In this document: positions 1 through 64,000 of the stretch, piece by piece
Layout of the letters: each line of letters opens with the position of its first letter
Numbering within the stretch: position 1 is the stretch's first letter
From: Escherichia phage FV3
Sequence record: NC_019517.1
DNA: 64,000 nt
Reading direction: 5' to 3' (one strand)
Notes under the pieces: model-generated
The model's database searches: none
What the model was told of the DNA's origin: nothing
The model's input: only the letters and a program-made list of their open reading frames with translations
Program-made: the position numbers and the translations under genes

Positions 1-396
1 GGGAGATTTAGGAGCCTTCTTGTCCGTTTCCACACATAAACTTTAACCAAACTCGCGCGGGAGTCTCTCAACCGACTCCTTACGGCGCTGGCAAGCTTTC
101 GTCGGTGGTCCACATTAGTGCTCGGCCTTTGGCCTGCGCTATCGCTTCGCTCCCACACATGTTAACAGTCCTGCATGTATGCACTCCTGTTATTGTGTGC
201 ACTATGGAGGCCCGGCATCTCGCCCCTCGTAGGCGAGTGCCAATGAGGGGCCGACACTACCCATAATAAGTAATAAATTTAAAACATGGTACTTAGGATC
301 TAGTATATTCTACATAAGTTAAGTATATGTACTTTAGTACCATAAGTACTAGATCTTTTATTTTTATTATTTAGTTATTTTAGTTATATTCTTTAT

Positions 397-482
397 GTGT
401 CCGTATTGCGGACAGTTAGTGTCCGTATTACGGGCAGATGTGCCCGCGTGACGGACAGTAGTGTCCGTATCACGGACAGTTA
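397..482. repeat. three tandem copies of an imperfect palindrome GTCCGTAT-N-ACGGAC; middle copy carries a nested CGGGCA/TGCCCG palindrome (coordinates approximate)
   Basis: read directly from the sequence; lies in non-coding DNA 3' of the minus-strand operon. Confidence 0.6.
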
Positions 483-553
483 CTATCCTCTGCTCTTGGG
501 TGGACATAAAACATACGAATCCTTATAGTACAGATATTTAAGTTTTTACTGGT

Positions 554-904
554 CTAACCAGTTGTTGACATTAGAATAACCTCTTCTGGTGGCAAAACTT
601 TGGAAAATGTGCATCTTTTACCTCTCCCTTGTGTGGATATTTCAACCACTCCTGCACATTCTAAAGTTTTAACGCACGCTGCTGCTTTTGTTTTCTTTAT
701 CCCAACATCTGCTGCAATTTTCCTTGTGCTTGGTGTGAAGCGTGAATTTCCTCCAAGCTTATACCAGTTGTGCAGGTAGCAGTATACGATCTTGTCATAT
801 AAGTCAAGAACAACAACCTCCCCGGTTGTGTCATTCAAAACTTTTGACATAGACAGTATTTCAAGGGGGACTTTAAGATATAGCAGCTTATCCCCATCTT
901 TCAT
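554..904 (-). CDS. hypothetical protein, possible winged-HTH DNA-binding protein (116 aa)
   Basis: track ORF, last gene of minus operon; basic helix-rich C-terminal half; no firm motif. Confidence 0.4.
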   Translation of the reverse strand: MKDGDKLLYLKVPLEILSMSKVLNDTTGEVVVLDLYDKIVYCYLHNWYKLGGNSRFTPSTRKIAADVGIKKTKAAACVKTLECAGVVEISTQGRGKRCTFSKVLPPEEVILMSTTG

Positions 905-951
905 ATCTCCTGATTCTCCTTGTGTGGCAATTTTCTTTAAAATAGCAGGGA

Positions 952-1506
952 TTACTCCCCGCTGTCAATAGCAAGACTCATTGCAATACGGTATGCCTCT
1001 TCTAATGGTAAGAGTCTCCCCCACACATCCCAACCGACATCAAACTGCCTGCCAAACAACTGCTGTGTGGTTCCGTGAGCATGACCGAACAGTTGGACTG
1101 ATCCGTGAGGCTTTCTGTTCCACTTTGCAAACTGGTAATGGCTCATACAGATCAAATTCTTGTTGTGGCGAAGCTCGTAATAATCTACAACCTCATGACC
1201 GAACTCTTTCATAATTCTGACAGTCGTCCTTGTGTCATGGTTACCACGAACAAGAATAATATGTCCGTTCAACATATTTAGAACATCTGGGAGCAATTTG
1301 TTGATATTCTTATCCTTAGTGCATGCAATATCGCCCAAGTGAAACACAGTGTCTTCCGGTGACACAACAGAGTTCCACTCGGCGATGATTCCTGCATTCA
1401 TACTGTCAAGATTGCGATCATACTGAGATCTGTGTTTTTGACATGAATCAAACTCCATGACTCGCTGGTGGAGAAAGTGTGTATCGCTTGTTACAAAATA
1501 TTTCAT
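952..1506 (-). CDS. calcineurin-like metallophosphoesterase (Ser/Thr or polynucleotide 3'-phosphatase)
   Basis: motifs DTHF, GDI, GNHD, GHAHG typical of the calcineurin/lambda-phosphatase superfamily. Confidence 0.8.
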   Translation of the reverse strand: MKYFVTSDTHFLHQRVMEFDSCQKHRSQYDRNLDSMNAGIIAEWNSVVSPEDTVFHLGDIACTKDKNINKLLPDVLNMLNGHIILVRGNHDTRTTVRIMKEFGHEVVDYYELRHNKNLICMSHYQFAKWNRKPHGSVQLFGHAHGTTQQLFGRQFDVGWDVWGRLLPLEEAYRIAMSLAIDSGE

Positions 1507-1513
1507 ACATCCC

Positions 1514-1924
1514 TCATTTTAGTTTAATGCAGTTTTTAAGCTCACGCTCCATACGGTCCACAACCCTATTTGGAACATCATGAATGCTCTTATTACCGTG
1601 GCGGTTTTCAACCACGATCACAGTATAACTATACCCATGACTGATTGCCATGTCAACATATTCTTGCACATGTTTTTCTTTTGTAAACGTATTACTTACC
1701 ACGACACGGTCGTATCCCATACGCATCATATCTTCTACGTTATCTTTGCACCATTTTGCTGCAAGTGTTACTTTACTTGCATCCCAGTTGTAATTTCCAT
1801 CGTCGTCGTACCAGAACATGTCGTTCTCAAAATGTGGGTACAGCCCCTCTAAAGATAGTGCATTTGCCAGTGTTGATTTGCCAGAACCTGGTAGACCACG
1901 CACGATATATAGCATTTTAGACAT
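1514..1924 (-). CDS. P-loop kinase, polynucleotide 5'-kinase-like
   Basis: Walker A GLPGSGKST at N-terminus; size and layout like the T4 Pnk kinase domain; SD GGAGG upstream. Confidence 0.6.
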   Translation of the reverse strand: MSKMLYIVRGLPGSGKSTLANALSLEGLYPHFENDMFWYDDDGNYNWDASKVTLAAKWCKDNVEDMMRMGYDRVVVSNTFTKEKHVQEYVDMAISHGYSYTVIVVENRHGNKSIHDVPNRVVDRMERELKNCIKLK

Positions 1925-1952
1925 AGTATTCCTCCGTTTTAATTTTAATGGT

Positions 1953-1981
1953 AGTATACATAACTCTTTTGTTCATTTCAA
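1953..1981 (-). promoter_or_regulatory. sigma70-like promoter for minus operon (TTGAAA-N17-TATACT on minus strand)
   Basis: hexamers read on reverse complement, about 25 nt upstream of the kinase ATG. Confidence 0.5.
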
Positions 1982-2024
1982 GTGTTGACACGAGTTTATT
2001 TGTGTGGCAAGATAGAGTGACAAA

Positions 2025-2960
2025 ATGGCAAACGAGGAATGTATGATGAAGTATTTTAATGCAGATGATTTGGTGGATAAAGGTCTTGTAACCAGTCGGT
2101 ATTATCCAGATCTTGGATTAAAGATCTATAAATATGCCAGAAAAGTATTCTACAACAATTTATGGCATTTGTCTCCGCGTTTACTAGAGTGCCGAGGAAT
2201 TGTTGTCGGTAATGAAGGAAATGTTGTGGCATGGCCCTTCACAAAAGTGTTTAACTTGGGAGAAAATTCCACCAACCTGCCTGACAATAAACTTGTGACG
2301 GCGGTAGAGAAAAAGAACGGATTCCTTGGTGTGGTATCATCTCACAAAGGTGAACTGTTGTTCTCAACAACCGGGTCTCTTGATTCTCCATATTGTAACC
2401 TTGCAAAGGAAACAATCCAGGAGCAATGTGGTAATTTAGATCTTATCAAGAAGGTTATGGGCCATGAAAACATGACATTCATGTTTGAAATTTGTCACCC
2501 TTCAGATCCGCATATTGTTCAGGAAGATCATGGCGCATATTTGATAGGTTTCAGATATAATGATTCTGGAATAATGCTACCAGAAGCAGCTTTAGATGGG
2601 ATTGCCAAATACCTTGGTGCAAAACGTCCTCACACTGTGCGTGAAATTCCGTTCAGCTATGCAAAAGAATTAGCTGCAGAAACAAGAGGTGAAGGGTATA
2701 TGATTCGTAAGCCTTACTACCCTTATGATCTGCAGCTGAAGATCAAGTCTCCATACTATTTGGCACGGAAGGCCGTAATGAGGGGTAAAGCTTGGAAGAT
2801 TTGGGATAATGATATCTTTAAACGTGTTGACGAAGAGTTTTACGGCATGGTAAACTTCATTCGTAGAAACTACACAGAAGATGTGTGGAATTGCCTCCTG
2901 GAGCAGGAACGCCGTGAGATACTTGACTGCTATTTCCACAACGAGGACTATATGCAATGA
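2025..2960 (+). CDS. RNA ligase, Rnl1-like nucleotidyltransferase
   Basis: motif I KKNG (Lys about residue 97, as in T4 Rnl1 Lys99), motif IV EGYMIRK, motif V LKIK. Confidence 0.6.
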   Translation: MANEECMMKYFNADDLVDKGLVTSRYYPDLGLKIYKYARKVFYNNLWHLSPRLLECRGIVVGNEGNVVAWPFTKVFNLGENSTNLPDNKLVTAVEKKNGFLGVVSSHKGELLFSTTGSLDSPYCNLAKETIQEQCGNLDLIKKVMGHENMTFMFEICHPSDPHIVQEDHGAYLIGFRYNDSGIMLPEAALDGIAKYLGAKRPHTVREIPFSYAKELAAETRGEGYMIRKPYYPYDLQLKIKSPYYLARKAVMRGKAWKIWDNDIFKRVDEEFYGMVNFIRRNYTEDVWNCLLEQERREILDCYFHNEDYMQ

Positions 2961-3307
2961 AGAAGTTGATTGTGTGGCTGGATGACTTGAGAGATCCGTC
3001 AAATTATGGGCTCCCAGATGCTCTTTGGCTAAAGAATTCCTCTGAGTTTATGGATTTTATTAACGATAAGGGAAAGCTCTACAGGCGCGTTTCTGAGTGG
3101 CACATGGACAACGACCTTGGAGAGGTATTTGAAGGGTACGATTGCCTATCTATGCTGGAAGAAAAATTTGTATTTGGTAAGCCTCCTGTAGTTGACAACG
3201 TGAAGATTTTCGTGCATACTTCTAACCCATCAGCCGCTCGTAAATTCATGCTTGCTGCTGACTCGTTTAAAAAGTTTGGAATAGAGATTAAACAAAACAT
3301 CTACTGA
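2957..3307 (+). CDS. hypothetical protein (116 aa)
   Basis: track ORF overlapping stop of upstream gene; no recognised motif. Confidence 0.4.
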   Translation: MKKLIVWLDDLRDPSNYGLPDALWLKNSSEFMDFINDKGKLYRRVSEWHMDNDLGEVFEGYDCLSMLEEKFVFGKPPVVDNVKIFVHTSNPSAARKFMLAADSFKKFGIEIKQNIY

Positions 3308-3315
3308 GGACACTT

Positions 3316-4077
3316 ATGCGACGACTGATCATTATCTCCGGTGCTGGTTTGAGCGCTGAATCTGGTATCCCAACTTTCCGATCTGGTGGCACTGCAATGT
3401 GGGAGAATTTCAGCATCGATGAGGTGTGTAACATCCACACCTTTGCCAAGAACTACTATAAGGTACATGACTTTTACAATGCACGGCGTGTAGCTTTGGG
3501 GAGTGTTGAGCCTAACCTTGCACATCTCCGGATCGCTGAGTGGTATTCCCGCTGGTCTGGTCGTGTGATCAACCTGACCACCAATGTAGATGATTTGCTG
3601 GAGCGTGCTGGTGTAAAACATGAAGATATTTTGCATGTCCACGGGTATTTGCCAGAAATAGTTTATGAGGATGATGAAGGGAATGACGTCATTAAAGACA
3701 TTGGATACTCTGAGGTAGATGCAAGCGAGTATACTTGGGTCAAGCCTAATGTAGTGTTCTTCGGAGAAGTAGCTCCAAAGTATGTAGACATGTATGACCT
3801 GTTGACTTCTCTGACGAGCAATGATATGGTTATCCTTGTAGGGTGCTCCAACACAGTTATCAATTTTAACTGGGAGCTATTCCCTGCCTGTAATAAGGGG
3901 ACTAAACTACTGATCGTTAACAAATACGACTCACAGCATTTAGGGGAGAATGGCATTTCACGTAGTGACATTTACCAGTATGAGGATCGCGGAATCCCAG
4001 TTTGGTTTAACGGGGCGGTTGACGCTTTCTCTGATAAAACATTCATTGACATCGTAGAAAACTTTATGGAACTGTAA
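3316..4077 (+). CDS. Sir2-family NAD-dependent deacylase / ADP-ribosyltransferase
   Basis: sirtuin motifs GAGLSAESGIPTFRS, TTNVDDL, HVHG, PNVVFFGE; no Cys4 zinc-ribbon seen. Confidence 0.85.
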   Translation: MRRLIIISGAGLSAESGIPTFRSGGTAMWENFSIDEVCNIHTFAKNYYKVHDFYNARRVALGSVEPNLAHLRIAEWYSRWSGRVINLTTNVDDLLERAGVKHEDILHVHGYLPEIVYEDDEGNDVIKDIGYSEVDASEYTWVKPNVVFFGEVAPKYVDMYDLLTSLTSNDMVILVGCSNTVINFNWELFPACNKGTKLLIVNKYDSQHLGENGISRSDIYQYEDRGIPVWFNGAVDAFSDKTFIDIVENFMEL

Positions 4078-4091
4078 GCGGAGGCCTTTTA

Positions 4092-4805
4092 ATGCTGAAT
4101 ACTAAACTGATCGACAACCTGGAAAAACTGTCTCAGCCTGAAAACTACCTTTGGTCTGCCAACTGGGTGGAAAATTGGAACCGTGTAGCAGCTAAAGTGA
4201 AAAAATCATACACACCATTCGAACTTCAGCTGAGTTTCATTGAGGAAGAGTTCAATGAAGTTTTGGAAGAGTTGGAGAAAGGTGATGGTGGGGATCATCT
4301 CCTAAAAGAGGCCTGCGATCTTCACGTTGTCACAAGTTATGCCGCTTATCTTGTTAACGATAACCATGAAAAGTGGTCAAACCTGTTTGATAATCCGCGA
4401 GGTCTTAAGTTTAAGATCGGTGAATTTTATGATACACTGATCGCTGCGAAAAATACCTCTAAGCAAAGAGCGTCTGCTTACCGCTTAGCAGAGTTGTCAA
4501 CAGCTTTGCTGTTCCAGCTTCGCGGTGATGTGTGCGGGATGATGCGGAAGGTTCTAAAATCTAATGACAGCAAGTTTGCACGCGTCAACCATCTGCGGTA
4601 TTCACACGGTGCCAGTGCAGATATGCCTGCTGAACAACTCATCGAGTTGGAGATTAAAGATCTTGAGCGACGCTTTGATGGTCGCTATGAAGGTTTTGTT
4701 GCTAAAGAAGAATTCTACAACGGAAATAAAGTTATCATATTCCTCGACAGTAAAGGTAAGATTATGAAGCCTTCGAGCTTCAAGGATGTAACAGAATATA
4801 TTTAA
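4092..4805 (+). CDS. hypothetical protein, possible MazG-like NTP pyrophosphohydrolase
   Basis: EEEFNEVLEELEKGD...KEACDLHVV resembles the EExxE...ExxD pattern of MazG/all-alpha NTP-PPases; weak. Confidence 0.4.
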   Translation: MLNTKLIDNLEKLSQPENYLWSANWVENWNRVAAKVKKSYTPFELQLSFIEEEFNEVLEELEKGDGGDHLLKEACDLHVVTSYAAYLVNDNHEKWSNLFDNPRGLKFKIGEFYDTLIAAKNTSKQRASAYRLAELSTALLFQLRGDVCGMMRKVLKSNDSKFARVNHLRYSHGASADMPAEQLIELEIKDLERRFDGRYEGFVAKEEFYNGNKVIIFLDSKGKIMKPSSFKDVTEYI

Positions 4806-4811
4806 TAACAT

Positions 4812-4840
4812 AGCCGGGGTGATCCCGGCTTTACTTGTTT
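4812..4840 (+). terminator. rho-independent terminator
   Basis: hairpin AGCCGGG-GTGA-TCCCGGCT followed by T-rich tract just after stop at 4805. Confidence 0.6.
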
Positions 4841-4869
4841 CGGAAAGTATGCAAGTGAGGTAGAAAGTT

Positions 4870-5178
4870 ATGTACAAGCACTCTAGAGATCTTGAAAACG
4901 ATGCTGTGTTTGGTGATCAGATGAAAGAATTGGTTAAACTTATAGGTAGGATAGAGGATAAGTTTGACACTAAGATCTACATCGACAGCAAAGTATTCAA
5001 CCACAAAATATGGACAAATTTGTGTGTTGGACTACATGGGGATAAAGATGTGGTAAATTTAGTTGTAATTAAGTTCATAGTGTGGCAGAATAAGACTATA
5101 AGTTATTACGATCCGCACCTGCTTGTTTACCCGATAAAAGACCTATTAGAGAAGGAGGACTGCAATGCCGTTATTTAA
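4870..5178 (+). CDS. hypothetical protein (102 aa)
   Basis: track ORF with SD; no motif. Confidence 0.35.
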   Translation: MYKHSRDLENDAVFGDQMKELVKLIGRIEDKFDTKIYIDSKVFNHKIWTNLCVGLHGDKDVVNLVVIKFIVWQNKTISYYDPHLLVYPIKDLLEKEDCNAVI

Positions 5179-5434
5179 TCTTGCTAAACCTGTAGAAGCA
5201 CACCAGTTTGACGGAAGCTCTTCATCAGTATCTGATCTGCAACGGTGGATTGATACAGGTGTGTTTACATCGTCACCTGTTCGAACCAGAGATATTCTTC
5301 GCATGTGTGAGCTTGTCGAGCCGTTTGGTAACCTGGTCTTGTACCAAGGGGATTGGTTAGTTGACTTTATGGGAGACTGGTTGGTAATGAGCAAAGAAGA
5401 GATGTTTAAAATTTTTAAGGAAGAGGCTGAGTAA
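5165..5434 (+). CDS. hypothetical protein (89 aa)
   Basis: track ORF, SD AAGGAGG upstream; no motif. Confidence 0.4.
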   Translation: MPLFNLAKPVEAHQFDGSSSSVSDLQRWIDTGVFTSSPVRTRDILRMCELVEPFGNLVLYQGDWLVDFMGDWLVMSKEEMFKIFKEEAE

Positions 5435-6717
5435 TGCATCAGATCAAAACAACACTGTACGCACTGAACAAAGATGGCAGCTACCAACAGTGGAAAGTAT
5501 TCACGGATGGTGATAAGGTTATCGTAGAGTTTGGCAAGCTTGATGGTAAACTGCAATACAAAGAGACGATCTGCACACCTAAGAACGTGGGTCGTGCCAA
5601 TGAAACTACAGCTGAGCAACAGGCTGAGCTGGAAGCGATCAGTAAGTGGGAAAAACAAGTCCGTCTGGGGTATGTTGAAAATATGGAAGATTGCGAGCAG
5701 GGCGTTGACCTTTTACCCATGCTGGTGCATGACTACCTGAAGCGTGGAAAGGCACTTAAATTACCTTGCTGGATCTTGCGTAAGTTAGATGGCCTTCGTC
5801 TACTTGTTGTTTTCCAAAATGGGGAGCCTAAATTTATTTCCCGTGGTAATAAGTCCTACCCTATTCAAGGAAAGCTTCTGGAGCAACTTCGTTCTTTCCA
5901 CTTCACCACCGGGATTAAACAGCTCGACGGAGAGATCTATATTCATGGTCTGCCTCTGCAGAAAATAGTGTCTCTTGCTAAACGGTGGCGCACACAGGAA
6001 GAGATTCAGGCCGAGATCGATAAAGACTACGAGGCAGATAAAAAACGCCGTCATGCCGCAATTAAGGCAGGCTTATCAACATACAAAAACTTCAATAAGG
6101 TAGATATCCCTGTTGATGTTGAGCCTGTTCGTGATGATTTGCGTTACGGAGGGTACTGTAGCTATGACTTAGAGTATCATATTTTCGACATCCCTAGTGA
6201 CAAGGTATGGTGGGATCCGGAAACAGAATCTGGACGATGCAAGGATCTTATGGATGCAGAAGATACCATTACCACTCTGATGCTTGACCATATCAAGGTT
6301 GTTGACGCAGAGCTTGCGTACACAGCTGATCATTGCGAAGAATCTGTTGGTGTATTCATGTCCGAAGGATATGAAGGTACTATCATGCGTAACTTCTGTG
6401 GTAAATACGAATACGGTCAGCGAACATCTGAAGCATTGAAATGGAAAAAGTTCAACGACGCAGAGGTGAAAGTTATTGACGTTGAGAAAGATAAGAATGA
6501 TGAAGGTGTTCTTATCTGTGTTGACAAGGAGGGTGTTGTTGTTAAAATGAAGATGAAAGGCACGCACGAGGAGCGTAGCTATGACAGGATGCAGGAAATG
6601 ATCGGCAAGTTTGTCACCTTCAAATATCAAGCAAGGACAGAAGACAACAACTACCAATTCCCGGTCGGTATCTGCGTCCGAAATGTTAATCCAGACACTT
6701 GGGAGGTGCTGGAATAA
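5434..6717 (+). CDS. ATP-dependent ligase (covalent nucleotidyltransferase), probably DNA ligase
   Basis: motif I KLDG, motif III LDGEIYIHG, motif IV EGTIMR, motif V LKWKK. Confidence 0.65.
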   Translation: MHQIKTTLYALNKDGSYQQWKVFTDGDKVIVEFGKLDGKLQYKETICTPKNVGRANETTAEQQAELEAISKWEKQVRLGYVENMEDCEQGVDLLPMLVHDYLKRGKALKLPCWILRKLDGLRLLVVFQNGEPKFISRGNKSYPIQGKLLEQLRSFHFTTGIKQLDGEIYIHGLPLQKIVSLAKRWRTQEEIQAEIDKDYEADKKRRHAAIKAGLSTYKNFNKVDIPVDVEPVRDDLRYGGYCSYDLEYHIFDIPSDKVWWDPETESGRCKDLMDAEDTITTLMLDHIKVVDAELAYTADHCEESVGVFMSEGYEGTIMRNFCGKYEYGQRTSEALKWKKFNDAEVKVIDVEKDKNDEGVLICVDKEGVVVKMKMKGTHEERSYDRMQEMIGKFVTFKYQARTEDNNYQFPVGICVRNVNPDTWEVLE

Positions 6718-6868
6718 TGTAGGTATGTTTAGTAGATAACGGTAGCCAATTGAATGAGTGTTTTCAATTGGCACCTGCATATGCCCTGATGTATGCACTG
6801 TGCAACATAGCCACACTATGTAGTGGTGCTGATCGGGCTCGTTATGAGTGAACTGGAGAGTATGAAAA

Positions 6869-7357
6869 ATGAAACTTGATAAAAATGTTCAACGAAAAGC
6901 TTTCTTGGATATGATCGCATATTCAGAAGGCACAGATAATGGTAGACAACCTACCAATGATCGGGGATACGATGTTATAGTCGGTGGCAAGCTGTTCAGC
7001 GATTACAGCAAGCATCCGGGTGTTTACGTTAAGCTAAATGCTAAACTTACCTCTTCTGCTGCTGGGCGTTACCAGATTTTGGAGAAGTTTGCTAAACACT
7101 ACATGAAACAGTTAGGATTACCAGATTTTGGCCCTGCCAGTCAGGACAAGATTGCGTTGCAACTGATCCGTGAGTGTAAGGCGCTCGATGATATTGATGA
7201 AGGTCGTATTCACCAAGCTATTTATAAATGCCGCAGCCGCTGGGCAAGCTTCCCACCACCGCCAGGGGCTGGAAAGCTGTACAATCAGCGAGCAGAAAGT
7301 ATAGACAAGATGCTGGATATCTTTAAGAAGTCAGGTGGAGTTGTTACGGATGAGTAA
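6869..7357 (+). CDS. endolysin, lambda R-type lytic transglycosylase
   Basis: near-identical blocks to lambda R: QRKAFLDM, SEGTDNGRQ, GYDVIVGG, GRYQ. Confidence 0.9.
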   Translation: MKLDKNVQRKAFLDMIAYSEGTDNGRQPTNDRGYDVIVGGKLFSDYSKHPGVYVKLNAKLTSSAAGRYQILEKFAKHYMKQLGLPDFGPASQDKIALQLIRECKALDDIDEGRIHQAIYKCRSRWASFPPPPGAGKLYNQRAESIDKMLDIFKKSGGVVTDE

Positions 7358-8033
7358 CGTGATTGACTGGTGGAGTGTCTTTAGATACGACACAGGCACT
7401 GGAAGGTTGTTTTGGAAGGACCCGCCAAAAAACAAACCTCAACTAGTGGGAAAGGAGGCTGGATGTACTAACATGGACGGGTACAGGGATATAGTCTATC
7501 GTGGCGTGCATTACTACAGGCATAGATTGGTGTGGGAGATGCATTATGGACCAATCCCAGAAGGGTATGAAGTTGATCACATAAAGCCACTTTTCTATTC
7601 CGATGGTGTTGCTGATGATAGGGTAGAAAACCTACAACTGTTAACACCAGAAGAAAACGCAAAAAAGGCGGCAGATGACGGATGCCTGGCACGTAAGATA
7701 CCTAAATCCAATACTGGACACTTGGGTGTATATTTTCATGCTAGGACTGGAAGGTATGCTGCTTTTGGTAAGGTAGGTCATTACTATAAGAAAGACCTAG
7801 GGGAGTACGATACCTTAGAAGAGGCCATTGCTGCTCAAAAGTCTTTTGAAAGTGGCACGTTTGTCAGGGAATATCGTGGACATCCTTTAGGGAGGGATAA
7901 ATCTAGAGGTGTCAGATTTGAAGCAGATAGAGGCAAATGGAAAGTAACTTTCAGAGGAAAAACGTTAGGTAGGTTTGACACCAAAGAGTCTGCTGAAGCG
8001 TGTTACGCAAAGGCTCTTGCTGAAAGATTGTAA
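7335..8033 (+). CDS. free-standing HNH homing endonuclease with AP2-type DNA-binding repeats
   Basis: HNH block EVDHIKP...DRVENLQLLTPEENAKK; two AP2-like repeats (GVYFHARTGRYAAFGK, GVRFEADRGKWKVTFRG). Confidence 0.8.
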   Translation: MELLRMSNVIDWWSVFRYDTGTGRLFWKDPPKNKPQLVGKEAGCTNMDGYRDIVYRGVHYYRHRLVWEMHYGPIPEGYEVDHIKPLFYSDGVADDRVENLQLLTPEENAKKAADDGCLARKIPKSNTGHLGVYFHARTGRYAAFGKVGHYYKKDLGEYDTLEEAIAAQKSFESGTFVREYRGHPLGRDKSRGVRFEADRGKWKVTFRGKTLGRFDTKESAEACYAKALAERL

Positions 8034-8041
8034 CAGTATCA

Positions 8042-8070
8042 TTGACATAACCACACGGACGTGGTATTGT
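8042..8070 (+). promoter_or_regulatory. sigma70-like promoter TTGACA-N17-TATTGT
   Basis: consensus -35 and spacing, about 30 nt upstream of ORF 8102. Confidence 0.5.
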
Positions 8071-8101
8071 TACCTCATAGAATGTTCAGGAGGATTTAAC
8101 T

Positions 8102-8308
8102 ATGAAAGATTTTCTGTTGGCAATTTTGTTCATGGCTGCATGCCTTGCCTGTGGTGTCGTGTTTGCAGGTGAGACAGCGTACCTTGTAGATGTATATCGG
8201 GACAATGGTAAACGTATTTGCATTTATGAGACAAGCCAAGGTGAGCTATATGAGCTTGTGAAGCAAGGTGAGGCAGGTTCATGCCCTCGCACCCATTTCT
8301 TTGAATGA
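8102..8308 (+). CDS. small secreted protein or lipoprotein (possible spanin-like lysis accessory)
   Basis: N-terminal signal peptide with Cys-containing LAC/AAC segment; location after endolysin. Confidence 0.45.
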   Translation: MKDFLLAILFMAACLACGVVFAGETAYLVDVYRDNGKRICIYETSQGELYELVKQGEAGSCPRTHFFE

Positions 8309-8317
8309 GGAGGATAC

Positions 8318-8782
8318 GTGGAAGACGGACGTTTAATGAAGTCTGAACGCAGACTTATTGTGCAACTAATCCCAGAAACAGCTTGGTATAATAACCTCAG
8401 AAACGCTGTGAAGAAGAGTGAGTGGGATAAGATCCGTAAGAAGTGCTACAGAGAAGCTAACTACACTTGTGAGGTGTGTGGCGGTAAAGGCAGCAAACAC
8501 CCAGTGGAGTGTCATGAACTTTACACTTTCGAAGATGGGGTGATCCGGCTTGTCGGACTGATAGCTCTGTGTCCAGATTGTCACACATCGGTGCATCCTG
8601 GGTTAGCAAATATCCGTGGGAAGTATGCTCAGGCAGTTAATCAGTTGGCTAAGGTGAATAAGATCACCAAGGGTATGGCGGAGGCGTATTACCGAGACTG
8701 CTTTGCAGAGTGGCGTGAGCTTAGTAAAGTTCCAGAATGGAGAACTGACTTTTCGTGGATAGAGGGTTACCTTGATGGCTAA
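8318..8782 (+). CDS. hypothetical Zn-binding protein, possible HNH-type nuclease
   Basis: CEVCGG...H...CPDCH cysteine/histidine cluster. Confidence 0.35.
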   Translation: MEDGRLMKSERRLIVQLIPETAWYNNLRNAVKKSEWDKIRKKCYREANYTCEVCGGKGSKHPVECHELYTFEDGVIRLVGLIALCPDCHTSVHPGLANIRGKYAQAVNQLAKVNKITKGMAEAYYRDCFAEWRELSKVPEWRTDFSWIEGYLDG

Positions 8783-9065
8783 GAAACCTGTAAAAGAGAA
8801 ATTTGATAAGACAGCTTTTGTATTCGATACACCTCTGGACGACATTATTAGGGGTATGCAATCGTTGTATCGGAAGGCTGAATCTGAGCAGTTGTCTGAA
8901 TCAGAACTTTACTGGCTTGGTTGGTGGGAGTTAAACCTGCCTAAAGCTGAAAGCTCTTGTCTGAGAACTGTTAAAACGTGCGCCCAAGAAAACGCTGCAC
9001 TTGGAATCTACCACAAACGGAAAAGATCAACAAAAAGCTCTCCAAGGAAGACTAAAAAGTCTTGA
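8772..9065 (+). CDS. hypothetical protein with basic C-terminus (97 aa)
   Basis: track ORF; no motif. Confidence 0.35.
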   Translation: MMAKKPVKEKFDKTAFVFDTPLDDIIRGMQSLYRKAESEQLSESELYWLGWWELNLPKAESSCLRTVKTCAQENAALGIYHKRKRSTKSSPRKTKKS

Positions 9066-9091
9066 CAAAAGTGTTATTAATCTGATATTAT
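9062..9091 (+). promoter_or_regulatory. sigma70-like promoter TTGACA-N17/18-TATTAT
   Basis: consensus hexamers upstream of ORF 9125 with SD CAGGAGA. Confidence 0.55.
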
Positions 9092-9124
9092 CGTTCAGAT
9101 ATTTATAAACCAGGAGAACTAGAT

Positions 9125-9433
9125 ATGCTTAAAATTTTTATTGTTGAAGATAAAGATATTGTCCAGTTGTATGCAAACGAGAATCATAAAGGTATGATCC
9201 TGAAGAAGGCAAGCAACCTTCATGAAAACACAATTCAACCTGGTGATGTAATTAAGATCTCTGGTTATCTGATACCAGACTCCTTGATGAAAATAACTCA
9301 TCATTGGGGTTCCAATCCGTTCCTTTTTGAAAAGTATTGGGATGTTGAGTCACTTATTGCAGAAAGTGATGATGCATTCCATTACAGCATCCAACCATCT
9401 TGCAGAATAACTAACAGGAGGGTCTTTGAGTAG
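9125..9433 (+). CDS. hypothetical protein (102 aa)
   Basis: track ORF with promoter and SD. Confidence 0.45.
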   Translation: MLKIFIVEDKDIVQLYANENHKGMILKKASNLHENTIQPGDVIKISGYLIPDSLMKITHHWGSNPFLFEKYWDVESLIAESDDAFHYSIQPSCRITNRRVFE

Positions 9434-10565
9434 AGAATATCCACTTATTGAGTCCATAGATTGTCTTGCCGATCTTCTTGAACCTGACGCTATAGTCTAT
9501 TATGACTTCGATCAGGTTGCATATCAAGCTGCAGCAAGTTGTGAAAAAAGGACAATTGAGGTAACACATAAAGCCTCCGGACGTAAGAAGGTGTTCAAAA
9601 CACGAACAGAGTTTTGGGGGAGGCAGAAGAACGCAGTTGGCGGTTGGTTAAAGGCCGAGAACACCAACCGTGAAGCTGCATGTAAAAAAGCTGGCAAGGA
9701 GTTTATTCCGTGGACACGTGAAGATTTCGATGTCTTGGATATCCAAACCCCTGATCCTGTAGAGAACTGCTTGCACACAATTAAGTGTAAAGCTAACGCA
9801 GTCCTTAACTATCTTGGTATTCCTGAAGATCGGTGCGTAGGAGTGCTTGGAGGCACAGGTAATTTCAGACTAGATCTTCCCATGCCGGAACGATATAAAG
9901 CCAACCGTAACAATACTCTTCGACCACTGTTGCTTGAAGATGCAAGACAGTATCTCCAAAAGCAGTATAACGCTCAGGTGATCAACGGTATTGAAGCTGA
10001 CGACTGGTTAGCTATCCAGCAATTTGAAGGTTGGAACCACTACCAGAAAACAGGTAAGTTCAACAAGTTTATTATCTCTATAGATAAGGACCAGCGAACA
10101 CTTCCTGGGCTTGTATTCGATCCGATGAGGAACGATAAAGGTGATTTTGTAAGAGAAACTCCTATGCTTATTGATAACGGTATGGGTAACATATTCATGA
10201 AACCAAACGGAGATGTTGGTGGGTATGGAATGTTGTTCTTCGGTTATCAAATGCTATGTGGTGACTCAGCTGACAATATTAAGCCTTACCAAGGTCTTAT
10301 TGGTAAAGGAAAGTTTGGAGATGCATCTGCATTCTCCTTGCTGTCTCAGTGCAGCACACCGAAGGAGATGTGGTTAGCAATCATTGATCAGTATAAAAAA
10401 TGGTTTCCGAAAGGTGCCGTTAAGTATACTGATTTCAATGGTATTGACCGTAGGATTTCCGTAGGTCAGTGGATGAGTATAATTTTCGACTGTTTGTATA
10501 TGAAGCGATCATTCAATGACCAAACAAAACTTGTTAATGTTCTTAGAAATGTTGGAGCAATTTGA
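9426..10565 (+). CDS. 5'-3' exonuclease / flap endonuclease (RNase H-like)
   Basis: FEN motifs IVYYDFDQVAY, GIEADDWLAI, LCGDSADNIKPYQGLIGKGKFGD; TTG start in track. Confidence 0.8.
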   Translation: MSREYPLIESIDCLADLLEPDAIVYYDFDQVAYQAAASCEKRTIEVTHKASGRKKVFKTRTEFWGRQKNAVGGWLKAENTNREAACKKAGKEFIPWTREDFDVLDIQTPDPVENCLHTIKCKANAVLNYLGIPEDRCVGVLGGTGNFRLDLPMPERYKANRNNTLRPLLLEDARQYLQKQYNAQVINGIEADDWLAIQQFEGWNHYQKTGKFNKFIISIDKDQRTLPGLVFDPMRNDKGDFVRETPMLIDNGMGNIFMKPNGDVGGYGMLFFGYQMLCGDSADNIKPYQGLIGKGKFGDASAFSLLSQCSTPKEMWLAIIDQYKKWFPKGAVKYTDFNGIDRRISVGQWMSIIFDCLYMKRSFNDQTKLVNVLRNVGAI

Positions 10566-10888
10566 TGACTAAAAACTCTGTAGATAATGCAATTATGGAA
10601 GCTGTTTTTGAGGATGACCATACAACAGGCACCATTAAAACAAAAAATACATTTATTGTTGCCACAGGTATGTGGCGGTTGTATGAAGATGACACTATTG
10701 CATACATCTTGTATACTGATGATTACGCAGATGATCGTGTATGGTCTGCTGTTTTAAAAGAGGACTGTGAGCTGATCGAGGGTGAGCGGTTATGCATGTT
10801 TACCAGTGTGGAAACAGATGTTAAGCTTTGCTCTCTTGTGTTGTTCAAAGACAAAGCTTATGCCCCAGATGAAGAGGAAACAGTATGA
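10562..10888 (+). CDS. hypothetical protein (108 aa)
   Basis: track ORF; no motif. Confidence 0.4.
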   Translation: MMTKNSVDNAIMEAVFEDDHTTGTIKTKNTFIVATGMWRLYEDDTIAYILYTDDYADDRVWSAVLKEDCELIEGERLCMFTSVETDVKLCSLVLFKDKAYAPDEEETV

Positions 10889-11514
10889 GAGAAAGACTGC
10901 TGTCTATAGACCAGTCTCTTACCCACACGGCCTGCGTTGTATGGGACGATGGTAGGCCTGTTCATAAGGTTGTGTTACGAACCCAAAGCTCGTCTGCAAA
11001 AGAGAAGAAACCAGGGACGGTTTCTTTTGCAACAGCTGCTGAGCGTATTGACTGGATCTGCAAACAGGTTAGATATTATATCCACACGCACCACGTTGAC
11101 ACCGTGGTCATGGAAGGGCTCTCCTTTGGATCGCGAGGAGATGCCACACGTGAACTGGCTGGGTTGTTTTACGGTCTTGAAGTTATGCTCTGGGATGCTT
11201 TAGCAGATTGTGAAAATGACGGCCTGTTTAAGGTCCACACAGTGACACCAACAACTGCCAAAAAGTTTGCTCGTAGTCATCTTCCTGAAGAACTTGCTTT
11301 TGAGGAGAAGAAAAAGCTTGACAAAAAGACGGGTAAAGAGCATACTGTGAAGAAGCCTGTTACGATGGATAAAAAGTTGATGGTTAAGGCCTGTGAAGTA
11401 TCTGAACCTGGGTTCCTAGATGGGATCAATTTGGTACAAGGTAAGGCCGATCTCGCAGATGCTTATTGGATAGGCAGGGCGCATCTGGAGGGATTATCGC
11501 AAAGCGTAAAATAA
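10885..11514 (+). CDS. hypothetical protein, possible RuvC-like (RNase H fold) nuclease
   Basis: LSIDQSLTHTACVVWDD and VVMEGLSFG resemble RuvC/YqgF motifs; weak. Confidence 0.4.
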   Translation: MRERLLSIDQSLTHTACVVWDDGRPVHKVVLRTQSSSAKEKKPGTVSFATAAERIDWICKQVRYYIHTHHVDTVVMEGLSFGSRGDATRELAGLFYGLEVMLWDALADCENDGLFKVHTVTPTTAKKFARSHLPEELAFEEKKKLDKKTGKEHTVKKPVTMDKKLMVKACEVSEPGFLDGINLVQGKADLADAYWIGRAHLEGLSQSVK

Positions 11515-12041
11515 GAAAGAAAGCTGTCAAAGCCCCCGTTCATAACGGGTGGCTAAAAGATTCTAAGGATATAGCCAACTTTCGGAAAGAATTGTCAGAA
11601 GAGCAGGATGGTCTTGATCCGATCTTGTGCGAACCACTTCGTAAGCCTTGTTTAGATCATGATCATCTGACTGGTCGTTGCAGGGGTGTTTTGTCCCAAT
11701 GCACTAATACCTTTGAGGGGTATGTGCTTAAATACTGGATGAAATACTGTAACGAGTATACAGATTGCAGTTTATCAGAGGCGTTGCGCCGGATGGCTGA
11801 CTATCTGGAGAAAGACTACAGCGACTTCCCGCTCCACAAAAACTACAGGGACGATATGACAAAGTTCTTGAGGAGATGCTCTAAAGCTACGATTATTGCA
11901 CGGGCAGAATCGGATCTCGATCTTGTCATTAATTCAGAGTACACCAAGCATGAGGCTATTGAGGCCTACATGCAGGAGTTTATAAAGAAAACTGAGGAGA
12001 GAGATTTCTATGGAGACGAAAAAGGTATTCAATCCTTGTGA
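11466..12041 (+). CDS. endonuclease VII-like Holliday junction resolvase
   Basis: CEPLRKPCLDHDH...GRCRGVLSQCTNTFEG matches T4 gp49 HLDHDH...RGLLCNLCNAAEG core; start uncertain (overlaps upstream ORF). Confidence 0.75.
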   Translation: MDRQGASGGIIAKRKIRKKAVKAPVHNGWLKDSKDIANFRKELSEEQDGLDPILCEPLRKPCLDHDHLTGRCRGVLSQCTNTFEGYVLKYWMKYCNEYTDCSLSEALRRMADYLEKDYSDFPLHKNYRDDMTKFLRRCSKATIIARAESDLDLVINSEYTKHEAIEAYMQEFIKKTEERDFYGDEKGIQSL

Positions 12042-12231
12042 TTCAGTTCTGATCAGGATGAAATACCGTAACTGGAAAGGTGTTGTTGCAGATCGCTGCG
12101 TTACTGAGCCTAGTTTATGGTTTGGCTCTACAGATTATCATAAAGAAGATCAGTGGTTGATGCATGCATTTGATGTAGACAAGGGCGAATATCGTGACTT
12201 CGCTTTAAAAGACATTCTTCAGTTTTACTAA
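12010..12231 (+). CDS. hypothetical protein (73 aa)
   Basis: track ORF; no motif. Confidence 0.35.
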   Translation: METKKVFNPCDSVLIRMKYRNWKGVVADRCVTEPSLWFGSTDYHKEDQWLMHAFDVDKGEYRDFALKDILQFY

Positions 12232-12243
12232 GGAATCTTAACG

Positions 12244-13227
12244 ATGATGACAAAGTTAACTCTTGAGCAAATTTTAACACTAAAGCAACAGGGATACACC
12301 AATAGACAAATTGCTCGTGAATTTCTAGGTCGTGAGTCACGTGAGAGCTGGATCCGGCTACAGCTTAAACGTGCACAAGAGAATATGTCAGAGATTGTAG
12401 GAGAGGCAACGGAGCGCTTCCTTGAAGAACACAAAGGTGCTAAAGTTTGGGTGTATGATACAGAGACATCCCCAACAAACGGCTGGTTCTTTGGGCATTA
12501 TAAGACCAACATTCAAACCTGCGGTATTGAAATTATGCCCTATATGCTAACTTTCGCAGGTAAATGGTTAGACAGCCCCAGTGTGGTTGACTGTGCTCTT
12601 CCTGATTACAAAATGTGGGGCGAGGATATCCACAACGATCTTGAGCTGATTCAAGATTTGTGGTATTATCTGGATAAATGTGATGTAGCAGTAGCACACA
12701 ACTCTGGTTTTGACTGTGGGTGGGCCAACCAACGATTTGCATTTCACGGTTTGCCGCCAACAAGCCCATACAAAGAGGTTGACACCCTCAAGATGATTAA
12801 AAAGGCATTCCGTTTGAATGCAAACACGTTAGAGTATGCATGTAAATACTTCCAACTGGCCCGACAGAAACTAATTGACCACACATTTGAAATGTGGATC
12901 AAGTGTGTTCATGGTGATCTTGAGGCGTTTAAACAGATGCGGGAGTATAATGTTGGGGACATCTTGTCTCTGGAAGGCCTATATTTGCTGGCGCGTCCGT
13001 TTGCTAAGCAGCACCCCAACATGTCGTTGTACTACCAAGATGAGGAGTCAAAAGTTCGTTGCCCACGTTGTGGTGGAGAACACCTTCACGAGGAAGAGGC
13101 TTTGGCGTATACTCAACTGAGTGCATTTAAAACCTACCGCTGCGAAGGTTGTGGATCTGTTGTTCGTGATCGTAACAACATCCGTACCCGAGAAGAGATG
13201 AAAAACACCCTGATTCAGATAATCTGA
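12244..13227 (+). CDS. DnaQ-like 3'-5' exonuclease with N-terminal HTH and C-terminal Cys4 cluster
   Basis: Exo I VWVYDTET, Exo III AHNSGFDCGW; N-terminal GYTNRQIAREF HTH-like; CPRCGG...CEGCG. Confidence 0.6.
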   Translation: MMTKLTLEQILTLKQQGYTNRQIAREFLGRESRESWIRLQLKRAQENMSEIVGEATERFLEEHKGAKVWVYDTETSPTNGWFFGHYKTNIQTCGIEIMPYMLTFAGKWLDSPSVVDCALPDYKMWGEDIHNDLELIQDLWYYLDKCDVAVAHNSGFDCGWANQRFAFHGLPPTSPYKEVDTLKMIKKAFRLNANTLEYACKYFQLARQKLIDHTFEMWIKCVHGDLEAFKQMREYNVGDILSLEGLYLLARPFAKQHPNMSLYYQDEESKVRCPRCGGEHLHEEEALAYTQLSAFKTYRCEGCGSVVRDRNNIRTREEMKNTLIQII

Positions 13228-13235
13228 CAAGTAGA

Positions 13236-13260
13236 GGGAGGCTTGCGCCTCCCTTTTCAT
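13236..13260 (+). terminator. rho-independent terminator
   Basis: hairpin GGGAGGC-TTGC-GCCTCCC followed by TTTTCATTTT after stop 13227. Confidence 0.6.
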
Positions 13261-13272
13261 TTTGGAGGCACC

Positions 13273-14079
13273 TTGAGCAAGAAAGAGTCCAACGACAAAT
13301 ATTACACAGACCCTGAGTATGCAGAATATCTTGTTGGTAAAGTAAAAGTTAGGTATGGGAATTGTGCATACGTTGAGCCTTCTGCTGGAAAGGGTTCTTT
13401 TTCAAAACTATTTTCAGAGATACTGTCGTACGATTTGGTACCAGATCCTGAATTTGAAGGCCCAACACCGTGTATTAAGGCAAACTTCTTAGAGGTGTAC
13501 CCTAAGGCTGATGTCTTCATAGGTAATCCTCCATTCGGCAAAAATTCGTCTTTAGCTTGCAAGTTCTTTAACCACTGTGCATCATTGCTAGAGCCTGGCG
13601 GGGCTATAGCCTTCATCTTGCCACGGACATTTGAAAAAATATTTTTTGCAAACAAGCTGGACATGTCAATGCACCTTATCTACAGCGAAAGGTGCCCCAA
13701 GAACTCGTTTTTACTTAACGACAAACCTTATGACGTGCCATGTGTTTTCCAAATTTGGGAGAAAAAGGTGTGCAATAGGGATCCTGTAGAGATTGGGGAG
13801 AATAAGTTATTTTCTTTTAGCACACCAGATGACTACGACTTCTGCATAAGACGTGTTGGGTATAATGCTGGAAAAGTATTGGGGGAGGATGACCCAAAAT
13901 CTGAAGAATCAACATATTTCATAAAATCTTTAGTTGATGGTGTTGACAGAGTGTTTGCTGAATGCTATTCTTCTTTTCAAGAAGAAGCAGGTAAGACTGC
14001 TGGAATGAAGAGTATAGGCAAGAAAGAACTACAATACATTTTGGAGACTAGGTATGATCAAAAGTATAGACTTGACTAA
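13273..14079 (+). CDS. N6-adenine DNA methyltransferase
   Basis: catalytic motif IGNPPFG; probable TTG start with SD GGAGG (track ORF begins 13243 inside the terminator). Confidence 0.65.
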   Translation: MSKKESNDKYYTDPEYAEYLVGKVKVRYGNCAYVEPSAGKGSFSKLFSEILSYDLVPDPEFEGPTPCIKANFLEVYPKADVFIGNPPFGKNSSLACKFFNHCASLLEPGGAIAFILPRTFEKIFFANKLDMSMHLIYSERCPKNSFLLNDKPYDVPCVFQIWEKKVCNRDPVEIGENKLFSFSTPDDYDFCIRRVGYNAGKVLGEDDPKSEESTYFIKSLVDGVDRVFAECYSSFQEEAGKTAGMKSIGKKELQYILETRYDQKYRLD

Positions 14080-14512
14080 AGAGCTTACTGATGCAAAGGC
14101 TTTTGGTGAGACAGCCGTGCAAAGGGGACAGGCTATGGGGCTGGCACTACCTTTTGTCTTAAAAGAGCATTTTACAGATTTTCAGCTTATCCGGGGCGAA
14201 AAGGGGATGCTTATTCTGGAACATAAGCTGAGTAAGAAACGTTATAAAGTTGTTTTTAATTCTAAAGCTCCAACAAAACTTGGATTCAGAACTTACAATC
14301 TCAACCCTTCCTATACTAAGGGTGTTGGAAGAGTTGAACAGCAGCATCTCAGTGCTAGAGCTTCTTTAGCCCCTTTGATGCTAAATTTCTCAGGTGTGGC
14401 TTTGGGATACCTGGATAAGAAAAGAGTTCTTCATGTTCGTTTTACAGACTTTGTAACGCTTTTAGCTAACAACGAAGTAGATGAAAAGGGACGTGTAAAA
14501 ACAAACTTCTAA
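14054..14512 (+). CDS. hypothetical protein (152 aa)
   Basis: track ORF; no motif. Confidence 0.4.
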   Translation: MIKSIDLTKELTDAKAFGETAVQRGQAMGLALPFVLKEHFTDFQLIRGEKGMLILEHKLSKKRYKVVFNSKAPTKLGFRTYNLNPSYTKGVGRVEQQHLSARASLAPLMLNFSGVALGYLDKKRVLHVRFTDFVTLLANNEVDEKGRVKTNF

Positions 14513-14527
14513 TAACGTGCAGTATGA

Positions 14528-14731
14528 TTGGAGACCGCAATGACACCAGAGTTAACAATTCCAGACAGCTTTTCAGAAAACTTTATCCCAGAAATGATGA
14601 ATAAGATGCGATCATTGCTTGATCAGATTGAGGAGGCTGTTTGGGAAGACGATGCCGTAGTAGCTAACGAACTGGTAGATAAGTGTAAAAGTATTATTGA
14701 TGCAGTTGAAGAATACCACGGAGGTTTTTAA
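14528..14731 (+). CDS. hypothetical acidic protein (67 aa)
   Basis: track ORF; ATGA overlap with next gene. Confidence 0.4.
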   Translation: METAMTPELTIPDSFSENFIPEMMNKMRSLLDQIEEAVWEDDAVVANELVDKCKSIIDAVEEYHGGF

Positions 14732-15333
14732 TGGATATTATTGTTCTTAATGCTCCACCAAGTTCTGGAAAAGACCATATCGCAGATCTTTTGTTGGAAG
14801 CCATTCCAAACTCGCATCACCGCGAGGTAAAGGAAATGCTATTCAGTGTGGCAATTAAGGCAGCTGGTATTTCACCACAGTTGTGGAATGCACTCTATGA
14901 TCGCCGCTACAAAGAAGAACCGTGCCCGTTCTTAATGATAGACGGCAAGCATGTTTCTCCGCGAGAATGGATGATCCATTGTAGTGAAAATCTGATCAAA
15001 CCTATCTTTGGTGAAGATGCTTTCGGTAAGGCCGCAGTCGCATCCTTGAAGAAAGATTTCCCTGAAGGTAAAGGGGTTGTTGTTTACTCCGATGGTGGCT
15101 TCAAAGAGGAGCTGGCATGCCTTGGCGAGTACGCATCCATCACAGGTGGCGATCTTCTACTGTTCCGTATCCACCGTGAAGGATATGATTGGGGAAATGA
15201 TTCCAGAACTTACCTTAGCCTAGAGAAGAACGGGATAAAAGGTATTGAGTTTGATGTTGTTAACCCAGAGGGAGCTCCTTGGGAGTGCGCATCTGAGATT
15301 GTGTGCAAGTATATTGATGCTAAAGAGGGCTGA
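14731..15333 (+). CDS. deoxynucleoside monophosphate kinase
   Basis: N-terminus IIVLNAPPSSGKDHIADLL resembles T4 gp1 LIFLSGVKRSGKDTTADFI. Confidence 0.65.
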   Translation: MDIIVLNAPPSSGKDHIADLLLEAIPNSHHREVKEMLFSVAIKAAGISPQLWNALYDRRYKEEPCPFLMIDGKHVSPREWMIHCSENLIKPIFGEDAFGKAAVASLKKDFPEGKGVVVYSDGGFKEELACLGEYASITGGDLLLFRIHREGYDWGNDSRTYLSLEKNGIKGIEFDVVNPEGAPWECASEIVCKYIDAKEG

Positions 15334-15338
15334 GAACA

Positions 15339-15932
15339 ATGCTGATCGGAATTGATGTAGATTTAACACTGGTAGACTCAGGAACAGCATGGTGGGAGTG
15401 GCTAGAGCGTTTATATGGTCCAGCCAGCAAGACAGTCGCTAAACCTTCTAACGGACTGATGTATTACGATCTGTCAAAGTATTGGCCTGATCGCCCCAAA
15501 GAAAACATCATAGGGCCTTTTGATTTCTGGAGTGACCCGTTCCTCTACGACTTTCTTAAGCCTGAAGAGGGGGCTATTGAGGTTATGAAAGATTTGGTGG
15601 CTCGTGGTCACAAGCTTGCATTTATCTCTGTATGCAAGAAAGGTCACCTTGCATCTAAATCAAGGTTCTTAAAGCGTTGGACCAGCGATTTTATGGATCT
15701 TGACGATCACACCCAGGGTCACGGCTTCTACGCCACACATTTCAAAGGTAATGTGGCTGTAGATGTTATAATTGACGACAGGCATGAATACCTGAACCAA
15801 TTCGCTTCACGCCCTGAAGTTATTAAAATCTTAAAAGACACTCCTTATGAGCAATTCGAGGAGTTGAAGGTTAGTGTTGACTATACCGCTAACAGCTGGT
15901 ATAAAATAGGGAAGTTTTTAGAAGGTATTTGA
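15339..15932 (+). CDS. HAD-family phosphatase, 5'(3')-deoxyribonucleotidase-like
   Basis: HAD motif I IGIDVDLTLVDS. Confidence 0.55.
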   Translation: MLIGIDVDLTLVDSGTAWWEWLERLYGPASKTVAKPSNGLMYYDLSKYWPDRPKENIIGPFDFWSDPFLYDFLKPEEGAIEVMKDLVARGHKLAFISVCKKGHLASKSRFLKRWTSDFMDLDDHTQGHGFYATHFKGNVAVDVIIDDRHEYLNQFASRPEVIKILKDTPYEQFEELKVSVDYTANSWYKIGKFLEGI

Positions 15933-15933
15933 A

Positions 15934-16134
15934 ATGGGCAGATGTTCTAAAGGTGGCGATCCTGTAGTCAGATACGGTGACTGGCTAGAGGTGTATGATC
16001 TGGGTGGTAAGCTGGTGTACGCCTCTAGGATCACCCAAGATATGTGCTCCGATATGTTTAACAGATACCTTGCATTTAAGGCCAACATAAACCCAGACGA
16101 AATTTCCAAAATTAAAACAAGGAGAGCTAAATAA
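15934..16134 (+). CDS. hypothetical protein (66 aa)
   Basis: track ORF; no motif. Confidence 0.35.
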   Translation: MGRCSKGGDPVVRYGDWLEVYDLGGKLVYASRITQDMCSDMFNRYLAFKANINPDEISKIKTRRAK

Positions 16135-17117
16135 TGCTAAAACTGTGCACTGCAAAGATTATTGCCGACAGCATTTCCGAGAAAGGTAAGCGTATCACTA
16201 CTTTTGAGCTAGAATATCCTCGAATTATTCACTCAGAGCTTATGACACATCGAATGTTCAGCCGAAACGCTATGTCTTCTCGTGCAGTACCTGTCAGCAA
16301 GATGCTGCAGCAAATTGTGGAGAATCCGGCAATGCCAGTTCGCTTCGGTGTAAATAAGCGAGGAATGGAAGATGGAGGGGAACACGATCAAAAGATCCGT
16401 GTAGAATACACTGACATGGAGATGACCCCTGAAGAGTTTTGGAAAGAAGCTGCAAAAAACGCCGCTTGGCATGCAGAGAAGTTCGCCCTTGCTGGTTACC
16501 ATAAGCAAGTATGTAACCGCTTAGTAGAGCCGTTTCAGCGCATGAAAACAGTTGTAACAAGCACCGAGTGGAATAATTTTTTCCACCTGCGTTGCTGGCA
16601 CGATGCGGATCCTACGATTCAGATGTTGGCTAATTGCATGCAGGATGCTATTATGAATAGCACTCCTGAAATCCTTAAACCGGGTCAATGGCACACCCCA
16701 TATGTAGAGCATGTTTATTTGGACGGAGAGTTTAACTACGCTGTACGTGACACAGAAGGAAAGCTCTGCATTCTCGATACTAAAGAAGCTCTGTCTATTA
16801 GTGCTAGTTGCTGTGCACAAGTATCTTATCGAAATATTGACAGCACGTTTGAAAAGGCAGACAGTGTTGCTAAAAAATTGATTGGTGGGGATCGTATTCA
16901 TGCAAGCCCTTACGAGCATCAGGCAACACCTATGGATCACGATAACGCAATGGAACGTTTAAACTACTACCTGTCTTCATGTGAAATCACACAGGACAGC
17001 TGTGTTTGGCAGGAAGGTGTAACCCATCAAGACCGCGACGGTAAATTCTGGTCTGCCAACTTTTGTGGGTGGGTTCAGCACAGACAGCTGCTTAATAACC
17101 ACTTCATGAAAGGTTAA
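16134..17117 (+). CDS. thyX: flavin-dependent thymidylate synthase
   Basis: ThyX signature RHSELMTHRMFSRNAMSSRAVP (RHR...SxR). Confidence 0.9.
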   Translation: MLKLCTAKIIADSISEKGKRITTFELEYPRIIHSELMTHRMFSRNAMSSRAVPVSKMLQQIVENPAMPVRFGVNKRGMEDGGEHDQKIRVEYTDMEMTPEEFWKEAAKNAAWHAEKFALAGYHKQVCNRLVEPFQRMKTVVTSTEWNNFFHLRCWHDADPTIQMLANCMQDAIMNSTPEILKPGQWHTPYVEHVYLDGEFNYAVRDTEGKLCILDTKEALSISASCCAQVSYRNIDSTFEKADSVAKKLIGGDRIHASPYEHQATPMDHDNAMERLNYYLSSCEITQDSCVWQEGVTHQDRDGKFWSANFCGWVQHRQLLNNHFMKG

Positions 17118-17118
17118 T

Positions 17119-17145
17119 CCTATCGCAGCGATAGGTAACTTTTGT
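17119..17145 (+). terminator. possible terminator hairpin
   Basis: palindrome CCTATCGC/GCGATAGG followed by T-rich run after thyX stop. Confidence 0.4.
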
Positions 17146-17146
17146 G

Positions 17147-17175
17147 TTGACTAATAGTATTAGATAATCTATAAT
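17147..17175 (+). promoter_or_regulatory. strong sigma70-like promoter TTGACT-N17-TATAAT
   Basis: near-perfect hexamers; followed by 5'-UTR hairpin GGCTCAC...GTGAGCC and SD. Confidence 0.65.
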
Positions 17176-17215
17176 AATGGCTCACTTTGTTGGTGAGCCA
17201 GAAATGGAGACAGAT

Positions 17216-17677
17216 ATGAGTAATGTTATGATTCCTAAAAAGACATTTATTTCAGTTACTTTAGATTTCCTATCTACTGTTCCCGGGTTTAACGTTCGCA
17301 CACGAAACGGTCTCCGAGCTGCACTCTTTGCTGTAGGGTTTGATTTAAAAAATATTGATGTTCTTCGTGGAAAAAACGTTAGATGCAAAAATAAGCCAAC
17401 CCATTATCGAAAGGCAGATGTATTTGCTGGTGTCATGCGTGCAGACTTTAGATACCCGCAGATGTATAACGGTGTAGATATTTTAGATGTAGATAAAGCA
17501 CCCGGTGAGGCAATGCTTGTTCAAGATCTTCCGTATGATATCCCCGTAGAAGATCGTGTTAATGTGAGAAAGTATACAAAACAATCTGAAAAGGCTGAAG
17601 ATATTCATATTGTTGATGAACCTTTCAATTTTGAAGATCTGCATCGCCTGGAAAAATTATTCGGTATTGAAAGCTAA
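17216..17677 (+). CDS. hypothetical protein (153 aa)
   Basis: in-frame ATG with SD GGAGA after the 5'-UTR hairpin; track ORF begins earlier at 17177. Confidence 0.45.
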   Translation: MSNVMIPKKTFISVTLDFLSTVPGFNVRTRNGLRAALFAVGFDLKNIDVLRGKNVRCKNKPTHYRKADVFAGVMRADFRYPQMYNGVDILDVDKAPGEAMLVQDLPYDIPVEDRVNVRKYTKQSEKAEDIHIVDEPFNFEDLHRLEKLFGIES

Positions 17678-17687
17678 GGTGGTGAAG

Positions 17688-17918
17688 ATGAGTCATAACT
17701 CCAAGTGGAAGGATCTTGGTTTTGCAAGTCGGGCAGAGTATGTTGGTTGGCTTTGGTTCAACGGTCTGACAAACGATATTAAAATGTATGATGATGTTTA
17801 TTATGATGAATATACAGGTAAAATTATAAATATCTCTGTAGAAGAGGATACTTTTATCCAACAAGACACTGATACCTGCCTTGATAAATACGTTGATGAA
17901 GTGGAGGAAGCAAATTGA
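17688..17918 (+). CDS. hypothetical protein (76 aa)
   Basis: internal ATG with SD AAGGTGG; track ORF 17610..17918. Confidence 0.4.
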   Translation: MSHNSKWKDLGFASRAEYVGWLWFNGLTNDIKMYDDVYYDEYTGKIINISVEEDTFIQQDTDTCLDKYVDEVEEAN

Positions 17919-20230
17919 TCACCAAGGTAATTAAAAGCAACGGATGTGAAGTGGCATTCGATCCAGAACGTTTAAATAAGGCAGCTATTTTCGGTGACGA
18001 CGGTAACGGCAATTGGTCACATATTGCACTTGATGCATACAAACGGCTGTATGATGGGTGTACAACCAAAGAAGTTAACCAAGCTATCATAGACTCCTGT
18101 GTTAGCCGTAAAGACGAAGCTCATTCTCGTATGGCTGGTCGTGTTCTTATCGGTCAGATTTATAAAGAGGCTTTTGGAGGATTTACAAAGATCCCTTCCT
18201 TACCCTCATTTTACAATACCATGGTTGATAAAGGGTATTGGGAGGATATGGGTTATAGCTTTACCGAGTTAAACACTTTAGACGCTGTTATTGATCACAG
18301 TAAAGATCTCGGTTATGGCTATGCAGTCCTTAAACAGTTTCGCGACAAATATGGGATCAAGGATACTCTTAAAGACACCCTGTTTGAATCTCCCCAGATG
18401 ATGTTTATGGGGATAGCAATGGCTGTCATGAAGAATATGCCGAAAGAACGTCGTATCAACGATGTTGTAAAATTATACACTTATCTGTCGGACTTGAAGA
18501 TTAATGCCCCGACACCGTACTTAAACGGTCTACGCACAGGTAAGACAGGGTATGCATCTTGTTGCGTAATAAAAGCTGACGATACAGCAAAATCTATTGG
18601 TGTGGCACGTGAAGTTGCGTACACAATGACGGTTAACCAAGCAGGTATTGGCTACTATCTATCATCAAGATCTGCAGGTGATGGTGTTCGTGGTAACACT
18701 ATTAAACATATGGGCAAGCTTCCATATTATCGAGGCATTGATGCTGGGGTTAAGGAGAATAGACAACAATCACGCGGAGGTTCGGCAACGGTATCATTCC
18801 TTGCGCTAGATCCCCAGATTGATGAACTGATCCGTTTGAGAAACCCTATGACTGTTGCTTCAAAAAGAATCAACACTATGGACTACTCTATAGGTATTAA
18901 TAGATCATTTATCAACCGTGTGGCTAAGAATTTAGATTGGATGCTTGTTTCTTATAAGCACGCACCTCAACTGCACGAGGGTATCTTCACCATGTCTATG
19001 GATGAGTTTGATGCAGAGGTTGATCGTATCGCTAAAGATGACAGCATTCCTAAAACATGGATCCGTGCTAGAGACCTTGCTGTTGAACTGATCACGCAGC
19101 GTACCGAGGTAGGCAGGCTGTATGTGTACTGGACAGATGAGATGAATAGGCATACACCTTTTAAAGATGTAATCTATTCAAGTAATCTGTGTGCAGAGAT
19201 AGCCCTTCCGACAAAAGGCTATTCAGATATGCGTAATATCTTCAAGTACGATGCTGATGATGGTGAGGTTGCATTGTGCTTCCTATCATCCCTTGTAGCT
19301 GGAAGGGTTACCCCAGAGGAGTATGAGGATGTTGCATACTACACTGTGCTTATGATTGACAATGTTATGGAAATCATGACATATCCGTATGAAAATATGG
19401 AGAGCACTGTTAAAAAACGCAGATCCATCGGGGTTGGCCTTACCAATATTGCACATTTTATTGCCAGCCACAAGGTTGCTTACGGGTCTCCTGAAAGTAA
19501 ACAGCTTGTTCACGATCTTGCAGAGCTTCACAGCTACAGCTTGCATAAGGCAAGTTTACGATTGGCAAAAGAGCGTGGTGTCTGCGAGTGGATGCATAAA
19601 ACAAAATACCCAGAGGGTTGGTTACCAATCGACACTTATAACAAAGAGGTCGATAGTGTGGTGAAAGATCCTTCTCTTAAGCAGGATTGGGAAGGGTTAC
19701 GTAAAGAAATTATTGAAAACGGTGGACTACGTAATAGCGTTCTTGAAGCATATATGCCTAATGAAAGCTCCTCGTTGGCAACAAACACAACTAACGGGGT
19801 TTATCCTGTCCGTGAGCACATTATCTTTAAAAAGTCGCCACAAGGACAGGTGCTGTTTATCGTTCCTGAATATGATGAACTGAAAGAGTATTATACCTCG
19901 GCTTGGGACGTTGATACTAACGACATGATTGATATGTATGCTGTGATTCAAAAATTCACAGGACAGGCAATCAGTGCTGACCTATATATTGATTACACCA
20001 AGTTGAAAGATGGTAAAATTTCAATGAAGGAGCAGCTTGGGTATCTTATCCGTGCTACTAAATTCGGGATGAAGACATGGTATTACTTAAACTCTCGGGT
20101 TGGTGCTGGTGACTCTTTGACAGAGGAGCTTCACGCGAAGAAACAGGCTGAAGATGAAACCAGAAAGAACTATCCTTTGATTGCAGATAGTTCAGTTGAA
20201 GATCCGTATTGCGAAAGTTGTGCACTGTAA
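17915..20230 (+). CDS. nrdA: ribonucleotide reductase class I alpha subunit
   Basis: 771 aa; N-terminal ATP cone, active-site NLCAEI block, C-terminal CESCAL. Confidence 0.95.
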   Translation: MITKVIKSNGCEVAFDPERLNKAAIFGDDGNGNWSHIALDAYKRLYDGCTTKEVNQAIIDSCVSRKDEAHSRMAGRVLIGQIYKEAFGGFTKIPSLPSFYNTMVDKGYWEDMGYSFTELNTLDAVIDHSKDLGYGYAVLKQFRDKYGIKDTLKDTLFESPQMMFMGIAMAVMKNMPKERRINDVVKLYTYLSDLKINAPTPYLNGLRTGKTGYASCCVIKADDTAKSIGVAREVAYTMTVNQAGIGYYLSSRSAGDGVRGNTIKHMGKLPYYRGIDAGVKENRQQSRGGSATVSFLALDPQIDELIRLRNPMTVASKRINTMDYSIGINRSFINRVAKNLDWMLVSYKHAPQLHEGIFTMSMDEFDAEVDRIAKDDSIPKTWIRARDLAVELITQRTEVGRLYVYWTDEMNRHTPFKDVIYSSNLCAEIALPTKGYSDMRNIFKYDADDGEVALCFLSSLVAGRVTPEEYEDVAYYTVLMIDNVMEIMTYPYENMESTVKKRRSIGVGLTNIAHFIASHKVAYGSPESKQLVHDLAELHSYSLHKASLRLAKERGVCEWMHKTKYPEGWLPIDTYNKEVDSVVKDPSLKQDWEGLRKEIIENGGLRNSVLEAYMPNESSSLATNTTNGVYPVREHIIFKKSPQGQVLFIVPEYDELKEYYTSAWDVDTNDMIDMYAVIQKFTGQAISADLYIDYTKLKDGKISMKEQLGYLIRATKFGMKTWYYLNSRVGAGDSLTEELHAKKQAEDETRKNYPLIADSSVEDPYCESCAL

Positions 20231-20237
20231 TTTAAAA

Positions 20238-20257
20238 GGGGCTTCGGCCCCATTTTA
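20238..20257 (+). terminator. rho-independent terminator
   Basis: GGGGCTTCGGCCCC hairpin followed by ATTTT. Confidence 0.65.
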
Positions 20258-20268
20258 GAGGTAGAATA

Positions 20269-21357
20269 ATGTCCGTATTTAATACTGAGAACACTGCTCA
20301 TAAAACTGGTGATTATCCGCTGTTTCTAGGACAGCAGATGGGGATGTACGACTCTATTAACAAAAAGTATCCACAGCTGTTTGAACTATACAAAAAACAA
20401 AAAGAACAAGATTGGGCAGAGGACGAAGTAGATTTGTCACAGTCTATTTCTGATTTCGTAACATGCTCAAAGTCAACTTACGATGTGATGGTGCAGACAC
20501 TGATGTGGCAATGGGAGGCAGACAGTGTTGCAGCAAGATCTATCATTTGTCTGTTTTCACCATTTATCACCAACAGTGAGCTTTTCACCTTGTTGATGAA
20601 GCAGTCTGAGATTGAGGTTCTTCATGCACTAACTTACTCAGAGATTGTTAGACAATGCCTTCCTAATGCTCGCGAGATTATAGAAGAGATTCAGGAAAAC
20701 CAGAACGTGCTGAGCAGATCTGGAATTATTGTCAAATATATGCAAGAGCTTGAGGTTATTGGTGCAAAATACCGACTGGATCCTTCCAGTGTTGAAGAAG
20801 ATGTTGTACGGAAATGTATCCTTAGAGCACTTTTTGCACTTTTAGCGCTAGAAAGTATTGAGTTTATTGCAAGTTTTGCATGTACGTTCGCAGTAGCTGA
20901 GCAAGGTATTTTTGTTCAAGTGGCACAACTTGTTCAAAAAATTATGCTTGATGAAATGCTGCATTCGAAAGGTGATTTTGCTATCATCGATATCCTGCTT
21001 GATGATCCTGCATGGGAGCAAAGCTTCCTTGAGATTAAGGGTGAGTTAAAAGAAATTCTTGACGAAGTGCGGACCAAGGAGTACGGTTGGAGTGACTATA
21101 TTTTCAGCGAAGGAAGAGCAATTATAGGTCTTAACTCACCATTACTTAAAGAATGGGTTGACTATAACTGCTCACCGATTTATGATTACTACAACATCGA
21201 CAAAGACTTTGTGCCGCCAACAAAAGACCCGCTACCGTTTATGCAGGTGTGGATGAAACCTTCACTGCAACAGACGGCTAACCAGGAAATGTCTAACACT
21301 GACTACCGCGTCAACACAACTGTTAACGACGCTGAAGAAGAAATTTGGGAGTTTTAA
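20269..21357 (+). CDS. nrdB: ribonucleotide reductase class I beta subunit
   Basis: 362 aa directly downstream of nrdA; conserved E/H-rich helices. Confidence 0.9.
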   Translation: MSVFNTENTAHKTGDYPLFLGQQMGMYDSINKKYPQLFELYKKQKEQDWAEDEVDLSQSISDFVTCSKSTYDVMVQTLMWQWEADSVAARSIICLFSPFITNSELFTLLMKQSEIEVLHALTYSEIVRQCLPNAREIIEEIQENQNVLSRSGIIVKYMQELEVIGAKYRLDPSSVEEDVVRKCILRALFALLALESIEFIASFACTFAVAEQGIFVQVAQLVQKIMLDEMLHSKGDFAIIDILLDDPAWEQSFLEIKGELKEILDEVRTKEYGWSDYIFSEGRAIIGLNSPLLKEWVDYNCSPIYDYYNIDKDFVPPTKDPLPFMQVWMKPSLQQTANQEMSNTDYRVNTTVNDAEEEIWEF

Positions 21358-21360
21358 TAT

Positions 21361-21639
21361 ATGAGCTGCGAAAAATCTTTTTTCATCATCATTTACGGTA
21401 AGGATAACTGCCCACATTGTGTAAGAGCAAAAGAATTTGCAGTCAGTAAAGGCATACCTTTCGTATACAAGACGCTAGGTGAAGGATACACAAAAGAAGA
21501 GCTTATCGAGAAGTGTAGCCCATTTGTTCCCAGAACGTTGCCTCAGATCTTCTTGGAAAGCAACCTTGACAGTATCCACATAGGTGGTGCTGACGATTTC
21601 ATCTCTTTTGTTAAGAATGGTTTTGGAGAGAAAAAGTGA
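21361..21639 (+). CDS. glutaredoxin/NrdH-like redoxin
   Basis: CPHC active site near N-terminus, 92 aa, between nrdB and nrdD. Confidence 0.75.
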   Translation: MSCEKSFFIIIYGKDNCPHCVRAKEFAVSKGIPFVYKTLGEGYTKEELIEKCSPFVPRTLPQIFLESNLDSIHIGGADDFISFVKNGFGEKK

Positions 21640-22496
21640 AAGTTGTAAAACGGGACGGTAGAGAAGAGTTTTATAACGGAATTAAGGTGATCAAGGCGGC
21701 AGAGTCCGCCTTACTTGAGTCTGGACATACTGAAGAAGAAGCTTACCGGATTGCCTGTGCGGTTAATGAAGTTGTTGCCAACAATCTGCCAACTGACCAG
21801 TGCACGATCTCTGTAAAAAATATCCATATCCTTGTTGAAGATGCTCTTATGGATATGGGTTTAAAATGTGCAGCCAGAGAATACATCCAGTATAGACAGA
21901 CAAGAGATAATAACAGAGAGGCAGGTGGAAAACTGCTTGCCGATATTAGTGGCTTCTTGGATCGTACTTGTGATGAATTTACAAAAGAAAACGCAAATAA
22001 GCCTACTAATCATGTACACACTCATCGTGACCTGCTTGCAGGAATCCTTAGCAAACATCTTGCATCAACACAGATCCTGCCAGACCGTGTCTCAGAAGAG
22101 CACAACAAAGGCTTCATCCATGTGCATGATCTTGACTACCTGATCAGTCCGTTAACAAACTGTTGTTTGGTGAATTATCCGGATATGCTGGAAAACGGAT
22201 TCAACATTGGCAACGCCCATGTCAGTAAGCCGAAGTCAATAGGGGTTGCAACAACAATCCTTAGCCAAATCTCTAGTGCAGTAGCTAGTGCTCAATATGG
22301 CGGTCAGACCATGAGTCATATTGATCATTATTTGGCACAGTATGCTGAAGCAACTTATGAGAAGAACCTTAAATTTTGTCAGGAACATTGGTTGCCAGAT
22401 GCTGAGACTGTTGCAATGCAAATGACAGATAAAGACGTGTTTGATAGTATGCAAACTTTGCTCTACCAAATCAATACGTTAACTTCTGTCAACGGT
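21636..22496 (+). CDS. nrdD: anaerobic ribonucleotide reductase NrdD, exon 1
   Basis: ATP cone VVKRDGREEFY; ends ...INTLTSVNG; track stop TAA is the first three intron nucleotides. Confidence 0.8.
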
Positions 22497-23294
22497 TAAC
22501 AAACTGGCCGTTGTAAAACTCTCCTAACCTCATAAGAGGGGTCGGTAAATCCGGCTAACGGGGAACGCTAAGGCGAAAGCTATGCCAATCCCGTGACTAG
22601 TTCTTACAGGAGTTGGAACGGTTGTAACGACTAACGAAAGGCAGAGATGCTTGACAAACATTTCTGAACCGAGTAGTGTAGGGGTTAGTTGAAATACTAA
22701 CTTCGAAAGGGAGAGACTCTATGAAAAAGATCATTCTTAATGGTGAAGAATCGAACTACGTGATTGATGAGGTGGGAAACGTATACGGAAAACGTGGAAT
22801 GCTGCACCCCATATTGTGGGGAGGTTATGGAAAAGGTAACAAGCATGTTAAACGCCGCTATATGTATTCTTTCAACCACAAAGGTAAGAAGATTCGAATC
22901 CAAACTTCAAGGGTTGTTGCCTTGTATTGTTTGCCAGATGTCCCAGAAGACCCTGAAAACTGGGAAGTGAATCATAAAGATGGCAATACATTGAATGATC
23001 ATCCGTCTAACCTAGAGTGGGTTTTGCCGGAAGATAATAAGAGACATGCTTTCCGAACAGGGCTTTGTCCAGGCAAGTGCTACAGGAAAGTGCAGGCATA
23101 CCAAGGGAAAACCTTGGTGGGTGAATATCCTTCACTCTATGCCTGTGCAAAAGCCTTAAATTTGAACGTAGGGAACGTCCATAGGGCTATCGAAGGAAAT
23201 GCCGAAGGTAAGCATCTCACAATAAAGGGTTATTATCTTATTGAAGTAGAGTAAGAGATAGTCTGGCCCTGTGGAAACACAGGGGTGGAGACAG
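22497..23294 (+). mobile_element. group I intron in nrdD carrying an HNH homing endonuclease ORF
   Basis: P1 pairing CAACGGT with GGCCGTTG, R-like GACTA and S-like GAGATAGTC elements, P9 hairpin with GAAA loop, terminal G; boundaries inferred. Confidence 0.65.
22721..23254 (+). CDS. intron-encoded HNH homing endonuclease
   Basis: HNH block EVNHKDGNTLNDHPSNLEW; C-terminal DNA-binding module; SD GGGAGAG. Confidence 0.85.
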   Translation: MKKIILNGEESNYVIDEVGNVYGKRGMLHPILWGGYGKGNKHVKRRYMYSFNHKGKKIRIQTSRVVALYCLPDVPEDPENWEVNHKDGNTLNDHPSNLEWVLPEDNKRHAFRTGLCPGKCYRKVQAYQGKTLVGEYPSLYACAKALNLNVGNVHRAIEGNAEGKHLTIKGYYLIEVE

Positions 23295-24554
23295 CAGACT
23301 CCATTCATCACATTAAGTTTAGGGCTGGATACTTCGGTCTTTGGTAGAATGATTACCAAAAACTACTTGAAAGTTCACAAAATGGGTCTTGGTGAAGAAC
23401 GGATCACACCTGTGTTCCCTAAAGTGCTGTTCTTCTTAGAGGAGGGTGTCAACATGAACCCTGGGGATCCTAACTACAATTTGAAACGATTGGCCCTAGA
23501 ATGCTCTGCAGAGCGGATTTATCCTGACTTTGTTTCTGTTCCGCTAAATCGTAAAGTGACAGGTTCAACAGACGGCAAAGTAACAAGCATGGGATGTAGG
23601 TCGTTCCTTGGCAAATACGTTACCCCGGAGGGTGATGAAAAATACCTTGGCAGATTCAACTTGGGTGTTGTTAGCCTTAACCTACCAATGATTGCGGCAA
23701 AAGCTAAGACGGAAGGTATTGATTTCTTTGCAGTTCTTGACGAATACTTGGATCTTGCATACGAGGCTCACCTTGTAAGGGTTAACCGTCTAAAAGGAAC
23801 AAAGGCAGGGCAGAACCCTATCATGTGGTGTGAAGGAGCTCTTGCTCGCCTGGATCCTGAAGAGAGTATCGATAAACTCTTCTATGACGGGTACGCTTCC
23901 ATCAGTATTGGGTATATTGGTGTGTATGAAACCTGTCAGATTTTGGGCAGAGAGGGTGACAAGGCTTTAGCTCTTGGAATCCTTCAGCACATGAAAGATG
24001 CTTGTGATCGATATAAGAAGGAAAGTGGACTAGCATTTAGCTTGTACGGCACACCTTCTGAGAGTTTATGCTATAAAGCTGCAACCTGTCTGGATCGTGA
24101 ATACCCAGAAGTGTTGAAGCACGAGCATGAATACCTCACCAACAGTTTCCATCAGCCGGTATGGATCAATAGCTCGCCTTTTGATAAGTGGAAGTATGAG
24201 GAAGGTTTTGCTATGATCTCCTCTGGTGGCAACATTGGGGACATAGAGACACCGAATCTGAAAAACAACTTAGATGCTTTAGAAGCTCTTGTTGATTTCG
24301 GATATAAACATATTATGTATTTTGGTATTAACCAGCCTGTGGATAAATGTCTTAAGTGTGGATTCTCTGGCGAGTTCAGTGCAACAGCTAAAGGCTTTGT
24401 ATGCCCAGAGTGTGGAAACCATGAAGAAGGAACGATCAGTGTGATCAGACGCGTATCCGGGTATCTGTCCAGTCCAAACTCCCGCCCTTACAATAAGGGT
24501 AAGCAAGCTGAGGTTATAGAACGGGTTAAGCACTACGGAAGTTGTGGTTGCTGA
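23295..24554 (+). CDS. nrdD: anaerobic ribonucleotide reductase NrdD, exon 2
   Basis: QTPFITLSLGLDTS aligns with E. coli NrdD QVPFSSLNFGTDTS; Zn ribbon CLKCG...CPECG; glycyl radical motif RVSGYL. Confidence 0.8.
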   Translation, partial: QTPFITLSLGLDTSVFGRMITKNYLKVHKMGLGEERITPVFPKVLFFLEEGVNMNPGDPNYNLKRLALECSAERIYPDFVSVPLNRKVTGSTDGKVTSMGCRSFLGKYVTPEGDEKYLGRFNLGVVSLNLPMIAAKAKTEGIDFFAVLDEYLDLAYEAHLVRVNRLKGTKAGQNPIMWCEGALARLDPEESIDKLFYDGYASISIGYIGVYETCQILGREGDKALALGILQHMKDACDRYKKESGLAFSLYGTPSESLCYKAATCLDREYPEVLKHEHEYLTNSFHQPVWINSSPFDKWKYEEGFAMISSGGNIGDIETPNLKNNLDALEALVDFGYKHIMYFGINQPVDKCLKCGFSGEFSATAKGFVCPECGNHEEGTISVIRRVSGYLSSPNSRPYNKGKQAEVIERVKHYGSCGC

Positions 24555-24557
24555 TAC

Positions 24558-24586
24558 TTGACAAAAGCCACAAGGATGTGGCATAT
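24558..24586 (+). promoter_or_regulatory. possible sigma70 promoter TTGACA-N18-CATATT
   Basis: consensus -35, weaker -10, upstream of micro-ORF and nrdG. Confidence 0.4.
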
Positions 24587-24617
24587 TGTTGTCACACAGT
24601 AAACTAGGAGGTGCAGT

Positions 24618-24734
24618 ATGTCTACAGGTATTTATAAAATTTGCAAGTGTGGTTGTCATTGCAATCTTCGTTGGTGTAAGGCACTGGACGATTTTATTTG
24701 GCATTGTCCTAAATGCGACGCGGAGTATGTATGA
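24618..24734 (+). CDS. Cys-rich micro-protein (38 aa)
   Basis: SD GGAGGTG, then MSTGIYKICKCGCHCNLRWCKALDDFIWHCPKCDAEYV; TGA overlaps nrdG ATG. Confidence 0.4.
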   Translation: MSTGIYKICKCGCHCNLRWCKALDDFIWHCPKCDAEYV

Positions 24735-25204
24735 ATATTGCCGGGTATACAGAGATATCTTACACCGAGGGACCAGGTATTAGGACAGCTTTGTGGGTAT
24801 CTGGGTGCCCACACGCTTGTCCTGGTTGCTTTAATCAAGCATTTTGGTCAAAAGATAAAGGAAGAGTGTTCACCGAAGAAGATTTGCAGAAAATTTTGTC
24901 GGATTTAGACAATGAATCTGTATGCGGTATTTCTTTACTAGGTGGAGAGCCTTTGGCTACTTATAATGAGCCAGGTATTATTGACCTTATGAGGAGAATT
25001 AAGGAAAAGTTTGGTGACAAGAAAACTATTCTTGTGTATACTGGGTTCACATTTGAGCATATCTCTAGTGATGTTCTTAAACTGGCTGATATCGTCATTG
25101 ATGGAAAGTATGTAAAAGATTTACCAACCAAGAAACCATTCCGAGGCAGCGATAACCAAAGAATGTTTAAAAAGGTAGCAGGAGGTTGGGTTCAGGTTGA
25201 CTAA
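24731..25204 (+). CDS. nrdG: anaerobic RNR activating enzyme (radical SAM)
   Basis: CPHACPGC (CxxxCxxC) cluster; follows nrdD. Confidence 0.85.
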   Translation: MNIAGYTEISYTEGPGIRTALWVSGCPHACPGCFNQAFWSKDKGRVFTEEDLQKILSDLDNESVCGISLLGGEPLATYNEPGIIDLMRRIKEKFGDKKTILVYTGFTFEHISSDVLKLADIVIDGKYVKDLPTKKPFRGSDNQRMFKKVAGGWVQVD

Positions 25205-25207
25205 TTG

Positions 25208-25237
25208 TTGACAAAGTCTTGTTAAGTTGGTTATAAT
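25208..25237 (+). promoter_or_regulatory. sigma70-like promoter TTGACA-N18-TATAAT
   Basis: perfect hexamers. Confidence 0.55.
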
Positions 25238-25266
25238 TAGCGTAATGAAAGCAGAGGAGGTGCCAA

Positions 25267-25380
25267 ATGGCTAAAAAGGCCTTGAAGAAGGCGTACAAAA
25301 AAGAGATTGCGCTTGAGCTTAAGAAAAAACACAAGCGTGAAAAGAAACATCATGAGGATGAAGAGGGGGTGCAACAGTGA
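25267..25380 (+). CDS. highly basic micro-protein (37 aa)
   Basis: SD GAGGAGG, then MAKKALKKAYKKEIALELKKKHKREKKHHEDEEGVQQ. Confidence 0.35.
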   Translation: MAKKALKKAYKKEIALELKKKHKREKKHHEDEEGVQQ

Positions 25381-25727
25381 CACAAGAACGTATCGATTTG
25401 GCTAATAAGTTTGTAGATCTCATTTTGCCACGGTTAGTTACTCAACATGCGGACGCTATTTCTACTAATCTTGATGGCTTACGCCTGATGCTAAATCGCA
25501 CAGATGACCCTCGTATCCGGGCTGATTTAGAAGCCTCTGCCAACAAACTGGAAAAGTTCTTGCAAGTAGACACGCAAGAAGCCTTACACAAGATTATGGT
25601 GGAAGGTTTCTCTAAAGAATTTACCATTAAAGAGCTTAAGGAGCTGATCCACCAAGAAGAGATGAATATCCGAGTTCAGGCTGTTGCAAGCAGCATGGAA
25701 GCGGCTATTGAAAAACTATTGCAGTAA
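25377..25727 (+). CDS. hypothetical protein (116 aa)
   Basis: track ORF, GTG start; no motif. Confidence 0.4.
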   Translation: MTQERIDLANKFVDLILPRLVTQHADAISTNLDGLRLMLNRTDDPRIRADLEASANKLEKFLQVDTQEALHKIMVEGFSKEFTIKELKELIHQEEMNIRVQAVASSMEAAIEKLLQ

Positions 25728-25765
25728 AAGTACTTGGCACATCTCAATCTGAAAGGAGTCCCAAC

Positions 25766-26554
25766 ATGGGTCGAGCTAAAGAAACAAAACGCATGCGTGA
25801 TGAAGCTAGAGAGGCTCGCAAATCTGATCGCCTGCGTAAGGCTGCTGAAAAATTTGCTGACGAACGAGAGCACACCGCTCCAGCTCTCCGACCAATGAAT
25901 AAAAAGCAGCAAAAGTATCTTGATTATCTAGGGTCGCGTAAGATTATCATTGTAAACGGTGTGTTTGGATCCGGTAAGACATTCATGGCATCTGCATATG
26001 CAGGTGATCTTCTGCGCAAGAACGAGATTGATAAGATCATTGTTGCACGTCCTTACGTTCAGACAGGAAAGACTTCAGGATTTAAACCTGGAAATGCAAT
26101 GCAGAAACTGTGGCCCTATCTTCGAAGCATGATGGACACTATTTGTCGTCGTGTTGGCAAAGGTGCTTTTGCAGCAATGCTTGGGGACGGTCAGAACAGC
26201 CGTATCGAGATTTGTGAGGTTGAAAGCATTCGTGGTCGTAGTTTTGATGAACGATGCTTTGTCCTTATTGATGAAGCACAGCAAACTAACCCTGAAGAAA
26301 TGTTGTCAATTATCACAAGGATCTCTGATCAGGCCACCCTTGTAATTATGGGCGATAACAGCCAACGTGACATCCCTGGTAAATCTGGCCTTGCATGGGT
26401 GACAGATTTCTTTACTCGTCATCCAGATCCTGAGGTTGGAATGATTAGCTTTGATAGTCCAGACGATGTCGTTCGTTCCGGGCTGGGTCGTCAGATTGCA
26501 CTCAATCTTATTGAGGATCGTGCAAATCATATTTGGACTCCTGTTTCCGAGTAA
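25766..26554 (+). CDS. phoH: PhoH-like ATPase
   Basis: Walker A VNGVFGSGKTFMA and downstream PhoH blocks. Confidence 0.9.
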   Translation: MGRAKETKRMRDEAREARKSDRLRKAAEKFADEREHTAPALRPMNKKQQKYLDYLGSRKIIIVNGVFGSGKTFMASAYAGDLLRKNEIDKIIVARPYVQTGKTSGFKPGNAMQKLWPYLRSMMDTICRRVGKGAFAAMLGDGQNSRIEICEVESIRGRSFDERCFVLIDEAQQTNPEEMLSIITRISDQATLVIMGDNSQRDIPGKSGLAWVTDFFTRHPDPEVGMISFDSPDDVVRSGLGRQIALNLIEDRANHIWTPVSE

Positions 26555-26558
26555 TACA

Positions 26559-26586
26559 GAAGGGTGGTTATTCCACCCTTAAATAT
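26559..26586 (+). terminator. rho-independent terminator
   Basis: AGGGTGG-TTATT-CCACCCT hairpin after phoH stop. Confidence 0.6.
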
Positions 26587-26598
26587 CTAAAACAGTTG

Positions 26599-26627
26599 TT
26601 GACAAACAGGTGAGCTTTAGATATTAT
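26599..26627 (+). promoter_or_regulatory. sigma70-like promoter TTGACA-N17-TATTAT
   Basis: consensus hexamers. Confidence 0.6.
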
Positions 26628-26657
26628 TATTGGACAAAACAAGGAGAAGGACACAGT

Positions 26658-26969
26658 ATGGCTACAATACAAGAGAGACTGAATAAAATATACTGCCTGT
26701 TTGTCTATAACGGTGAGACAATTTTGGCAAATAAGGGATCCAAGAGTGTGTGGACCAAGGACAGTGGTGGTAACATAATCAACTTAGCGTTGCTACGTGA
26801 GCGCAGACACAGATTCTTTATCGAGTCTCGGATTATTGAAAGCAGCACCTGCTACAGAACAGGCGATAAAGTAATTGTTGACAATGATACGTGGTATGTG
26901 GTAGACTGGCAATCATTGAGCTGTGATGCTTCTGACAATCGTAAGTATTCTATAGTGATTGCTAAATAA
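26658..26969 (+). CDS. hypothetical protein (103 aa)
   Basis: ATG with SD AAGGAGAAGG; track ORF begins inside the promoter. Confidence 0.45.
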   Translation: MATIQERLNKIYCLFVYNGETILANKGSKSVWTKDSGGNIINLALLRERRHRFFIESRIIESSTCYRTGDKVIVDNDTWYVVDWQSLSCDASDNRKYSIVIAK

Positions 26970-27029
26970 AGGTAAATGTGAATCAGGTTTAAATAAATAG
27001 CTTTCAACTTCCAATATTAAGGATTTCTC

Positions 27030-28079
27030 ATGAATTTAACACCTCGCAGCACCATGGTACACGGCATGAAAGAAAAACAGAACGGTTTCGAACCTATGAG
27101 TAACAAAATGTTTGGTATGCCTGGTGGTATTATGGAAACATACAGCTACCCAACACCTGTTGTTGACCACGTTCTTTATATCGACGATTTGGACGACCTA
27201 CAAGATCATATGTCTCGTCTACAGACGATCCGTATGGCTCAGCCAGAAGAAAGTATCCGTGTAATCATTAACAGCCCTGGTGGTTGCGTTCACATTGCTA
27301 TGGCGTATTTGCAGGCATTCCGCGAGTCTCAGGCAAGCGTTGTTGTACACGCTGAAGGGATGTGCTGTTCAGCAGGAACAATCTTATGGCTAGGTTGCAA
27401 AGAACGAACTGTGGCTCCGGACACAGAATTTATGTTCCACTATTATCAAGGTGGCACTTATGGTAACGGCGTGAACATGAATACCCAGGTCAACTACTGG
27501 AAGAAACGTTTTGAACGCCTGATCGAAAAATACTACGGTGGGGTGTTAACAGAAGATGAGATCGCATCCATCACAGCTGGCGGTGAAGTGTGGTTAGATG
27601 GAGAAGAGCTGGCATCTAGAACTGGTGCTATCATTCTGGACGATGAAAACATTCAGCGCATTCAGAATGGACAGAAACCGAAAAAGCTTTTGGCAAAAAG
27701 TGATGAAGAAGGTGTGCTAGGCGAAGCAGGCCTGCCAGAGATTCACCAATGCACATCTTTGGACGAGCTGGTTCATGCTGTTGAGTCTGCAAAAGAAAAT
27801 GGTATGAAAGGTGATGTTCACACTGTGTTCCTGAATCTGCAGATGGAGAGTGGTGAGACCGTTAAGATTGCACTGGGTGAGATTACCTCGGAAGATCTGC
27901 AGCGATTCTCTGTGGTAGAGCTTCAGGACATTTTGTCCCAATTGAAAACTACCCTGAACGGAGGTGAAGAAGTTCAGGTGAAAGATAAGACTCGCAAGCG
28001 TCTGGTGGACAATATTATTAAAACAGCAAAAGAGCTCAATGAAAAAATCCTGGGCGCAGGAATTGTCGAAGAAGCTTAA
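27030..28079 (+). CDS. ClpP-like serine protease with C-terminal extension
   Basis: INSPGGCV, catalytic-Ser context MCCSAG, His context FMFHYYQGG; about 150 extra C-terminal residues. Confidence 0.7.
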   Translation: MNLTPRSTMVHGMKEKQNGFEPMSNKMFGMPGGIMETYSYPTPVVDHVLYIDDLDDLQDHMSRLQTIRMAQPEESIRVIINSPGGCVHIAMAYLQAFRESQASVVVHAEGMCCSAGTILWLGCKERTVAPDTEFMFHYYQGGTYGNGVNMNTQVNYWKKRFERLIEKYYGGVLTEDEIASITAGGEVWLDGEELASRTGAIILDDENIQRIQNGQKPKKLLAKSDEEGVLGEAGLPEIHQCTSLDELVHAVESAKENGMKGDVHTVFLNLQMESGETVKIALGEITSEDLQRFSVVELQDILSQLKTTLNGGEEVQVKDKTRKRLVDNIIKTAKELNEKILGAGIVEEA

Positions 28080-28090
28080 ACATTAATTCT

Positions 28091-28116
28091 AAAGCCCTCT
28101 TCGGAGGGCTTTTATG
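28091..28116 (+). terminator. rho-independent terminator
   Basis: AAAGCCCTC-TTCG-GAGGGCTTT followed by TAT. Confidence 0.7.
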
Positions 28117-28130
28117 ATCTGGAGATTTGC

Positions 28131-28664
28131 ATGACTTGTGCTAGAAAACCTGATGAACAACGTAACGCTTACGACGAGTATGTGACACCGGAGTGGTGTG
28201 CAGAAGGGCTGTATGACCTTATTCCGTTCCCAGAAGACTGGACCTACTTAGAGCCTTGCAGGAATAGCGCTTCAGGTGTGTTCTACTCCCGTATGCCGTT
28301 AGGATCTGCATGGGGAGAAATTCAAGAAGGTGTTGACTATCTGAATACAGAATACAACCATGTTGACTGTATTATCACCAACCCGCCGTACAGCCTGGCT
28401 CGTGAGTTTGTGGACAAGGCGTTGAAAGATGCCGACGTAGTTATTATGCTTTTGCGTCTTAATTTTCTGGAAAGCAAGACCAGATTTGAATGGTGGCTTG
28501 ATAATGCACCTACCACTGTGATCACAATATCTAAGCGTCCGTCATTCCAATCCAATGGTAGAACGGATGGGCAGGCATATGCCTATTTTGTATGGGACAA
28601 GAAAAACCGTCTAGGCTTGCCGCCATTTATGTGGTTGGCACCACCAGAGGCAGACTTGAAATGA
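28131..28664 (+). CDS. small N6-adenine DNA methyltransferase
   Basis: motif IV DCIITNPPY. Confidence 0.7.
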   Translation: MTCARKPDEQRNAYDEYVTPEWCAEGLYDLIPFPEDWTYLEPCRNSASGVFYSRMPLGSAWGEIQEGVDYLNTEYNHVDCIITNPPYSLAREFVDKALKDADVVIMLLRLNFLESKTRFEWWLDNAPTTVITISKRPSFQSNGRTDGQAYAYFVWDKKNRLGLPPFMWLAPPEADLK

Positions 28665-28945
28665 AAATAAGTGCTAAGGACAAGTTGCACCAGTTAGCGC
28701 TAAAACGTCCTGTAACGCTTCCTGACGAGCTTAACTCTATTTATGATGCGATTGTAGGGGAGATACAAAATAAAGCGTTAGCAGGCTTTCTGGGATGCGG
28801 ATTTTCGATAAATCTTCCATCGCACCTCTCAGACTACTTCCCACACATCGTTGGGGATTTGAGGGCAGGAGGTCTGCAGGTGGATGTTGTTGGCATCTCT
28901 CCGGAGAAAAATAACACGGTTGCCTACTTGACAGTAACCTGGTAG
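28661..28945 (+). CDS. hypothetical protein (94 aa)
   Basis: internal ATG overlapping upstream stop; track ORF 28592..28945. Confidence 0.4.
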   Translation: MKISAKDKLHQLALKRPVTLPDELNSIYDAIVGEIQNKALAGFLGCGFSINLPSHLSDYFPHIVGDLRAGGLQVDVVGISPEKNNTVAYLTVTW

Positions 28946-28982
28946 TGGTGTATTTTGTTTTCAACAAGAGGGGGTGTCATCT

Positions 28983-29222
28983 ATGTACAAGTCATTTTCA
29001 ATCTACTCAAGACAGGCAAAACACTACACGGAGATTCTGATCACTCAGAAAAAGTCTGTAGAAGGTGAGTGGGAATATCATCATAAAATGTTGCGTCCAG
29101 ACTGGGTTTTTGATAGACTTATTGCTATGATTCCTCTTGGAGAAGTATACCCTCTGACAGGTCATAGGGATGCTTGGGATTTAATTGATTACATAGATTC
29201 ATTTAAGGAGCCTGGTGTATGA
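28983..29222 (+). CDS. hypothetical protein (79 aa)
   Basis: track ORF 28974..29222, ATG start preferred. Confidence 0.4.
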   Translation: MYKSFSIYSRQAKHYTEILITQKKSVEGEWEYHHKMLRPDWVFDRLIAMIPLGEVYPLTGHRDAWDLIDYIDSFKEPGV

Positions 29223-29617
29223 AGATTGAGATCACTAAAGAAGGTAAGAAAGTGTCTGGCGATTATGCAACAGTAATTCGGGATGTAATGTTTGAAGTAA
29301 CCCAGATTGGTACGTCTAAGGTTGGTCAAACGGTAAGTGTGCAAGGTAATATTGCCACAGGTGAAAAGATAATCATTGTGATCAAAGGACAAGACCCTGT
29401 GGAAGGAACAGTGGGCCGAGGAGGCTACCTGTGCATTTCTGAAGAACCGCGTATGCTGGTTGCTGATGACTCCACAGGTAAAAAGCGGGTATGTAACACG
29501 GACGAGGTGATGATTATCTATCCAGTCAACCCAGATGATCCGGCAACATGGATTGTGGGAAATGAAATCTTCTCTTTAGAAGAGTTATCCTTCCCAGCTC
29601 CGCGCTCTGTTCAGTAA
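29219..29617 (+). CDS. hypothetical protein (132 aa), N-terminus MKIEIT
   Basis: track ORF. Confidence 0.45.
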   Translation: MKIEITKEGKKVSGDYATVIRDVMFEVTQIGTSKVGQTVSVQGNIATGEKIIIVIKGQDPVEGTVGRGGYLCISEEPRMLVADDSTGKKRVCNTDEVMIIYPVNPDDPATWIVGNEIFSLEELSFPAPRSVQ

Positions 29618-29656
29618 TAATTTATCTTACCAGGGACGGTAGAAGTAGGAGGTAGC

Positions 29657-29890
29657 ATGAAAGTTAAATTTCTTACAGATTTAGGGTACCCTTCCTTGGT
29701 TGACTGCGTTGGTAAAATTGTGGAAGCAAAACGACTATCTGCAAACGATAATGTTGTCATGGTTAAGGGAAAAGATTTACTATCTGCAGGTGCAGAGTCT
29801 GGCAGGATCTCTCCTGACTATACGTATTACCTGTCTTTAAGTAATCTACCAGAACGAGGCGGCAAAGGCCTTGAAGTTGTGGAGGAGTGA
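29657..29890 (+). CDS. small acidic protein, paralog family A
   Basis: MKVKFL...KGKDLLSAGA...LEVVEE; SD GGAGG. Confidence 0.5.
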   Translation: MKVKFLTDLGYPSLVDCVGKIVEAKRLSANDNVVMVKGKDLLSAGAESGRISPDYTYYLSLSNLPERGGKGLEVVEE

Positions 29891-30414
29891 CAGGTATGCT
29901 GCTAGTTGATTGGAAAGATTTTTATGGCGATAAAGACCCGAAAGCCTTTATATATAAACCTTGGAGATACTCAGAGAGTCAAATTGCTGCAATAAACCTT
30001 ACAGCAAAGCGCCGAAAAATTATCGAAAGTAAATACAGGTACGCTCAGCTAGTGGCTGGTGTTTCTCCACAGGTAGAGAGTTTTGTGCTTAAACTGTACG
30101 AAAAGTTTATGAGTTACGATCTGTCATTCGTGAAGGTGGGTGAGGATTTATCCCCTGGTAACAACGTAACACGTTGGAAAGTTTCATGCGACAAAAAACT
30201 TCCGGTAAGTATTGAGGTGTGTCGATACTGGGGGTATCATGAGTGTGGCTTTTATGACTACCATGATGTAGAAATAAAGCCACGCAATCATCTAAGCGAC
30301 CCAGAAAAAGATTACTTGAAGCATGTGATTCTTTCCATGTTTGGAGGGTATATCACAGAGAAAAATAGCGAAGACAGAATATCCTTTCTTAACAGTTTGA
30401 ACCGGGAGATGTAG
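29887..30414 (+). CDS. hypothetical protein (175 aa)
   Basis: track ORF. Confidence 0.45.
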   Translation: MTGMLLVDWKDFYGDKDPKAFIYKPWRYSESQIAAINLTAKRRKIIESKYRYAQLVAGVSPQVESFVLKLYEKFMSYDLSFVKVGEDLSPGNNVTRWKVSCDKKLPVSIEVCRYWGYHECGFYDYHDVEIKPRNHLSDPEKDYLKHVILSMFGGYITEKNSEDRISFLNSLNREM

Positions 30415-30415
30415 T

Positions 30416-30652
30416 ATGACTATAGACACTGTGCTGGTTTGGTATTGCGCATTGACCTTTCTGACAATGGTTGTTTTAGCAACTCTTTGCATCATATCTT
30501 GTAGAAAAATTAAGTTTGACGACTTTATAACTATAATCACTGCCGCACCTTTTTGGCCTGTTGTTCTCTTCATTGCGGTTATGTGCTTGGTGGATCACTG
30601 TAAAACCGTCAGGAAAATGAAGGAGGCAGATAAGAATGGTAACAGTGACTGA
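30416..30652 (+). CDS. small membrane protein (78 aa)
   Basis: two hydrophobic helices. Confidence 0.45.
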   Translation: MTIDTVLVWYCALTFLTMVVLATLCIISCRKIKFDDFITIITAAPFWPVVLFIAVMCLVDHCKTVRKMKEADKNGNSD

Positions 30653-30854
30653 AACTGTTTATACTGTTCTTAGGGAGATTGCATTCTATACAGACCTTAG
30701 TTCAGTATCTTCATGGGAAAAGAGTGTGTATTTAAAATGGTGCGTGAAATTAGAGGGGACCTTCTAATGTTTCAAGCCATGTTTATTGAAATGCTCTCCG
30801 GAGTATTACTGCTGGTAGCCATTTTGGGTGGTGCGGCGCTAATGTATAATTATC

Positions 30855-31058
30855 TTGAAAAAGGGGACAGTAATGACAAAAAATAAATCCTTAGAACAGG
30901 CTGAAAACCTTCTCCACGAGCTGGTAAAGGAGTGGAAAGTTGAATACTCAGATTTTAATGCAAGAGAGGGGGAAGATTATTGGCCTACGGAGCGCTCAGA
31001 GGGAGAGTGGTATCAAGATTTCATAGAATGGTTATATCAGACGTGCGATGAGGGGTGA
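30855..31058 (+). CDS. hypothetical protein (67 aa)
   Basis: track ORF. Confidence 0.4.
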   Translation: MKKGTVMTKNKSLEQAENLLHELVKEWKVEYSDFNAREGEDYWPTERSEGEWYQDFIEWLYQTCDEG

Positions 31059-31516
31059 CGATGTTTGTTAAATATGTAAAAACGTGCCTCAACAACCTTG
31101 GTAGAGAGCATTGGTACACCTTGCTTGAAAAAGGAGAAATTTTAACAAAATCTGGAAAGATAACTCTGATACCTTTGGATGATAAAGACCCGTCACTACT
31201 TGTCATAGATGATTACGTTACAGGTGTGTCGTACGAGGTCTCTGTGGAGAGGTTAATACGCAGATCTGGAGGGCCTTATGACCGAAGAGAGTATGTTTTC
31301 GATTCTGTTACAGAGAAGGAGGATCCGTCTCTAATGTTTAGGATGGTAATCAGGGATATGAAATCATCTATAAATAGGATTGTAAAGGACATTAAGGAGC
31401 CTTTTAGGGTAAAAGTTAAGAAGTTTTTTGATTCTAAGATTAACATACTCGCCGTTGTGCTAGGCGTAATTCAACTTCTGTTAATTTTGCACTATCTTGA
31501 ACTGTTGTTCAAGTAG
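31055..31516 (+). CDS. hypothetical protein with C-terminal TM helix (153 aa)
   Basis: track ORF. Confidence 0.45.
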   Translation: MTMFVKYVKTCLNNLGREHWYTLLEKGEILTKSGKITLIPLDDKDPSLLVIDDYVTGVSYEVSVERLIRRSGGPYDRREYVFDSVTEKEDPSLMFRMVIRDMKSSINRIVKDIKEPFRVKVKKFFDSKINILAVVLGVIQLLLILHYLELLFK

Positions 31517-31576
31517 TGTGCAACAAGGCACAAAGGATGTGCCATGATTAAATAAACTAAGAAAGAGGTAGAGAGA

Positions 31577-31924
31577 ATGCCAAAGATTAAGTCGATATTA
31601 ATGTGGGCAGCTGTTGTGGCTTTTGTAGGATACTGGACTTGGGAAACTGAATTAAAAGATATCGGGTATACCAGTCTTGAGAGCAAGGCATGCATTGGCA
31701 TAACCGATGCATTCAGGCAAAATGCTATGGATCACGAATGTGTCGATGCAGATATAGATGAGAAACTGTCTAAGGACAAGGATTTTTACCATGGTCATGC
31801 CTTGCTTGATAGTGGTGACACTGTAGAATTCTGGTCGTGGTTCCGTGAAGATGGAACAATAAAGACAGCAGTAAAGATTTCCAACAAAGAGTTAATGCTG
31901 TTGCAGCAGAAGGAGGTGCAATGA
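31577..31924 (+). CDS. hypothetical membrane-anchored protein (115 aa)
   Basis: N-terminal hydrophobic segment. Confidence 0.45.
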   Translation: MPKIKSILMWAAVVAFVGYWTWETELKDIGYTSLESKACIGITDAFRQNAMDHECVDADIDEKLSKDKDFYHGHALLDSGDTVEFWSWFREDGTIKTAVKISNKELMLLQQKEVQ

Positions 31925-32208
31925 TCTGGATATCCTACACTGATGGCACCATGCTGTATACTGCAGGTACTAGGTATGAAGTTCAGGAGGACGATAAAAA
32001 ATTTATCGTAAAAACATTTGACAAGGACGAAAACCTTTTGTTAGAATTGACTTACAAGGTTGGGGAGGTATCTAGCATCCAATTGGATTGCGGTCATAAA
32101 GATAACCCACTCAAGAAACCTGGGGTAGGTAAAGCTTCAGAAGAACGCCTGTCTCGTATTGCAGAAAGCGTTTCTGCACAAAAATCTAAGAAGGGGACTA
32201 GAAAATGA
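31921..32208 (+). CDS. hypothetical protein (95 aa)
   Basis: track ORF. Confidence 0.4.
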   Translation: MIWISYTDGTMLYTAGTRYEVQEDDKKFIVKTFDKDENLLLELTYKVGEVSSIQLDCGHKDNPLKKPGVGKASEERLSRIAESVSAQKSKKGTRK

Positions 32209-32399
32209 AAAACTTACGTTTTAACACTTATTACTACAACACTTTGAATGATTTGTATTATATTATTCGAAGTAAAAGTCCTGAAACAGTCCTATTCTGC
32301 CGCGAACCTTTCAAAGGGGAGGAAGTAGAGTCTGAGATGAATGTTAGCCATATTACCTCTTTGTTGCTCTCAGGTGCAATGGAAGAAGCAATATTCTAA
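32205..32399 (+). CDS. hypothetical protein (64 aa)
   Basis: track ORF. Confidence 0.35.
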   Translation: MKNLRFNTYYYNTLNDLYYIIRSKSPETVLFCREPFKGEEVESEMNVSHITSLLLSGAMEEAIF

Positions 32400-32417
32400 A
32401 CCAGGCGGGAGGGTTTT

Positions 32418-32603
32418 ATGAAGCACTATTGCCTGTTTGGTAGGATGGGTGTAGAGTGTGATTGGGTTTTCTTAAAACTTGTCAGCATCCGAGAGTCAAT
32501 CCCAGAGGAAGAGCAAGAAAGTGAGCTGATGTCATGGATCAGCTATTACGGCAACACTTTCCGGTATGTCAAAATGGAAGGGCTGCCAAGCGAGGATGAT
32601 TGA
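32418..32603 (+). CDS. hypothetical protein (61 aa)
   Basis: track ORF. Confidence 0.35.
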   Translation: MKHYCLFGRMGVECDWVFLKLVSIRESIPEEEQESELMSWISYYGNTFRYVKMEGLPSEDD

Positions 32604-32698
32604 TTATGATTGCATCAATATTAACGTTTATGGGTGGCGTGGCGGTCGGATTCATTATTTGCCTGTTTATAGTGATTATGTCTATGCGAGGCTGACTT

Positions 32699-32983
32699 AT
32701 GAAACTGTTCGAGTGGTTTAAAAAGTTTAAATACCGGGCCGTTGCTGTATCGAAATGGACTGTCCGCTGGGTGGACAATGATGGAACACAAATTCCAGGT
32801 GATCAGGATACCGGATACTGGGTTATGATGGAGAACGGATTTGGGAAAAGGAAGTTTAAATGTGTTGGTGCTCCTACCCTTTTAAATGTTAGAAGTGTGC
32901 CAGGGTACAGCACTCTGGTTGTTTGGGAGCTATCCGGTGTTCCTCCTGCCAATGTGCAATACTTGCCAAATTCAGAAAAATAA
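32699..32983 (+). CDS. hypothetical protein (94 aa)
   Basis: track ORF. Confidence 0.4.
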   Translation: MKLFEWFKKFKYRAVAVSKWTVRWVDNDGTQIPGDQDTGYWVMMENGFGKRKFKCVGAPTLLNVRSVPGYSTLVVWELSGVPPANVQYLPNSEK

Positions 32984-32995
32984 AAGGAGAAAATA

Positions 32996-33280
32996 ATGAG
33001 CAATGGTATTAGCAACAATGCTGCAGAGTTTAAAGTGATCTGTAAAGGCACTTATTGGATAGTGAAACAGAAGGTGTACCTATTCGGTTTCATACCGTTT
33101 TGGCAGAGATTTTGCTGGGGAGCTAACGAGCTTAAGAGATACGCCACCAAGGCTATGGCACTTATTGGTATAGCTGAATACATTGCTGCCAGGGACAGAG
33201 AGGGGAAAACTTGTTACTACACTGCTGACGAGATTCGTAACAGTGTTTACGTTCCACAACCGCCCGATGGAGACCGCTGA
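32996..33280 (+). CDS. hypothetical protein (94 aa)
   Basis: track ORF. Confidence 0.4.
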   Translation: MSNGISNNAAEFKVICKGTYWIVKQKVYLFGFIPFWQRFCWGANELKRYATKAMALIGIAEYIAARDREGKTCYYTADEIRNSVYVPQPPDGDR

Positions 33281-33504
33281 TGAAAGTGAAAGTTTTAGAT
33301 TCAAACTTCTATATTGGTCAAGAGCCTTTAGTTGGAAAAGTGTTTACCGCTATCCCTAACGAAGATTATCCTGACCTTTTAAAAATAAAAGGGGAAGATC
33401 TTATTGCCGCTGGCGCGTCTCAGGAATGCTTTGACAGTCAGTGGGCCTACAACTTTGCCCTAGGGGAGGATGTGGAGATAGTGGAGGACGATTATGAAGG
33501 TTAA
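33280..33504 (+). CDS. small acidic protein, paralog family A
   Basis: MKVKVLDSN...GEDLIAAGA...VEIVEDDYEG; net charge about -11 in 74 aa. Confidence 0.5.
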   Translation: MKVKVLDSNFYIGQEPLVGKVFTAIPNEDYPDLLKIKGEDLIAAGASQECFDSQWAYNFALGEDVEIVEDDYEG

Positions 33505-33748
33505 AATTCTTGACTCTAACGTCTACTTGGGACAATCATTCCTGAAGGGAAAGGTAGTACCTGCTGTATACTTCGAAGGGTTGCCGTGGGATGATCCTGT
33601 GCGGCAAAATCACAGCTATGTAGGCCACAATGTGGTGTTCATTTTGGGATCAGACCTGATCGCGGCTGGTGCTCCGGAATATTATTTCGGAGAGGACTCG
33701 TATTATGCCTTTGGGGTAGGGTCAGATGCAGATATTTTAGAGCCGTGA
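33494..33748 (+). CDS. small acidic protein, paralog family A
   Basis: MKVKILDSN...GSDLIAAGA; adjacent tandem paralog. Confidence 0.5.
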   Translation: MKVKILDSNVYLGQSFLKGKVVPAVYFEGLPWDDPVRQNHSYVGHNVVFILGSDLIAAGAPEYYFGEDSYYAFGVGSDADILEP

Positions 33749-34159
33749 TTGGGGACTGTTGTGAAAAATAAACTGTTCAAAGTTACAATGAAAATTCGCG
33801 GAGCTTGGAGCGTAAAGCAAGGGCGTATCCCGGAATTTGAGAAAGACTTCTACGTAGTCTCCACCTCTGAAGAGGCTGCATGCTGGCAGGCTGGCTATGC
33901 CTATGCAAGAACTTGGTACGAAGGGTACCAAACTGGGGGCTATGACGGAGAAATTGTCAGTAAGGGTGTGGAAGAAATTAATGTGTTGACAAGTGAAAAA
34001 GTTTTTGTTATAGTGCATCCTGATTCCAGAGTGAAGCATTACTGGAATGCCAGAACAAAAACCTGGACACCATTTGCAGATTCTGCTACACCACTTTTAA
34101 ACCAGAAAGCTCTTGACTCTGCCCCGAGCTACGGGGTTGTTGAAGAAAAAATAAGCTGA
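33749..34159 (+). CDS. hypothetical protein, paralog family B
   Basis: shares VHPDSRVKHYWNARTKTWTP-like block with ORF 35963. Confidence 0.45.
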   Translation: MGTVVKNKLFKVTMKIRGAWSVKQGRIPEFEKDFYVVSTSEEAACWQAGYAYARTWYEGYQTGGYDGEIVSKGVEEINVLTSEKVFVIVHPDSRVKHYWNARTKTWTPFADSATPLLNQKALDSAPSYGVVEEKIS

Positions 34160-34176
34160 AATAGTGGGGTACTTAC

Positions 34177-34467
34177 ATGATGGATTTAGTTTTGGATACT
34201 GATAACACCGAATCGTTTAAAAAAGATGGTGTAATAAGCATGGACCAATCCTGCCATGCCAAGATTGACTCAAAATGGACCTACAAGTTTGACGGTGAGA
34301 TCTTCGCAAATGATGAGAAGGTTGTGGATGCTGTAGCCATTTTAAACGCTTTAGGGTATGACCCTGTGAACTCATTGATCAAGGATCCTGTTGAGTTTGC
34401 AGAGTATGTTCGTAAAATGGCAGATCTTGCAGTAGATATTTTAAAAACTATCGACGACAAGCTGTAA
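34177..34467 (+). CDS. hypothetical protein (96 aa)
   Basis: track ORF. Confidence 0.4.
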   Translation: MMDLVLDTDNTESFKKDGVISMDQSCHAKIDSKWTYKFDGEIFANDEKVVDAVAILNALGYDPVNSLIKDPVEFAEYVRKMADLAVDILKTIDDKL

Positions 34468-34473
34468 AAACTG

Positions 34474-34502
34474 TTGACACAACATTTGATCTTTAGTATC
34501 AT
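34474..34502 (+). promoter_or_regulatory. sigma70-like promoter TTGACA-N17-TATCAT
   Basis: consensus hexamers upstream of the HPF homolog. Confidence 0.55.
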
Positions 34503-34549
34503 TATTTCCAAAGAGGGTTTGGTTCCCTCTTCTTTAAAAGGAGCACGTT

Positions 34550-34867
34550 ATGCAGATTGAAATTACTGGCAACGTAGAGATCACTGAAGGTATGGTGTCT
34601 TTCATTTCCCACAAAATGTCCAAACTGGAGCGTTTGCACCCATCTGCCAACTATGCACGTGTGAGTGTAAAAGTTGAAAATGATCACCAGGAAGTTATGG
34701 CTTTTATTTTTGACAATTCTGGGAAAGAAGTTATCGCCAAAGCTAAAGGTAGCGATGCTTACGAGGCAACTGACCGTATGGTGGATGTTGCAGCACGCCA
34801 GTTGGCTAAATGCGGTGGAAAGAAAGGTAAGGGAAAAGGTAAAGTAAAGATTGACTTTTGGGATTGA
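34550..34867 (+). CDS. hpf: ribosome hibernation promoting factor / RaiA-family homolog
   Basis: MQIEITGNVEIT...KLE...VKVE...AKAKGSDAYEATDRMVDVAARQLAK aligns block-by-block with E. coli HPF; Lys/Gly-rich tail. Confidence 0.8.
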   Translation: MQIEITGNVEITEGMVSFISHKMSKLERLHPSANYARVSVKVENDHQEVMAFIFDNSGKEVIAKAKGSDAYEATDRMVDVAARQLAKCGGKKGKGKGKVKIDFWD

Positions 34868-35004
34868 GGTGCTACAATGAGTATGATTAAGAAATTAGTC
34901 CCAAATGTAGAGATTGCATGCTTTGAAATTATGTTTGCAATCGCAGTTGTAGTTAATGTGTTAGGTTACGACTATTAATATCAAATAATTGAGGAGACCT
35001 CTAA

Positions 35005-35274
35005 ATGAAAATTAAATTATTCAAAACTGAGCTGGCAGACAAAAACTGCGGACTGGTTGAAGGCATGATCGTTGAAGCACAACCAGTGGACTACATGAAG
35101 GTGGTTCGTGATGCTCTGGGTGAAGGTTTTGATCTGATGGAGCCAGCTCTGCGAGAAGATGTCATCGAGATGGCTAAAAAGCACACACCTGAAGGCTTGG
35201 TAGTGTTTGTTGCTCCAGGTAACGGAGAAGAGTTGATTGTAACTCCGGATGTGTATGAGGTTGTAGAGGAGTAA
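35005..35274 (+). CDS. small acidic protein, paralog family A-like
   Basis: MKIKLF...YEVVEE. Confidence 0.45.
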   Translation: MKIKLFKTELADKNCGLVEGMIVEAQPVDYMKVVRDALGEGFDLMEPALREDVIEMAKKHTPEGLVVFVAPGNGEELIVTPDVYEVVEE

Positions 35275-35362
35275 TCTTGGGTTAGCCATACTTCCTCGAC
35301 AAGAAAGGTTTGTAATTATTTGTGGGAAAGGAATCCCCATCTCTTACCAGAGGTGATACTGT

Positions 35363-35626
35363 ATGATTGTTTATTTTAAAACTTCAGGTGGATACCCTGA
35401 TTCTCAAAGCTTGATTGGAAAAACGTGCACAGCATACTCGCCTCTTGATGATGAGGTAAGTGATACCCTACGAAATATGTATCGGATTGATCCACAAGAA
35501 GCTTTTGATCAGAACCTTGTATTTGTCAAGGGCTCAGACATGAAGTCTTTGGGGGCATTTCCTGAAGCAGATGATAATGCTGTTTATTCGTTTATGACCC
35601 CTTTTGAAGCTATGGTTGTTGGGTGA
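35363..35626 (+). CDS. small acidic protein, paralog family A-like
   Basis: VFVKGSDMKSLGA block. Confidence 0.45.
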   Translation: MIVYFKTSGGYPDSQSLIGKTCTAYSPLDDEVSDTLRNMYRIDPQEAFDQNLVFVKGSDMKSLGAFPEADDNAVYSFMTPFEAMVVG

Positions 35627-35963
35627 GAATATGAAAGTACGCTTTATTGGTGAAACAATTCCTGTGCATCTCCGGTCGCCTGAGGATTCTGCAGATCTTG
35701 CATCTCAAAAGGCCAGAGGGTATGATAAGAAAGTAATCTCAACCGATGTAGAGCTTGAGGCTACCAGTCTGCCTGACCCTGCTGCATTCTTTAATCATTA
35801 TGGATACTATTTCAGCAATCTGATGAATATCGGTGAGCTTGTGTTTATTAGTGGTGGAGAAATAGTTAGCAAGCTTGGCGGCGATCCGGATGTCTTTCAT
35901 GAAACCTGCCCTTTTGCATTTGTGGTAGGTTCAGATGTGGAAGTTATTGAGGAGGTGCGGTAA
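35604..35963 (+). CDS. small acidic protein, paralog family A-like
   Basis: MKVRFIG...VEVIEEVR. Confidence 0.45.
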   Translation: MKLWLLGENMKVRFIGETIPVHLRSPEDSADLASQKARGYDKKVISTDVELEATSLPDPAAFFNHYGYYFSNLMNIGELVFISGGEIVSKLGGDPDVFHETCPFAFVVGSDVEVIEEVR

Positions 35964-36358
35964 TGGTAAGTCTATACCGTGTTGAGTATAGCTCAGATAC
36001 TGTATACAACGTAAGAAGCAAAGATCGTAGCGACAGAGTGCAAGAAATGTATGTTCTTGCCGACAGTCCGTTATCTGCAGCGTTTAAGGCAGGAGCTCTT
36101 GCATCTCGTTGGAAATTCGAGGGTGGATCTTTCTATGAAGAAACTCTTGAAGATTCTGTTGTTATTTCTTCTGTAGAGGTTTCAACTGACTACGAAGGGA
36201 AAAAGTTCGTAATGCGGCACCCACACAGCAACATTGCGTACTACTGGGATGTTCTGAACAACGAGTGGACTCCAGATCTTCAGAAGGCCACTGTTCTGAC
36301 TCCGTTCTTGGCAGATAAGTTCCCACCAGAAGGTAATTTATCTGCACTGTTTCAGTAA
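35963..36358 (+). CDS. hypothetical protein, paralog family B
   Basis: VMRHPHSNIAYYWDVLNNEWTP block shared with ORF 33749. Confidence 0.45.
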   Translation: MVSLYRVEYSSDTVYNVRSKDRSDRVQEMYVLADSPLSAAFKAGALASRWKFEGGSFYEETLEDSVVISSVEVSTDYEGKKFVMRHPHSNIAYYWDVLNNEWTPDLQKATVLTPFLADKFPPEGNLSALFQ

Positions 36359-36376
36359 TTTTATTCTACACAGGTG

Positions 36377-36405
36377 TTGACAACACCAACCCTGTGTGCA
36401 ATAAT
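36377..36405 (+). promoter_or_regulatory. sigma70-like promoter TTGACA-N17-AATAAT
   Basis: consensus hexamers. Confidence 0.5.
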
Positions 36406-36434
36406 ACCTTCATCTTAACAAGACAGGAGACTGA

Positions 36435-36695
36435 TTGATGAAGATTAAATTGAAAAACCTTGAAATGGCAGAGGTTCAGGAAGGTGTTGATTTCCGCTCT
36501 AAAGATGGCGACATCTTAGAGGCGAATATCCCGACCTATAAGTTGATTAAAGGTTTTGGCAACGTTCCTGAAGAGGATATTACAGACATTCTTATGATGT
36601 TGATCCTTGACGGGACCGTGTTTGTAGGTGAAGGTGAGAACGCTATTGCAATCCCAGGCCATTTTTATGAAGTAGTTGACGAAGAGGTGCTGTAA
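36435..36695 (+). CDS. small acidic protein, paralog family A-like
   Basis: MMKIKLKN...FYEVVDEEVL. Confidence 0.45.
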   Translation: MMKIKLKNLEMAEVQEGVDFRSKDGDILEANIPTYKLIKGFGNVPEEDITDILMMLILDGTVFVGEGENAIAIPGHFYEVVDEEVL

Positions 36696-37046
36696 ATGAA
36701 AGTAGAGATCACAGGTTTTGATATGAATGTGGTTCCGGAAGATATTTTAGCTAAACTTCCGGAAGGTTTTGGTAACGGTGTTGTGGTGGATGCTGTCCCT
36801 CCTACCAAAGACATTCTGCTGCAGTATGGTGTAGCAGAGGAAGATGTCGATAAAGTTCTTACAATGATGGCAATAGACCGTGTTGTCGTTGTTAAAGGTC
36901 TTGAAGGTTTTGATGACGATCCTCTGATTATTCGTGGTGATGACTATCGCATCATCGACAACGAAGGCCAAGAGTTCTACGAACCTTCTGCTGAAGATGT
37001 TCTTAACTTACTACTGGAAGCAGGCACCGAAGAGGAGGAAGAATAA
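36696..37046 (+). CDS. small acidic protein, paralog family A-like
   Basis: MKVEITG...poly-Glu C-terminus. Confidence 0.45.
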   Translation: MKVEITGFDMNVVPEDILAKLPEGFGNGVVVDAVPPTKDILLQYGVAEEDVDKVLTMMAIDRVVVVKGLEGFDDDPLIIRGDDYRIIDNEGQEFYEPSAEDVLNLLLEAGTEEEEE

Positions 37047-37375
37047 TGAAAATTGATCCGTTACTAAAGGCTCGTGCAGAAAAAGCATACACTATCAAGC
37101 TGACCTCTCTGGTCCCTACTTGTCATCCGGATGTAGGTTGGCCTGAAGGCCTGGTAGAGGGGACTGTAACAGCTGCATACCTTCCTAACATCAAATACCT
37201 CATGGAGATCTTGGAGATGGATGAGGAAACGGCAGAACAGTTCCAGTTAGACATGAAGCAAAGTGGGACTCTGGTTATTCACGGGTGGTATAATACTAAA
37301 GATGCAGAAGATCCCCTGGTAACTTCTAATCTGGCATATGAAATCTTAGGACCTTTGAACTTGGGGGAAGACTAA
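37046..37375 (+). CDS. small acidic protein (109 aa)
   Basis: track ORF; ATGA overlaps. Confidence 0.4.
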   Translation: MKIDPLLKARAEKAYTIKLTSLVPTCHPDVGWPEGLVEGTVTAAYLPNIKYLMEILEMDEETAEQFQLDMKQSGTLVIHGWYNTKDAEDPLVTSNLAYEILGPLNLGED

Positions 37376-37662
37376 TGAAAGGTTTGGTTAAGATCAAGAT
37401 TAAAGACACCAAGGGAGAACTCAGCCATTTTGGAATTAACGATGGTGACGAGCTGATCGCCCACCTGCCTACCAAGGAAGTTGTAAGCAAAGCTGTTGCC
37501 GGAGAAGAAGATGCAATGCAGGCTGCAGGTGTGGATGAAAACTATGTAGCAATGTGTATGTGCCGAGATCAGGTTGTTCTGTATAAAGCGTATCGACCAA
37601 ATGGAGCACCTGAGTGGCTTGTTTTCCGACCCGAAGGGTATGAAATTTTAGAGACGCTATGA
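37375..37662 (+). CDS. small acidic protein (95 aa)
   Basis: track ORF. Confidence 0.4.
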   Translation: MKGLVKIKIKDTKGELSHFGINDGDELIAHLPTKEVVSKAVAGEEDAMQAAGVDENYVAMCMCRDQVVLYKAYRPNGAPEWLVFRPEGYEILETL

Positions 37663-37751
37663 TAAATCTTGCCAAGGTTGCAACGGCACTGTTAATTATT
37701 TGCTGGATAGTGACCTTGGCACTATGTCTTGTATTTCATTAAGGGGGCTGT

Positions 37752-38015
37752 ATGAACATCCTGATGTGGGTTGTGGCAGTGGCGTTTGTTGCGTGCCTCT
37801 CTTGTTGGGTTGCTGTGAGGATTTCTATAGCCACTCTTCGGAAATTAGGGTTCTCAGAGTGGGATATTAATATCCTCTCTTTTCGCAATGAGACGATCTC
37901 AGCTGCCTTACTGTGCAAGAAGTTCAAGTGGAAACCTTGGGAGGTCATGAGCTATCTAAGAACAGGGGATATTCCTGAGAGATTTAAAAAAGTTCTTGAC
38001 GGCGAAGATAAATGA
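37752..38015 (+). CDS. small membrane protein (87 aa)
   Basis: N-terminal TM helix. Confidence 0.4.
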   Translation: MNILMWVVAVAFVACLSCWVAVRISIATLRKLGFSEWDINILSFRNETISAALLCKKFKWKPWEVMSYLRTGDIPERFKKVLDGEDK

Positions 38016-38170
38016 TAGTATAGTTACTAACAAGAGGTGAGGAATGACTGATTTTACTGAAGCTTTAATGATGGCCTTATCCGTTTTAGCGCTATCTGTG
38101 TGTTTTGGGGCGTTATTCACATCTCTGGTTAAAGTTTTACATACCATATTATCACCCAAGGAGCACAGTA

Positions 38171-38422
38171 ATGACGAAGATTGACTTAAATGCTGGAGAC
38201 CATGTTGTTGTCAAATGCATCGGAGATTATCTTGGATTCACAATCGGCAATACTTACGAGGCGGTAGTGGCGAAGGTTTACCATGATAAAGTCCTCAGCC
38301 TTGTATTTGACTGTGATGATGACGGAGATGACCGCTACGTCTGTGAGGTGCTGGCTCGTGACGATAGTGAAGACCAGAAATTCCTGGTTACCGAACTGAA
38401 CGGTATTTTTGTAGAACGTTAA
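38171..38422 (+). CDS. hypothetical acidic protein (83 aa)
   Basis: internal ATG of track ORF 38105..38422. Confidence 0.4.
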   Translation: MTKIDLNAGDHVVVKCIGDYLGFTIGNTYEAVVAKVYHDKVLSLVFDCDDDGDDRYVCEVLARDDSEDQKFLVTELNGIFVER

Positions 38423-38450
38423 TTTAAAACAATATAAGGAGACTCTTACT

Positions 38451-38756
38451 ATGGCTAAATCTAAAGTTGAACTGTTCACCTCTCTTCCTTCTGACACTGC
38501 AGAGCGTGATCGCCTCCGTAAAACAATTGAAGAGCTGGTAGAACTTCAGCTTCAGATTAAAGATCTGAAAGACGCTATCAAGGATATTATTCTTGTCGAG
38601 AAACAGGATCACCTGTATTCTCCTAAGTTTATCAAGTCCTTGGTGGCTACCGAATTCGATATCCGCTACGAGGCTGAAAAACGTCGAGCTAAAATCGAAG
38701 AAGAGGTTGAGCACATGTCTGAAGCAGACATTCTGTTCAAACGCTCTGCAGAATAA
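38451..38756 (+). CDS. hypothetical coiled-coil protein (101 aa)
   Basis: SD AAGGAGA; terminator follows. Confidence 0.45.
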   Translation: MAKSKVELFTSLPSDTAERDRLRKTIEELVELQLQIKDLKDAIKDIILVEKQDHLYSPKFIKSLVATEFDIRYEAEKRRAKIEEEVEHMSEADILFKRSAE

Positions 38757-38761
38757 CGACA

Positions 38762-38788
38762 AAGAGGGGTCTTGGCCCCTCTTTTTAC
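38762..38788 (+). terminator. rho-independent terminator
   Basis: GAGGGGTCTTGGCCCCTC hairpin followed by TTTTTACT. Confidence 0.65.
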
Positions 38789-38809
38789 TATCTATGAAGG
38801 AGATCAGAA

Positions 38810-39136
38810 ATGCTAATGCCGATTACTGTAAAAGAGCTAAATGAACGTGATGCAGGGGGCCTATGGCCTGCGCGGAAAATACGCTGCGTTTATATGAAAG
38901 AGAATCTTGAGCACCTTGATCAACAGATTGCGGTGGGGGATATTTTCGAAGTTTTCTATTCTAATCGCCGCAACTGGGAAACCATTCAACCTTCAGGTTT
39001 TGTTCTTGCCAAACTTGATACCGGAGAAGTGATTATCCCTGGGCTGGATATTGTCTTCGAAATTATCCAGGAGTGGGATCCTGATAAGATTAAATATGAA
39101 GAGTTATTCGGTGAAGGTATTATCAAGCCTGTGTGA
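38810..39136 (+). CDS. hypothetical protein (108 aa)
   Basis: track ORF. Confidence 0.4.
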   Translation: MLMPITVKELNERDAGGLWPARKIRCVYMKENLEHLDQQIAVGDIFEVFYSNRRNWETIQPSGFVLAKLDTGEVIIPGLDIVFEIIQEWDPDKIKYEELFGEGIIKPV

Positions 39137-39444
39137 GGTGGATTATGTCTACAACGACAGCTAAATACTCCTATATGCCAGCAACCTCCGCAGAAATAGA
39201 CTTCAGTTTCGATGTGTTTCCATTGTTTGAGATAGTCCTGGCATACCCAACAACTATATCTACTCCTGAATCACTTGTGCCTATTAAGTTGCAGAACGCT
39301 ATGCATTCCATGCACTACAACAATAAATGCAGGCACAGATGGTGTCAGGACGAGGAAAAAGATCTAGATAGTTTGAAAGATTTTGACAATCACCTTTTGA
39401 CCCCTTTCAGCTACTCTAACCTGGACAAGCCCTCATGGGTATAG
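39133..39444 (+). CDS. hypothetical protein (103 aa)
   Basis: track ORF. Confidence 0.4.
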   Translation: MRWIMSTTTAKYSYMPATSAEIDFSFDVFPLFEIVLAYPTTISTPESLVPIKLQNAMHSMHYNNKCRHRWCQDEEKDLDSLKDFDNHLLTPFSYSNLDKPSWV

Positions 39445-39468
39445 CAAAATATCAAATTTAAGGCACCT

Positions 39469-39497
39469 AGGACGCTCTGTGGCGTCCTTTTCTTTAT
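39469..39497 (+). terminator. rho-independent terminator
   Basis: AGGACGC-TCTGT-GGCGTCC followed by TTTTCTTT. Confidence 0.65.
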
Positions 39498-39657
39498 CTG
39501 GTGCACGATTGCATACCTTGGGTAGTTAATCTCATTACAGAGCGTTTAATAGCGGCCTGTAAACAGATCTCTATTTCGAGCGTAGCGAGAACGCACGTCC
39601 GTTTTGACCCAAATCACCATACGCTCGGATTTTAACCAAACCCTCGCGGCGTTTCTG

Positions 39658-39686
39658 TTGACACATTACCGCTCCTGTGATAGTAT
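39658..39686 (+). promoter_or_regulatory. sigma70-like promoter TTGACA-N17-TAGTAT
   Basis: consensus hexamers. Confidence 0.5.
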
Positions 39687-39706
39687 CCTCACATAGTTTG
39701 TAGAAT

Positions 39707-39808
39707 ATGAAATACGCAATGAAAACATTATCTGAGGTTTTAGTGGTGATCCTGATGATCATTACGTCCATAGCAGTTGTTGCCGGAATACTCACGGGTG
39801 GAACATGA
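39707..39808 (+). CDS. hydrophobic micro-protein (33 aa)
   Basis: MKYAMKTLSEVLVVILMIITSIAVVAGILTGGT; ATGA overlap with next ORF. Confidence 0.35.
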   Translation: MKYAMKTLSEVLVVILMIITSIAVVAGILTGGT

Positions 39809-39993
39809 CCAACACACATGCACCTAAAGAGACATCTGAAGAAGCGACTATAGAGAAAAACTTCAATTCTGAGGATTCTTTATCTCCGTCTCAGGTAGAT
39901 CCTGAGGCTGATGACCTGACGTGGGAAGACATCGTAGACATCTGGTTCTCTATCATGCCTGAGCACGAAGAGTTCAGAGGTGGGAGACTATGA
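39805..39993 (+). CDS. hypothetical acidic protein (62 aa)
   Basis: track ORF. Confidence 0.4.
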   Translation: MTNTHAPKETSEEATIEKNFNSEDSLSPSQVDPEADDLTWEDIVDIWFSIMPEHEEFRGGRL

Positions 39994-40112
39994 AGCACCG
40001 AGCCCACATAAGTTTATCATGCTAAAGCATGGCCTGAAGAGGCAAACGTGCATAATTCCAGTGCATTGGAACGTATAACCCTGTTCACACTCTCATTTCC
40101 AGAGGAGATTTT

Positions 40113-40328
40113 ATGAAGATAGAAATATTTGGTGGAGCTGACAACACTCGTGGCCTGATTTACCTTGAATTCGATGAATCATACCTGCCAGAGGTGTTAA
40201 ATATAGACTCTGTTGCTGAGGCTTTGGGAGTAAACCCTAAAGAACTCCACTCTTGTGCTGAGATCGATGGTTGGGAAGAGACCATGAACATTGATTTCAG
40301 TGAAGTAGAGGATGAACCGCTGGACTGA
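40113..40328 (+). CDS. small acidic protein, paralog family A-like
   Basis: MKIEIFGG...acidic C-terminus. Confidence 0.45.
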   Translation: MKIEIFGGADNTRGLIYLEFDESYLPEVLNIDSVAEALGVNPKELHSCAEIDGWEETMNIDFSEVEDEPLD

Positions 40329-40508
40329 CACACAATTAGCTGCCCGGCTAAAGTGCTGGAAGCACCTATAACACATCTTTCAACTAAATTTCCTACCACC
40401 ACAATCACTTACCTCCCACACATGACTGTTTGCTTGTTTAGTGAGCAGTCATTCCTTGACATTCTTGCCTATCCTGATAAAATTAAGTTCTTCTCTTTTC
40501 TTTTACCG

Positions 40509-40535
40509 AGTAATTCGGGTTTTCTGTTCTCTTCG
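40509..40535 (+). terminator. possible terminator closing the plus-strand block
   Basis: hairpin CCGAGTAATTCGG followed by T-rich tract (approximate). Confidence 0.35.
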
Positions 40536-42559
40536 GTTTGAAGGGGTATGGAGATACACCTGAGTGAACAGGGTGAACAACCGAACCTTTAGCTATGGCA
40601 TTAGCATGGCGAAGCGGACGGGTGACGAAAGAGGGGCCGGAGGACACCAGTCACTGCCATATGGTATATGGGTGATAACCTGAAGAGTCTGAATAAGTGT
40701 TTAAGTACCAGTCAGAGGAAAAGGTGAATGGTAGCCGAAGGGGGAGGGGGGTTTCTTGTATCTTTAATTTGTATACTTTATATACACTTGTAAACCAATT
40801 CAATTAGAATATGGATACCACACAAAGTGGATAGAGGCAAATATTCCCTATTAAACTTGAATTATTTATAGAAAATACCACAACACTGCTTAAGTCTTTG
40901 ATTTTACACACAAATATTACAAATATCCTGCCTCTATATTTAACATACCTGTAACATATTCCATACTCTCCCTGATTGATCAATTCCCCAACTACATCCC
41001 CATATTTTCCCTTCCTGTACTACCCCTGCCCCGCCGGGAGTCCCGTCATATCTGGCTTTCCAGCAAATATCACACCCACAAATATCATTGCCTGAAGAGG
41101 GTTTCATCCCATAATACCTGCCTTACCCGAAGAGCGCTTCATACACCACGTAAATTTTTTAATTGACCTGCAATTTTCCTGCAGACCCACCCCCTGCCCA
41201 GCCGGAGAGGTTGGCTTTTCCCACACAGGCCTGAAGAGTCAGCCAGAAATATCTGAAGGGGGTCCAGTTCTACCACGATTTTGACCTGACCTACAGGAGC
41301 GCTGCCAGGCGGACGAAATGGGAATACTTCTCATTCTTATAACAATTCTCAAATATCGGGGCAGTGAGGCAAATTAATAGGCGAGGCCGTTCACACAGTG
41401 GCACAACATTTGCAAGCTATTTTGCGGGGGTGAATGAGAATACCTATCATTGTGAGAATAGTTATCATTACGGGCAATTTAACATAATACCCATTATGCG
41501 CACCACTGGCGATACATACAGGGATTGATAACATGGGTTACTGTTTACGCATATAACAATTGTATTTCTTATTATTTGTGGGGGATATAGTTAGCAACCA
41601 ATAGATTAGTTATTAACCTGCGGACTTCTGACCGTCTAGACGTCCAAACGCCCACACCACAAGGATTATACATACACTCCTGCATGTAAACAGGGCCGCA
41701 AAAATGCTACCATACCAGTTTGTAAATTTTCCATGCAGCACTTGACAAAGAGGAGAAAAACTTGTCTGACACACTGGACACCTTATACACCTTATACACT
41801 TTCGATACAATAACGATTGTTATTATTTCATGTTTCACTGTTCACGTATAGATTGTTCCTGCATAGACTGTTTACGCCTGGATAGTTTACACCTTGACAG
41901 TTTACGCAGATATGATAAGCCATGACATTCGTTTGCATAGTTGCCTTATTGTTACAGGTAAAACAATTACATTGTTAACTATTTCTTATCTTTCTCTTAG
42001 TCATCTAATGATTCCAGTCAGTATAGTTATGTACAGTAAACATTAGACGACTAAATATTTCTCTGATTATAGTAACCTATCGTGACAATTTCTAACTGTT
42101 TACGAAAAATGTTGACACCTGGGCAGGTTTATGTTATGCAGTTTGTACGAATAATTATTTTGTACAGGTATTGACTATTCCGTTATTCTGTGGTTGGAAT
42201 AAATACTTTGCAGGCTATAGAATGGTGATCGTACGTGGATTCTGAGATCTGTCGGCTATAGTTACACCCGATTTTTCACGTAGGACACGCTTTTTGGTTT
42301 GTGTAAGTGTATGACTTATAAGGGTTTTTAATTGTTGACAGTATACTGAAGATGTGCATCAGGTTAAATTTTGTGCAATAGCTGCATTACGTGCAATTTT
42401 GGGAGAGAAAACGGGTAAAAATAGCACCGCTACCACACAATGAAAGGTTATGCAATAGCTATTTTACATGTATATTTGTACAGTGTGCGGGATTGATGGC
42501 TCGTCAATTATTCCACTTGTCAGGTAGGGCCGTTTATGGTAGGAAAAGAGCAGACAAAA
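40536..42559. other. gene-free repeat-rich region between convergent blocks; candidate origin, regulatory or ncRNA locus
   Basis: no credible ORF over 2 kb; motif CTGTTTACG in at least 5 copies (41540-42100), CCTGAAGAG x3, GAGAAYRNTTATCATT x2. Confidence 0.5.
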
Positions 42560-42590
42560 AGAAAGGGGCCTAAGCCCCCTTGATAATGTT
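42560..42590 (-). terminator. rho-independent terminator closing the minus-strand block
   Basis: on minus strand AAGGGGGCTTAGGCCCCTT hairpin followed by TCTTTTTGTC. Confidence 0.6.
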
Positions 42591-42593
42591 GTA

Positions 42594-42857
42594 TTATTTG
42601 TTGCTCATCCAGTTTTCCCAAGCTGCCTGATAATCTGCCTCACTGCGGCGGATCTCTTCTTGTTCTTCAAGCCGGATCTCTTCTTCCAGGTACCCAAGGA
42701 TATCGGATTTTTTGGTCTGGCGTAACATCCAATCATCTTTTTTACGAGTAAAGATCTTGTACGCTTTCTCGCAAACCTCTTTTTTACTACCTTTTTGGAC
42801 TTCAAGAACTTTGTAGGCCATGTACTGAACTAGTTTGAGCTGATCAAGACGTTTCAT
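42594..42857 (-). CDS. hypothetical protein (87 aa)
   Basis: track ORF. Confidence 0.45.
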   Translation of the reverse strand: MKRLDQLKLVQYMAYKVLEVQKGSKKEVCEKAYKIFTRKKDDWMLRQTKKSDILGYLEEEIRLEEQEEIRRSEADYQAAWENWMSNK

Positions 42858-42920
42858 GATGTTTACCTCTTTATGGGGTTCTGGTTTGGTGTGGGCCTTT
42901 TGGCCCGTGTCATTATCTTA

Positions 42921-43193
42921 TTACTTGCGGCGGCAAAATTCAAGCGTTTTTAATTGATAATCTTCCTCAGCCTGGAGTACAACCGCCTCGATCATTTCGT
43001 TGGCATTGGTGAAGCCATACCCTTTAGCGAACTCATCCGCGCCACCTTCGTGATCATGTTCTGCGTTCATCGCTTCCACAAAATGGAATTCCAGGTTATT
43101 GAGATAAGGGCTTGATGTTCCGTCCTCTTTTTCGATGAGATCCCAAATAGCATTAAAACGTGATTCGACTTCTTGGTTAATCCAGCTTGACAC
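42921..43193 (-). CDS. hypothetical acidic protein (90 aa)
   Basis: track ORF. Confidence 0.45.
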   Translation of the reverse strand: MSSWINQEVESRFNAIWDLIEKEDGTSSPYLNNLEFHFVEAMNAEHDHEGGADEFAKGYGFTNANEMIEAVVLQAEEDYQLKTLEFCRRK

Positions 43194-43533
43194 GGCGTTT
43201 TCCTCTCTTCTGGTTGTTGTGTGGGCACTTTTGCCCCTTCAAGGTAAATGCTACCCCACCACCCGGCAGATGTCAACGGTTTTTATAGTTTTTTATATAA
43301 CGGGCACCCCTGGTGATTGTCTCCCCCCGTCGCCAGGTGCCGCCCGTGAAACAAGTATAACAAAAAACAGGACCATTGCAAGCCCTGTTTATTATCTTAA
43401 AACCAGGTGCCAACCGTTTCCAATAGATCACTGACTATCAGGACAATACTGATCAGCACATACCTAACCATAAAGGGAAAGATCGCCAACATTGCCGCCA
43501 CGATCCCCATGGTGATAATTATCTTTCTCATGA

Positions 43534-43818
43534 TTAACGGGTCACGTAAGTTTTCCCGTTTACTGTTATCGGCAGATCCTCCAGGTCTGGATCTTCTTTA
43601 AGGTCGCGAGCAAGCTCACCGCACCGGATGCCCTCGAATCCGTAGTACTCTGTTGTGCCGTCCTGGAAAGTTTTTGCGGCAAGGCATAACCGATAAGTAA
43701 CACCGATTTGATTGACGGCATGGATATCAGTTAGATCTACCTCTTTTGCCAGCTCTTTAGCCATTACAGGCGCATTAAGTCCAATAACCAGGGCAACCAC
43801 TGCGATCATCTTTTTCAT
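43534..43818 (-). CDS. small secreted protein with signal peptide (94 aa)
   Basis: N-terminal MKKMIAVVALVIGLNAPVMA signal. Confidence 0.5.
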   Translation of the reverse strand: MKKMIAVVALVIGLNAPVMAKELAKEVDLTDIHAVNQIGVTYRLCLAAKTFQDGTTEYYGFEGIRCGELARDLKEDPDLEDLPITVNGKTYVTR

Positions 43819-43907
43819 GTTGTCTATCCTCTTTCTGCTGCGTTTAAGGCGGTTACCGCCGCCTGTTTATGCTTTGTTAGTTAATGGGGCGTACGGTATA
43901 GATTAAA

Positions 43908-44132
43908 CTATGCTGTACGCTCAACTATAACAACGGCTTGAGGGATCTCACCTTCCACCACTATCAAGGCTTTTTTCTGCGTGATAGATATCTTTACCCG
44001 CTTCAGCGTGGCGGTAAAATCTTTCATTTCGTCACGTGGTGTTTTAGTGCAATACCAGATCTCAGGCTTACCTATTTGCAAGCCGCGTAAAAATTCCGTT
44101 TTGCCTGTTTTGTTCGTGATCATTTGTTTCAC
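43908..44132 (-). CDS. hypothetical protein (74 aa)
   Basis: track ORF. Confidence 0.4.
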   Translation of the reverse strand: MKQMITNKTGKTEFLRGLQIGKPEIWYCTKTPRDEMKDFTATLKRVKISITQKKALIVVEGEIPQAVVIVERTA

Positions 44133-44310
44133 CTTACCCGATACCGTGGGAAGATAGGATCATGTTAGCCATAGTTGCAACCACTCCAACCGATAATGCC
44201 ATGCCAACTACTACAACCGTGAAAATTTTTTCTAACATGATTCCACCCTCATTAATGGGCGTTGCCTTATTGCCCCGCCCTATGTCGTACACTTTTCTTC
44301 TGATCCTCTG

Positions 44311-44574
44311 TTAGCATACGATAGCGATCACGCCGCCACAAATAAAAGGTAAATCAAAACTGTCTAACTTGCAAGCTATTTTTAAACGAAAGGCAACATA
44401 AAAGAAAAGTTGCAAACAATCGATCATTGTGTTAGCTGTTGAAACGCTGCCAGCATTAAACACCACCCCGCCCACGGCGTTAAACGTTGCGTTACTCACG
44501 AAAGTGAAAAGGCAAGCGATCACGGTGGCGATCATAATGTTGCGTTTTGTCAATCTGTAAATGATGTTTTTCAT
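44311..44574 (-). CDS. small membrane protein (87 aa)
   Basis: hydrophobic helices. Confidence 0.4.
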   Translation of the reverse strand: MKNIIYRLTKRNIMIATVIACLFTFVSNATFNAVGGVVFNAGSVSTANTMIDCLQLFFYVAFRLKIACKLDSFDLPFICGGVIAIVC

Positions 44575-44643
44575 TCTGTCATGTTGGCGGCATCATTGCC
44601 GCCCTACGAAATACATTCTACCCGATTTGTAATTGTTGTCAAA

Positions 44644-44868
44644 CTAATTTTTACAAGGGATCAGTAAACTTCTTGCTACTGCTTCGCGTAGTCCTTGACT
44701 TTTTATCAGATCTATTGTTGCAGGATGGCAAGTAAAAGCCTTTGACCATTTTTGATCCCCTGGTTTACGGGCAAAAATGTAAACTTCCCCGTCGATTTCA
44801 TCCCAACGAGTATTGCTTGTTAGTTTTTTAAGCGCCATGATGATTTCCCTTTTAGTTGTGAGCGGCAC
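44644..44868 (-). CDS. hypothetical protein (74 aa)
   Basis: track ORF. Confidence 0.4.
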   Translation of the reverse strand: MPLTTKREIIMALKKLTSNTRWDEIDGEVYIFARKPGDQKWSKAFTCHPATIDLIKSQGLREAVARSLLIPCKN

Positions 44869-44913
44869 TATTGCCGCCCTATGTGATACATCTTAAACTA
44901 ATTTAAAACGTTG

Positions 44914-45147
44914 TCAACACTTTTCAAAAAATTTTTCTGCCGTGATATTCTTCCCGGTAGGGTTCGCTACTTTCAAAATTTTATCATGCACTGGACGCCC
45001 AAAAGAATAAGCGCCGTACACAGTGCACCAATAATCGCCGTCAGGCTGTACTATTACCGCCGCATAGGGTACGCCTTTTTCGTTTTTGCTGACAAAATAG
45101 ATCACATTGCCATTAATAGCCTCAGCGCGTTTAATTTGTTCCATCAT
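44914..45147 (-). CDS. hypothetical protein (77 aa)
   Basis: track ORF. Confidence 0.4.
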   Translation of the reverse strand: MMEQIKRAEAINGNVIYFVSKNEKGVPYAAVIVQPDGDYWCTVYGAYSFGRPVHDKILKVANPTGKNITAEKFFEKC

Positions 45148-45213
45148 GATGATTCACCTATCTTTATTTTTTTTTCATAGTTTCAGGAGGGGCCTTTTTC
45201 GGCCCCGCCAGGC

Positions 45214-45513
45214 TTATTTATTGATGGCGTGCAGCGGGAAAGGTACGCCAGGTTGATAGATAACTTTTACAACCTCATCGGGGCAAAAGAAATTACAAAA
45301 TTCACCCCGATAAGCTTCATCTTCTTTTAATTCTTCATCAACATACTTAAAAAAGTAGTCGATGCTTGGATAATCCTGGCCGGGATTATAGTCGACCATT
45401 GTCAGGACTAGTTCAAGATCGTTGCGCAGGATATGCATACCCGCTTTTAAGTATTTTGCTTCCATTTCTACTACATCGCCAACGGTAACAATAGCCATGA
45501 TTTTAACTCCCAT
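45214..45513 (-). CDS. hypothetical protein (99 aa)
   Basis: track ORF. Confidence 0.4.
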   Translation of the reverse strand: MGVKIMAIVTVGDVVEMEAKYLKAGMHILRNDLELVLTMVDYNPGQDYPSIDYFFKYVDEELKEDEAYRGEFCNFFCPDEVVKVIYQPGVPFPLHAINK

Positions 45514-45724
45514 CTATCCGGTTAATGATTGGGGGGCCGCCCCCCCTGGCACGTCCTATTATCCATATTGTAGGGCTTGATGCAAGTACTTCTTTAAAAA
45601 TTTTTAAGCGCCTTGGGGGCCGCTGTAGCGCTAAAATAACAAAGGCCATGCAACCGCATAGACTTTATGTGATTATGTCGCTGCAGGCCCCGCCACGGGC
45701 CTTATTTTGCATCATTTGCCGGAA

Positions 45725-46045
45725 TTATCTGGAGAAAACATCGTTCACAATAGCGATCACAATGCCGCCCACCTTGTCACGGTCAACAATGCACAAATCA
45801 CCATAGATCATGTGGTAGTCTGGATGATCTTTCACGGAATAGTCAATGAGTGTCTTCTTATCGTCCAGCTTTTTGACTTCCATGGTCATTGTAATGAATT
45901 GATCGTTAAAGGCACTATTGCGGAAGACCATTACCTGGCCGCCTTGACATCCAGTGATCTCAACTTCCACGCCGTCTACGATCTGACCATCAAAGAAATA
46001 AAGATTATTGGCGGGTATAAACATGATCATTGCTCCTTTTTGCAC
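45725..46045 (-). CDS. hypothetical protein (106 aa)
   Basis: track ORF. Confidence 0.4.
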   Translation of the reverse strand: MQKGAMIMFIPANNLYFFDGQIVDGVEVEITGCQGGQVMVFRNSAFNDQFITMTMEVKKLDDKKTLIDYSVKDHPDYHMIYGDLCIVDRDKVGGIVIAIVNDVFSR

Positions 46046-46068
46046 TGATTATTTTAACAGGGTTTAAA

Positions 46069-46113
46069 TTTACTTTATTGATGGCCCTGGAGTCAAGGCC
46101 ATCTAAAAATAAA
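46069..46113. repeat. 45-bp conserved intergenic element, copy 1
   Basis: TTTACTTTATTGATGGCCCTGGAGTCAAGGCCATCTAAAAATAAA with GATGGCC/GGCCATC inverted repeat. Confidence 0.7.
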
Positions 46114-46115
46114 CT

Positions 46116-46316
46116 TTACAGGCCTACAATATCTTTAATTCGTTTTACTGCTGCCTCAGCGCCTTGAGGGTAAAAATTATGGTAACCAATCACGCGGGTA
46201 ATACTGATCGCCGCCTGATGATCTTCATAATACCCCTTGAATATTTCTTGACCATCAACCAGCACAGCAATTTTTTCTTCTTTTTTGAAGTTAATAACGC
46301 GGATATTGTTGCTCAT
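46116..46316 (-). CDS. hypothetical protein (66 aa)
   Basis: track ORF. Confidence 0.4.
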   Translation of the reverse strand: MSNNIRVINFKKEEKIAVLVDGQEIFKGYYEDHQAAISITRVIGYHNFYPQGAEAAVKRIKDIVGL

Positions 46317-46461
46317 TTTGTTTCTCCTTTTGGAACTTTGTCTGTGTGGTGGGGAGTGTCTCCCCGTTGATTGTTATTATCCATATTTTTGACCGGGTTG
46401 CAACACCCCGGAAGAAAAATTTTTTGAAAAAAGTTAGGCCCCCAGGGATCGGGGGCCGTTA

Positions 46462-46581
46462 TCAGTTACTTACAGCGATAAAATACATCCCTACGCCTAA
46501 CAATATTTCAAGGGCGATGATCTCAAGCCATACCATAACACGGCGCGCCTTATCGGTGCGGGGCTTATCCTTGGGTGTCAT
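46462..46581 (-). CDS. hydrophobic micro-protein (about 39 aa)
   Basis: minus-strand ATG after SD GGAGG; MTPKDKPRTDKARRVMVWLEIIALEILLGVGMYFIAVSN. Confidence 0.3.
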   Translation of the reverse strand: MTPKDKPRTDKARRVMVWLEIIALEILLGVGMYFIAVSN

Positions 46582-46800
46582 CGTCTCCCCCTTTCCTCCT
46601 GTTAGTAGTGACGTGGTTTACAATGGTCCCCAGGAGTACTATCGCCACGCACATTACGAGAAAAATTATTTCTTCCGTTGTTCGGTCCATTATTATAAAA
46701 GTCCTCAAGATCAGGCCTAAAAGTAAATCCTTCGTTATTGAATCCATCCCGCCAGGCGGCTGGCCTCAAATCTTCACTAAATGGATTAATTAACGTGGCA

Positions 46801-47205
46801 TTATTTAAACGGCTGGCCCACATATTTTCTATTCCTCTCAAATAGGCGATCCGCCTCAGTTAAACAAATCTCATGGGCGTGATCTCTGGTTTTAGCTTCA
46901 TCGAAAACCTGTTGTGCAAGGCTGCAACGTAGGGAGACTGGAAGATCGCTATAATAGGCGTTAACAAACGTTTGAGCGTCGTACAGGTCTGAAAATACTT
47001 TACCCTTTCTATTATTCCCCTTGTCAACAATTGCAAGGATAACCAATACAATAGTTGCAACCACCCCCAGGAAAATAGATATAATAAACCATAAAAAGGC
47101 GGATCTCCCCATCTTGCCAGCGATCCAGGCGTTAAACAAGGCAACCAATATAGCCAAAATAATAAATTCCATTCTATGTACCTCTTTTACAGTTCTGATC
47201 AACAA
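46801..47205 (-). CDS. membrane protein (134 aa)
   Basis: two N-terminal TM helices. Confidence 0.45.
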   Translation of the reverse strand: MLIRTVKEVHRMEFIILAILVALFNAWIAGKMGRSAFLWFIISIFLGVVATIVLVILAIVDKGNNRKGKVFSDLYDAQTFVNAYYSDLPVSLRCSLAQQVFDEAKTRDHAHEICLTEADRLFERNRKYVGQPFK

Positions 47206-47236
47206 TAAGGCGGCAAATATGCCGCCTGTTACCTGA

Positions 47237-47617
47237 TTAAAAATTATCGCCGTAAATCTTTCCGCTTTCTACCCATACCACCACGCGAGGCATACTATCC
47301 CACACGTCTTGTTTTAGATTGAGCGCGTGCAATTCTTCGGTGGTGCTCATACCGGGCACGGGCTGATTGTATACTGCAAAACGACCACCCGCATAATCAT
47401 AGGCCAGGGTTAAATCACACTGGATCATCTTTTTGATCATGGCATTAAGCATGGCGTTAGCCGCATACTGATCACGTTTTAAAGGCAACTCTTTGATTAG
47501 TTTGCGATAGTTTTCGATATGGTCGCACACTGTTTCACGCGGAAGATCTTTCATATCTTCACGGAATGTAACCAGGTTAAACATAACGGTGTCAATAGCC
47601 TTGGTAGTGTTTTTCAT
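47237..47617 (-). CDS. hypothetical protein (126 aa)
   Basis: preceded by promoter TTGCAA-N16-TATATT and 5'-UTR hairpin. Confidence 0.45.
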   Translation of the reverse strand: MKNTTKAIDTVMFNLVTFREDMKDLPRETVCDHIENYRKLIKELPLKRDQYAANAMLNAMIKKMIQCDLTLAYDYAGGRFAVYNQPVPGMSTTEELHALNLKQDVWDSMPRVVVWVESGKIYGDNF

Positions 47618-47705
47618 GATTTTATCCTCTTTGTTTTGTGTGGGGCAAGACGTTTGCCCCTTGAGTTTTAATATAGCAGGTTTTTAGATTATTGCAACAC
47701 TTTAT

Positions 47706-48329
47706 TTATGAAAAACTCATCTCCCCATATTCATCCACATCAAACCTCCAATCATTGGCCTCAATAAGGCCGATCAGGTTTTCGGTAGTGAACTGTTCTA
47801 GATAGGCCTCCTCCAGGTCTACGTAAACCTTGCGGGATAGCTCCCGTACCGTCTCGGTGATCAGCTCTTCCAGGTCTTCCACTTTGTTTTCTTGTTTAGC
47901 GGTCAGATCTAGCCATGTGGTATCAATGTACCCGCTTACAGTGTTTTCATGGCTGTAATGGCTGTACTTGTCGCGTTCAATACTGGCGGATAGTTCGCCA
48001 TCGTGCATTGTGCCGAACAAGTGACGAATTGATCTGAACTTGGTCAGGGCCTTGACTTTACGCAAGAATTTTTCTAAGTCTACATTTTCAGCACTGATCG
48101 ATGCGCCATCGCCTTGACACCAAAAGCCGGACCAATGTACTTCGGTATCTTCAAGGCCGTACTCTGGAAAAACTTGTTCTTTATAGTATTCAATTACATT
48201 TTCTGCGAAAAAATCATCCCCGCTGCGTTCTTCTCTTTCGCGGACCATTTCAATGGCTTTTTCTTTTTGTTCGTCGGTCAGCACGTCGAAAGATAAATTG
48301 TAACCTGTGGTAATGTTAACGGTGGTCAT
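47706..48329 (-). CDS. hypothetical acidic protein (207 aa)
   Basis: preceded by promoter TTGACA-N16-TATAAT (minus strand, about 48376-48404) and 5'-UTR hairpin. Confidence 0.5.
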   Translation of the reverse strand: MTTVNITTGYNLSFDVLTDEQKEKAIEMVREREERSGDDFFAENVIEYYKEQVFPEYGLEDTEVHWSGFWCQGDGASISAENVDLEKFLRKVKALTKFRSIRHLFGTMHDGELSASIERDKYSHYSHENTVSGYIDTTWLDLTAKQENKVEDLEELITETVRELSRKVYVDLEEAYLEQFTTENLIGLIEANDWRFDVDEYGEMSFS

Positions 48330-48403
48330 GATATTTTCTCCTGTTTTCTTTGTTAGTGGCGGGAAGTTTTCCCGCCTATGTTTTTAATTATACTTATTGA
48401 GAT

Positions 48404-48664
48404 CTACTTGTCAACACTATTTTTTAAATTATTGTGGCGCAAAATGTTTAAAATCTCCTCAACGTCATCAACACGGCGGCAATTTTTAAACGCTACCAAT
48501 TGCCCCATGATTTTAATCACTGGGCGGCCTTGCCAGTGCCCCTGAAGAAAGCGCGCCTTGACTTTATCGGTGGAACTATCACGCCACCAAATAGCCTTGT
48601 TGTTGCAGTAGTAAAAATTATTCAGGATAACATCAACTTTATCAAAATTTTTTAATTTACGCAT
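48404..48664 (-). CDS. hypothetical protein (86 aa)
   Basis: track ORF. Confidence 0.4.
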   Translation of the reverse strand: MRKLKNFDKVDVILNNFYYCNNKAIWWRDSSTDKVKARFLQGHWQGRPVIKIMGQLVAFKNCRRVDDVEEILNILRHNNLKNSVDK

Positions 48665-48883
48665 GGCGTTTACTCCTTTCTCTCTTTGATGTGGTTAGTA
48701 TAGCTAACCTGTTGACGATGTCAATGATATTTTTAACGCCATAAAACGGCCCTAGGCGATGCTTTCAGGTTAAAGGGGGGCGATTGCATAGGTGGGGGCC
48801 TTTTTGGCGCTTACAGGGCCAACCAGGGGCGCTATTCGTAGGATAGAAATAAAAAGCCCCGCACAATGGCGGGGCGTTGGTTG

Positions 48884-49081
48884 TTATTTGTCTTTATGGC
48901 GGTATCGTTCTGCCTGTCGTTCACGTTCCAAAAGTAGGCCGGGCAATTTACGATCATAATGATTCCGCCAGATCTTCCCAAACCTTTTTGGCTTATTCAG
49001 TTTATTGTTGCGCTGTCGGCGTTCTGGCAGCTCTTCGGAATCATGAGGGCGCTTTACAATTTTCTCGAAATTAATTTTCAT
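48884..49081 (-). CDS. highly basic small protein (65 aa)
   Basis: internal ATG with SD AAGGGGGG; track ORF 48884..49105. Confidence 0.4.
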   Translation of the reverse strand: MKINFEKIVKRPHDSEELPERRQRNNKLNKPKRFGKIWRNHYDRKLPGLLLERERQAERYRHKDK

Positions 49082-49424
49082 ATATTCCCCCCTTGCTAAC
49101 TTCAATATTGGCCTGAATAGCCCGGATACGGCGCTTTATAACTTCCTGATCTGTGTGGTCGTATCCCCAAAAGTCTACAATTTTTGCGCCCCCCGCCTCC
49201 AGGCGGTATAGTGTTTCCTGCATTTTGTAAGCCGGGATCGGTCGCGGTGTTACTTGGTCGCCTTCTTTATTTTTATACTTTATAATATAATCTTCGTTAT
49301 CGTTGAATGTCCAAAATGGATATTCTGCAAGGGCGGTACTTCCTCTTTCCTTTTTATCCTGGATCTTGTTTACAATTAAAGCCGTAGCAATAGCGCCAAT
49401 AATAAAACTAGCCCCGCTGATCAT
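49071..49424 (-). CDS. membrane-anchored protein (117 aa)
   Basis: N-terminal TM helix. Confidence 0.45.
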   Translation of the reverse strand: MISGASFIIGAIATALIVNKIQDKKERGSTALAEYPFWTFNDNEDYIIKYKNKEGDQVTPRPIPAYKMQETLYRLEAGGAKIVDFWGYDHTDQEVIKRRIRAIQANIEVSKGGIYEN

Positions 49425-49500
49425 GTGTACTTTCTCCTTTCATGGTGTTAATAAATTATCTTTATAGATGGCCCTGCAACCAGGACCACCGAAAAAATAA

Positions 49501-49746
49501 CTATTTCACAATGCCTACAAAACAGATCCCGCCTTCACCTATGTAAGCAATATCGGTAACTTTATAATTTGTCAAGATCTGCTTATTTAGTTCATTAATA
49601 AAATCGGTCATTGCGTTGGTGTAGTTGTCTTCCATGTCTAGGGAATAATCCCAGGCGTAGACCTTTTTACGCCCGAAGCCTTTTACCATGATACGGGCGC
49701 TTTTGGTGTTGGTGGGCGCATAATATTTTGTGATTAGTGCTGCCAT
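49501..49746 (-). CDS. hypothetical protein (81 aa)
   Basis: track ORF. Confidence 0.4.
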   Translation of the reverse strand: MAALITKYYAPTNTKSARIMVKGFGRKKVYAWDYSLDMEDNYTNAMTDFINELNKQILTNYKVTDIAYIGEGGICFVGIVK

Positions 49747-49787
49747 GGGTTTTAACTCCTCATTAGTTCAGTGTTAACAGTGTAAAG

Positions 49788-49832
49788 TTTACTTTATTGA
49801 TGGCCCTGGAGTCAAGGCCATCTAAAAATAAA
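49788..49832. repeat. 45-bp conserved intergenic element, copy 2
   Basis: identical core to copy 1. Confidence 0.7.
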
Positions 49833-49834
49833 TT

Positions 49835-50176
49835 TTACTCGTTTTCTTCCAGCTCTGAAAGCTCTTCTTTCACTTCTTCCAGCTCTGTCTGCAATTCCTG
49901 GTATTCTTCATCGTCCTCAATATCCAGGCTGTCGATGTAGTCGCTAAATCCGCAGCGGTAAGCGATAGGATCTAACTCCTTGAGGATACGCGACGGAAGA
50001 AAAGAAATGTTTCCGATCATAATTTCGCCGTAGATCTCGTCTAGCCATTCATCATAGTTTTCGTCGTACTTGTCCTCGTCGATTTCAAAGTTATCGATCT
50101 TGTTCTCAAGGTCTGCGATCTGTTTTTTCAGCGCGGCGATCTGCATAGCTTTTTCTGCGGCGGTCATAGTAGTCAT
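49835..50176 (-). CDS. hypothetical acidic coiled-coil protein (113 aa)
   Basis: track ORF. Confidence 0.45.
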   Translation of the reverse strand: MTTMTAAEKAMQIAALKKQIADLENKIDNFEIDEDKYDENYDEWLDEIYGEIMIGNISFLPSRILKELDPIAYRCGFSDYIDSLDIEDDEEYQELQTELEEVKEELSELEENE

Positions 50177-50409
50177 GGTGTTTTCTCCTTTTTTGTGTTT
50201 TGGGAAGTTTTCCCGTTTACGTGTTTAAGTATACCGATTTAGGTTAGCTTGTCAATTAAAAATTTAAGAAAAATTTTGCAAAACTGTTGGCGCTACTCAT
50301 TAACATTTGCGCCAGGATGTAACCGACAACGCAAACGATAATAGTTACCTTTGTGTATTGGCGTGTAGTGCTCATCTTAAAGCCCCCTTTTTCGCTTAGT
50401 TGAGACTAG

Positions 50410-50454
50410 TTTACTTTATTGATGGCCCTGGAGTCAAGGCCATCTAAAAATAAA
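50410..50454. repeat. 45-bp conserved intergenic element, copy 3
   Basis: identical core to copy 1. Confidence 0.7.
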
Positions 50455-50455
50455 C

Positions 50456-50860
50456 TTAATAAGTTTTCAGTACTTTCCCGTCCAACCTGTCAAGCTGGAT
50501 CTCGATAGCTGCAGAAAATCTATTGTACACCACGTCGCCCATAGAATCCAACCAATCTATGACGTTATATACCTGCTCTTTATTCTTACAGGTCCGGATC
50601 CGTTTCATGATGTAAGCCGGATCAATATTGGTACTCTCGTTGGTGTTCCCCTGTACCTGGTTTGCCGTATTAGTTACATCTTTAATGGCCTTTACCACCA
50701 CCTGGAATGGCTTTAAGGTGCCTTTTGCGTTCATCTCACGCGCTTTTGCGGCGCGGTTGTTGTATGTTACACAACGGCGGCAAATGTTGATCAAATGCAT
50801 GTCAATAATTTTTTCATCGTTTGCCAGCTCGTTCATGATGCGGCGTACGTTCTTATTCAT
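50456..50860 (-). CDS. hypothetical protein (134 aa)
   Basis: preceded by promoter-like TTGACA and 5'-UTR hairpin GGCGGGAA...TTCCCGCC. Confidence 0.45.
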   Translation of the reverse strand: MNKNVRRIMNELANDEKIIDMHLINICRRCVTYNNRAAKAREMNAKGTLKPFQVVVKAIKDVTNTANQVQGNTNESTNIDPAYIMKRIRTCKNKEQVYNVIDWLDSMGDVVYNRFSAAIEIQLDRLDGKVLKTY

Positions 50861-50942
50861 GATCTTTTTCCTTTATGTTGGCGGGAAACATTCCCGCCTT
50901 TTGTGCCCAGTTTACTTGAATTTTGCAGCGTGTCAACAATTT

Positions 50943-51341
50943 TTATTCGTGGGCGCATGTTACAATGTGCTTTTTATAGCCCAGGCGGTCAGCAAGTGCC
51001 GCCAAAAACTCTTCTTCGTAGATCCAGCCGTCGGCAGTGATCCCCATAGCATTTAATGCGCTCTCAAGTGCTGCGTTGGCTTTATCATAACCGTGACCGC
51101 TCGCCTTGCCGCCAGTATAGCCGTACTTATTGTTCTTGTTGTCGTGTATCCAAAAAACGCAGTAGTAAGTGTTCCCGCTGGCGGCGGCATAATACCGGAT
51201 CTCAGCTACTTCGTGCAAATTATTGTCATCGTCCAGGCCCACCAGATTATAGGCCTTGTAAAATCCACGATCACGGCGGCAGTTCTTGACATCAGAAAAA
51301 GAAAAGTCCGCATTATCAAAATTAAAGGTGGTGGTTTTCAT
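50943..51341 (-). CDS. hypothetical protein (132 aa)
   Basis: track ORF. Confidence 0.45.
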   Translation of the reverse strand: MKTTTFNFDNADFSFSDVKNCRRDRGFYKAYNLVGLDDDNNLHEVAEIRYYAAASGNTYYCVFWIHDNKNNKYGYTGGKASGHGYDKANAALESALNAMGITADGWIYEEEFLAALADRLGYKKHIVTCAHE

Positions 51342-51405
51342 GATTTTATCCTCTCAGTGTCTTTTGTGCTTTTAGTGTATTTGGTGTCGGCCTATATGTC
51401 AATAC

Positions 51406-51603
51406 TTATTTTTTATTAAACCAGTGGTTGATCTGGCCTTTTGTCAGGGCGCAACGATTAAGCTGTTGCCGGGTATAGCTCTGACCGCGACGGAATTTAT
51501 AAAGGCCTTGCCCGTTGTTGATGGTCACATCCACCTGGCAAATCATTTGATCGGTGACCACCTGGCGAGTGCTGCGACGTACTTTAATTCCGTAGGCGTT
51601 CAT
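51406..51603 (-). CDS. hypothetical basic protein (65 aa)
   Basis: track ORF. Confidence 0.4.
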   Translation of the reverse strand: MNAYGIKVRRSTRQVVTDQMICQVDVTINNGQGLYKFRRGQSYTRQQLNRCALTKGQINHWFNKK

Positions 51604-51899
51604 GATTTTTTATCCTCTCTGTTAATTAGTGTGGTGTTGTTCACCTTGCGAGGATAAGAATAACAAAAACTGTCCGAGCTGTCAACCACTAGTTAAAATT
51701 ATTTTTTGGGTAGAATTCTCCAGCCGCCGCCCCTGCCAGGTTGACCATCATTTTTTCGTACTCTTCTTTATGTTCCAACGCTTCCGCCATAGCCTTTTCA
51801 ACCAGGGCGATAGCCTCAGCGTTATTAATAGCTACATTTTCCAGGGGGATCCTATTACCTTTCATTTTTGTACCTCCTCTTCAATTGTTACCTATCCTA

Positions 51900-52838
51900 T
51901 AACATAGGCCCACCAGGCTGGCCCCGCCAGGTTGCAGCGGTTAGCGCATCAGGTTAGAATTTTTTTTTTTTTGAAAAGTGTTGACAGCGGCCCCGCCAGG
52001 TGGCACAATATACATATCGAAAGGACGGCAGGCACCGGTGACGGGGGAGACAACCACCGGGGATGGGCGCTGCATGAAATGAGAACGATTATCATTATCG
52101 TCTAAAAATTTATGCAAAAACTTCTTGCTTTCTTTGTCCTGTGTGATACTATAATAACAAGCCGGGGCAGTAGGGGCCGGGAGACAATCACCGGGGGTGC
52201 CCGTTATTCTGCAAACGAGAATGATTATCATTCAAAATTCTAAATGAGAACTTTTCGCATTTCATAAATTTAGTTAGCATGCTAATTACCTACCGTGACA
52301 ATTCTATATAAAATAATACCTCATAAAATATTCCCATATAGAAATTTTAAAAATCCATTTCTGAAAACGAAAAATCGCTTTCGTTCCCAAAAATTTTAGA
52401 TCTGGTGCTGGACCAATTTCAAGAAAATCCGATTCAGAAAACGAAAAACAGATCGAGTACCGAAAAATTTATCGAGAAAAATTTTCAGAAAATCCAATCT
52501 TTGAAATGAAAAACAGATCGAGTACTGAGAGAGATGTATCAAAACTTACTGATAATAATTAACTTATTGTCATAAAAGGCCGAAAGTAAGTTGGGAAAGT
52601 TCTGGTAGAAGGGTGAGAGTGTGTGCGGAAAATCTGGAACGGTGATTTGAAGTACGGTGCGAACGATAGGATGATCAGCACAGCTTATCGTGCCTGTCTT
52701 GAAAAAATCCATTTTAGTTTTCGATCCATTTTCTGATTTTCTAAGAATTTTAAAATATCCGGCCAGGTAAAATATCAAAAGGAGGAAATCCATTTTAGAA
52801 ATCCTCCTTATGTTTGATGTGCCAGGGATTTTCAAGTA
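51900..52838. other. second gene-free repeat-rich region; candidate regulatory, origin or ncRNA locus
   Basis: 14-T run, plus-strand promoter-like TTGACA-N17-CACAAT at about 51981, duplicated 70-bp unit, AAATCC(A/G)(T/A)T repeats, 22-bp direct repeat GAAAAACAGATCGAGTAC. Confidence 0.5.
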
Positions 52839-53168
52839 TCAACTATCTTTGTTTTTAGGCTTGTACATGCGTAGAGGTATAGTTTTTATAACATTCCATC
52901 TCCCCAACCCTTCCCAGTTCCAGTTGTGGGCGTGATACCCAGTTATGCATGCACTGCTGGAGTGATCATAGGCATAGGAGAACGCTATGCGTAACAGATG
53001 AGGCCAGTCTTTCCACGGCTGTGGTCCGTAAGCCTTTCTCCAACACCGACACAAACTAAATGTCTCAAGAATAGGCAGGATAACAAATCCATACACCACC
53101 ACCAAGATGATCAGCGCAATGATTGTCAGGAATACATACCCTGCAGTTGAAATGATGATCTCTGTCAT
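52839..53168 (-). CDS. membrane protein (109 aa)
   Basis: N-terminal TM helix. Confidence 0.45.
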   Translation of the reverse strand: MTEIIISTAGYVFLTIIALIILVVVYGFVILPILETFSLCRCWRKAYGPQPWKDWPHLLRIAFSYAYDHSSSACITGYHAHNWNWEGLGRWNVIKTIPLRMYKPKNKDS

Positions 53169-53368
53169 TTGTCATCCCCTTTACGAATATAGATGTGTGA
53201 GCCTGCCTGTATATAAATTTCTCGACCATCTTCTGCAAAAATATGGAATACACGGTCACCTTCGTATTCAATACGGGATATCTTCATAACGGTCTTCCCA
53301 CCCGGAATGCGGATCTCATCGCCTACAGCAATGTTCCATGCAGATTTAAGCTTAAACATCAGCACCAT
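53165..53368 (-). CDS. hypothetical protein (67 aa)
   Basis: track ORF. Confidence 0.4.
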   Translation of the reverse strand: MVLMFKLKSAWNIAVGDEIRIPGGKTVMKISRIEYEGDRVFHIFAEDGREIYIQAGSHIYIRKGDDK

Positions 53369-53597
53369 CCTTTGGTAGCTTGAACTCTGGCATAGCCATA
53401 TACGCTACAACAGGGTTGTGATCAAAGTAGAACTGACCATTAATTACCCCAGTTTTGTGCACATAGCCACCAGATCCTGCAAGAACAATCTCGCAAGCTC
53501 CGAAATCTACATTGCCATTCTTGTCAGCCATGGCTACGATATACTTTCCGAGAGGCATGTTTTCAACGCCGTCTACGAATGTCCACCCTTTGTTCAT
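53352..53597 (-). CDS. hypothetical protein (81 aa)
   Basis: track ORF. Confidence 0.4.
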   Translation of the reverse strand: MNKGWTFVDGVENMPLGKYIVAMADKNGNVDFGACEIVLAGSGGYVHKTGVINGQFYFDHNPVVAYMAMPEFKLPKDGADV

Positions 53598-53617
53598 ACT
53601 TTATCTCCTGCACTTTC

Positions 53618-53950
53618 TTAAGGTAACCAGTAAACAATCTCGCCTTTCAGCTTCATGTCGTTTCCAACATAAATTTCCCAGCCATCCATCTTAGCAACTG
53701 CAGGCCCAAAGTCATCAGCACCCCTTACTTCTTTCCAGGTACCGTAGTCAGGCTGCCAGATATAAAAACCGCCTTCCTTATCCCATGCACCTGCAACTAC
53801 GCCCAGTAGACTGCCCATTGCAACAATGGTGGGCCGTGGGAATAATACATCTACAGATGCGCCGCAATATCGGGTATCTTTTAAATTACAATCCCAAAAG
53901 ATGTCTGCCAGTGTAGCGGCAATAGCTTTACGTCTTTCTAATGTTACCAT
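53618..53950 (-). CDS. hypothetical protein (110 aa)
   Basis: track ORF. Confidence 0.4.
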   Translation of the reverse strand: MVTLERRKAIAATLADIFWDCNLKDTRYCGASVDVLFPRPTIVAMGSLLGVVAGAWDKEGGFYIWQPDYGTWKEVRGADDFGPAVAKMDGWEIYVGNDMKLKGEIVYWLP

Positions 53951-53957
53951 ATCATAC

Positions 53958-54149
53958 TCACTTGTTGTTAATAAGTTCTAAAACTTTCTGTCTTACTTTG
54001 TCAAGGTCTGTTGATTCAAAAACTGTGCGATATCCCCAACTTTGCCCATAGGAGTGACTGCAATCCCCGTAGCACCATTGCTCAATTTGATAGTATTCAA
54101 GGAACGGGTGCTGTCTAACTATGATACCATCCCGGTTAAAAATTACCAT
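53958..54149 (-). CDS. hypothetical protein (63 aa)
   Basis: track ORF. Confidence 0.35.
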   Translation of the reverse strand: MVIFNRDGIIVRQHPFLEYYQIEQWCYGDCSHSYGQSWGYRTVFESTDLDKVRQKVLELINNK

Positions 54150-54212
54150 AATACATCGCTCTCTGTTAGTTTATGAGTATATTATACACTGCAGTTTTCA
54201 GATGTCAACCTC

Positions 54213-54464
54213 TTACAGATTGCTCCAGTACAATCGGCATTTACATTTTGGGCAATGAGGTTCTTTTATGTAATAACCGTCAGTCTTTGGAACACTTTTT
54301 GGTGCAGTTTTAATATTGTACCTGGTAAAACATCGGAAGCAGGTTACCTCTCCGATCTGCTGATCGTTGATCCACTCGCCAGAGTAAAGCTCTTTCTTGT
54401 TTCTCATAATTCTCTCCCAAATCCTCTGCAATCTTATACCAAAATCTCCAGCCAGAAAGCACAC
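54213..54464 (-). CDS. small Zn-ribbon protein (83 aa)
   Basis: CFRCF...CPKCKC cysteine pairs. Confidence 0.4.
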   Translation of the reverse strand: MCFLAGDFGIRLQRIWERIMRNKKELYSGEWINDQQIGEVTCFRCFTRYNIKTAPKSVPKTDGYYIKEPHCPKCKCRLYWSNL

Positions 54465-54658
54465 GGGAACACTTTGAGGATTGAATCTTTACTTGGCTCG
54501 GAAGTTCTTTTTCCGTATGGTAGGTAGAAATACCCTCCTGCAGATTCGAATATAGCTCCTTCGGTTGTATCTACCACAGCAAGAATTAAGATTTTAGTCT
54601 CCACAGTGCTCTCCTCTCTTAGTTGTTGTGGAAACTATATCACCTCAGAAGATGGTCG

Positions 54659-55117
54659 TCAACACTTTTTGTACTCCACCACAATCACATCAATGTCTGT
54701 GGTGGCAAGATTAATGACGTCTTCCACGTGTTCCCACTTTAGACCACCAATACCGCATCCGATTTTAGGAATGTAGAACGGTAATGACATACCTTTGAAT
54801 ACCTCGTTGACTCGCTCAAAGCCTTTCATGATTGAGAAGTATTCAGCATTGGGCCCTGGGTAGAACTGGGTATACAGGTTGATTCCATATACGACCCTGT
54901 TCTTGGCAAAATGCTCCCAACAAGAAAACATGCCCAGCTTGTCTAGATTACCATAAGCAGTCTCTTTGTCGGCTGCCAGTGCTTGAGGGAACTCACGGGC
55001 AATATCTTTCGCTATACCTGCACCCATTGTGTGAAAGCAGTTACAACCGTGGATCATGTGGCCTGACCCTTTCTTGAAAATGGAGATTAGATCTCCACCT
55101 ATAGTATCAATAATCAC
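54659..55117 (-). CDS. TARG1/DarG-type macro domain protein (ADP-ribosyl hydrolase candidate)
   Basis: GDLI, HGCNCFHTMGAGIA and PKIGCGIGGLKWEHV align with human TARG1 GDLF, HCISEDCRMGAGIA, PRIGCGLDRLQWENV; likely GTG start with SD GAGGAG (track ORF runs to 55216). Confidence 0.8.
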   Translation of the reverse strand: MIIDTIGGDLISIFKKGSGHMIHGCNCFHTMGAGIAKDIAREFPQALAADKETAYGNLDKLGMFSCWEHFAKNRVVYGINLYTQFYPGPNAEYFSIMKGFERVNEVFKGMSLPFYIPKIGCGIGGLKWEHVEDVINLATTDIDVIVVEYKKC

Positions 55118-55532
55118 GGTATGCCAGCTCCTCTTCCGCAATTTCAAAAAACTCAGTCCAGCACTGTGGCATATTGGAGTTACCGAAGTGGCTTTCATAG
55201 TAAAGGTTCTCACCACTCGGAAGATAGAAATCTGTTACCTCGTAGAATCCACAATCGTCGCACTCACCTTCTTCAAACTTGGCCTCAACCTTGATACCGA
55301 GGAAGGTGAAAAGTTTATGGATATCTTCAGTTTCGAACTCCCAGTGAATGTTGTTTTCCGCATCGGTGTAGAACTGGATCAGCAGACCATTGTCCAGTTT
55401 ACCAAAATACTCTGTGAAGTAACTTCCTTCCCAGAAATCTTTATGACAAATAATATCCATGCGTTTGCCCATAATAATGGTGTGAGCGTTTTGGGCATCG
55501 TCACGAATCAGTTTTGGCATTTCATAGGTCAT
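55107..55532 (-). CDS. hypothetical acidic protein (141 aa)
   Basis: track ORF. Confidence 0.45.
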   Translation of the reverse strand: MTYEMPKLIRDDAQNAHTIIMGKRMDIICHKDFWEGSYFTEYFGKLDNGLLIQFYTDAENNIHWEFETEDIHKLFTFLGIKVEAKFEEGECDDCGFYEVTDFYLPSGENLYYESHFGNSNMPQCWTEFFEIAEEELAYRDY

Positions 55533-55600
55533 CTTAGTTCTCCGGGTTCAACAGGTGGTGGCGCTATAGGAAGATCATAAAACATGGCTATCACATCCTC

Positions 55601-55798
55601 TTACACAGGAATTGCTTCAAATAGACCGTTATCTATACCGTCCTTCAGATAGAGATTATATTCTATGTCGGTATCTGTATAAAGGGCAGCATCCAGCATT
55701 CTATCTGTGAGTCCATCCATCGGGTGGAGAAACCACCACCCACGCCAGTCAAAGTAACAGCCTGGTGCATCTTCTCTTACACGTATTCGATAAATCAT
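55601..55798 (-). CDS. hypothetical protein (65 aa)
   Basis: track ORF. Confidence 0.4.
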   Translation of the reverse strand: MIYRIRVREDAPGCYFDWRGWWFLHPMDGLTDRMLDAALYTDTDIEYNLYLKDGIDNGLFEAIPV

Positions 55799-55894
55799 GG
55801 GCAGTGGCCTCCTGTTAGTTATACATCCCAGTTTTCTTCGTTCATCACGTCCTCCCGTTCTATGAAGTTATAATTGCACACCTTTCAATCTGTG

Positions 55895-56311
55895 TCAACA
55901 GAAAACTTCAACAAATTCTTCCACAGTTTTAATGTCGTGGGAAAAAGGTTTACGGCTATAACGGGCAATAGCACTATCAACCATCGCCCGGTACTCCAAA
56001 TCTTCAGAATATTTCATGAAGCATTGTAGCGTCTCTGGACAGATAGCTAAATAGCTCCACCACCCCTCTTCAGATTGGTAGTCGAATCCCATACTCTCCA
56101 ACCATGAAGCATATACGCCTGCACCCTCAAGCCAGTGAGTATTTTCATCCAGAAACTTGTTAATAGACATGTGAGCTTCTAAGCATTTATCCAGCTCTTT
56201 CCCGTTAACCAGCCACGCACTGACAGTGGCGCATCCAAGGTCCACAGATTGAGTTGATAGATTGTATTGGTCATAGTTCTCAGGTTTAACAATGATATCT
56301 TCTAATGTCAT
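55895..56311 (-). CDS. hypothetical protein (138 aa)
   Basis: track ORF. Confidence 0.45.
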   Translation of the reverse strand: MTLEDIIVKPENYDQYNLSTQSVDLGCATVSAWLVNGKELDKCLEAHMSINKFLDENTHWLEGAGVYASWLESMGFDYQSEEGWWSYLAICPETLQCFMKYSEDLEYRAMVDSAIARYSRKPFSHDIKTVEEFVEVFC

Positions 56312-56373
56312 TTTTCAGATCTCCTTATACAAAAATGCCCCACCCTTTCGGGCAGGGCTATGTTAACTAGATG

Positions 56374-57600
56374 TTAAAAAGGAATGTCATCATCAAAGGC
56401 GTATTGTGCCGGATTCTGATCCATCGGGTCATCTCCGTCATCATCTACAGGAGGGGCGTCTACAGTGTTTTGCTGTGGAGTGGCTTCCTGTTTGGCAGCT
56501 TGAGGTTCTTGATGCTCAGTAGTCCCCGCACCATTCTTGATCCAATCGTACAACGGTTCAGCAAGATTAGTCAAGACATCTTTTGCCTCTGCAGTAATTG
56601 CTGCTGCAAAATCATCAACTTTCGTTTTCTTGTCAATACGGCGACAAGCGTTCAATACCGCGTTACCAACACTGGCACCTACTTCATCTTCAGTCCGGTT
56701 GGTGGCTTGAGCGTACTCTTTCTTAAGCTCGATGGTGACCACGTGCAATGTTTTAGCCACATCTAAAGGGCTGTCAATCTTAAACCCGCGATCCAGAATG
56801 ATCTGCAACGCATTGATACTGTGCCCTGTCTCTACACCAATGGGGTCGTAAGAGGATTTACGCTTACCACCAGAACCTTGTGTACCGTTCTCTGCTTTAG
56901 GCGGGTAGGCCTTGAAGCCGCTGATAATATTCCCGGTGTCTTTGTCAACAATAGCTGCAACACGACCGCCAACCACCAGGTCTTTAAGCTGCTCATCGGA
57001 GACAACCATAGCACCTTCGCCAATCTTGTGGTCATTGACAGTAACCACGTTACCAACAATCTGAGTCACATCACCATAGATGCGTAAAACGTCCTGATTG
57101 GCATTCTGCTGAGGTTTCTGCTTTTGGCCTTGTGATTGTGTGCCTTGTTGCTGTTTTTGTTGCTGTGGAGCTGCTGGAGCCTCTCCTGCCCCCAGCTTAA
57201 CCATTTTAGCCAATGAGCCTTTGTAGTAGGTCTTACCGTTATGCTCATTTGCCTTTAAAGGGATATTTACGATCCATCCTGGCGTTACTGTTTCCCACTT
57301 GTCATCAATTTTAACAGAGACGGAATCTTGATGACCAGGTTTGAGCAATTTATCACCCATGCTGATCCAAACTTCTTCACCACCTTGAAGTAGGTTATCA
57401 GAAGAATCCAGTTCAGAAATCAGTAAAGAGATGGTGTGACTGGACTCGATTTTCTTACCTTGCCACACAGTGGTTTTAATACCTGTTGTAGGATCAGCAC
57501 CTTTGATAGGTTTGATGCTGACACGTTTAATCATGCCGTGAGCCAGTAAAACAGTTTCACGCGGATTCATCGGGTTGGCAAATTGTTGAATAACGCTCAT
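56374..57600 (-). CDS. putative ssDNA-binding protein with host-SSB-like C-terminal tail
   Basis: ends ...DDDGDDPMDQNPAQYAFDDDIPF (E. coli SSB tip is DDDIPF); Gln-rich linker; start chosen at ATG overlapping upstream stop (TAATG). Confidence 0.45.
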   Translation of the reverse strand: MSVIQQFANPMNPRETVLLAHGMIKRVSIKPIKGADPTTGIKTTVWQGKKIESSHTISLLISELDSSDNLLQGGEEVWISMGDKLLKPGHQDSVSVKIDDKWETVTPGWIVNIPLKANEHNGKTYYKGSLAKMVKLGAGEAPAAPQQQKQQQGTQSQGQKQKPQQNANQDVLRIYGDVTQIVGNVVTVNDHKIGEGAMVVSDEQLKDLVVGGRVAAIVDKDTGNIISGFKAYPPKAENGTQGSGGKRKSSYDPIGVETGHSINALQIILDRGFKIDSPLDVAKTLHVVTIELKKEYAQATNRTEDEVGASVGNAVLNACRRIDKKTKVDDFAAAITAEAKDVLTNLAEPLYDWIKNGAGTTEHQEPQAAKQEATPQQNTVDAPPVDDDGDDPMDQNPAQYAFDDDIPF

Positions 57601-57965
57601 TATTTGTCTCCTTGTTCTTCGTTGGTGTTTGCTGTGTGTGCAAACCCTGCTTGAATTAATTTGTCCTGCACTTGAGCCAACAGGCCCATTGCAAAACTTG
57701 TCGTCCCAGAAAGGGCCATTAGCATATCTCGTTGCTGAGCTACCCAACCTAAGGCATAATCCAAACGACGATATTTTTCTTCTTCGCGCAGAGCCTGAAA
57801 TAATTGTTCAGCCTCTGGTTGTTGTGTGAGCTCCTGAAGTCTCCCCATGAAAGAAGAGAGCACTAGCAGGAGAGACACCTGATCTTTGCTTAACCCTAAG
57901 AAAAATTCTTGAGGTTGTTCTTGCTCGTTCATCGCAACCGACGCTTGATCGTTCATTTGTTCCAT
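57600..57965 (-). CDS. hypothetical protein (121 aa)
   Basis: internal ATG with SD GGAGA; track ORF to 58010. Confidence 0.4.
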   Translation of the reverse strand: MEQMNDQASVAMNEQEQPQEFFLGLSKDQVSLLLVLSSFMGRLQELTQQPEAEQLFQALREEEKYRRLDYALGWVAQQRDMLMALSGTTSFAMGLLAQVQDKLIQAGFAHTANTNEEQGDK

Positions 57966-58047
57966 TATGGAATCTCCGATTTTATTTGAACAACATAAAG
58001 GAGACACCATTTTAGCATCTCCTTCTGTAAATTACAACAGATATTTG

Positions 58048-58293
58048 TTAGCCAATTACTTCGAAAGTACCCCAACTCCCGTTCAGCAGGCAGGTGATCG
58101 GATCACCATCATCATCAATTATTTCAAAGTTTTCAACATCCAGAATATGGTCATCGAACACAATACTTTCGTCACCACCGCCAGAAACAACAGTGTATTC
58201 CTTACCTTGAGTCAAGTTTTGACACCCTTTGCCACCAAAACCCACTTCAACACAACGCACTTTCTGTCCTGCACGAGCAACTACTTCAGCCAT
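58048..58293 (-). CDS. hypothetical protein (81 aa)
   Basis: track ORF. Confidence 0.4.
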   Translation of the reverse strand: MAEVVARAGQKVRCVEVGFGGKGCQNLTQGKEYTVVSGGGDESIVFDDHILDVENFEIIDDDGDPITCLLNGSWGTFEVIG

Positions 58294-58310
58294 CTTAAGG
58301 TCTCCTGATA

Positions 58311-58631
58311 TTAATCGTCAAGTTCAAAATAGATTTTAACAGCTTCATCAAAGATTGGAATCCCGATGTTGTTGATAAGCTGCCAAACTACCATATCTTT
58401 ACCGGGATCTGGGAGAATGTCAACCTTTCTCCATGCACTGTAGACCCAGTTTGGACCACCTTCTGCGCTAATTGGAAGATTTTCACCAGCTTCCTGCAGA
58501 TACTTATACAGCAAAAGATATTCTGGGTACTCTAGAACACTATCCTCTGTGGTATACAATAGTTCACGGTATACTTTCAGGAATCCTTCTGGTGTAATGT
58601 TTTCAGTCTTCATTTGCTGCTTCTCCTGCAT
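58311..58631 (-). CDS. hypothetical protein (106 aa)
   Basis: track ORF. Confidence 0.4.
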   Translation of the reverse strand: MQEKQQMKTENITPEGFLKVYRELLYTTEDSVLEYPEYLLLYKYLQEAGENLPISAEGGPNWVYSAWRKVDILPDPGKDMVVWQLINNIGIPIFDEAVKIYFELDD

Positions 58632-59007
58632 TCATCAGATCTGCCATAGCGTCACCCACGAATAGGACAACCACGTCGTTGACAGCGTCAGCATCATCTT
58701 TATTAATGTTGCTGAATTTGGGGCACACTGCAATGACCATATATACCCCGTTGCCCAACTGAACAGTGCGTGTAGTGCACATCAGTGTGGTGTTTGTGCC
58801 TTCTTTAAAGGCAAATCCTTGCAGACGTTCTTCCAGAGAGTCGCCTGTTGATTTCAACAAGGCAAGATCGCCCAATGCGTAGGTAGTGTCCTCATAGGTC
58901 AGTCCAGAGGTCAGTGTTGCCTTTCCATCAGAAACTATAATAACCCCATCGGCACCGTCAAGCTCAGAGGCTTCAAAGATATTGATATCCCAAATGTTTT
59001 TCATCAC
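58603..59007 (-). CDS. hypothetical protein (134 aa)
   Basis: track ORF. Confidence 0.4.
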   Translation of the reverse strand: MMKNIWDINIFEASELDGADGVIIVSDGKATLTSGLTYEDTTYALGDLALLKSTGDSLEERLQGFAFKEGTNTTLMCTTRTVQLGNGVYMVIAVCPKFSNINKDDADAVNDVVVLFVGDAMADLMNAGEAANED

Positions 59008-59336
59008 TCTGCCTCATCATCTAAGTAATCATCAAGAGAGGTGAAGATTTCACCGAAGTATTCTAAGATTTCTAGCTCGCGTGTGGTGCAGCAAACATAA
59101 TCTCCCTGGTCGTCCTTGATAGTAGCCTCTTTACCCAGCACATCCACTTCAAATTCGTCGTTCAACAGGACGGCCCCTGTGTAAACTTTGTCAGCTGTGC
59201 AGTCCCGAAAAGCAGAGTCCTTTTCCAGATAGTCTGGCTTAACCTTGGCTTTAATTCGTTGATATTGTTTGGTCATTGCTGTGGTCCCCTTTCGTTTTGA
59301 TAGGGCCATTATATTAGGCCCCATCACTGTTGTCAA
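59004..59336 (-). CDS. hypothetical protein, KDDxG paralog group
   Basis: AFRDCT...KDDQGDYVCCT shared with ORF 59340. Confidence 0.45.
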   Translation of the reverse strand: MTTVMGPNIMALSKRKGTTAMTKQYQRIKAKVKPDYLEKDSAFRDCTADKVYTGAVLLNDEFEVDVLGKEATIKDDQGDYVCCTTRELEILEYFGEIFTSLDDYLDDEAE

Positions 59337-59339
59337 GTA

Positions 59340-59594
59340 TTAATGTTCAGGTTTTACAAAAACTACTTCATTAACAGTGCACCAGACAGAGTCTCCTTCA
59401 TCATCTTTAAAGGTAAGGCACTGGGCTGAGTTTTCCAGCTCATCAATCTCTTCTTGTGATAAAGGGGCCCCTTCTTCCAGAAGGGCTTTTACCAGAGGGT
59501 TCTCACAAAACTCTGCTTCATAAATTGCACCGACTGTGCAATCCTTAAAAGCTCGGTCATTTGCAACGCATTCTGGCTTCAAAGTAATTTTCAT
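59340..59594 (-). CDS. hypothetical protein, KDDxG paralog group
   Basis: AFKDCT...KDDEGDSVWCT. Confidence 0.45.
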   Translation of the reverse strand: MKITLKPECVANDRAFKDCTVGAIYEAEFCENPLVKALLEEGAPLSQEEIDELENSAQCLTFKDDEGDSVWCTVNEVVFVKPEH

Positions 59595-59670
59595 CTTGGC
59601 AGTCTCCTTAGTTATTTAAAAATCAACGCTCTGTTTGTGTGAAGCATCTTATATCCAATCTTACTTCTTG

Positions 59671-60042
59671 TCAATGGCTATTTTCAATCATCCACACAGG
59701 GTCGAGGTAAATTTGTTGGCGTTTTGCCCAATGACAAACTTCATTGTACATCTGAATCTCTTTATCTGTCAATTCACGAATAGGCTCATCTATGCCCTCA
59801 TTTTTGTGGTAATCCCAGTCGGCATCGATTTCCCACAACCATGACTTATGATCTTCACGCTTACGCACACAGAAGTCCCCAGGACGGCCTGCCAGTGCAT
59901 TTAAGAACTCGTTCTCCGCTCGCTCCTGGAGAATACTGAGGAGCAAAACGTTGGAGCACGACCGTAAGATATGCTTCAGCTCACAATCATCAATCTCAAC
60001 TTCAATACGTTGCTTGACTGTGTGGGTACCTTTTACTAACAT
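59671..60042 (-). CDS. hypothetical protein (about 123 aa)
   Basis: internal ATG of track ORF 59671..60069 avoids overlap. Confidence 0.4.
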   Translation of the reverse strand: MLVKGTHTVKQRIEVEIDDCELKHILRSCSNVLLLSILQERAENEFLNALAGRPGDFCVRKREDHKSWLWEIDADWDYHKNEGIDEPIRELTDKEIQMYNEVCHWAKRQQIYLDPVWMIENSH

Positions 60043-60052
60043 TCTGCCTCCT

Positions 60053-60247
60053 CTAGACAAACTCTGCAAGGGTTGTGTTGTTCACTGCACCGCAGTAGAT
60101 GGAATACCCCAACCCATTATGGTGCAGAAACCACGGCACACCTTGGTCATCCTTCACGTATACATCTCCATTTTCCGTAAAGGGCCAATACTCCTCTCCG
60201 ATGGTAAAATACCTACTCATACCTTCAGCCAGATACTTTACTTTCAT
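60053..60247 (-). CDS. hypothetical protein, KDDxG paralog group
   Basis: VKDDQGVPWFLHH. Confidence 0.4.
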   Translation of the reverse strand: MKVKYLAEGMSRYFTIGEEYWPFTENGDVYVKDDQGVPWFLHHNGLGYSIYCGAVNNTTLAEFV

Positions 60248-60471
60248 AGATCCTCTTCAACAGCTACAAACTTGGCAAGTAGGGTGGTTCCATAGATATG
60301 ATACTCACCATTTGCCAGATGGGAGATAAACCAGGCAACACCTTCCTCGTCTTCGATCATATTGTTCCTGCGATCCTTATCGTAGTAAACCTTGTAGACC
60401 TTACCTTCTTCAAAGAATGACAGGTCTGTCATCTTTTCTTCTACAAACGTCGCTTTAACCAAAGTTGTCAT
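60244..60471 (-). CDS. hypothetical protein, KDDxG paralog group
   Basis: EDEEGVAWFISHL. Confidence 0.4.
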   Translation of the reverse strand: MTTLVKATFVEEKMTDLSFFEEGKVYKVYYDKDRRNNMIEDEEGVAWFISHLANGEYHIYGTTLLAKFVAVEEDL

Positions 60472-60752
60472 TGATCTGCCTCCTTCTTGTTGAGCCGGAA
60501 CACTGCAATAATAGCATTTCCAAGATGCAGTGTCAAATCATTTCCCAGATACCATAACATTCCACGGTCATCTTTAATGAAAGGGTAACAATCCGGTGCC
60601 TTCCAGACATTATACACTTTGCCGACCTGAAAGAAATCAGGCCCTGTTGGAATTTTAGTACCTGGCCACACTTGAGACACCTGAACGCACTCTACCTGCA
60701 TAATAACAGGAATAGTCATGGAGGTAAATGTTTTTGTCGGTTCTACTACCAT
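60468..60752 (-). CDS. hypothetical protein, KDDxG paralog group
   Basis: IKDDRGMLWYLGN; start uncertain (track ORF to 60842 would overlap the polymerase exon). Confidence 0.35.
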   Translation of the reverse strand: MVVEPTKTFTSMTIPVIMQVECVQVSQVWPGTKIPTGPDFFQVGKVYNVWKAPDCYPFIKDDRGMLWYLGNDLTLHLGNAIIAVFRLNKKEADQ

Positions 60753-60801
60753 AAAAGTCTCCTCTCTATCTAACAACACTTCCGTGTGTTGATAGTTTAC
60801 A

Positions 60802-61155
60802 TTAGTGACAATCGCCCCAGTTACGACCACACAAGTATTCACCTGTGATCTGGAACGGAACGCCCATCATTTTAGAAGCTTGCCAGAAGCAATGCACCAC
60901 CATTTCGCCCACAGGGCTCCAGATAAGTTCAAGCTTTCCGTCCTCGTTCAAGATAGGATCGTATACCGTATTTCCATCCTTGTCAACCACTTCGTTTCCG
61001 TCCTCATCCTTGCGTGCCTTTTTGTACTTATGACCGTCGAACACATGAAGTTTGGCCTCCTGCTCTGCCTTAAATGCTTCCAGTTCTTCGATTGTGTCGA
61101 AGGTGTACACAGTCTTATACTTCGGTGTGTCAGGTACTTGAAGTTGGTACTCATC
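60802..61155 (-). CDS. DNA polymerase family A, exon 2 (C-terminal)
   Basis: begins DEYQLQ, completing motif C HDE; ends ...QITGEYLCGRNWGDCH like T7 gene 5 ...LDTEGKMGPNWAICH. Confidence 0.7.
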   Translation of the reverse strand, partial: DEYQLQVPDTPKYKTVYTFDTIEELEAFKAEQEAKLHVFDGHKYKKARKDEDGNEVVDKDGNTVYDPILNEDGKLELIWSPVGEMVVHCFWQASKMMGVPFQITGEYLCGRNWGDCH

Positions 61156-61997
61156 CAACAGTTCAGGTAGGTCGTTAAGCTACCCCGCACCATTACGTGC
61201 ATAGCCATACAGTTTCCCGTATGGATCGGACTATCTCACTGCCTTGTTACCAAGGCACCTCTCATTTCGACCGCACTTGCTGGCCTACTCTACTCGCTTC
61301 TTCACACCAAACTATGTTGGAGCTATGCTTTCGATAGTCTCTGAACGTTACTACCAGGTGTAGTTTTTAGAGATATGTTTCCACTGTCTTCTTTGCTTTA
61401 TGGCCCTGACCGTTTCATAAGGATACCCAAGATCCCTAATCTCACATTGTCGTAGACCGCTCTGTAACAGTTCGCAAATCTCAATTACCTCATCCTCGGT
61501 CAGCACAGCATTGGCATTATACTCGCCGACTGGCCTTACTCTGAGGTCATTATCGTAGGCGTGTTTGATATTTCCACCAGGGGTGGTCCACTCCAGGTTC
61601 CAGTATGCATTGTTGTACTTATTTCCATCCTTATGGTTCACCCATGTGAGCCTTTCAGGATCAGGGTTTGATACAAAGCATTCGGCAACTAAGTGGTGGA
61701 CACCTTTTGTGTACTGCTTCCCCTCTATGAACATGGTCACGCAAAGGTAACCTCGACCATTATCAAAACAAAACATTGTTGTATGATCACGTTTCGATAA
61801 AGGTATTGTTCCATCATCAAACACGGTATACCCGTGATAATCAGCTGATCTAGCCATTTTAACTACACCCCTTTAGTCTTCGCTGCGGATTAGCATATTG
61901 AGCTTTTACCATGTTTAGGTGTAAAAGTCAACTTAGCCTTCCCGTCAATTAAAGAGGTTTTCGACGTGCATCACTGCACGAAGCCACAATGTTATTT
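61156..61997 (-). mobile_element. group I intron in DNA polymerase gene carrying an HNH homing endonuclease
   Basis: on minus strand: P-like AATTGACGGGAAGG, Q AATCCGCAGC, R GTTCAGAGACTA, S GAGATAGTCC; P1 exon CCAT with GTGG; terminal G before exon 2. Confidence 0.7.
61351..61857 (-). CDS. intron-encoded HNH homing endonuclease
   Basis: HNH block WVNHKDGNKYNNAYWNLEW; paralogous to the nrdD intron endonuclease. Confidence 0.85.
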   Translation of the reverse strand: MARSADYHGYTVFDDGTIPLSKRDHTTMFCFDNGRGYLCVTMFIEGKQYTKGVHHLVAECFVSNPDPERLTWVNHKDGNKYNNAYWNLEWTTPGGNIKHAYDNDLRVRPVGEYNANAVLTEDEVIEICELLQSGLRQCEIRDLGYPYETVRAIKQRRQWKHISKNYTW

Positions 61998-64000
61998 ATG
62001 GTAATAAATAATACGACGAACACCTTCATCGTACCACCCACGCTTCACCATTTGGTGGTGCATGAGTATCCCAACTAAATCACACAACGATGCACCGCCA
62101 TTTTGTTGGTATGCATTAAGTAAAGAGTGTTTAGATCGGGTCCAGATGGCATGACCATCAAAAGAGTAGATAAACTTCTTACCAGTTGCTTCCCAGAATT
62201 TCTCCAGATCCTCTTTACGCCCCTTAAGACCGGGGTTGGCATCCCAAAGCGCATCGATTACCCTTTGCCCCAACTCTGGAGAGATATCCAGCATGTCTGC
62301 AACTTTATCTTTTTGTGCCCCGTACATAACCCCATACGTGATAGGTTTACCGTCGTTACGAGACACCTCTCTGCCTGCTACTTTTGTATATGCCTCAGCA
62401 TTGTTTTGGTGTGCGTCCCCGTTACTTACAACATCATAATACAGGCCGTTGTCAAACTCAAAGGCACCCCAAGCCCCGATAAGCTGCTCTAAGTTAGACC
62501 CGTCAATACCGATCTCAAAGTATCCTGGAGGAACACCCCACAGACTACGCATCTCTTTACCCATAACCACTTTAGGAGATGGTTTAGGCATGTTTGCACA
62601 AATACTGTGTTTCTGTCTGGAAGTGTTTGTTAATCCAGAACTTTTAGCAGGAAGCTTATGGTCAATCTTCAAACGTGGGTGATTAAGAAGACCAGTATCA
62701 ACCTTATCCTCCTTGATTGGATCAAGTACCGATCTACGGTTTCGCAATGATAACCACAAAACGATATCTTTAGCCATCTCTCCGTTCAATTTTTCAAGAT
62801 TAGGGCATAGGTGCCCAAACGTGTCTTTCAGTTGTGGAGAGGTAATAAGTGCTCTGGCCTTTCTACGTATCTTCCCAAACACTTCCTTTTTAACCCTTTC
62901 TGAGTTAGGGAAGCTTCGGAACTTATGCACAGTTGTCTGAAACTTGGCATCAGTTTTGTTCCAGAAGTTGATAATTAGGTCACAATACTCTGACTCCAAA
63001 AGCTCGTCCATATATGCATATACTCGTGCATCAACATCTGCATCAGGTAAAGCTTTCTTCTTGCTGTCTTTAGTTACATCCTTAGTTCTCCACATTGTTG
63101 GGAGCCAACCAGCACTGATCAGGTATCTCTTAATATCGTCCTGGTTGCTGATCTTCATAGGTATCTTGCAGTCAGGCATCCGCTTCTGCTGTAGATCACT
63201 TATTGCCTGGTCCATTAGCTCTTTAGGTAAAGGATGTGGTGTAGAGGTCCCTTTAATATACCCCCTTAAGAAATCAGCCATCTTATCGGGATCTTTGCAG
63301 CCCATCTCTTCACACCATTTTATCCCCATTTTGCTGACATCCCCTGTGGAGGTAAATGCTCGCTTAGGAGGAGCTTTGAACTCTAAAGCGCTCATGTCCA
63401 CAGGATAGCCAAGCTTGTCTTTTAACCATTTCCAACCATTATTGGAGATTGTCCCATCCTGGTTAAACGGCTTTTCAGGGAACTTAGGCCGCTGAGACAT
63501 TGATAACTCTTTTAAAGGAAGTTGTGGTTCAACACGATCAGCGATCTCTTTCATCCACGCATCGCAGCGGTCACGTAAAGCAATAGCCCCATCTATGTCG
63601 AAATACACACCCTGTCGAGCCTGCAGCTCCATCAGGAAATGCTGCAGCATGCCTCGGCGTAATGCATTCTTCCAGGTAATCTTCTTGAATCCTTTAGGCT
63701 TCTCTTTGGCAGGGTCATACATAAAGTTCTGCATGTCAGATTTGCCGTAGAATACACCTTTTGATTCCGCTACCAACTCTTTCCAGAGCAACTCCTGGAT
63801 GATAACGTCCTCGAACACACGATCCACATATTTCCACAGCGGAAGCTCACGCCAGTCATCGATTTGAACTTTCTGGTTACCAAGGGCGTAGCCCCATGCC
63901 ATAAGGCCATGAGGCCCAACAGGCTGCATTTTCTTGGTAACTGGATTAAATACTGCGTCCGGACAACCTTTTGGCAAAGGTCGGTCAGGCCACAAGATTC
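61998..64000 (-). CDS. DNA polymerase family A, exon 1 (partial; continues beyond window)
   Basis: motif B GKPITYGVMYGAQKDKVADML; FDGHAIWTRSKHSLLNAYQQNGGASLCD aligns with T7 DNAP LDGRKVHVRSPHAALNTLLQSAGALICK; ends ...RRIIYYH at motif C. Confidence 0.7.

Follow-up and report, generated by a model that had tools for sequence, protein, structure and literature searches.

A zinc-free CobB-type sirtuin of Escherichia phage FV3 and its possible NAD+-dependent role in a predicted RNA-repair module

The window, a 64,000-nucleotide stretch of the genome of Escherichia phage FV3 (NC_019517.1), a Vequintavirus (rV5-like) phage of E. coli, carries on its + strand a gene (3316..4077) for a 253-aa protein that is almost certainly a phage-restricted, zinc-free offshoot of the CobB-type (class III) sirtuins. 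We infer, tentatively, that this sirtuin provides the NAD+-dependent step of a phage RNA break-repair module, and we favour such RNA-repair-coupled NAD+ chemistry over plain protein deacylation. The gene family and its neighbourhood have already been described: Iyer, Burroughs, Anantharaman & Aravind (2022, Viruses 14:1977, PMC9503650) reported the neighbourhood in Escherichia phage V5 and predicted a KptA/Tpt1-like role for the sirtuin.

The sirtuin ORF is intact, with an ATG start and a GAGGA Shine–Dalgarno sequence 6 nt upstream, and comparison with one 93%-identical homologue gave dN/dS = 0.08, indicating purifying selection. Its identity is supported by Pfam, PHROG, the top PDB matches (CobB and SIRT5) and an AlphaFold model. 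Pfam SIR2 (PF02146) matched over model positions 1–178 of 180 with E = 8.3e-27 and 94.7 bits (cut-off 24), a score so high that the match is far beyond chance, and PHROG 2162 matched with E = 8e-109. A first-pass annotation, made from the sequence, had recognized a sirtuin core from four motifs, all of which are present: GAGLSAESGIPTFRS (aa 9–23, nt 3340–3384), TTNVDDL (aa 88–94, nt 3577–3597), HVHG (aa 107–110, nt 3634–3645) and PNVVFFGEV (aa 144–152, nt 3745–3771). Score, motifs and predicted fold all agree on membership of the Sir2 superfamily. The protein matches a database entry named "SIR2 deacetylase" at 100% identity. It is small and has a single domain, with no sensor or effector fusion. 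Ten longer, fused relatives from a search of 1.8 billion proteins contain zinc sites, and what they have gained is limited to tandem Sir2, WG repeats or LRRs.

Residues for catalysis and NAD+ binding are invariant in 68 diverse members of the clade (GAG, S16, F21-R22, N90, D92, H109-G110, FFGE, G176xS178 and N202). Since this machinery is fully intact, the sirtuin should be active as an enzyme that consumes NAD+ and releases nicotinamide. Y54 and R57, the Y-x-x-R pair of the class III acyl pocket, are likewise invariant in the 68 members, and the acyl-lysine pocket positions C38, Y54, V91 and V146 are invariant or nearly so. The clade is acidic throughout (median pI 5.1), and the window sirtuin has a pI of 4.7 and a net charge of -16.

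By Cys counts and the AlphaFold model, the small module (aa 111–143; 3646..3744, + strand) is a Cys-free segment standing where the Zn(Cys)4 ribbon would be. None of the 33 residues between HVHG and PNVVFFGE (YLPEIVYEDDEGNDVIKDIGYSEVDASEYTWVK) is Cys, which bears out the first-pass observation that the Cys pairs of the zinc module are missing; the whole sirtuin contains only three Cys residues (C38, C177 and C192). The segment aligns with the Cys-bearing zinc modules of E. coli CobB (VRCSQSG...KCHCCQ), SIRT5 and Sir2Tm; of these reference sequences, the core of CobB with all its Cys and the N-terminal part (one half) of SIRT5 agree with PDB-derived alignments. AlphaFold keeps a three-stranded module (strands 110–118, 124–128 and 142–146, pLDDT about 95), and the motifs D(V/I)GY and DxxYxW(V/C/A)K are conserved within it. 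Among 120 cluster representatives, the 111 with a module that could be delimited have 0–2 Cys in it and never two CxxC pairs; close relatives from the phage loci that were retrieved likewise have 0–2 Cys there and never two CxxC-type pairs. Because jumbo-phage relatives retain four Cys residues, the loss of zinc is both clade-wide and derived. It is statistically coupled to the change of TQNID to TTNVD, in which the Gln-to-Thr substitution is also derived within the clade. Judged by its residues, the protein would fall outside the canonical sirtuins (classes I–IV and U), which have a structural Zn2+ held by four Cys. The model suggests that a sirtuin small domain may fold without metal, which could be of use to sirtuin engineering. 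Sir2La was considered as a zinc-free bacterial precedent and rejected, as the preprint text does not describe it as lacking zinc.

A single-sequence search, a profile search with 68 sequences and a Foldseek search with the AlphaFold model (pLDDT 89.4) all placed the sirtuin beside E. coli CobB, Sir2-Af1/Af2 and SIRT5, that is, in class III. E. coli CobB was the top profile match (1e-29) and, as 1s5p, the top Foldseek match (TM 0.76/0.85); the predicted fold agreed with sirtuin crystal structures at TM 0.7–0.85. The phage FYNARR aligns with FYNARR of CobB and FYHYRR of SIRT5, and these nearest relatives together with the Y-x-x-R pair define the protein as class III. It has in common with CobB and SIRT5 the GAGxS, FR and N/D residues, the catalytic His, FGE, Y-x-x-R, its size and the two-domain architecture. 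The CobB pocket residues A76, Y92, I131 and V187, engineered in PDB 6rxm/6rxs, correspond to phage C38, Y54, V91 and V146, each the same or a conservative replacement. Identity to CobB and SIRT5 is, however, only 26–30%, and the phage protein differs from them in lacking the zinc-ligand Cys, in the substitutions TQNID to TTNVD (Gln to Thr), GTS to GCS (Thr to Cys) and VYPA to VINF, and in a longer C-terminal region (aa 203–253). The same low identity, with the near absence of the clade motifs from cellular genomes, led us to reject a recent capture of host cobB.

This kinship makes protein lysine deacylation a serious candidate, although we rate it short of probable. The phage enzyme would then be a CobB-like deacylase that removes acetyl or, given the Y-x-x-R pocket, succinyl- or malonyl-type groups from host or phage proteins during infection. 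Metabolic enzymes, the translation apparatus or catalytic lysines in the neighbouring RNA and DNA ligases would be candidate targets, and the position of the gene among nucleic-acid genes would reflect co-expression rather than a common pathway. The best sequence, profile and structure matches are all experimentally proven deacylases (CobB, Sir2-Af1/Af2, SIRT5 and Sir2Tm). Invariance extends to the catalytic His and the FGE loop as well as to the hydrophobic residues of the pocket and the class III pair Y54/R57, and the phage sirtuin is acidic, as CobB is. All database annotations name a deacetylase or deacylase, these being transferred names. On the other hand, the protein scores far below the cut-offs of all seven NCBIfam CobB models (NF040867, NF001753 and related models; 120.9 against 243 and 102.3 against 320), and the three substitutions and the loss of zinc lie at otherwise highly conserved positions. 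E. coli moreover has its own CobB, so that carrying a plain duplicate would call for a particular reason. If the sirtuin proves to be a plain deacylase, it would show phages to reprogramme the acylation of their own proteins or those of the host.

The first-pass annotation had instead suggested kinship with divergent sirtuin classes that act as ADP-ribosyltransferases or NADases, which the sequence, profile and fold searches do not support. It had also proposed placing the protein among SirTM, CobB and defence Sir2 proteins; the placement proved CobB-like, yet the Cys ligands of a complete Zn-binding module are absent. No SirTM or defence sirtuin was found among the 60 best PDB sequences, and the PADLOC defence-Sir2 models gave only a non-significant partial match of 13.5 bits. 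Together, this PADLOC result and the rankings in the PDB sequence search, the profile search and the fold search led us to reject a SirTM or defence-Sir2 placement. The phage protein shares with SirTM and the defence Sir2 NADases (ThsA, DSR, SIR2-HerA and SPARSA) the Sir2 fold and the use of NAD+, and its genome does contain a Macro gene; unlike them, it has no adjacent Macro gene and no sensor or partner domains, keeps the deacylase-type pocket and has its nearest relatives elsewhere. As a single-domain product of a virulent phage, it also falls outside the defence Sir2 NADases Thoeris ThsA, DSR1/2, SIR2-HerA and pAgo-SIR2.

The Macro-domain protein (185 aa; 54659..55216, - strand; Pfam Macro 25.2 bits, cut-off 22; PHROG 335, E = 2e-59) has as its nearest PDB entries the macrodomain 5e3b, the YmdB-like 5m3i and the Appr-1''-p phosphatase 6lfu. 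It had been put forward as a natural partner of the sirtuin. The gene is indeed there, but it lies 51 kb away on the opposite strand, unlike an adjacent SirTM–Macro operon, and in the published survey the clade is uncoupled from Macro (PMC9503650). The Macro protein could possibly scavenge the ADP-ribose product of the sirtuin, though unlinked to its gene.

Loss of the Zn ribbon is known also among non-deacylase sirtuins. Together with the Macro gene and with the NAMPT, PrsA and NMNAT-like genes often found nearby in relatives, which are consistent with heavy NAD+ turnover, it speaks for a mono-ADP-ribosyltransferase acting on host targets, or for an NADase by which host NAD+ is remodelled or depleted, Macro being the reversing partner. 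We nevertheless regard this as improbable: the SirTM and defence sirtuins are related to the phage protein by fold only, no sensor or effector is fused to it, its deacylase-type pocket is fully conserved, and a host-dependent phage gains little by depleting NAD+.

The surrounding genes give the sirtuin a context that the first-pass annotation missed and that had already been published as a predicted RNA-repair system (PMC9503650). Upstream of the sirtuin on the + strand lies a T4 Rnl1-type RNA ligase (311 aa; 2025..2960; Pfam RNA_lig_T4_1, E = 5e-15; PHROG 562, E = 1.6e-65; TIGR02308 below its cut-off), followed by a 116-aa protein (2957..3307, +). The latter had been listed as an unknown flanking gene; the ORF is real, but it encodes a cyclic-phosphate processing receiver (cREC) domain (Pfam PF20274, E = 4.5e-14, 53 bits, cut-off 27; PHROG 1479). 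Downstream is a nucleotide pyrophosphohydrolase (237 aa; 4092..4805, +), rightly called MazG-like beforehand (PHROG 671, E = 5e-22; weak Pfam PRA-PH, E = 0.084), whose counterpart in phage HMD-6 is annotated as a nucleotide pyrophosphohydrolase. The Rnl1 stop overlaps the cREC start (ATGA), and gaps of 8 nt and 14 nt separate cREC from the sirtuin and the sirtuin from MazG. A terminator-like GC-rich hairpin with a T-run directly follows the MazG-like stop (4812..4830, +; 8-bp stem with 6 GC pairs; consensus match only), and the Rnl1–cREC–Sir2–MazG transcription unit likely ends there.

Divergently from Rnl1, the - strand encodes a P-loop polynucleotide-kinase-like protein consisting of the kinase domain only (136 aa; 1514..1924; Pfam AAA_33, E = 6.5e-11; PHROG 2071 and PHROG 505, "polynucleotide kinase") and a calcineurin-like metallophosphoesterase (184 aa; 952..1506; Pfam Metallophos_2 and Metallophos, E about 3e-7; PHROG 547, E = 1e-51). 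We predict that the four-gene unit together with the kinase and the metallophosphoesterase forms an RNA end-healing and sealing module. All six genes, lying within 952–4805 of the window, constitute the type 2 sirtuin-centred neighbourhood of Iyer et al., described from Escherichia phage V5 and Proteus phage Mydo, in the same phage group (Vequintavirus) as the window. [quoted passage not shown] Each was re-identified independently here. The main text of PMC9503650 mentions neither the loss of the zinc Cys nor the change of TQNID to TTNVD; both details are added here, and in both studies the function is a prediction. Further downstream, an ATP-dependent DNA ligase (5434..6717, +), named from the annotation of near-identical phages, is a conserved neighbour in Vequintavirinae-like phages; 15 related loci have it 1.0–2.5 kb 3' of the sirtuin. 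Scans for Rfam families and for tRNAs gave no matches in the 64-kb window. The tRNA cluster of the related phage HMD-6 lies just to the left of the region corresponding to the window.

Mydovirus, Henunavirus and 15 IMG/VR loci have the sirtuin embedded among the same genes, and Justusliebigvirus carries the whole cREC–MPE–Rnl1–Pnk cluster and the sirtuin within one genome. T5-like phages have instead of the Rnl1/cREC/kinase set a HAD_SAK_2 phosphatase, 0.6–1.1 kb 3' of the sirtuin in about 31 loci, and DUF7415 proteins. In Serratia phage BF the sirtuin is flanked by a 2H protein matching the Acb1 anti-CBASS family and by a Nudix–cREC fusion whose Nudix is of the Nudt16-like decapping type. The T5-like and BF lineages are unrelated, and in both the same sirtuin clade adjoins other RNA-end enzymes. 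Such repeated, independent juxtaposition with cREC, 2H, Nudix–cREC and HAD_SAK_2 is left unexplained by plain deacylation. NAMPT, for nicotinamide recycling, is adjacent to the sirtuin or within 8 kb of it in many lineages, one of the NAD+ salvage genes often found nearby. The linkage to RNA-repair genes is not obligatory, however: of the 70 loci surveyed, about 25 (in 7-11-like, phi92-like, some Klebsiella T5-like and jumbo phages) lack any that could be recognised within 10 kb. Such lineages suit a deacylase; the only conserved neighbours in them are DUF7275/DUF7277, DUF7415, NrdD and unknowns.

The phage BF neighbours, along with the cleavage of nucleotide pyrophosphates by MazG-like and Nudix enzymes, would also fit some other NAD-linked or acylated nucleic-acid or small-molecule substrate. 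It might be RNA with a 5'-NAD cap, tRNA in acylated or aminoacylated form, or an immune signal derived from NAD, and Nudix/MazG and cREC would process the product. The argument is contextual, a precedent among class III sirtuins is lacking, and the conserved lysine-type pocket is explained no better than by the other ideas; we give this reading only a slight chance.

In the RNA-repair reading, which we prefer, host or competitor anticodon nucleases, or other metal-independent RNases, would leave 2',3'-cyclic-phosphate and 5'-OH ends. The kinase would phosphorylate the 5' end, cREC and/or the metallophosphoesterase would open the cyclic phosphate, and Rnl1 would seal the break. The sirtuin would then remove a residual RNA 2'-phosphate by chemistry common to sirtuins and Tpt1/KptA: an oxygen nucleophile would attack C1'' of NAD+ and expel nicotinamide, after which the ribose 2''-OH, activated by His109, would attack the adduct. 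Two-step ADP-ribosylation with O2'' attack is indeed common to sirtuins and Tpt1 (PMC11417386). By analogy, the likeness proposed is confined to this NAD+-dependent, nicotinamide-releasing chemistry ending with attack by the ribose 2''-OH; Tpt1/KptA has an ADP-ribosyltransferase fold, whereas the acidic phage protein has the Rossmann sirtuin fold, and because the folds are unrelated it is not a member of the Tpt1/KptA family.

A role in RNA repair is supported by the invariant catalytic residues, the purifying selection and the confident CobB-like model; by the tight operon, its five identified partners and the same set in related genera; by the other RNA-end enzymes beside the sirtuin in two unrelated lineages; and by the nearby NAMPT and a distribution complementary to that of KptA/Tpt1, homologues of which, in a phage search with E. 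coli KptA, occurred only in other phage groups. Against it stand the loci without RNA-repair neighbours, the acidity of the clade, unusual for an RNA-binding enzyme, and the conserved pocket with its Y-x-x-R, which would seem to suit a long, narrow deacylase tunnel and not a 2'-phosphate on an RNA backbone. Nor do three sampled phage KptA loci (Klebsiella FBKp24, Erwinia RAY and Clostridium phiCD211) seem to mirror the Rnl1/cREC/kinase cluster; phmmer with the query set and Pfam on 10 neighbours yielded no informative match there. After T4-type Pnkp/Rnl1 repair no 2'-phosphate is left, and a step like that of Tpt1 would therefore be needed only if the cREC protein or the metallophosphoesterase yields 2'-phosphate ends, a putative activity.

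In a more specific proposal, which we judge rather unlikely, zinc-free phage sirtuins would be the first sirtuins with RNA as their physiological substrate; they would replace Tpt1/KptA without being homologous to it, and would take 2'-phosphates (or another anionic end group) off tRNA that is being repaired after nuclease cleavage. A literature search, which covered few subscription journals, found no experimental work on any phage sirtuin. If the RNA-repair role is correct, sirtuin chemistry would reach beyond protein acyl-lysines to RNA, phages would have a Tpt1-independent route to undo tRNA-cleaving defences, and the uncharacterised cREC domain would gain a function. On either reading, repair or deacylation, the enzyme would consume NAD+, a metabolite central to many anti-phage systems of bacteria, and NAD+ salvage genes often lie beside its gene.

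Homologues (PHROG 2162) occur in about 1000 phage genomes, which makes the clade one of the most widespread NAD+-consuming enzymes of virulent enterobacterial phages; among its carriers are T5-like, rV5-like and phi92-like phages that serve in therapy and biocontrol. At E ≤ 1e-10 the relatives number 2190. In 185,579 bacterial and archaeal species genomes, the clade motifs gave two matches, both in MAG contigs. The "Sir2-like protein" of phage T5 (T5.102, PHROG 2162) belongs to the same zinc-free clade, with 58% identity to the window sirtuin and TTNVD, YxxR and DVGY...DYxW in common.

The sirtuin gene of Escherichia phage FV3 (3316-4077, + strand) is intact and encodes 253 amino acids behind a GAGGA ribosome-binding site. 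Its product matches essentially the whole Pfam SIR2 model (E=8.3e-27, 94.7 bits against a cut-off of 24), contains all four of the core motifs quoted in the first-pass annotation, was assigned to PHROG 2162 (E=8e-109), and is 100% identical to a deposited "SIR2 NAD-dependent protein deacetylase". A dN/dS of 0.08 relative to a 93%-identical homologue indicates strong purifying selection, and the gene, judged from its sequence, is both real and functional. Over the 2 kb around it, FV3 shares 99.7% identity with Escherichia phage EPFV3-03/2025; about 85 other rV5-like phages (Vequintavirus) match at 94-99%.

A tblastn search found relatives of the sirtuin in 1005 of 50,697 phage records, including Vequintavirinae, T5-like Demerecviridae, Mydovirus, Phapecoctavirus, Justusliebigvirus, Salmonella phage 7-11, and jumbo Vibrio and Serratia phages. 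When one genome from each of 185,579 bacterial and archaeal species was searched for peptide motifs specific to the clade, just two contigs had them, both belonging to MAGs. The clade is essentially phage-restricted. Public databases list some homologues (P0067, H47, H49) under wrong names: 'tail assembly protein', 'nicotinamide-nucleotide adenylyltransferase' or 'endolysin'. The sirtuin region of this E. coli Vequintavirus is also matched by 18-25 'Campylobacter phage' records (host C. jejuni), and the cREC proteins of three of them (A140, C2, C15) show 88-98% identity; this probably reflects mislabelled hosts or contaminated isolates.

The sirtuin contains three cysteines (C38, C177, C192), with none in residues 111-143, the 33 residues from HVHG to PNVVFFGE where the zinc ligands are located in E. 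coli CobB, SIRT5 and Sir2Tm; this confirms the remark in the first-pass annotation that the usual Cys-x2-Cys pairs are missing. The module could be delimited in 111 of 120 representatives of 90% clusters (49-100% identity), and in these it contains 0-2 Cys, never two pairs, together with conserved D(V/I)GY and (D/N)PxxYxW(V/C/A)K motifs. In the AlphaFold2 model the module still forms all three β-strands of the zinc ribbon (pLDDT ~95); its core is probably built from the conserved aromatic residues in place of the metal. Because more distant jumbo-phage relatives (L071, L072) still have four cysteines, along with (D/Q)IGY and the canonical TQN(I/C)D, the loss of zinc is derived. Module cysteines were related to the TxNxD motif in proteins drawn from 1.84 billion by exhaustive search: of the best 150 representatives of 50%-identity clusters, 95 could be parsed. 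The second motif position was Thr in 29 proteins with ≤2 Cys and 4 with ≥3 Cys, and Gln in 8 and 54, respectively (Fisher test, 4e-13, phylogeny ignored); zinc loss and the Gln-to-Thr switch therefore go together. Iyer et al. 2022 (PMC9503650) mention neither in their main text. New here are the clade-wide loss of zinc ligands, its derived nature and coupling to Gln-to-Thr in the NAD+ ribose-binding motif, and the prediction that the zinc-free module still folds.

Three independent searches, by sequence, profile and fold, place the sirtuin on the CobB/SIRT5 side of the family. SIRT5 (1.3e-21) and E. coli CobB (1.5e-21) were the top PDB matches to the single sequence, and a profile of 68 diverse clade members matched CobB first (1e-29), followed by Sir2-Af2/Af1, SIRT5, Sir2Tm and SIRT2. 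Foldseek with the AlphaFold2 model (pLDDT 89.4, pTM 0.88) gave CobB as the best match (TM 0.76 by query, 0.85 by target). The Y-x-x-R motif that marks class III (here FYNARR) does not vary within the clade. The protein is not a CobB equivalog, as NCBIfam CobB-type models all scored far under their curated cut-offs (121 vs 243; 102 vs 320). The clade also has substitutions at sites that canonical sirtuins usually keep (TQNID to TTNVD, GTS to GCS, VYPA to VINF). The SirTM-like or defence-like class proposed in the first pass did not hold up: no such sirtuin appeared among the 60 best PDB sequences, and PADLOC gave no significant match. The ADP-ribosyltransferase or NADase activity proposed with it is unlikely.

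The sirtuin lies in an RNA-repair operon. The upstream 116-aa gene, previously listed as unknown, encodes a cREC (cyclic-phosphate processing receiver) protein (PF20274, E=4.5e-14), and is preceded by a T4 Rnl1-type RNA ligase gene with a stop/start overlap (ATGA). The suspected MazG-like pyrophosphohydrolase gene 14 nt downstream was borne out (PHROG 671, E=5e-22), and is directly followed by a terminator-like hairpin (4812-4830). A P-loop polynucleotide-kinase-like protein, consisting of the kinase domain only, and a calcineurin-like metallophosphoesterase are divergently transcribed alongside. These five proteins are the components of a pathway that heals and seals RNA ends. The related phage HMD-6 carries a tRNA cluster about 3 kb past the phosphoesterase, a position whose equivalent is just outside the window. 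Both the clade and its RNA-repair context are already known from the literature and phage annotation resources.

To survey this context, phmmer was run with the window's proteins and additional queries against flanks of up to 10 kb in 63 IMG/VR and 7 GenBank loci. The order metallophosphoesterase-Rnl1-(cREC)-kinase-sirtuin-DNA ligase-MazG was present in about 15 loci (Vequintavirus, Mydovirus, Henunavirus and relatives), often preceded by NAMPT some 7 kb upstream. In about 31 T5-like loci, a HAD_SAK_2 "Swiss-army-knife" RNA-repair phosphatase was encoded 0.6-1.1 kb downstream of the sirtuin (Pfam E=2e-20), and in Serratia phage BF, NMNAT-like, NAMPT, 2H/Acb1-like, sirtuin and Nudix-cREC fusion genes follow one another. 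The association with RNA repair is therefore real: three or more lineages show it, with RNA-end enzymes that differ between them. No recognisable RNA-repair neighbour was found in about 25 of the 70 loci (phi92-like, 7-11-like, some Klebsiella T5-like, jumbo), and in the phi92-like EmilieFrey, a NAMPT-PrsA / cREC-phosphoesterase-Rnl1-kinase-DNA ligase cluster is 30 kb from the sirtuin; operonic linkage is therefore not obligatory. T5-like phages also carry tandem DUF7415 pairs after the sirtuin, with or without HAD_SAK_2 (L002 6641-7471; L037 10891-11759). The phage BF protein adjoining the sirtuin (L007 5281-5727), annotated 'RNA ligase', is actually a 2H phosphoesterase, closer to Pfam Acb1 (anti-CBASS, E=3.6e-15) than to the 2'-5' RNA ligase family (1.4e-4). 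This match raises the alternative that parts of such neighbourhoods could degrade nucleotide immune signals.

All NAD+-binding and catalytic residues are conserved, so the sirtuin should bind NAD+, release nicotinamide and activate a ribose hydroxyl via His109. In many lineages (Serratia phage BF, Erwinia phage Hena1, L069, L070, L073, L079), genes for NAD+ salvage (NAMPT, frequently accompanied by PrsA or an NMNAT-like gene) adjoin the sirtuin or the RNA-repair cluster, or lie within 8 kb of one of them; the 64-kb window contains no NAMPT. Having NAMPT so often close by would suit recycling of the nicotinamide. [quoted passage not shown] We tentatively favor an RNA-repair-coupled role, in which the sirtuin would use this chemistry. 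KptA is encoded in 98 phage records, from jumbo phages of Erwinia, Dickeya, Klebsiella and Serratia and from Clostridioides and Bacillus phages, none of them T5-like or Vequintavirinae. This separate distribution is consistent with functional replacement, but the three KptA neighbourhoods sampled looked unlike the sirtuin cluster.

A conventional protein deacylase is a substantial, if doubtful, alternative. The CobB acyl-lysine pocket residues A76, Y92, I131 and V187, the positions mutated in PDB 6rxm/6rxs, correspond to C38, Y54, V91 and V146, which are invariant or nearly so in the clade. The FFGE loop and Y-x-x-R are intact, and the clade is acidic throughout (median pI 5.1; pI 4.7 and net charge -16 for the window's sirtuin). 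Such features are more in keeping with a lysine deacylase than with an enzyme that binds RNA. Other NAD-linked substrates are very improbable. We found no experimental study of any phage sirtuin in the literature searched.

The Macro-domain gene (54659-55216, - strand; PHROG 335, labelled 'phosphatase') is not linked to the sirtuin. Its nearest PDB matches are a Streptomyces macrodomain, a YmdB-like protein and an ADP-ribose 1''-phosphate (Appr-1''-p) phosphatase, and it could process O-acyl-ADP-ribose or phospho-ADP-ribose.

Elsewhere in the window, an HNH homing-endonuclease ORF (7335-8033, + strand) overlaps the end of a lysozyme-like gene (6869-7357). It is absent from the equivalent position in the 99.7%-identical EPFV3 and is on the opposite side of the lysozyme gene in HMD-6, and so looks like a mobile insertion. 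At about 21600-24600 (+ strand), a near-identical phage annotates NrdD (anaerobic ribonucleotide reductase) as two ORFs with a winged-helix ORF between them, which could reflect interruption by an intron, intein or homing element. An ORF-poor stretch of about 2 kb at 40400-42600, where gene orientation switches, GC falls to 0.35 and GC skew changes sign, harbours four copies of a ACTGTTTACGCATATA-like 16-mer (41540, 41837, 41867, 41897), the last three exactly 30 nt apart, and may be a replication origin or a regulatory region.

Follow-up and report, generated by a model that had tools for sequence, protein, structure and literature searches.

Gene organisation of the nuclease block

The window, i.e., the 64,000-nucleotide stretch of Escherichia phage FV3 (NC_019517.1) analysed here, shares 98.8% nucleotide identity with Escherichia phage HMD-6, a Vequintavirus, in a sequence search. 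Positions 9426–13227 make up a DNA-processing gene block that is ordinary for an rV5-like (Vequintavirus) phage of E. coli; 119 phage records match this 3.8 kb at 90–99% identity. The block consists of six closely packed open reading frames (ORFs), all on the + strand, with neighbours that overlap or stand no more than 13 nt apart. A preliminary description had placed genes for a FEN-type nuclease, a RuvC-like nuclease, an endonuclease VII and an exonuclease side by side in this interval, and the ORFs were found exactly there. The features are as follows:

9426..10565, + strand: FEN-type (T5 D15 / T7 gp6-like) 5'-3' exonuclease / flap endonuclease, 379 aa; phrog_107 (E value 1.4e-71)
10562..10888, + strand: conserved 108-aa protein with no assigned function; phrog_7583 (E value 6.4e-56)
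10885..11514, + strand: RuvC-like Holliday junction resolvase, 209 aa; phrog_159 (E value 6e-39) and predicted fold
11466..12041, + strand: endonuclease VII (T4 gp49-like), up to 191 aa; PF02945 and phrog_423 (E value 3e-37)
12010..12231, + strand: conserved 73-aa protein with no assigned function; phrog_3715 (E value 1.2e-25)
12244..13227, + strand: predicted stand-alone DEDDy 3'-5' exonuclease, 327 aa; phrog_403 (E value 9.3e-111)
12244..12438, + strand: predicted HTH domain and linker, residues 1–65 of the exonuclease; AlphaFold model and HTH profiles
12439..13008, + strand: predicted RNase H-fold DEDDy core, residues 66–255 of the exonuclease; AlphaFold, Foldseek and alignment
13051..13161, + strand: predicted C-terminal Cys4 zinc ribbon, residues 270–306 of the exonuclease; cysteines, weak profile matches and model

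The block is flanked on one side by a DNA ligase gene and on the other by genes of nucleotide metabolism (dNMP kinase, ThyX and RNR); the exonuclease gene is immediately followed by those for a methyltransferase, dNMP kinase, a 5'-nucleotidase, ThyX and RNR.

The 5' nuclease, the two resolvases and the small proteins

The FEN-type ORF begins with a TTG codon preceded by the ribosome binding site AGGAGGG. Its translation contains GIEADDWLA, SIDKDQ and LCGDSADNIKPYQGLIGKG, and the signature motifs GIEADD, SIDKD and GDSADNI, together with the phrog_107 match, argue for the FEN-type 5' nuclease already proposed in the preliminary description. The match to Pfam PF02739 is weak (E value 0.053, below cut-off), and a sequence search of the PDB returned no match. 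In the records of relatives, the homologue is labelled 5'-exonuclease or exodeoxyribonuclease. The 108-aa ORF overlaps each neighbour by 4 nt, and its product matched phrog_7583 only, with no match in Pfam or NCBIfam; the 73-aa protein has weak WYL / SH3-like similarity (WYL E value 0.013, below cut-off).

The 209-aa protein had been put forward as a possible RuvC-like nuclease, an assignment confirmed by its AlphaFold model (mean pLDDT 91.9, pTM 0.88). In a Foldseek search of the PDB with this predicted fold, the top 14 matches were all RuvC (target TM 0.69–0.76), including that of Lactococcus phage bIL67. The tetrad D9, E77, D189 and D192 is invariant or nearly so among 32 homologues, and Pfam PF02075 was detected in distant homologues only. 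The endonuclease VII-like resolvase was likewise recovered, with a PF02945 score of 31.8 bits (cut-off 23.6), a phrog_423 match spanning residues 29–176 of the ORF, and a match to T4 endonuclease VII (PDB: 1e7d; E value 2e-4) over T4 residues 37–152. The LDHDH and N..E motifs of the T4 enzyme are retained, whereas its first CxxC is replaced by C-x5-C. The start codon of this ORF is uncertain, the only candidates being TTG codons at 11466, 11592 and 11625, and the overlap with the RuvC-like gene amounts to 49 nt.

Family and active site of the 327-residue exonuclease

The product of the last gene in the block is 100% identical to a protein of HMD-6 annotated as 'DnaQ-like 3'-5' exonuclease' (XLV54082). 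The phrog_403 profile ('DNA polymerase exonuclease subunit') covers it from end to end, residues 2–326 of 327 aligning with profile positions 2–320 of 321, and the family of this type has 3461 cluster representatives (more than 3000 clusters at 50% identity). Among the exonuclease models of Pfam, only PF00929 (RNase_T) was matched, at 21.7 bits (cut-off 24); neither PF13482 nor PF10108 was found above its gathering score in the Pfam search, although both are present in homologues with 25–47% identity.

The catalytic motifs are ExoI (YDTETS; D72 and E74), ExoII (HNSGFD; N153 and D157) and ExoIII (YNVGD; Y235 and D239). D72, E74, D157, Y235 and D239 are each present in 265–270 of 271 homologues, the remaining rows being gaps except for one His at Y235. 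No substitution occurs at the four acidic positions (D72, E74, D157 and D239), Tyr is found at position 235 in 269 homologues, and N153 is kept in 260. The exonuclease core is modelled by AlphaFold with a pLDDT of about 80–97, and Foldseek matched it (E value 4e-5) to polymerase exonuclease domains (Pol epsilon, KOD, Pfu and HSV) and to epsilon. Viral structures matching the core carry the names YprB or RNase H-like, e.g., that of phage LKA1 (E value 1.6e-24). Judged from sequence and model, the protein is an RNase H-fold, two-metal-ion DEDDy exonuclease of the phrog_403 / PF13482 'YprB-like' phage family.

Because ExoIII is Y-x3-D (Y235-N-V-G-D239) and not H-x4-D, the motif evidence makes this a DEDDy enzyme of the polymerase-exonuclease type rather than a DEDDh enzyme of the DnaQ kind, and identity with DnaQ / Pol III epsilon was rejected on the same grounds. 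The dnaQ equivalog models were far from matched (NF004316, 26.7 bits against a cut-off of 196; TIGR01406, 23 bits against 222.7), weak similarity to dnaQ models and to structures 2ido and 1j53 being all that was seen. The preliminary description had named a DnaQ-like 3'-5' exonuclease: the exonuclease part stands, with an intact DEDD site, while the DnaQ/epsilon class gives way to DEDDy. The degenerate motifs that it had suggested looking for were not encountered, the motifs being intact and conserved across the 271 family members. The literature that could be searched yielded neither biochemical nor genetic results on phrog_403-type members, and no published assay of 3'-5' exonuclease activity.

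Terminal domains and related proteins

The segment GYTNRQIAREF, previously read as part of an N-terminal HTH, occupies residues 17–27. AlphaFold models a three-helix bundle of helices 7–15, 20–27 and 31–47 (pLDDT 72–83 over residues 1–40), in which a turn connects the second helix to the third; a low-confidence helix at 50–62 follows in the linker. The isolated segment matched HTH_38 (E value 0.0032; 17.6 bits, cut-off 27) and HTH_7 (E value 0.0089), and in a set of 80 diverse N-termini from the family HTH_23 was detected in 18 and HTH_38 in 18 (best E value 2e-6). Both the predicted fold and these profiles are consistent with an HTH. An N-terminal extension of 40–110 aa is present in 236 of the 271 homologues; the other 35 (about 13%) fall outside this range, some being shorter and some longer. 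The segment is poorly conserved, with a mean column identity of 12%.

At the other end, the cysteines C273-x2-C276 and C300-x2-C303 (RCPRCGG ... YRCEGCGS) form two CxxC knuckles on modelled beta hairpins, so that the Cys4 cluster noticed earlier can be described as a predicted zinc ribbon. Its beta strands (281–289, 294–300 and 306–309) have a low pLDDT of 48–70, and the segment gives weak matches to many zinc-ribbon families (E values 0.002–0.06). C273 and C303 are each present in at least 268 of the 271 homologues, and all four cysteines in only 156.

The architecture, which the preliminary description considered unusual, is so only in comparison with cellular proofreading subunits, since by sequence the order HTH, exonuclease, zinc ribbon is the norm of a large phage family, already annotated and already known. 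The RefSeq record of phage PAK_P3 already notes an HTH_23 plus a PolB-type domain. The phrog_403 members compared (HMD-6 XLV54082, Bas59 bas59_0178, PAK_P3 gp062, Xp10 34L, JG068 gp24, ICP1 gp189 and LKA1 Q0E5Y0) have the DEDDy motifs, with no material difference from the FV3 protein; they share its domain order, and their genes too lie downstream of those for a 5' exonuclease and for either endonuclease VII or an HNH protein. The HTH is missing from phiKMV-like and Xp10 members, whose matches begin at about residue 65–101. The 327-aa protein shares its DEDDy site and RNase H fold with the exonuclease domains of T7 gp5 and of the family B polymerases (PF13482 / PF10108 'PolB_exo2'), whose ExoIII is also similar; it differs from them in standing alone, with no polymerase domain, and in having the predicted HTH and zinc ribbon. 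With E. coli DnaQ and the DEDDh exonucleases (RNase T; Bacillus subtilis MrfB/YprB) it shares the superfamily fold. MrfB combines a DEDDh domain with a TPR domain (PMC11194089), where the phage protein has the HTH and zinc ribbon.

Gene neighbourhood of homologues

The order 5' exonuclease, endonuclease VII, exonuclease recurs in Xp10 and Bp-AMP1, and in JG068 as gp21-22-24 (PMC3765740). In PAK_P3 the order is 5' exonuclease, HNH, exonuclease; in a 47%-identical metagenomic relative, endonuclease VII precedes the exonuclease and Thy1/RNR follow it. Some homologues are placed otherwise: that of a T4-like phage adjoins rIIB; in small phage contigs the surrounding 6 kb contain replication genes of the ERF, DnaB-loader and NinG types and no polymerase; and in some contigs of this kind portal and terminase genes are its neighbours. 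Mycobacteriophage Enceladus, Aeromonas phage CC2 and one 48%-identical relative do not show the conserved synteny. Shared with Xp10 and phiKMV-like phages, the FEN–endonuclease VII–exonuclease order favours a role in DNA end and branch processing.

Possible roles of the exonuclease

The physiological role is read here from gene neighbourhood alone. We propose, with a probability of roughly 0.55, that the genes at 9426–13227 are a conserved block for DNA end and branch processing in a lytic Vequintavirus, of which the stand-alone 3'-5' exonuclease is one part. The FEN would process 5' flaps, the exonuclease would trim 3' ends and 3' flaps, and the RuvC-like resolvase and endonuclease VII would cut branches. 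The terminal HTH and zinc ribbon, which flank the core, most likely hold the exonuclease on DNA. With the ligase, the four nucleases might then mature branched concatemers arising from recombination-dependent replication, ahead of packaging, and the same nucleases may also help to break down host DNA.

This last activity could instead be the main one, although we regard that as rather unlikely. The exonuclease would then scavenge host DNA as a counterpart of T4 DexA, reducing the host chromosome, together with the FEN and the endonucleases, to mononucleotides for the adjacent dNMP kinase, ThyX and RNR. T4 DexA and T7 gp3/gp6 take part in host DNA breakdown, and DexA too is a phage 3'-5' exonuclease that stands alone, a member of the DnaQ-like superfamily with a gene separate from that of the polymerase; the analogy is one of function alone, and we know of no HTH or zinc ribbon in DexA. 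The position of the gene at the border of the nucleotide-metabolism block, repeated in PAK_P3, ICP1 and metagenomic relatives, agrees with scavenging, but the family also occurs in small temperate-like phage contigs devoid of nucleotide-metabolism genes, and a bulk degradative enzyme would need no HTH.

The label 'DNA polymerase exonuclease subunit' implies a trans-acting proofreading subunit of the family A polymerase, bound to the polymerase or replisome and taking off misincorporated 3' nucleotides. Such a function is doubtful, and the protein is probably not a proofreading subunit of the phage polymerase, because this T7-like enzyme has its own exonuclease domain. Aligned to the T7 gp5 exonuclease domain, the Vequintavirus polymerase shows conserved DxE and HNxxxYD motifs as well as the Asp of ExoIII, so that all four acidic exonuclease residues are retained; however, it has Arg at the position of the ExoIII Tyr of T7, so its own proofreading could be weaker, leaving room for a helper exonuclease. 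The core of the 327-aa protein also shows homology with the N-terminal exonuclease region found in T7-type polymerases: positions 645–839 of the phrog_17 profile align with it, and the match of the phage polymerase to that profile starts at position 670; the exonuclease domain of T7 gp5 itself matches PF13482; and the ExoIII sequences are alike (MREYNVGD and MMDYNVQD in the 327-aa protein and T7, respectively). In Xp10, Bp-AMP1 and PAK_P3 the exonuclease gene lies 3–5 kb downstream of the polymerase gene, but the two are roughly 48 kb apart in the window and about 45 kb in phage EduardKellenberger. Moreover, the T4-like phage with a homologue encodes no such family A polymerase context, other homologues occur on the contigs with no polymerase in the surrounding 6 kb, and known proofreading subunits have neither HTH nor zinc ribbon.

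In a sequence-directed or regulatory protein, an HTH like those of transposases, resolvases and small terminases (HTH_23, HTH_38 and HTH_7) would bring the exonuclease to a specific site, be it an origin, a packaging site or defence-related nucleic acid, or serve in autoregulation. Such a role is improbable even with portal and terminase neighbours in some small contigs, as the HTH column identity is only 12%, 35 of the 271 sampled homologues do not have the 40–110 aa extension, and defence and anti-defence models gave no match to the 327-aa protein except a generic DEDDh.

Returning to end and branch processing, we suggest tentatively, for the family as a whole, that the HTH–DEDDy exonuclease–zinc ribbon proteins are polymerase-independent and mislabelled as a 'polymerase subunit', their task possibly being DNA-bound 3' end processing in recombination-dependent replication or genome maturation. 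This reading is hinted at by the ERF, DnaB-loader and NinG contigs with no polymerase in the surrounding 6 kb and by the portal or terminase neighbours of the gene in those contigs.

Identity and organization of the nuclease gene block

A total of 119 phage records match the 3.8-kb region at 90-99% nucleotide identity. Escherichia phage HMD-6 comes first (98.8%), ahead of many Vequintavirus (rV5-like) myophages of E. coli, among them the BASEL phage EduardKellenberger (Bas59). The gene block is already known and widely annotated in phages, and the preliminary description of it was accurate but ordinary. The ORF map places six genes, all on the + strand, at exactly the 9426-13227 proposed for the cluster:

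Genes of the nuclease block (ORF map)
9426-10565, +, predicted FEN-type 5' nuclease, 379 aa
10562-10888, +, block ORF 2, 108 aa
10885-11514, +, predicted RuvC-like resolvase, 209 aa
11466-12041, +, predicted endonuclease VII, 191 aa
12010-12231, +, block ORF 5, 73 aa
12244-13227, +, predicted DEDDy exonuclease, 327 aa

Since neighbouring genes either share 4-49 nt or have at most 13 nt between them, the six are read as one translationally coupled unit. Each of the six products matches a PHROG family (E values 1e-25 to 1e-111), and a DNA ligase gene is located 3 kb upstream.

The 5' nuclease and the two junction resolvases

The 379-aa product matches phrog_107 ('exonuclease'; E value 1.4e-71), and its match to Pfam 5_3_exonuc_N is weak (E value 0.053). 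The motifs GIEADD, SIDKD and GDSADNI..G.G, which are signatures of the FEN family, can be read in its translation, and the records of relatives call it a 5'-exonuclease. The PHROG match and the signatures agree with the FEN-type 5' nuclease first proposed here.

PDB sequence searches with the FEN-like protein and with the 209-aa protein returned nothing useful, and a PDB profile search with the latter gave a marginal RuvC match (E value 0.56). Because the sequence searches were uninformative for the 209-aa protein, 32 homologues were collected and its structure was predicted (pLDDT 91.9, pTM 0.88). The 14 best PDB structure matches of this model are all RuvC resolvases (target TM 0.69-0.76), phage bIL67 RuvC among them, and residues D9, E77, D189 and D192 are conserved in the homologues. 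Based on the predicted fold and these acidic residues, what had been listed as a possible RuvC-like nuclease is a RuvC-like resolvase.

The 191-aa ORF exceeds the gathering score of PF02945 and aligns with residues 37-152 of T4 endonuclease VII, whose catalytic LDHDH and N..E it retains. By sequence it is thus a predicted endonuclease VII, in accordance with the resolvase originally suggested. Neither ATG nor GTG is available as a start in this ORF; translation would have to begin at a TTG, at 11466, 11592 or 11625, and none of these is preceded by a convincing Shine-Dalgarno sequence. The Bas59 record uses the TTG at 11592, homology to the family starts at ORF residue 29-38, upstream of that codon, and the gene is unannotated in the HMD-6 record. 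The ORF and the RuvC-like gene share 49 nt, the former lying in the -1 frame. Fusion of the two by programmed -1 frameshifting was considered and rejected, as the overlap (gtaaaataa) lacks a canonical X XXY YYZ slippery heptamer.

Family, active site and fold of the exonuclease

Residues 2-326 of the 327-aa protein match phrog_403 ('DNA polymerase exonuclease subunit'; E value 9e-111), and the whole protein is 100% identical to the 'DnaQ-like 3'-5' exonuclease' of HMD-6. An exhaustive family search recovered 3461 cluster representatives at E values up to 1e-3 (2463 at up to 1e-10); about 1500 phage records contain a member, and profile searches indicate that the relatives carry PF13482 (RNase_H_2, 'YprB-like') and some of them PF10108 (PolB_exo2). 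The possibility that the exonuclease motifs are degenerate was checked in an alignment of 271 family members. The catalytic residues are intact, D72 being conserved in 265, E74 in 266, D157 and Y235 in 269 each, and D239 in 270; there are zero substitutions at the four acidic positions and one (His) at Y235, the remaining rows being gaps.

Motif III reads Y-x3-D, and the enzyme is therefore of the DEDDy and not the DEDDh type, whereas DnaQ/epsilon, RNase T and MrfB are DEDDh. The protein scores 23-27 bits with the dnaQ equivalog models, whose cut-offs are near 200, and an NCBIfam search gave dnaQ and polC matches only, all sub-threshold. Thus, of the DnaQ-like 3'-5' exonuclease in the preliminary description, the exonuclease family and intact motifs are retained and the DnaQ type is not.

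Structural matches of the AlphaFold model (mean pLDDT 77.5; core about 80-97) are the exonuclease domains of Pol epsilon, the KOD/Pfu/Tgo enzymes and HSV polymerase, as well as epsilon; the viral models on which it superposes are phage 'YprB RNase H-like' proteins, e.g., that of LKA1 (E value 1.6e-24). The protein is a predicted DEDDy RNase H-fold exonuclease with its two-metal site intact. PADLOC returned a generic DEDDh match only, with no sign of a defence or anti-defence system. A terminase-like role was rejected: the weak GpA_ATPase match is confined to residues 270-312, in the zinc ribbon, and a normal large terminase is encoded by the phage.

Helix-turn-helix and zinc ribbon

The segment GYTNRQIAREF occupies residues 17-27, and the modelled N-terminus forms helices at 7-15, 20-27 and 31-47 (pLDDT 72-83). 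The isolated N-terminus matches HTH_38 (E value 0.0032) and HTH_7 (E value 0.0089), both under the Pfam cut-offs, while among 80 non-redundant N-terminal segments of the family HTH_23 and HTH_38 match 18 each (best E value near 1e-6). Furthermore, many of these N-termini contain a textbook HTH pattern, e.g., G(L/F)S.R.IA..LG..KSTV.DYL. Given the modelled helices, the family matches and this pattern, we regard the HTH-like segment noted from the sequence as real. The C-terminal Cys4 cluster is likewise present, at C273/C276 and C300/C303. All four cysteines are kept in 156/271 homologues and C273 and C303 in nearly all; in a marine subgroup the four aligned positions read C-S-[FY]-C.

This architecture had been thought unusual. 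An extension of 40-110 aa precedes ExoI in 236/271 homologues, and the RefSeq note on PAK_P3 gp062 reads 'Homeodomain-like domain; HTH_23 ... DNA polymerase type-B family'; the layout is therefore not new but the norm of the family, of which the phiKMV-like and Xp10 members are without the HTH.

Gene neighbourhood in other phages

The order 5' exonuclease, endonuclease VII, exonuclease recurs in Xp10 (genes 36L-35L-34L), Burkholderia phage Bp-AMP1 (gp23-24-25) and JG068 (gp21-22-24), for which HHpred gave T5 5'-exonuclease, T4 endonuclease VII and epsilon-like folds (PMC3765740). In PAK_P3, 5' exonuclease, HNH and exonuclease genes precede ThyX and RNR; in ICP1, an exodeoxyribonuclease is encoded 4 kb upstream and ThyX downstream; and a 47%-identical relative is flanked by endonuclease VII upstream and Thy1/RNR downstream. 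These neighbourhoods place the block where the replication/recombination module meets the nucleotide-metabolism module. Synteny was absent around the homologues in mycobacteriophage Enceladus, CC2 and one 48% relative.

Three metagenomic relatives of 25-28% identity (L017 6001-6954, L018 6001-6966 and L010 6001-6975) are found on phage contigs of about 35-45 kb, between replication genes of the ERF/DnaB-loader/NinG type on one side and genes for portal, capsid or terminase on the other. Two of the four zinc-ribbon cysteines have been lost in this subgroup.

Relationship to the DNA polymerase

The exonuclease core matches positions 645-839 of phrog_17, a profile that the phage polymerase matches from position 670 onward. 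The exonuclease domain of T7 gp5 itself matches PF13482, its ExoIII motif is similar to that of the 327-aa protein, and the N-terminal exonuclease part of T7-type polymerases corresponds to the core of this protein. With hhalign, a method too insensitive here, the family profile aligned to T7 gp5 at the ExoIII motif alone (38% probability) and gave no alignment to the N-terminus of the phage polymerase.

The Vequintavirus polymerase is a T7-like family A enzyme (925 aa in Bas59) whose N-terminus aligns to the T7 gp5 exonuclease domain:

Exonuclease motifs of the Vequintavirus polymerase and T7 gp5
ExoI: FDFEAS (polymerase), SDIEAN (T7 gp5)
ExoII: HNCYSYD (polymerase), HNGHKYD (T7 gp5)
ExoIII: DRVFED (polymerase), DYNVQD (T7 gp5)

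In the Bas59 enzyme (sequence L004, 17637-20414) the four acidic residues are kept and the ExoIII Tyr is replaced by Arg. Because the polymerase has its own exonuclease domain, the label 'DNA polymerase exonuclease subunit' is unsupported in this phage. The polymerase and exonuclease genes lie about 48 kb apart in the window, a homologue adjoins rIIB in a T4-like phage, and on small phage contigs the 6 kb around homologues contains ERF, a DnaB-loader-like gene, NinG, portal and capsid genes but lacks a polymerase. Together with the polymerase's own domain, these contexts argue against an obligatory proofreading-subunit role, and the label is doubtful for the 327-aa protein.

Proposed role and significance

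An intact-site DEDDy exonuclease with HTH and zinc ribbon is encoded together with a FEN, two junction resolvases and a ligase. We propose that the exonuclease would remove 3' tails, flaps or mismatched 3' ends, that the FEN would remove 5' flaps and primers, and that the RuvC-like and endonuclease VII proteins would cut junctions; jointly, they may clean up the branched concatemers of recombination-dependent replication before headful packaging. The HTH and zinc ribbon might supply the DNA affinity that the polymerase body gives to in-cis exonuclease domains. Scavenging of host DNA, conceivable by analogy with T4 DexA, appears unlikely, and a trans proofreading factor, as the family label might suggest, somewhat more so given the polymerase's own domain. 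A specific or regulatory role directed by the HTH is improbable.

Public phage records already show both the genes and the domain layout, and the 327-aa protein is identical to a deposited one, leaving little discovery value. The useful corrections concern its DEDDy/polymerase-exonuclease type, the ordinary HTH/zinc-ribbon layout and the subunit label. For this very common family, represented in many mycobacteriophages and in model phages including ICP1, PAK_P3 and the BASEL Vequintaviruses, a search for functional work in rV5-like, phiKMV-like and other phages gave genome descriptions only; its sole residual interest is that no activity or phenotype has been measured in the searchable literature.

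Other features of the window

The T7-like family A polymerase gene is interrupted (60805-63998, -):

63998-61998, -, polymerase residues 142-808
61155-60805, -, polymerase residues 809-925

The insert of about 840 bp contains an HNH endonuclease ORF (61351-61857; phrog_59, E value 1e-37), and at 61206-62007 the group I intron model RF00028 matches over its full length but below threshold (30.4 bits, gathering score 50; E value 1.7e-5). In the related phage CB7, splicing HNH introns are documented in the polymerase gene (PMC7344957).

The anaerobic ribonucleotide reductase gene nrdD is also split (21636-24554, +):

21636-22499, +, nrdD part 1 (ATP-cone and NRDD profile positions 1-154)
22721-23254, HNH_3 endonuclease ORF between the two parts
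23271-24554, +, nrdD part 2 (NRDD positions 155-562 and glycyl-radical domain)

No intron model reached its gathering score at the split, which may reflect an intron or a free-standing homing endonuclease splitting the gene. Immediately before the nuclease block there are two further genes for HNH homing endonucleases:

7335-8033, +, HNH homing endonuclease
8318-8782, +, HNH homing endonuclease

One has HNH_3 and an AP2-like domain and the other matches phrog_5200; a small membrane-protein ORF separates the two, and the endolysin gene precedes them. Added to those in the polymerase and nrdD genes, they bring the window to at least four HNH genes.

Across the window, no Rfam family, tRNA included, reached its gathering score. 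GC content is uniform (about 42-44%), and a strand switch at about 39-40 kb, typical of Vequintavirus genomes, coincides with a sign change in GC skew. The interval at about 31500-47700 has no ORF of 150 aa or more and corresponds to a region of Vequintavirus records in which many short hypothetical early genes occupy both strands.

What the first reader, a model, noticed from the sequence alone, without database searches (positions are those of the whole stretch)
13243..14079. Two orphan N6-adenine methyltransferases without cognate nucleases
Genes at 13273-14079 (IGNPPFG) and 28131-28664 (DCIITNPPY) both encode amino-methyltransferase motifs and have no adjacent restriction endonuclease. This suggests genome self-protection against host restriction or epigenetic control.
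Basis: partly seen in the sequence, partly recalled or inferred. Interest (0 to 1): 0.35.

Follow-up and report, generated by a model that had tools for sequence, protein, structure and literature searches.

The report
Two orphan adenine methylases in rV5-like phage
The window comes from an rV5-like E. coli phage with two stand-alone DNA adenine methylase genes; both are already annotated in over 100 related genomes, and a near-identical copy of the smaller one has been shown by experiment to methylate every GATC site of the phage DNA, so the finding is real but ordinary.

Summary
Both ORFs and both motifs are present. The real start of the first gene is TTG 13273, not 13243.

The window is a Vequintavirus (rV5-like myovirus), 93-99% identical to about 119 GenBank phages in which both genes are already called putative N6-adenine methyltransferases.

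MT2 (28131-28664, 177 aa) is 98.9% identical to Bas51 gene bas51_0176. That gene was shown in 2025 (PMC12548924) to methylate phage GATC sites and to trigger two retrons. My site count matches the published data: 1405 methylated adenines out of 1406 GATC adenines.

The same dataset shows complete GTAC methylation (509-511 of 516) that does not depend on MT2. MT1 (13273-14079, 268 aa, gamma-class, M.TaqI-like fold) is my best candidate for it. This is an inference, at roughly 0.55-0.6. The rival is a third, type III Mod-like methylase that Bas51 encodes just outside the window.

No nuclease partner is detectable in the phage. Cellular relatives of MT1, however, sit next to an uncharacterised protein of about 215 aa with a restriction-endonuclease fold.

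The anti-restriction role is unproven. These phages are very RM-sensitive in published tests, and MT2 mutants plate normally.

Verdict: already known, low interest.

The parts
13233..13256 (+). Terminator-like hairpin (10-bp stem, GC-rich, followed by a T-run) after the DnaQ-like exonuclease gene, 17 nt before the MT1 start
   Evidence: -17.9 kcal/mol, z -2.3. Conserved in Bas51 and Bas59.
13264..13268 (+). Shine-Dalgarno GGAGG for MT1
   Evidence: Sequence, 4 nt before TTG 13273.
13273..14079 (+). MT1: 268-aa gamma-class N6-adenine methyltransferase (TTG start); candidate GTAC enzyme
   Evidence: phrog_5172 at E 4.7e-124. 94.9% identical to bas51_0200. AF2 model pLDDT 92 with M.TaqI/TrmN6/M.BseCI-like fold. 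Family alignment A1.
13375..13401 (+). MT1 motif I (EPSAGKGSF, residues 35-43; SAM binding)
   Evidence: E35, P36, G39 and F43 are invariant in A1. Aligned to M.TaqI LEPACAHGPF.
13525..13536 (+). MT1 motif IV (N85-P-P-F88; catalytic)
   Evidence: G84 to G89 invariant in A1. Aligned to M.TaqI NPPY.
28091..28112 (+). Terminator-like hairpin (9-bp stem, UUCG loop) after the ClpP-like protease gene, 19 nt before the MT2 start
   Evidence: -14.9 kcal/mol, z -3.0. The 91 nt around it are 100% identical in Bas50 and Bas51.
28131..28664 (+). MT2: 177-aa minimal N6-adenine methyltransferase, GATC-specific by orthology
   Evidence: phrog_799 at E 3.9e-67. 98.9% identical to bas51_0176. Bas51 experiments in PMC12548924.
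28335..28337 (+). MT2 codon D69 (retron-escape mutation D69G in Bas51)
   Evidence: and PMC12548924.
28365..28391 (+). MT2 motif IV region D79-C-I-I-T83-N-P-P-Y87. D79G and T83P are escape mutations in Bas51; T83P was shown to abolish GATC methylation
   Evidence: T83P reduces methylated GATC adenines from 1405 to 35.

Best explanation
These are two stand-alone (orphan) DNA N6-adenine methyltransferases of a lytic rV5-like phage. They are made during infection from the replication and nucleotide-metabolism gene block and mark the phage's newly made DNA.

MT2 (177 aa) has a catalytic core only, with no separate target-recognition domain. It methylates the adenine of every GATC on both strands. 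This is shown by experiment for a 98.9% identical orthologue.

MT1 (268 aa) has an M.TaqI-like core plus a C-terminal domain of about 100 aa. It most likely methylates GTAC, the second fully methylated motif found on Bas51 DNA. This step is inferred.

The likely benefit is site-specific masking. The host Dam enzyme does not keep up with phage replication: only 35 of 1406 GATC adenines are methylated without MT2. The phage therefore supplies its own GATC mark and adds a GTAC mark. This would block methylation-sensitive nucleases that cut GATC or GTAC. The benefit is inferred, not shown.

The known cost is that GATC methylation of retron DNA triggers abortive infection.

Both genes begin directly behind conserved terminator hairpins with no promoter in between. 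This suggests low, read-through expression, which fits the reported toxicity of MT2 when overexpressed. This too is inferred.
For: - Identity of the phage and existing annotation.
- MT2 orthology, including residues D69, D79 and T83.
- Bas51 data, PMC12548924. Wild type has 1405 GATC, 509 GTAC and 576 other methylated adenines; the T83P mutant has 35, 511 and 349. The enzyme triggers Retron-Asa1 and Retron-Squ1 and is toxic when overexpressed.
- My counts on the Bas51 genome are 703 GATC (1406 adenines) and 258 GTAC (516 adenines), so both motifs are about 99-100% methylated.
- MT1 is gamma-class with motif order I then IV then a C-terminal domain. M.TaqI is the closest solved sequence and one of the closest folds.
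- MT1 and MT2 cores are remote homologues (hhalign E 1.7e-5 over 143 columns).
- In 21 of 80 genomic loci, cellular MT1 relatives are paired with a conserved protein of about 215 aa whose model matches PD-(D/E)xK type II restriction enzymes. The family therefore acts on DNA.
- The third Bas51 N6A enzyme is type III Mod-like. Known members of that type target asymmetric sites (my background knowledge).
- GTAC is under-represented in the phage (O/E 0.59-0.64) against 0.90 in a 50-kb sample of E. coli K-12; GATC is not.
- Hairpins and the absence of promoters.
Against: - No experiment assigns GTAC to MT1. The Mod-like MT3 of Bas51 could be the GTAC enzyme.
- MT1 matches no curated Pfam or NCBIfam model above threshold.
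- Protection against restriction is untested. Vequintavirinae are highly sensitive to all six RM systems tested in BASEL, and MT2 mutants plate normally.
- GTAC avoidance in loci of cellular relatives does not differ with or without the nuclease partner (0.73 against 0.76). That test gave no support for GTAC specificity of the family.
- The methylation data are from Bas51, not from the phage of this window.
Confidence: 0.7

Rival explanations
1. MT1 is not the GTAC enzyme. The type III Mod-like methylase found in Bas51 (bas51_0070, outside this window) makes the GTAC mark. MT1 then methylates a rarer DNA motif hidden in the 'other' class, or is weakly active.
For: - Bas51 encodes three N6A-type enzymes, and the paper assigns only GATC.
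- 349 'other' methylated adenines remain in the T83P mutant, leaving room for a further motif.
- The GTAC avoidance test on cellular MT1 relatives was uninformative.
Against: - MT3's closest solved relatives are type III Mod subunits (EcoP15I Mod and others). These typically recognise asymmetric 5-6 bp sites (my knowledge), and about 275 such sites would be expected in 140 kb. That figure fits the 'other' class better than it fits GTAC.
- MT1 is in all of the roughly 119 related phage records, whereas MT3 is in only about 85.
- MT1's relatives are classic two-gene type II cassettes.
Confidence: 0.28
2. MT1 is an RNA adenine methyltransferase (tRNA or rRNA m6A), not a DNA enzyme.
For: - The top Foldseek hit is tRNA methylase TrmN6, and several RNA methylases follow.
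- Some database sources name homologues 'predicted RNA methylase'.
- One relative is annotated TrmN6 for MT2.
Against: - The same search ranks M.TaqI, M.BseCI and CamA equally well.
- Cellular relatives are directly followed by a protein with a restriction-endonuclease fold.
- In phAPEC8 the homologue sits between the primase/helicase and DNA polymerase genes.
- Phage DNA carries a second m6A motif that needs an enzyme.
Confidence: 0.07
3. The main role of the marks is not defence evasion. They serve housekeeping on phage DNA instead: avoiding MutH nicking and SeqA binding at un- or hemi-methylated GATC, or guiding replication, packaging or gene timing. This is not exclusive of the best explanation.
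For: - Host Dam leaves phage GATC almost unmethylated without MT2 (35 of 1406).
- The genes lie in the replication and nucleotide-metabolism block.
- Dam-dependent packaging is known for phage P1 (my knowledge).
Against: - MT2 point mutants plate at wild-type titre on the no-retron control, so the role is not essential.
- There are no GATC or GTAC clusters beyond random expectation in the window.
- GTAC has no known host reader in E. coli.
Confidence: 0.3
4. The genes are not orphans. A small neighbouring ORF of unknown function is an unrecognised cognate nuclease. The main candidate is 14054-14512, which overlaps the MT1 stop by 26 nt.
For: - The overlap suggests translational coupling.
- The 152-aa size is within the range of small restriction enzymes such as PvuII.
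- The ORF has no known function (phrog_9938).
Against: - It has no similarity to the cellular partner family (hhalign probability 0.1%) and no match in the Protein Data Bank or Pfam.
- In phAPEC8 the MT1 homologue is followed by the DNA polymerase gene instead, so the pairing is not conserved.
Confidence: 0.04

Closest known systems
Bas51 (phage WalterGehring) N6 adenine methyltransferase bas51_0176, the retron trigger of Nakamura et al. 2025 (PMC12548924)
   Same: 98.9% identical to MT2 over all 177 residues, including the mutated positions D69, D79 and T83. It has the same neighbours, and the 91-nt stretch compared around the start codon (71 nt of it upstream) is identical. It methylates GATC on phage DNA, triggers Retron-Asa1 and Retron-Squ1, and is toxic when overexpressed.
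   Different: Two amino-acid differences. No experiment has been done on the phage of this window.
E. coli Dam and phage T4 Dam (alpha-class, Pfam PF02086)
   Same: The same chemistry and target as MT2: m6A at GATC, with no partner nuclease.
   Different: MT2 is 177 aa against about 260-280 aa and has no separate target-recognition domain. Its motif I lies before motif IV. It gives no PF02086 hit. It scores only below threshold on PF05869 and TIGR01712 (phage N6A methylases) and on EcoRI_methylase. It works like Dam but is not a member of that family.
M.TaqI and other gamma-class type II N6-adenine methyltransferases (for example M.HpyAXII, which methylates GTAC; PMC2588503)
   Same: MT1 has the gamma motif order and NPPF at residue 85 (M.HpyAXII has NPPY with N87). 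M.TaqI is the closest solved sequence and a top structural match for the catalytic domain. M.HpyAXII shows that a small gamma-class enzyme can make GTm6AC.
   Different: MT1 is shorter (268 aa against 421 and 331). Its C-terminal domain has no structural match. Sequence similarity to M.TaqI is marginal (E 0.07). I could not obtain the M.HpyAXII sequence, so no direct comparison was made.
Orphan methyltransferases of other virulent and temperate phages (T1 Dam, P1 Dam, lactococcal 936-type phage methylases, PMC4190342)
   Same: Phage-borne methylases without nucleases, thought to pre-empt host restriction.
   Different: For the 936-type phages protection was demonstrated. For these genes it has not been tested.

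Membership tests
Amino-methyltransferases (N6-adenine / N4-cytosine, Rossmann-fold SAM enzymes) | Catalytic motif IV (D/N/S)PP(Y/F/W) plus a SAM-binding motif I in one ORF | tested here: met
   MT1 has EPSAGKGSF and GNPPFG. MT2 has LEPCRNSASG and TNPPY. The MT1 model has a Rossmann methylase fold at pLDDT 92.
Gamma-class DNA N6-adenine methyltransferases (M.TaqI / Eco57I type) | Motif I before motif IV, target-recognition domain C-terminal, fold match to M.TaqI | tested here: met
   MT1: order confirmed. M.TaqI is the best PDB sequence hit and among the top Foldseek hits at E 1e-7.
Gamma-class DNA N6-adenine methyltransferases (M.TaqI / Eco57I type) | Score above the curated Pfam threshold (PF07669 Eco57I or PF02384 N6_Mtase) | tested here: not met
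   MT1 scores 17.7 bits on PF07669 against a cut-off of 25.3. MT2 scores 13.3 bits. There is no NCBIfam hit for MT1.
Classical Dam family (PF02086, alpha class) | Sequence membership (Pfam hit) and alpha motif order | tested here: not met
   No PF02086 hit for MT2 at E<=0.1. Motif I lies before motif IV with no inserted recognition domain.
Classical Dam family (PF02086, alpha class) | Methylates adenine in GATC | not testable with these tools
   Shown for the 98.9% identical Bas51 orthologue by nanopore sequencing of wild type and the T83P mutant (PMC12548924). Not tested on this phage.
Phage N-6-adenine methyltransferase family (PF05869 / TIGR01712) | Score above the curated threshold | tested here: not met
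   MT2 scores 19.1 bits on PF05869 against 28.1, and 16.5 bits on TIGR01712 against 97. It is a distant relative at most.
PHROG families 799 (DNA methyltransferase) and 5172 (unknown function) | Profile match over most of the protein | tested here: met
   MT2 matches phrog_799 at E 3.9e-67. MT1 matches phrog_5172 at E 4.7e-124.
Orphan (solitary) methyltransferase | No cognate restriction endonuclease gene next to it or elsewhere in the genome | tested here: met
   Neighbours were scanned with Pfam and PHROGs. The profile of the cellular partner family finds nothing in six-frame translations of the window or of Bas51. The downstream ORF is unrelated. Small neighbours of unknown function cannot be fully excluded.
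GTAC-specific m6A methyltransferases (M.HpyAXII, M.CviQI, M.PabI) | Methylation of GTAC by the protein itself | not testable with these tools
   Only indirect evidence. Bas51 DNA has 509-511 of 516 GTAC adenines methylated independently of MT2. MT1 is one of two remaining candidates.
GTAC-specific m6A methyltransferases (M.HpyAXII, M.CviQI, M.PabI) | Sequence homology to a characterised GTAC methylase | not tested

The most novel reading that the evidence does not exclude
MT1 is the enzyme that writes GTm6AC on Vequintavirus DNA. It would then be the phage-borne, nuclease-free offshoot of a so far undescribed type II restriction-modification family. That family is widespread in Sphingomonadales, Rhodobacterales and other bacteria. 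It pairs a methylase of about 260 aa with a novel PD-(D/E)xK endonuclease of about 215 aa that has no Pfam, NCBIfam or PDB relative by sequence. If specificity is conserved across the family, that endonuclease would be a new GTAC-cutting enzyme family.
Probability: 0.4. Interest if true: 0.35.

Novelty: already known. Interest (0 to 1): 0.2.

Why it matters
It matters little as a discovery. Phage orphan methylases are textbook, these two genes are annotated in more than 100 genomes, and one is characterised by experiment.

Three practical points remain:
- rV5-like phages are candidates for therapy and biocontrol. Their DNA is fully m6A-marked at GATC and GTAC, which affects which hosts restrict them. 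The mark is protective against methylation-sensitive enzymes and sensitising to m6A-dependent ones and to retrons.
- The enzyme behind the GTAC mark is still unassigned in the literature I could search, and MT1 is the obvious candidate.
- MT1's cellular relatives point to an unannotated restriction-enzyme family that could be cloned and typed.

Tried and rejected
- GTAC avoidance in the 80 genomic loci of MT1 relatives, with and without the nuclease partner: O/E 0.73 against 0.76, uninformative. A weak GCATGC depletion in partner-containing loci (28 observed against 58.9 expected) does not survive correction for 64 tests and differing taxon mix, so I did not use it.
- The ORF overlapping MT1's end (14054-14512) as a hidden nuclease: no similarity to the partner family, to PDB sequences or to Pfam, and not conserved next to the phAPEC8 homologue. 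Rejected.
- Curated family assignment: Pfam and NCBIfam give only sub-threshold hits for both proteins. PF26055, listed for some MT1 homologues, is not in the local Pfam copy.
- Clusters of GATC or GTAC as a sign of regulatory or origin-like elements: the densest 150-bp windows are no denser than random placement.
- M.RsaI as a relative: it is an m4C enzyme (PMC6256690), so not relevant.
- Literature search for restriction-digest or methylome data on rV5 and relatives. The rV5 paper has nothing on methylation. The CB7 (Certrevirus) paper reports only a ClaI pattern consistent with Dam methylation. Metagenomic methylome papers mention GTAC but do not link it to this family.
- A structure prediction for MT2 was not run, because both prediction jobs went to MT1 and to the partner protein.

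Full report
**What is there.** The window is part of a Vequintavirus, an rV5-like E. coli myovirus. The two regions around the genes are 93-99% identical at DNA level to about 119 GenBank phage records. The window is collinear, in reverse, with positions 137436-71085 of phage WalterGehring, also called Bas51 (MZ501111).

For the first gene, the mechanical ORF start at 13243 lies inside a strong hairpin (13233-13256). The real start is TTG 13273, behind a GGAGG ribosome-binding site, as annotated in relatives. I call the genes MT1 (13273-14079, 268 aa) and MT2 (28131-28664, 177 aa).

In a six-frame scan they are the only long ORFs in the window with an amino-methylase motif IV. Both match phage protein families strongly: phrog_5172 at E 5e-124 and phrog_799 at E 4e-67. 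Relatives already annotate both as putative N6-adenine methyltransferases.

**MT2 is already characterised through its orthologue.** Nakamura et al. 2025 (PMC12548924) selected Bas51 mutants that escape two retrons. All carried changes in 'an N6 adenine methyltransferase', including D69G, D79G and T83P. Bas51 has three genes with that annotation. Only bas51_0176 has D, D and T at those positions, and it is 98.9% identical to MT2, which has the same residues.

Nanopore sequencing in that paper found 1405 methylated adenines in GATC in wild type and 35 in the T83P mutant (S4 table). I counted 703 GATC sites in the Bas51 genome, which is 1406 adenines. The phage enzyme therefore methylates essentially every GATC, and the host Dam contributes almost nothing. 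The enzyme triggers Retron-Asa1 and Retron-Squ1 and is toxic when overexpressed.

MT2 works like Dam but is not a member of the Dam family. It gives no PF02086 hit and only sub-threshold scores on PF05869, TIGR01712 and EcoRI_methylase. It has no solved relative by sequence. It is a bare catalytic core with motif I before motif IV and no separate recognition domain.

**A second mark, GTAC, and the case for MT1.** The same table lists 509 methylated adenines in GTAC in wild type and 511 in the T83P mutant. Bas51 has 258 GTAC sites, or 516 adenines. GTAC is thus also fully methylated, and independently of MT2. E. coli K-12 and B have no GTAC methylase (my knowledge), so a phage enzyme must do it. 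The paper does not assign it.

There are two candidates: MT1 and bas51_0070 (MT3, 441 aa), which lies outside this window.

- MT3 is a PF01555 enzyme whose closest solved relatives are type III Mod subunits. That type usually targets asymmetric 5-6-bp sites (my knowledge). About 275 such sites would be expected in 140 kb, close to the 349 'other' methylated adenines left in the mutant.
- MT1 is a gamma-class enzyme. M.TaqI is its closest solved sequence. A confident model (pLDDT 92) matches TrmN6, M.TaqI, M.BseCI and CamA over the catalytic domain, and a C-terminal domain of about 100 aa has no match.
- MT1's core is a remote homologue of MT2's (hhalign E 1.7e-5).
- A known GTAC m6A enzyme, M.HpyAXII, is also a small gamma-class protein with its catalytic Asn at position 87 (PMC2588503). 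MT1 has N85.
- MT1 is present in all related phage records, MT3 in only about 85.

I therefore favour MT1 as the GTAC enzyme at roughly 0.55-0.6. It remains an inference.

**MT1 belongs to a DNA-acting family.** MT1 has hundreds of relatives of about 260 aa in metagenomes and genomes. In 21 of 80 bacterial and archaeal loci (Rhodobacterales, Sphingomonadales, Poseidonibacter and others) the relative is followed on the same strand, within -64 to +39 bp (most within -10 to +39 bp), by a conserved protein of about 215 aa.

The partner is absent from the window and from Bas51. The ORF that overlaps MT1's end is unrelated to it. In phAPEC8 the MT1 homologue is followed by the DNA polymerase gene. 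The phage copy is a true orphan.

**Function.** The proposed purpose is less secure.

Vequintavirinae are 'exceptionally susceptible' to the six RM systems tested in BASEL (PMC8594841). None of these targets GATC or GTAC, so the result only shows that there is no broad protection. MT2 mutants plate like wild type without a retron, so the gene is dispensable in the laboratory.

GTAC is under-represented in the phage (O/E 0.59-0.64; 258 observed against 441 expected in Bas51), compared with 0.90 in a 50-kb sample of E. coli K-12. GATC is not avoided. This is consistent with past selection by GTAC-cutting enzymes, but it is indirect. I found no site clusters that would suggest regulatory use.

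Both genes start 17-19 nt after conserved terminator-like hairpins, with no promoter-like site in between. This suggests low read-through expression, which fits the toxicity of MT2.

**Verdict.** The finding is already known: both genes are annotated in over 100 genomes, and one orthologue is characterised by experiment. The modest new points are three inferences: the likely GTAC assignment of MT1, the exact match between site counts and the published methylation counts, and an unannotated restriction-enzyme family next to MT1's cellular relatives.

Noticed in passing
[not shown]
   Followed up: partly
window 29887-30414 (+): This is the homologue of the Bas51 'putative glycosidase', a co-trigger of Retron-Asa1 in PMC12548924, and it is a rare divergent allele. 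Only 7 of 114 related phages have a copy at 90% identity or more; 107 have about 50%. The flanking DNA is about 94% identical. The protein has no Pfam hit (phrog_13467, unknown function).
   Followed up: partly
window ~40400-42600: An ORF-poor stretch of about 2.2 kb where gene orientation switches. It is also unannotated in Bas51 (93911-96377). It contains a 16-nt repeat (ACTGTTTACGCATATA-like), three of whose four copies lie 30 nt apart at 41837-41912, and very few GATC sites. It is a possible origin or regulatory region.
   Followed up: no
Bas51 L005:14456-15781 and L005:17042-17806 (outside the window): Related phages carry two more methylase-like genes 3-7 kb beyond the window end. One is a type III Mod-like N6A enzyme (PF01555), found in only about 85 of the roughly 119 relatives. 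The other is a 'Dcm-like' protein with no Pfam hit. Whether the phage of this window has them cannot be told from the window.
   Followed up: partly
window 28116-28119: A GATC site lies in the 19-nt leader between the hairpin and the start of the GATC methylase gene. The whole 91-nt region is 100% identical in three phages that otherwise differ by about 6%. This could be chance.
   Followed up: no
GenBank records MG0656xx ('Campylobacter phage' D#, A135, A138 and others): About 20 records labelled Campylobacter phage are 94-99% identical to E. coli rV5-like phages across these genes. They are probably mislabelled or contaminant assemblies.
   Followed up: no
window 10885-12041: A RuvC-like resolvase homologue (phrog_159) and an Endo VII homologue lie just upstream of the exonuclease and MT1 genes. 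These are recombination nucleases, not restriction enzymes.
   Followed up: yes
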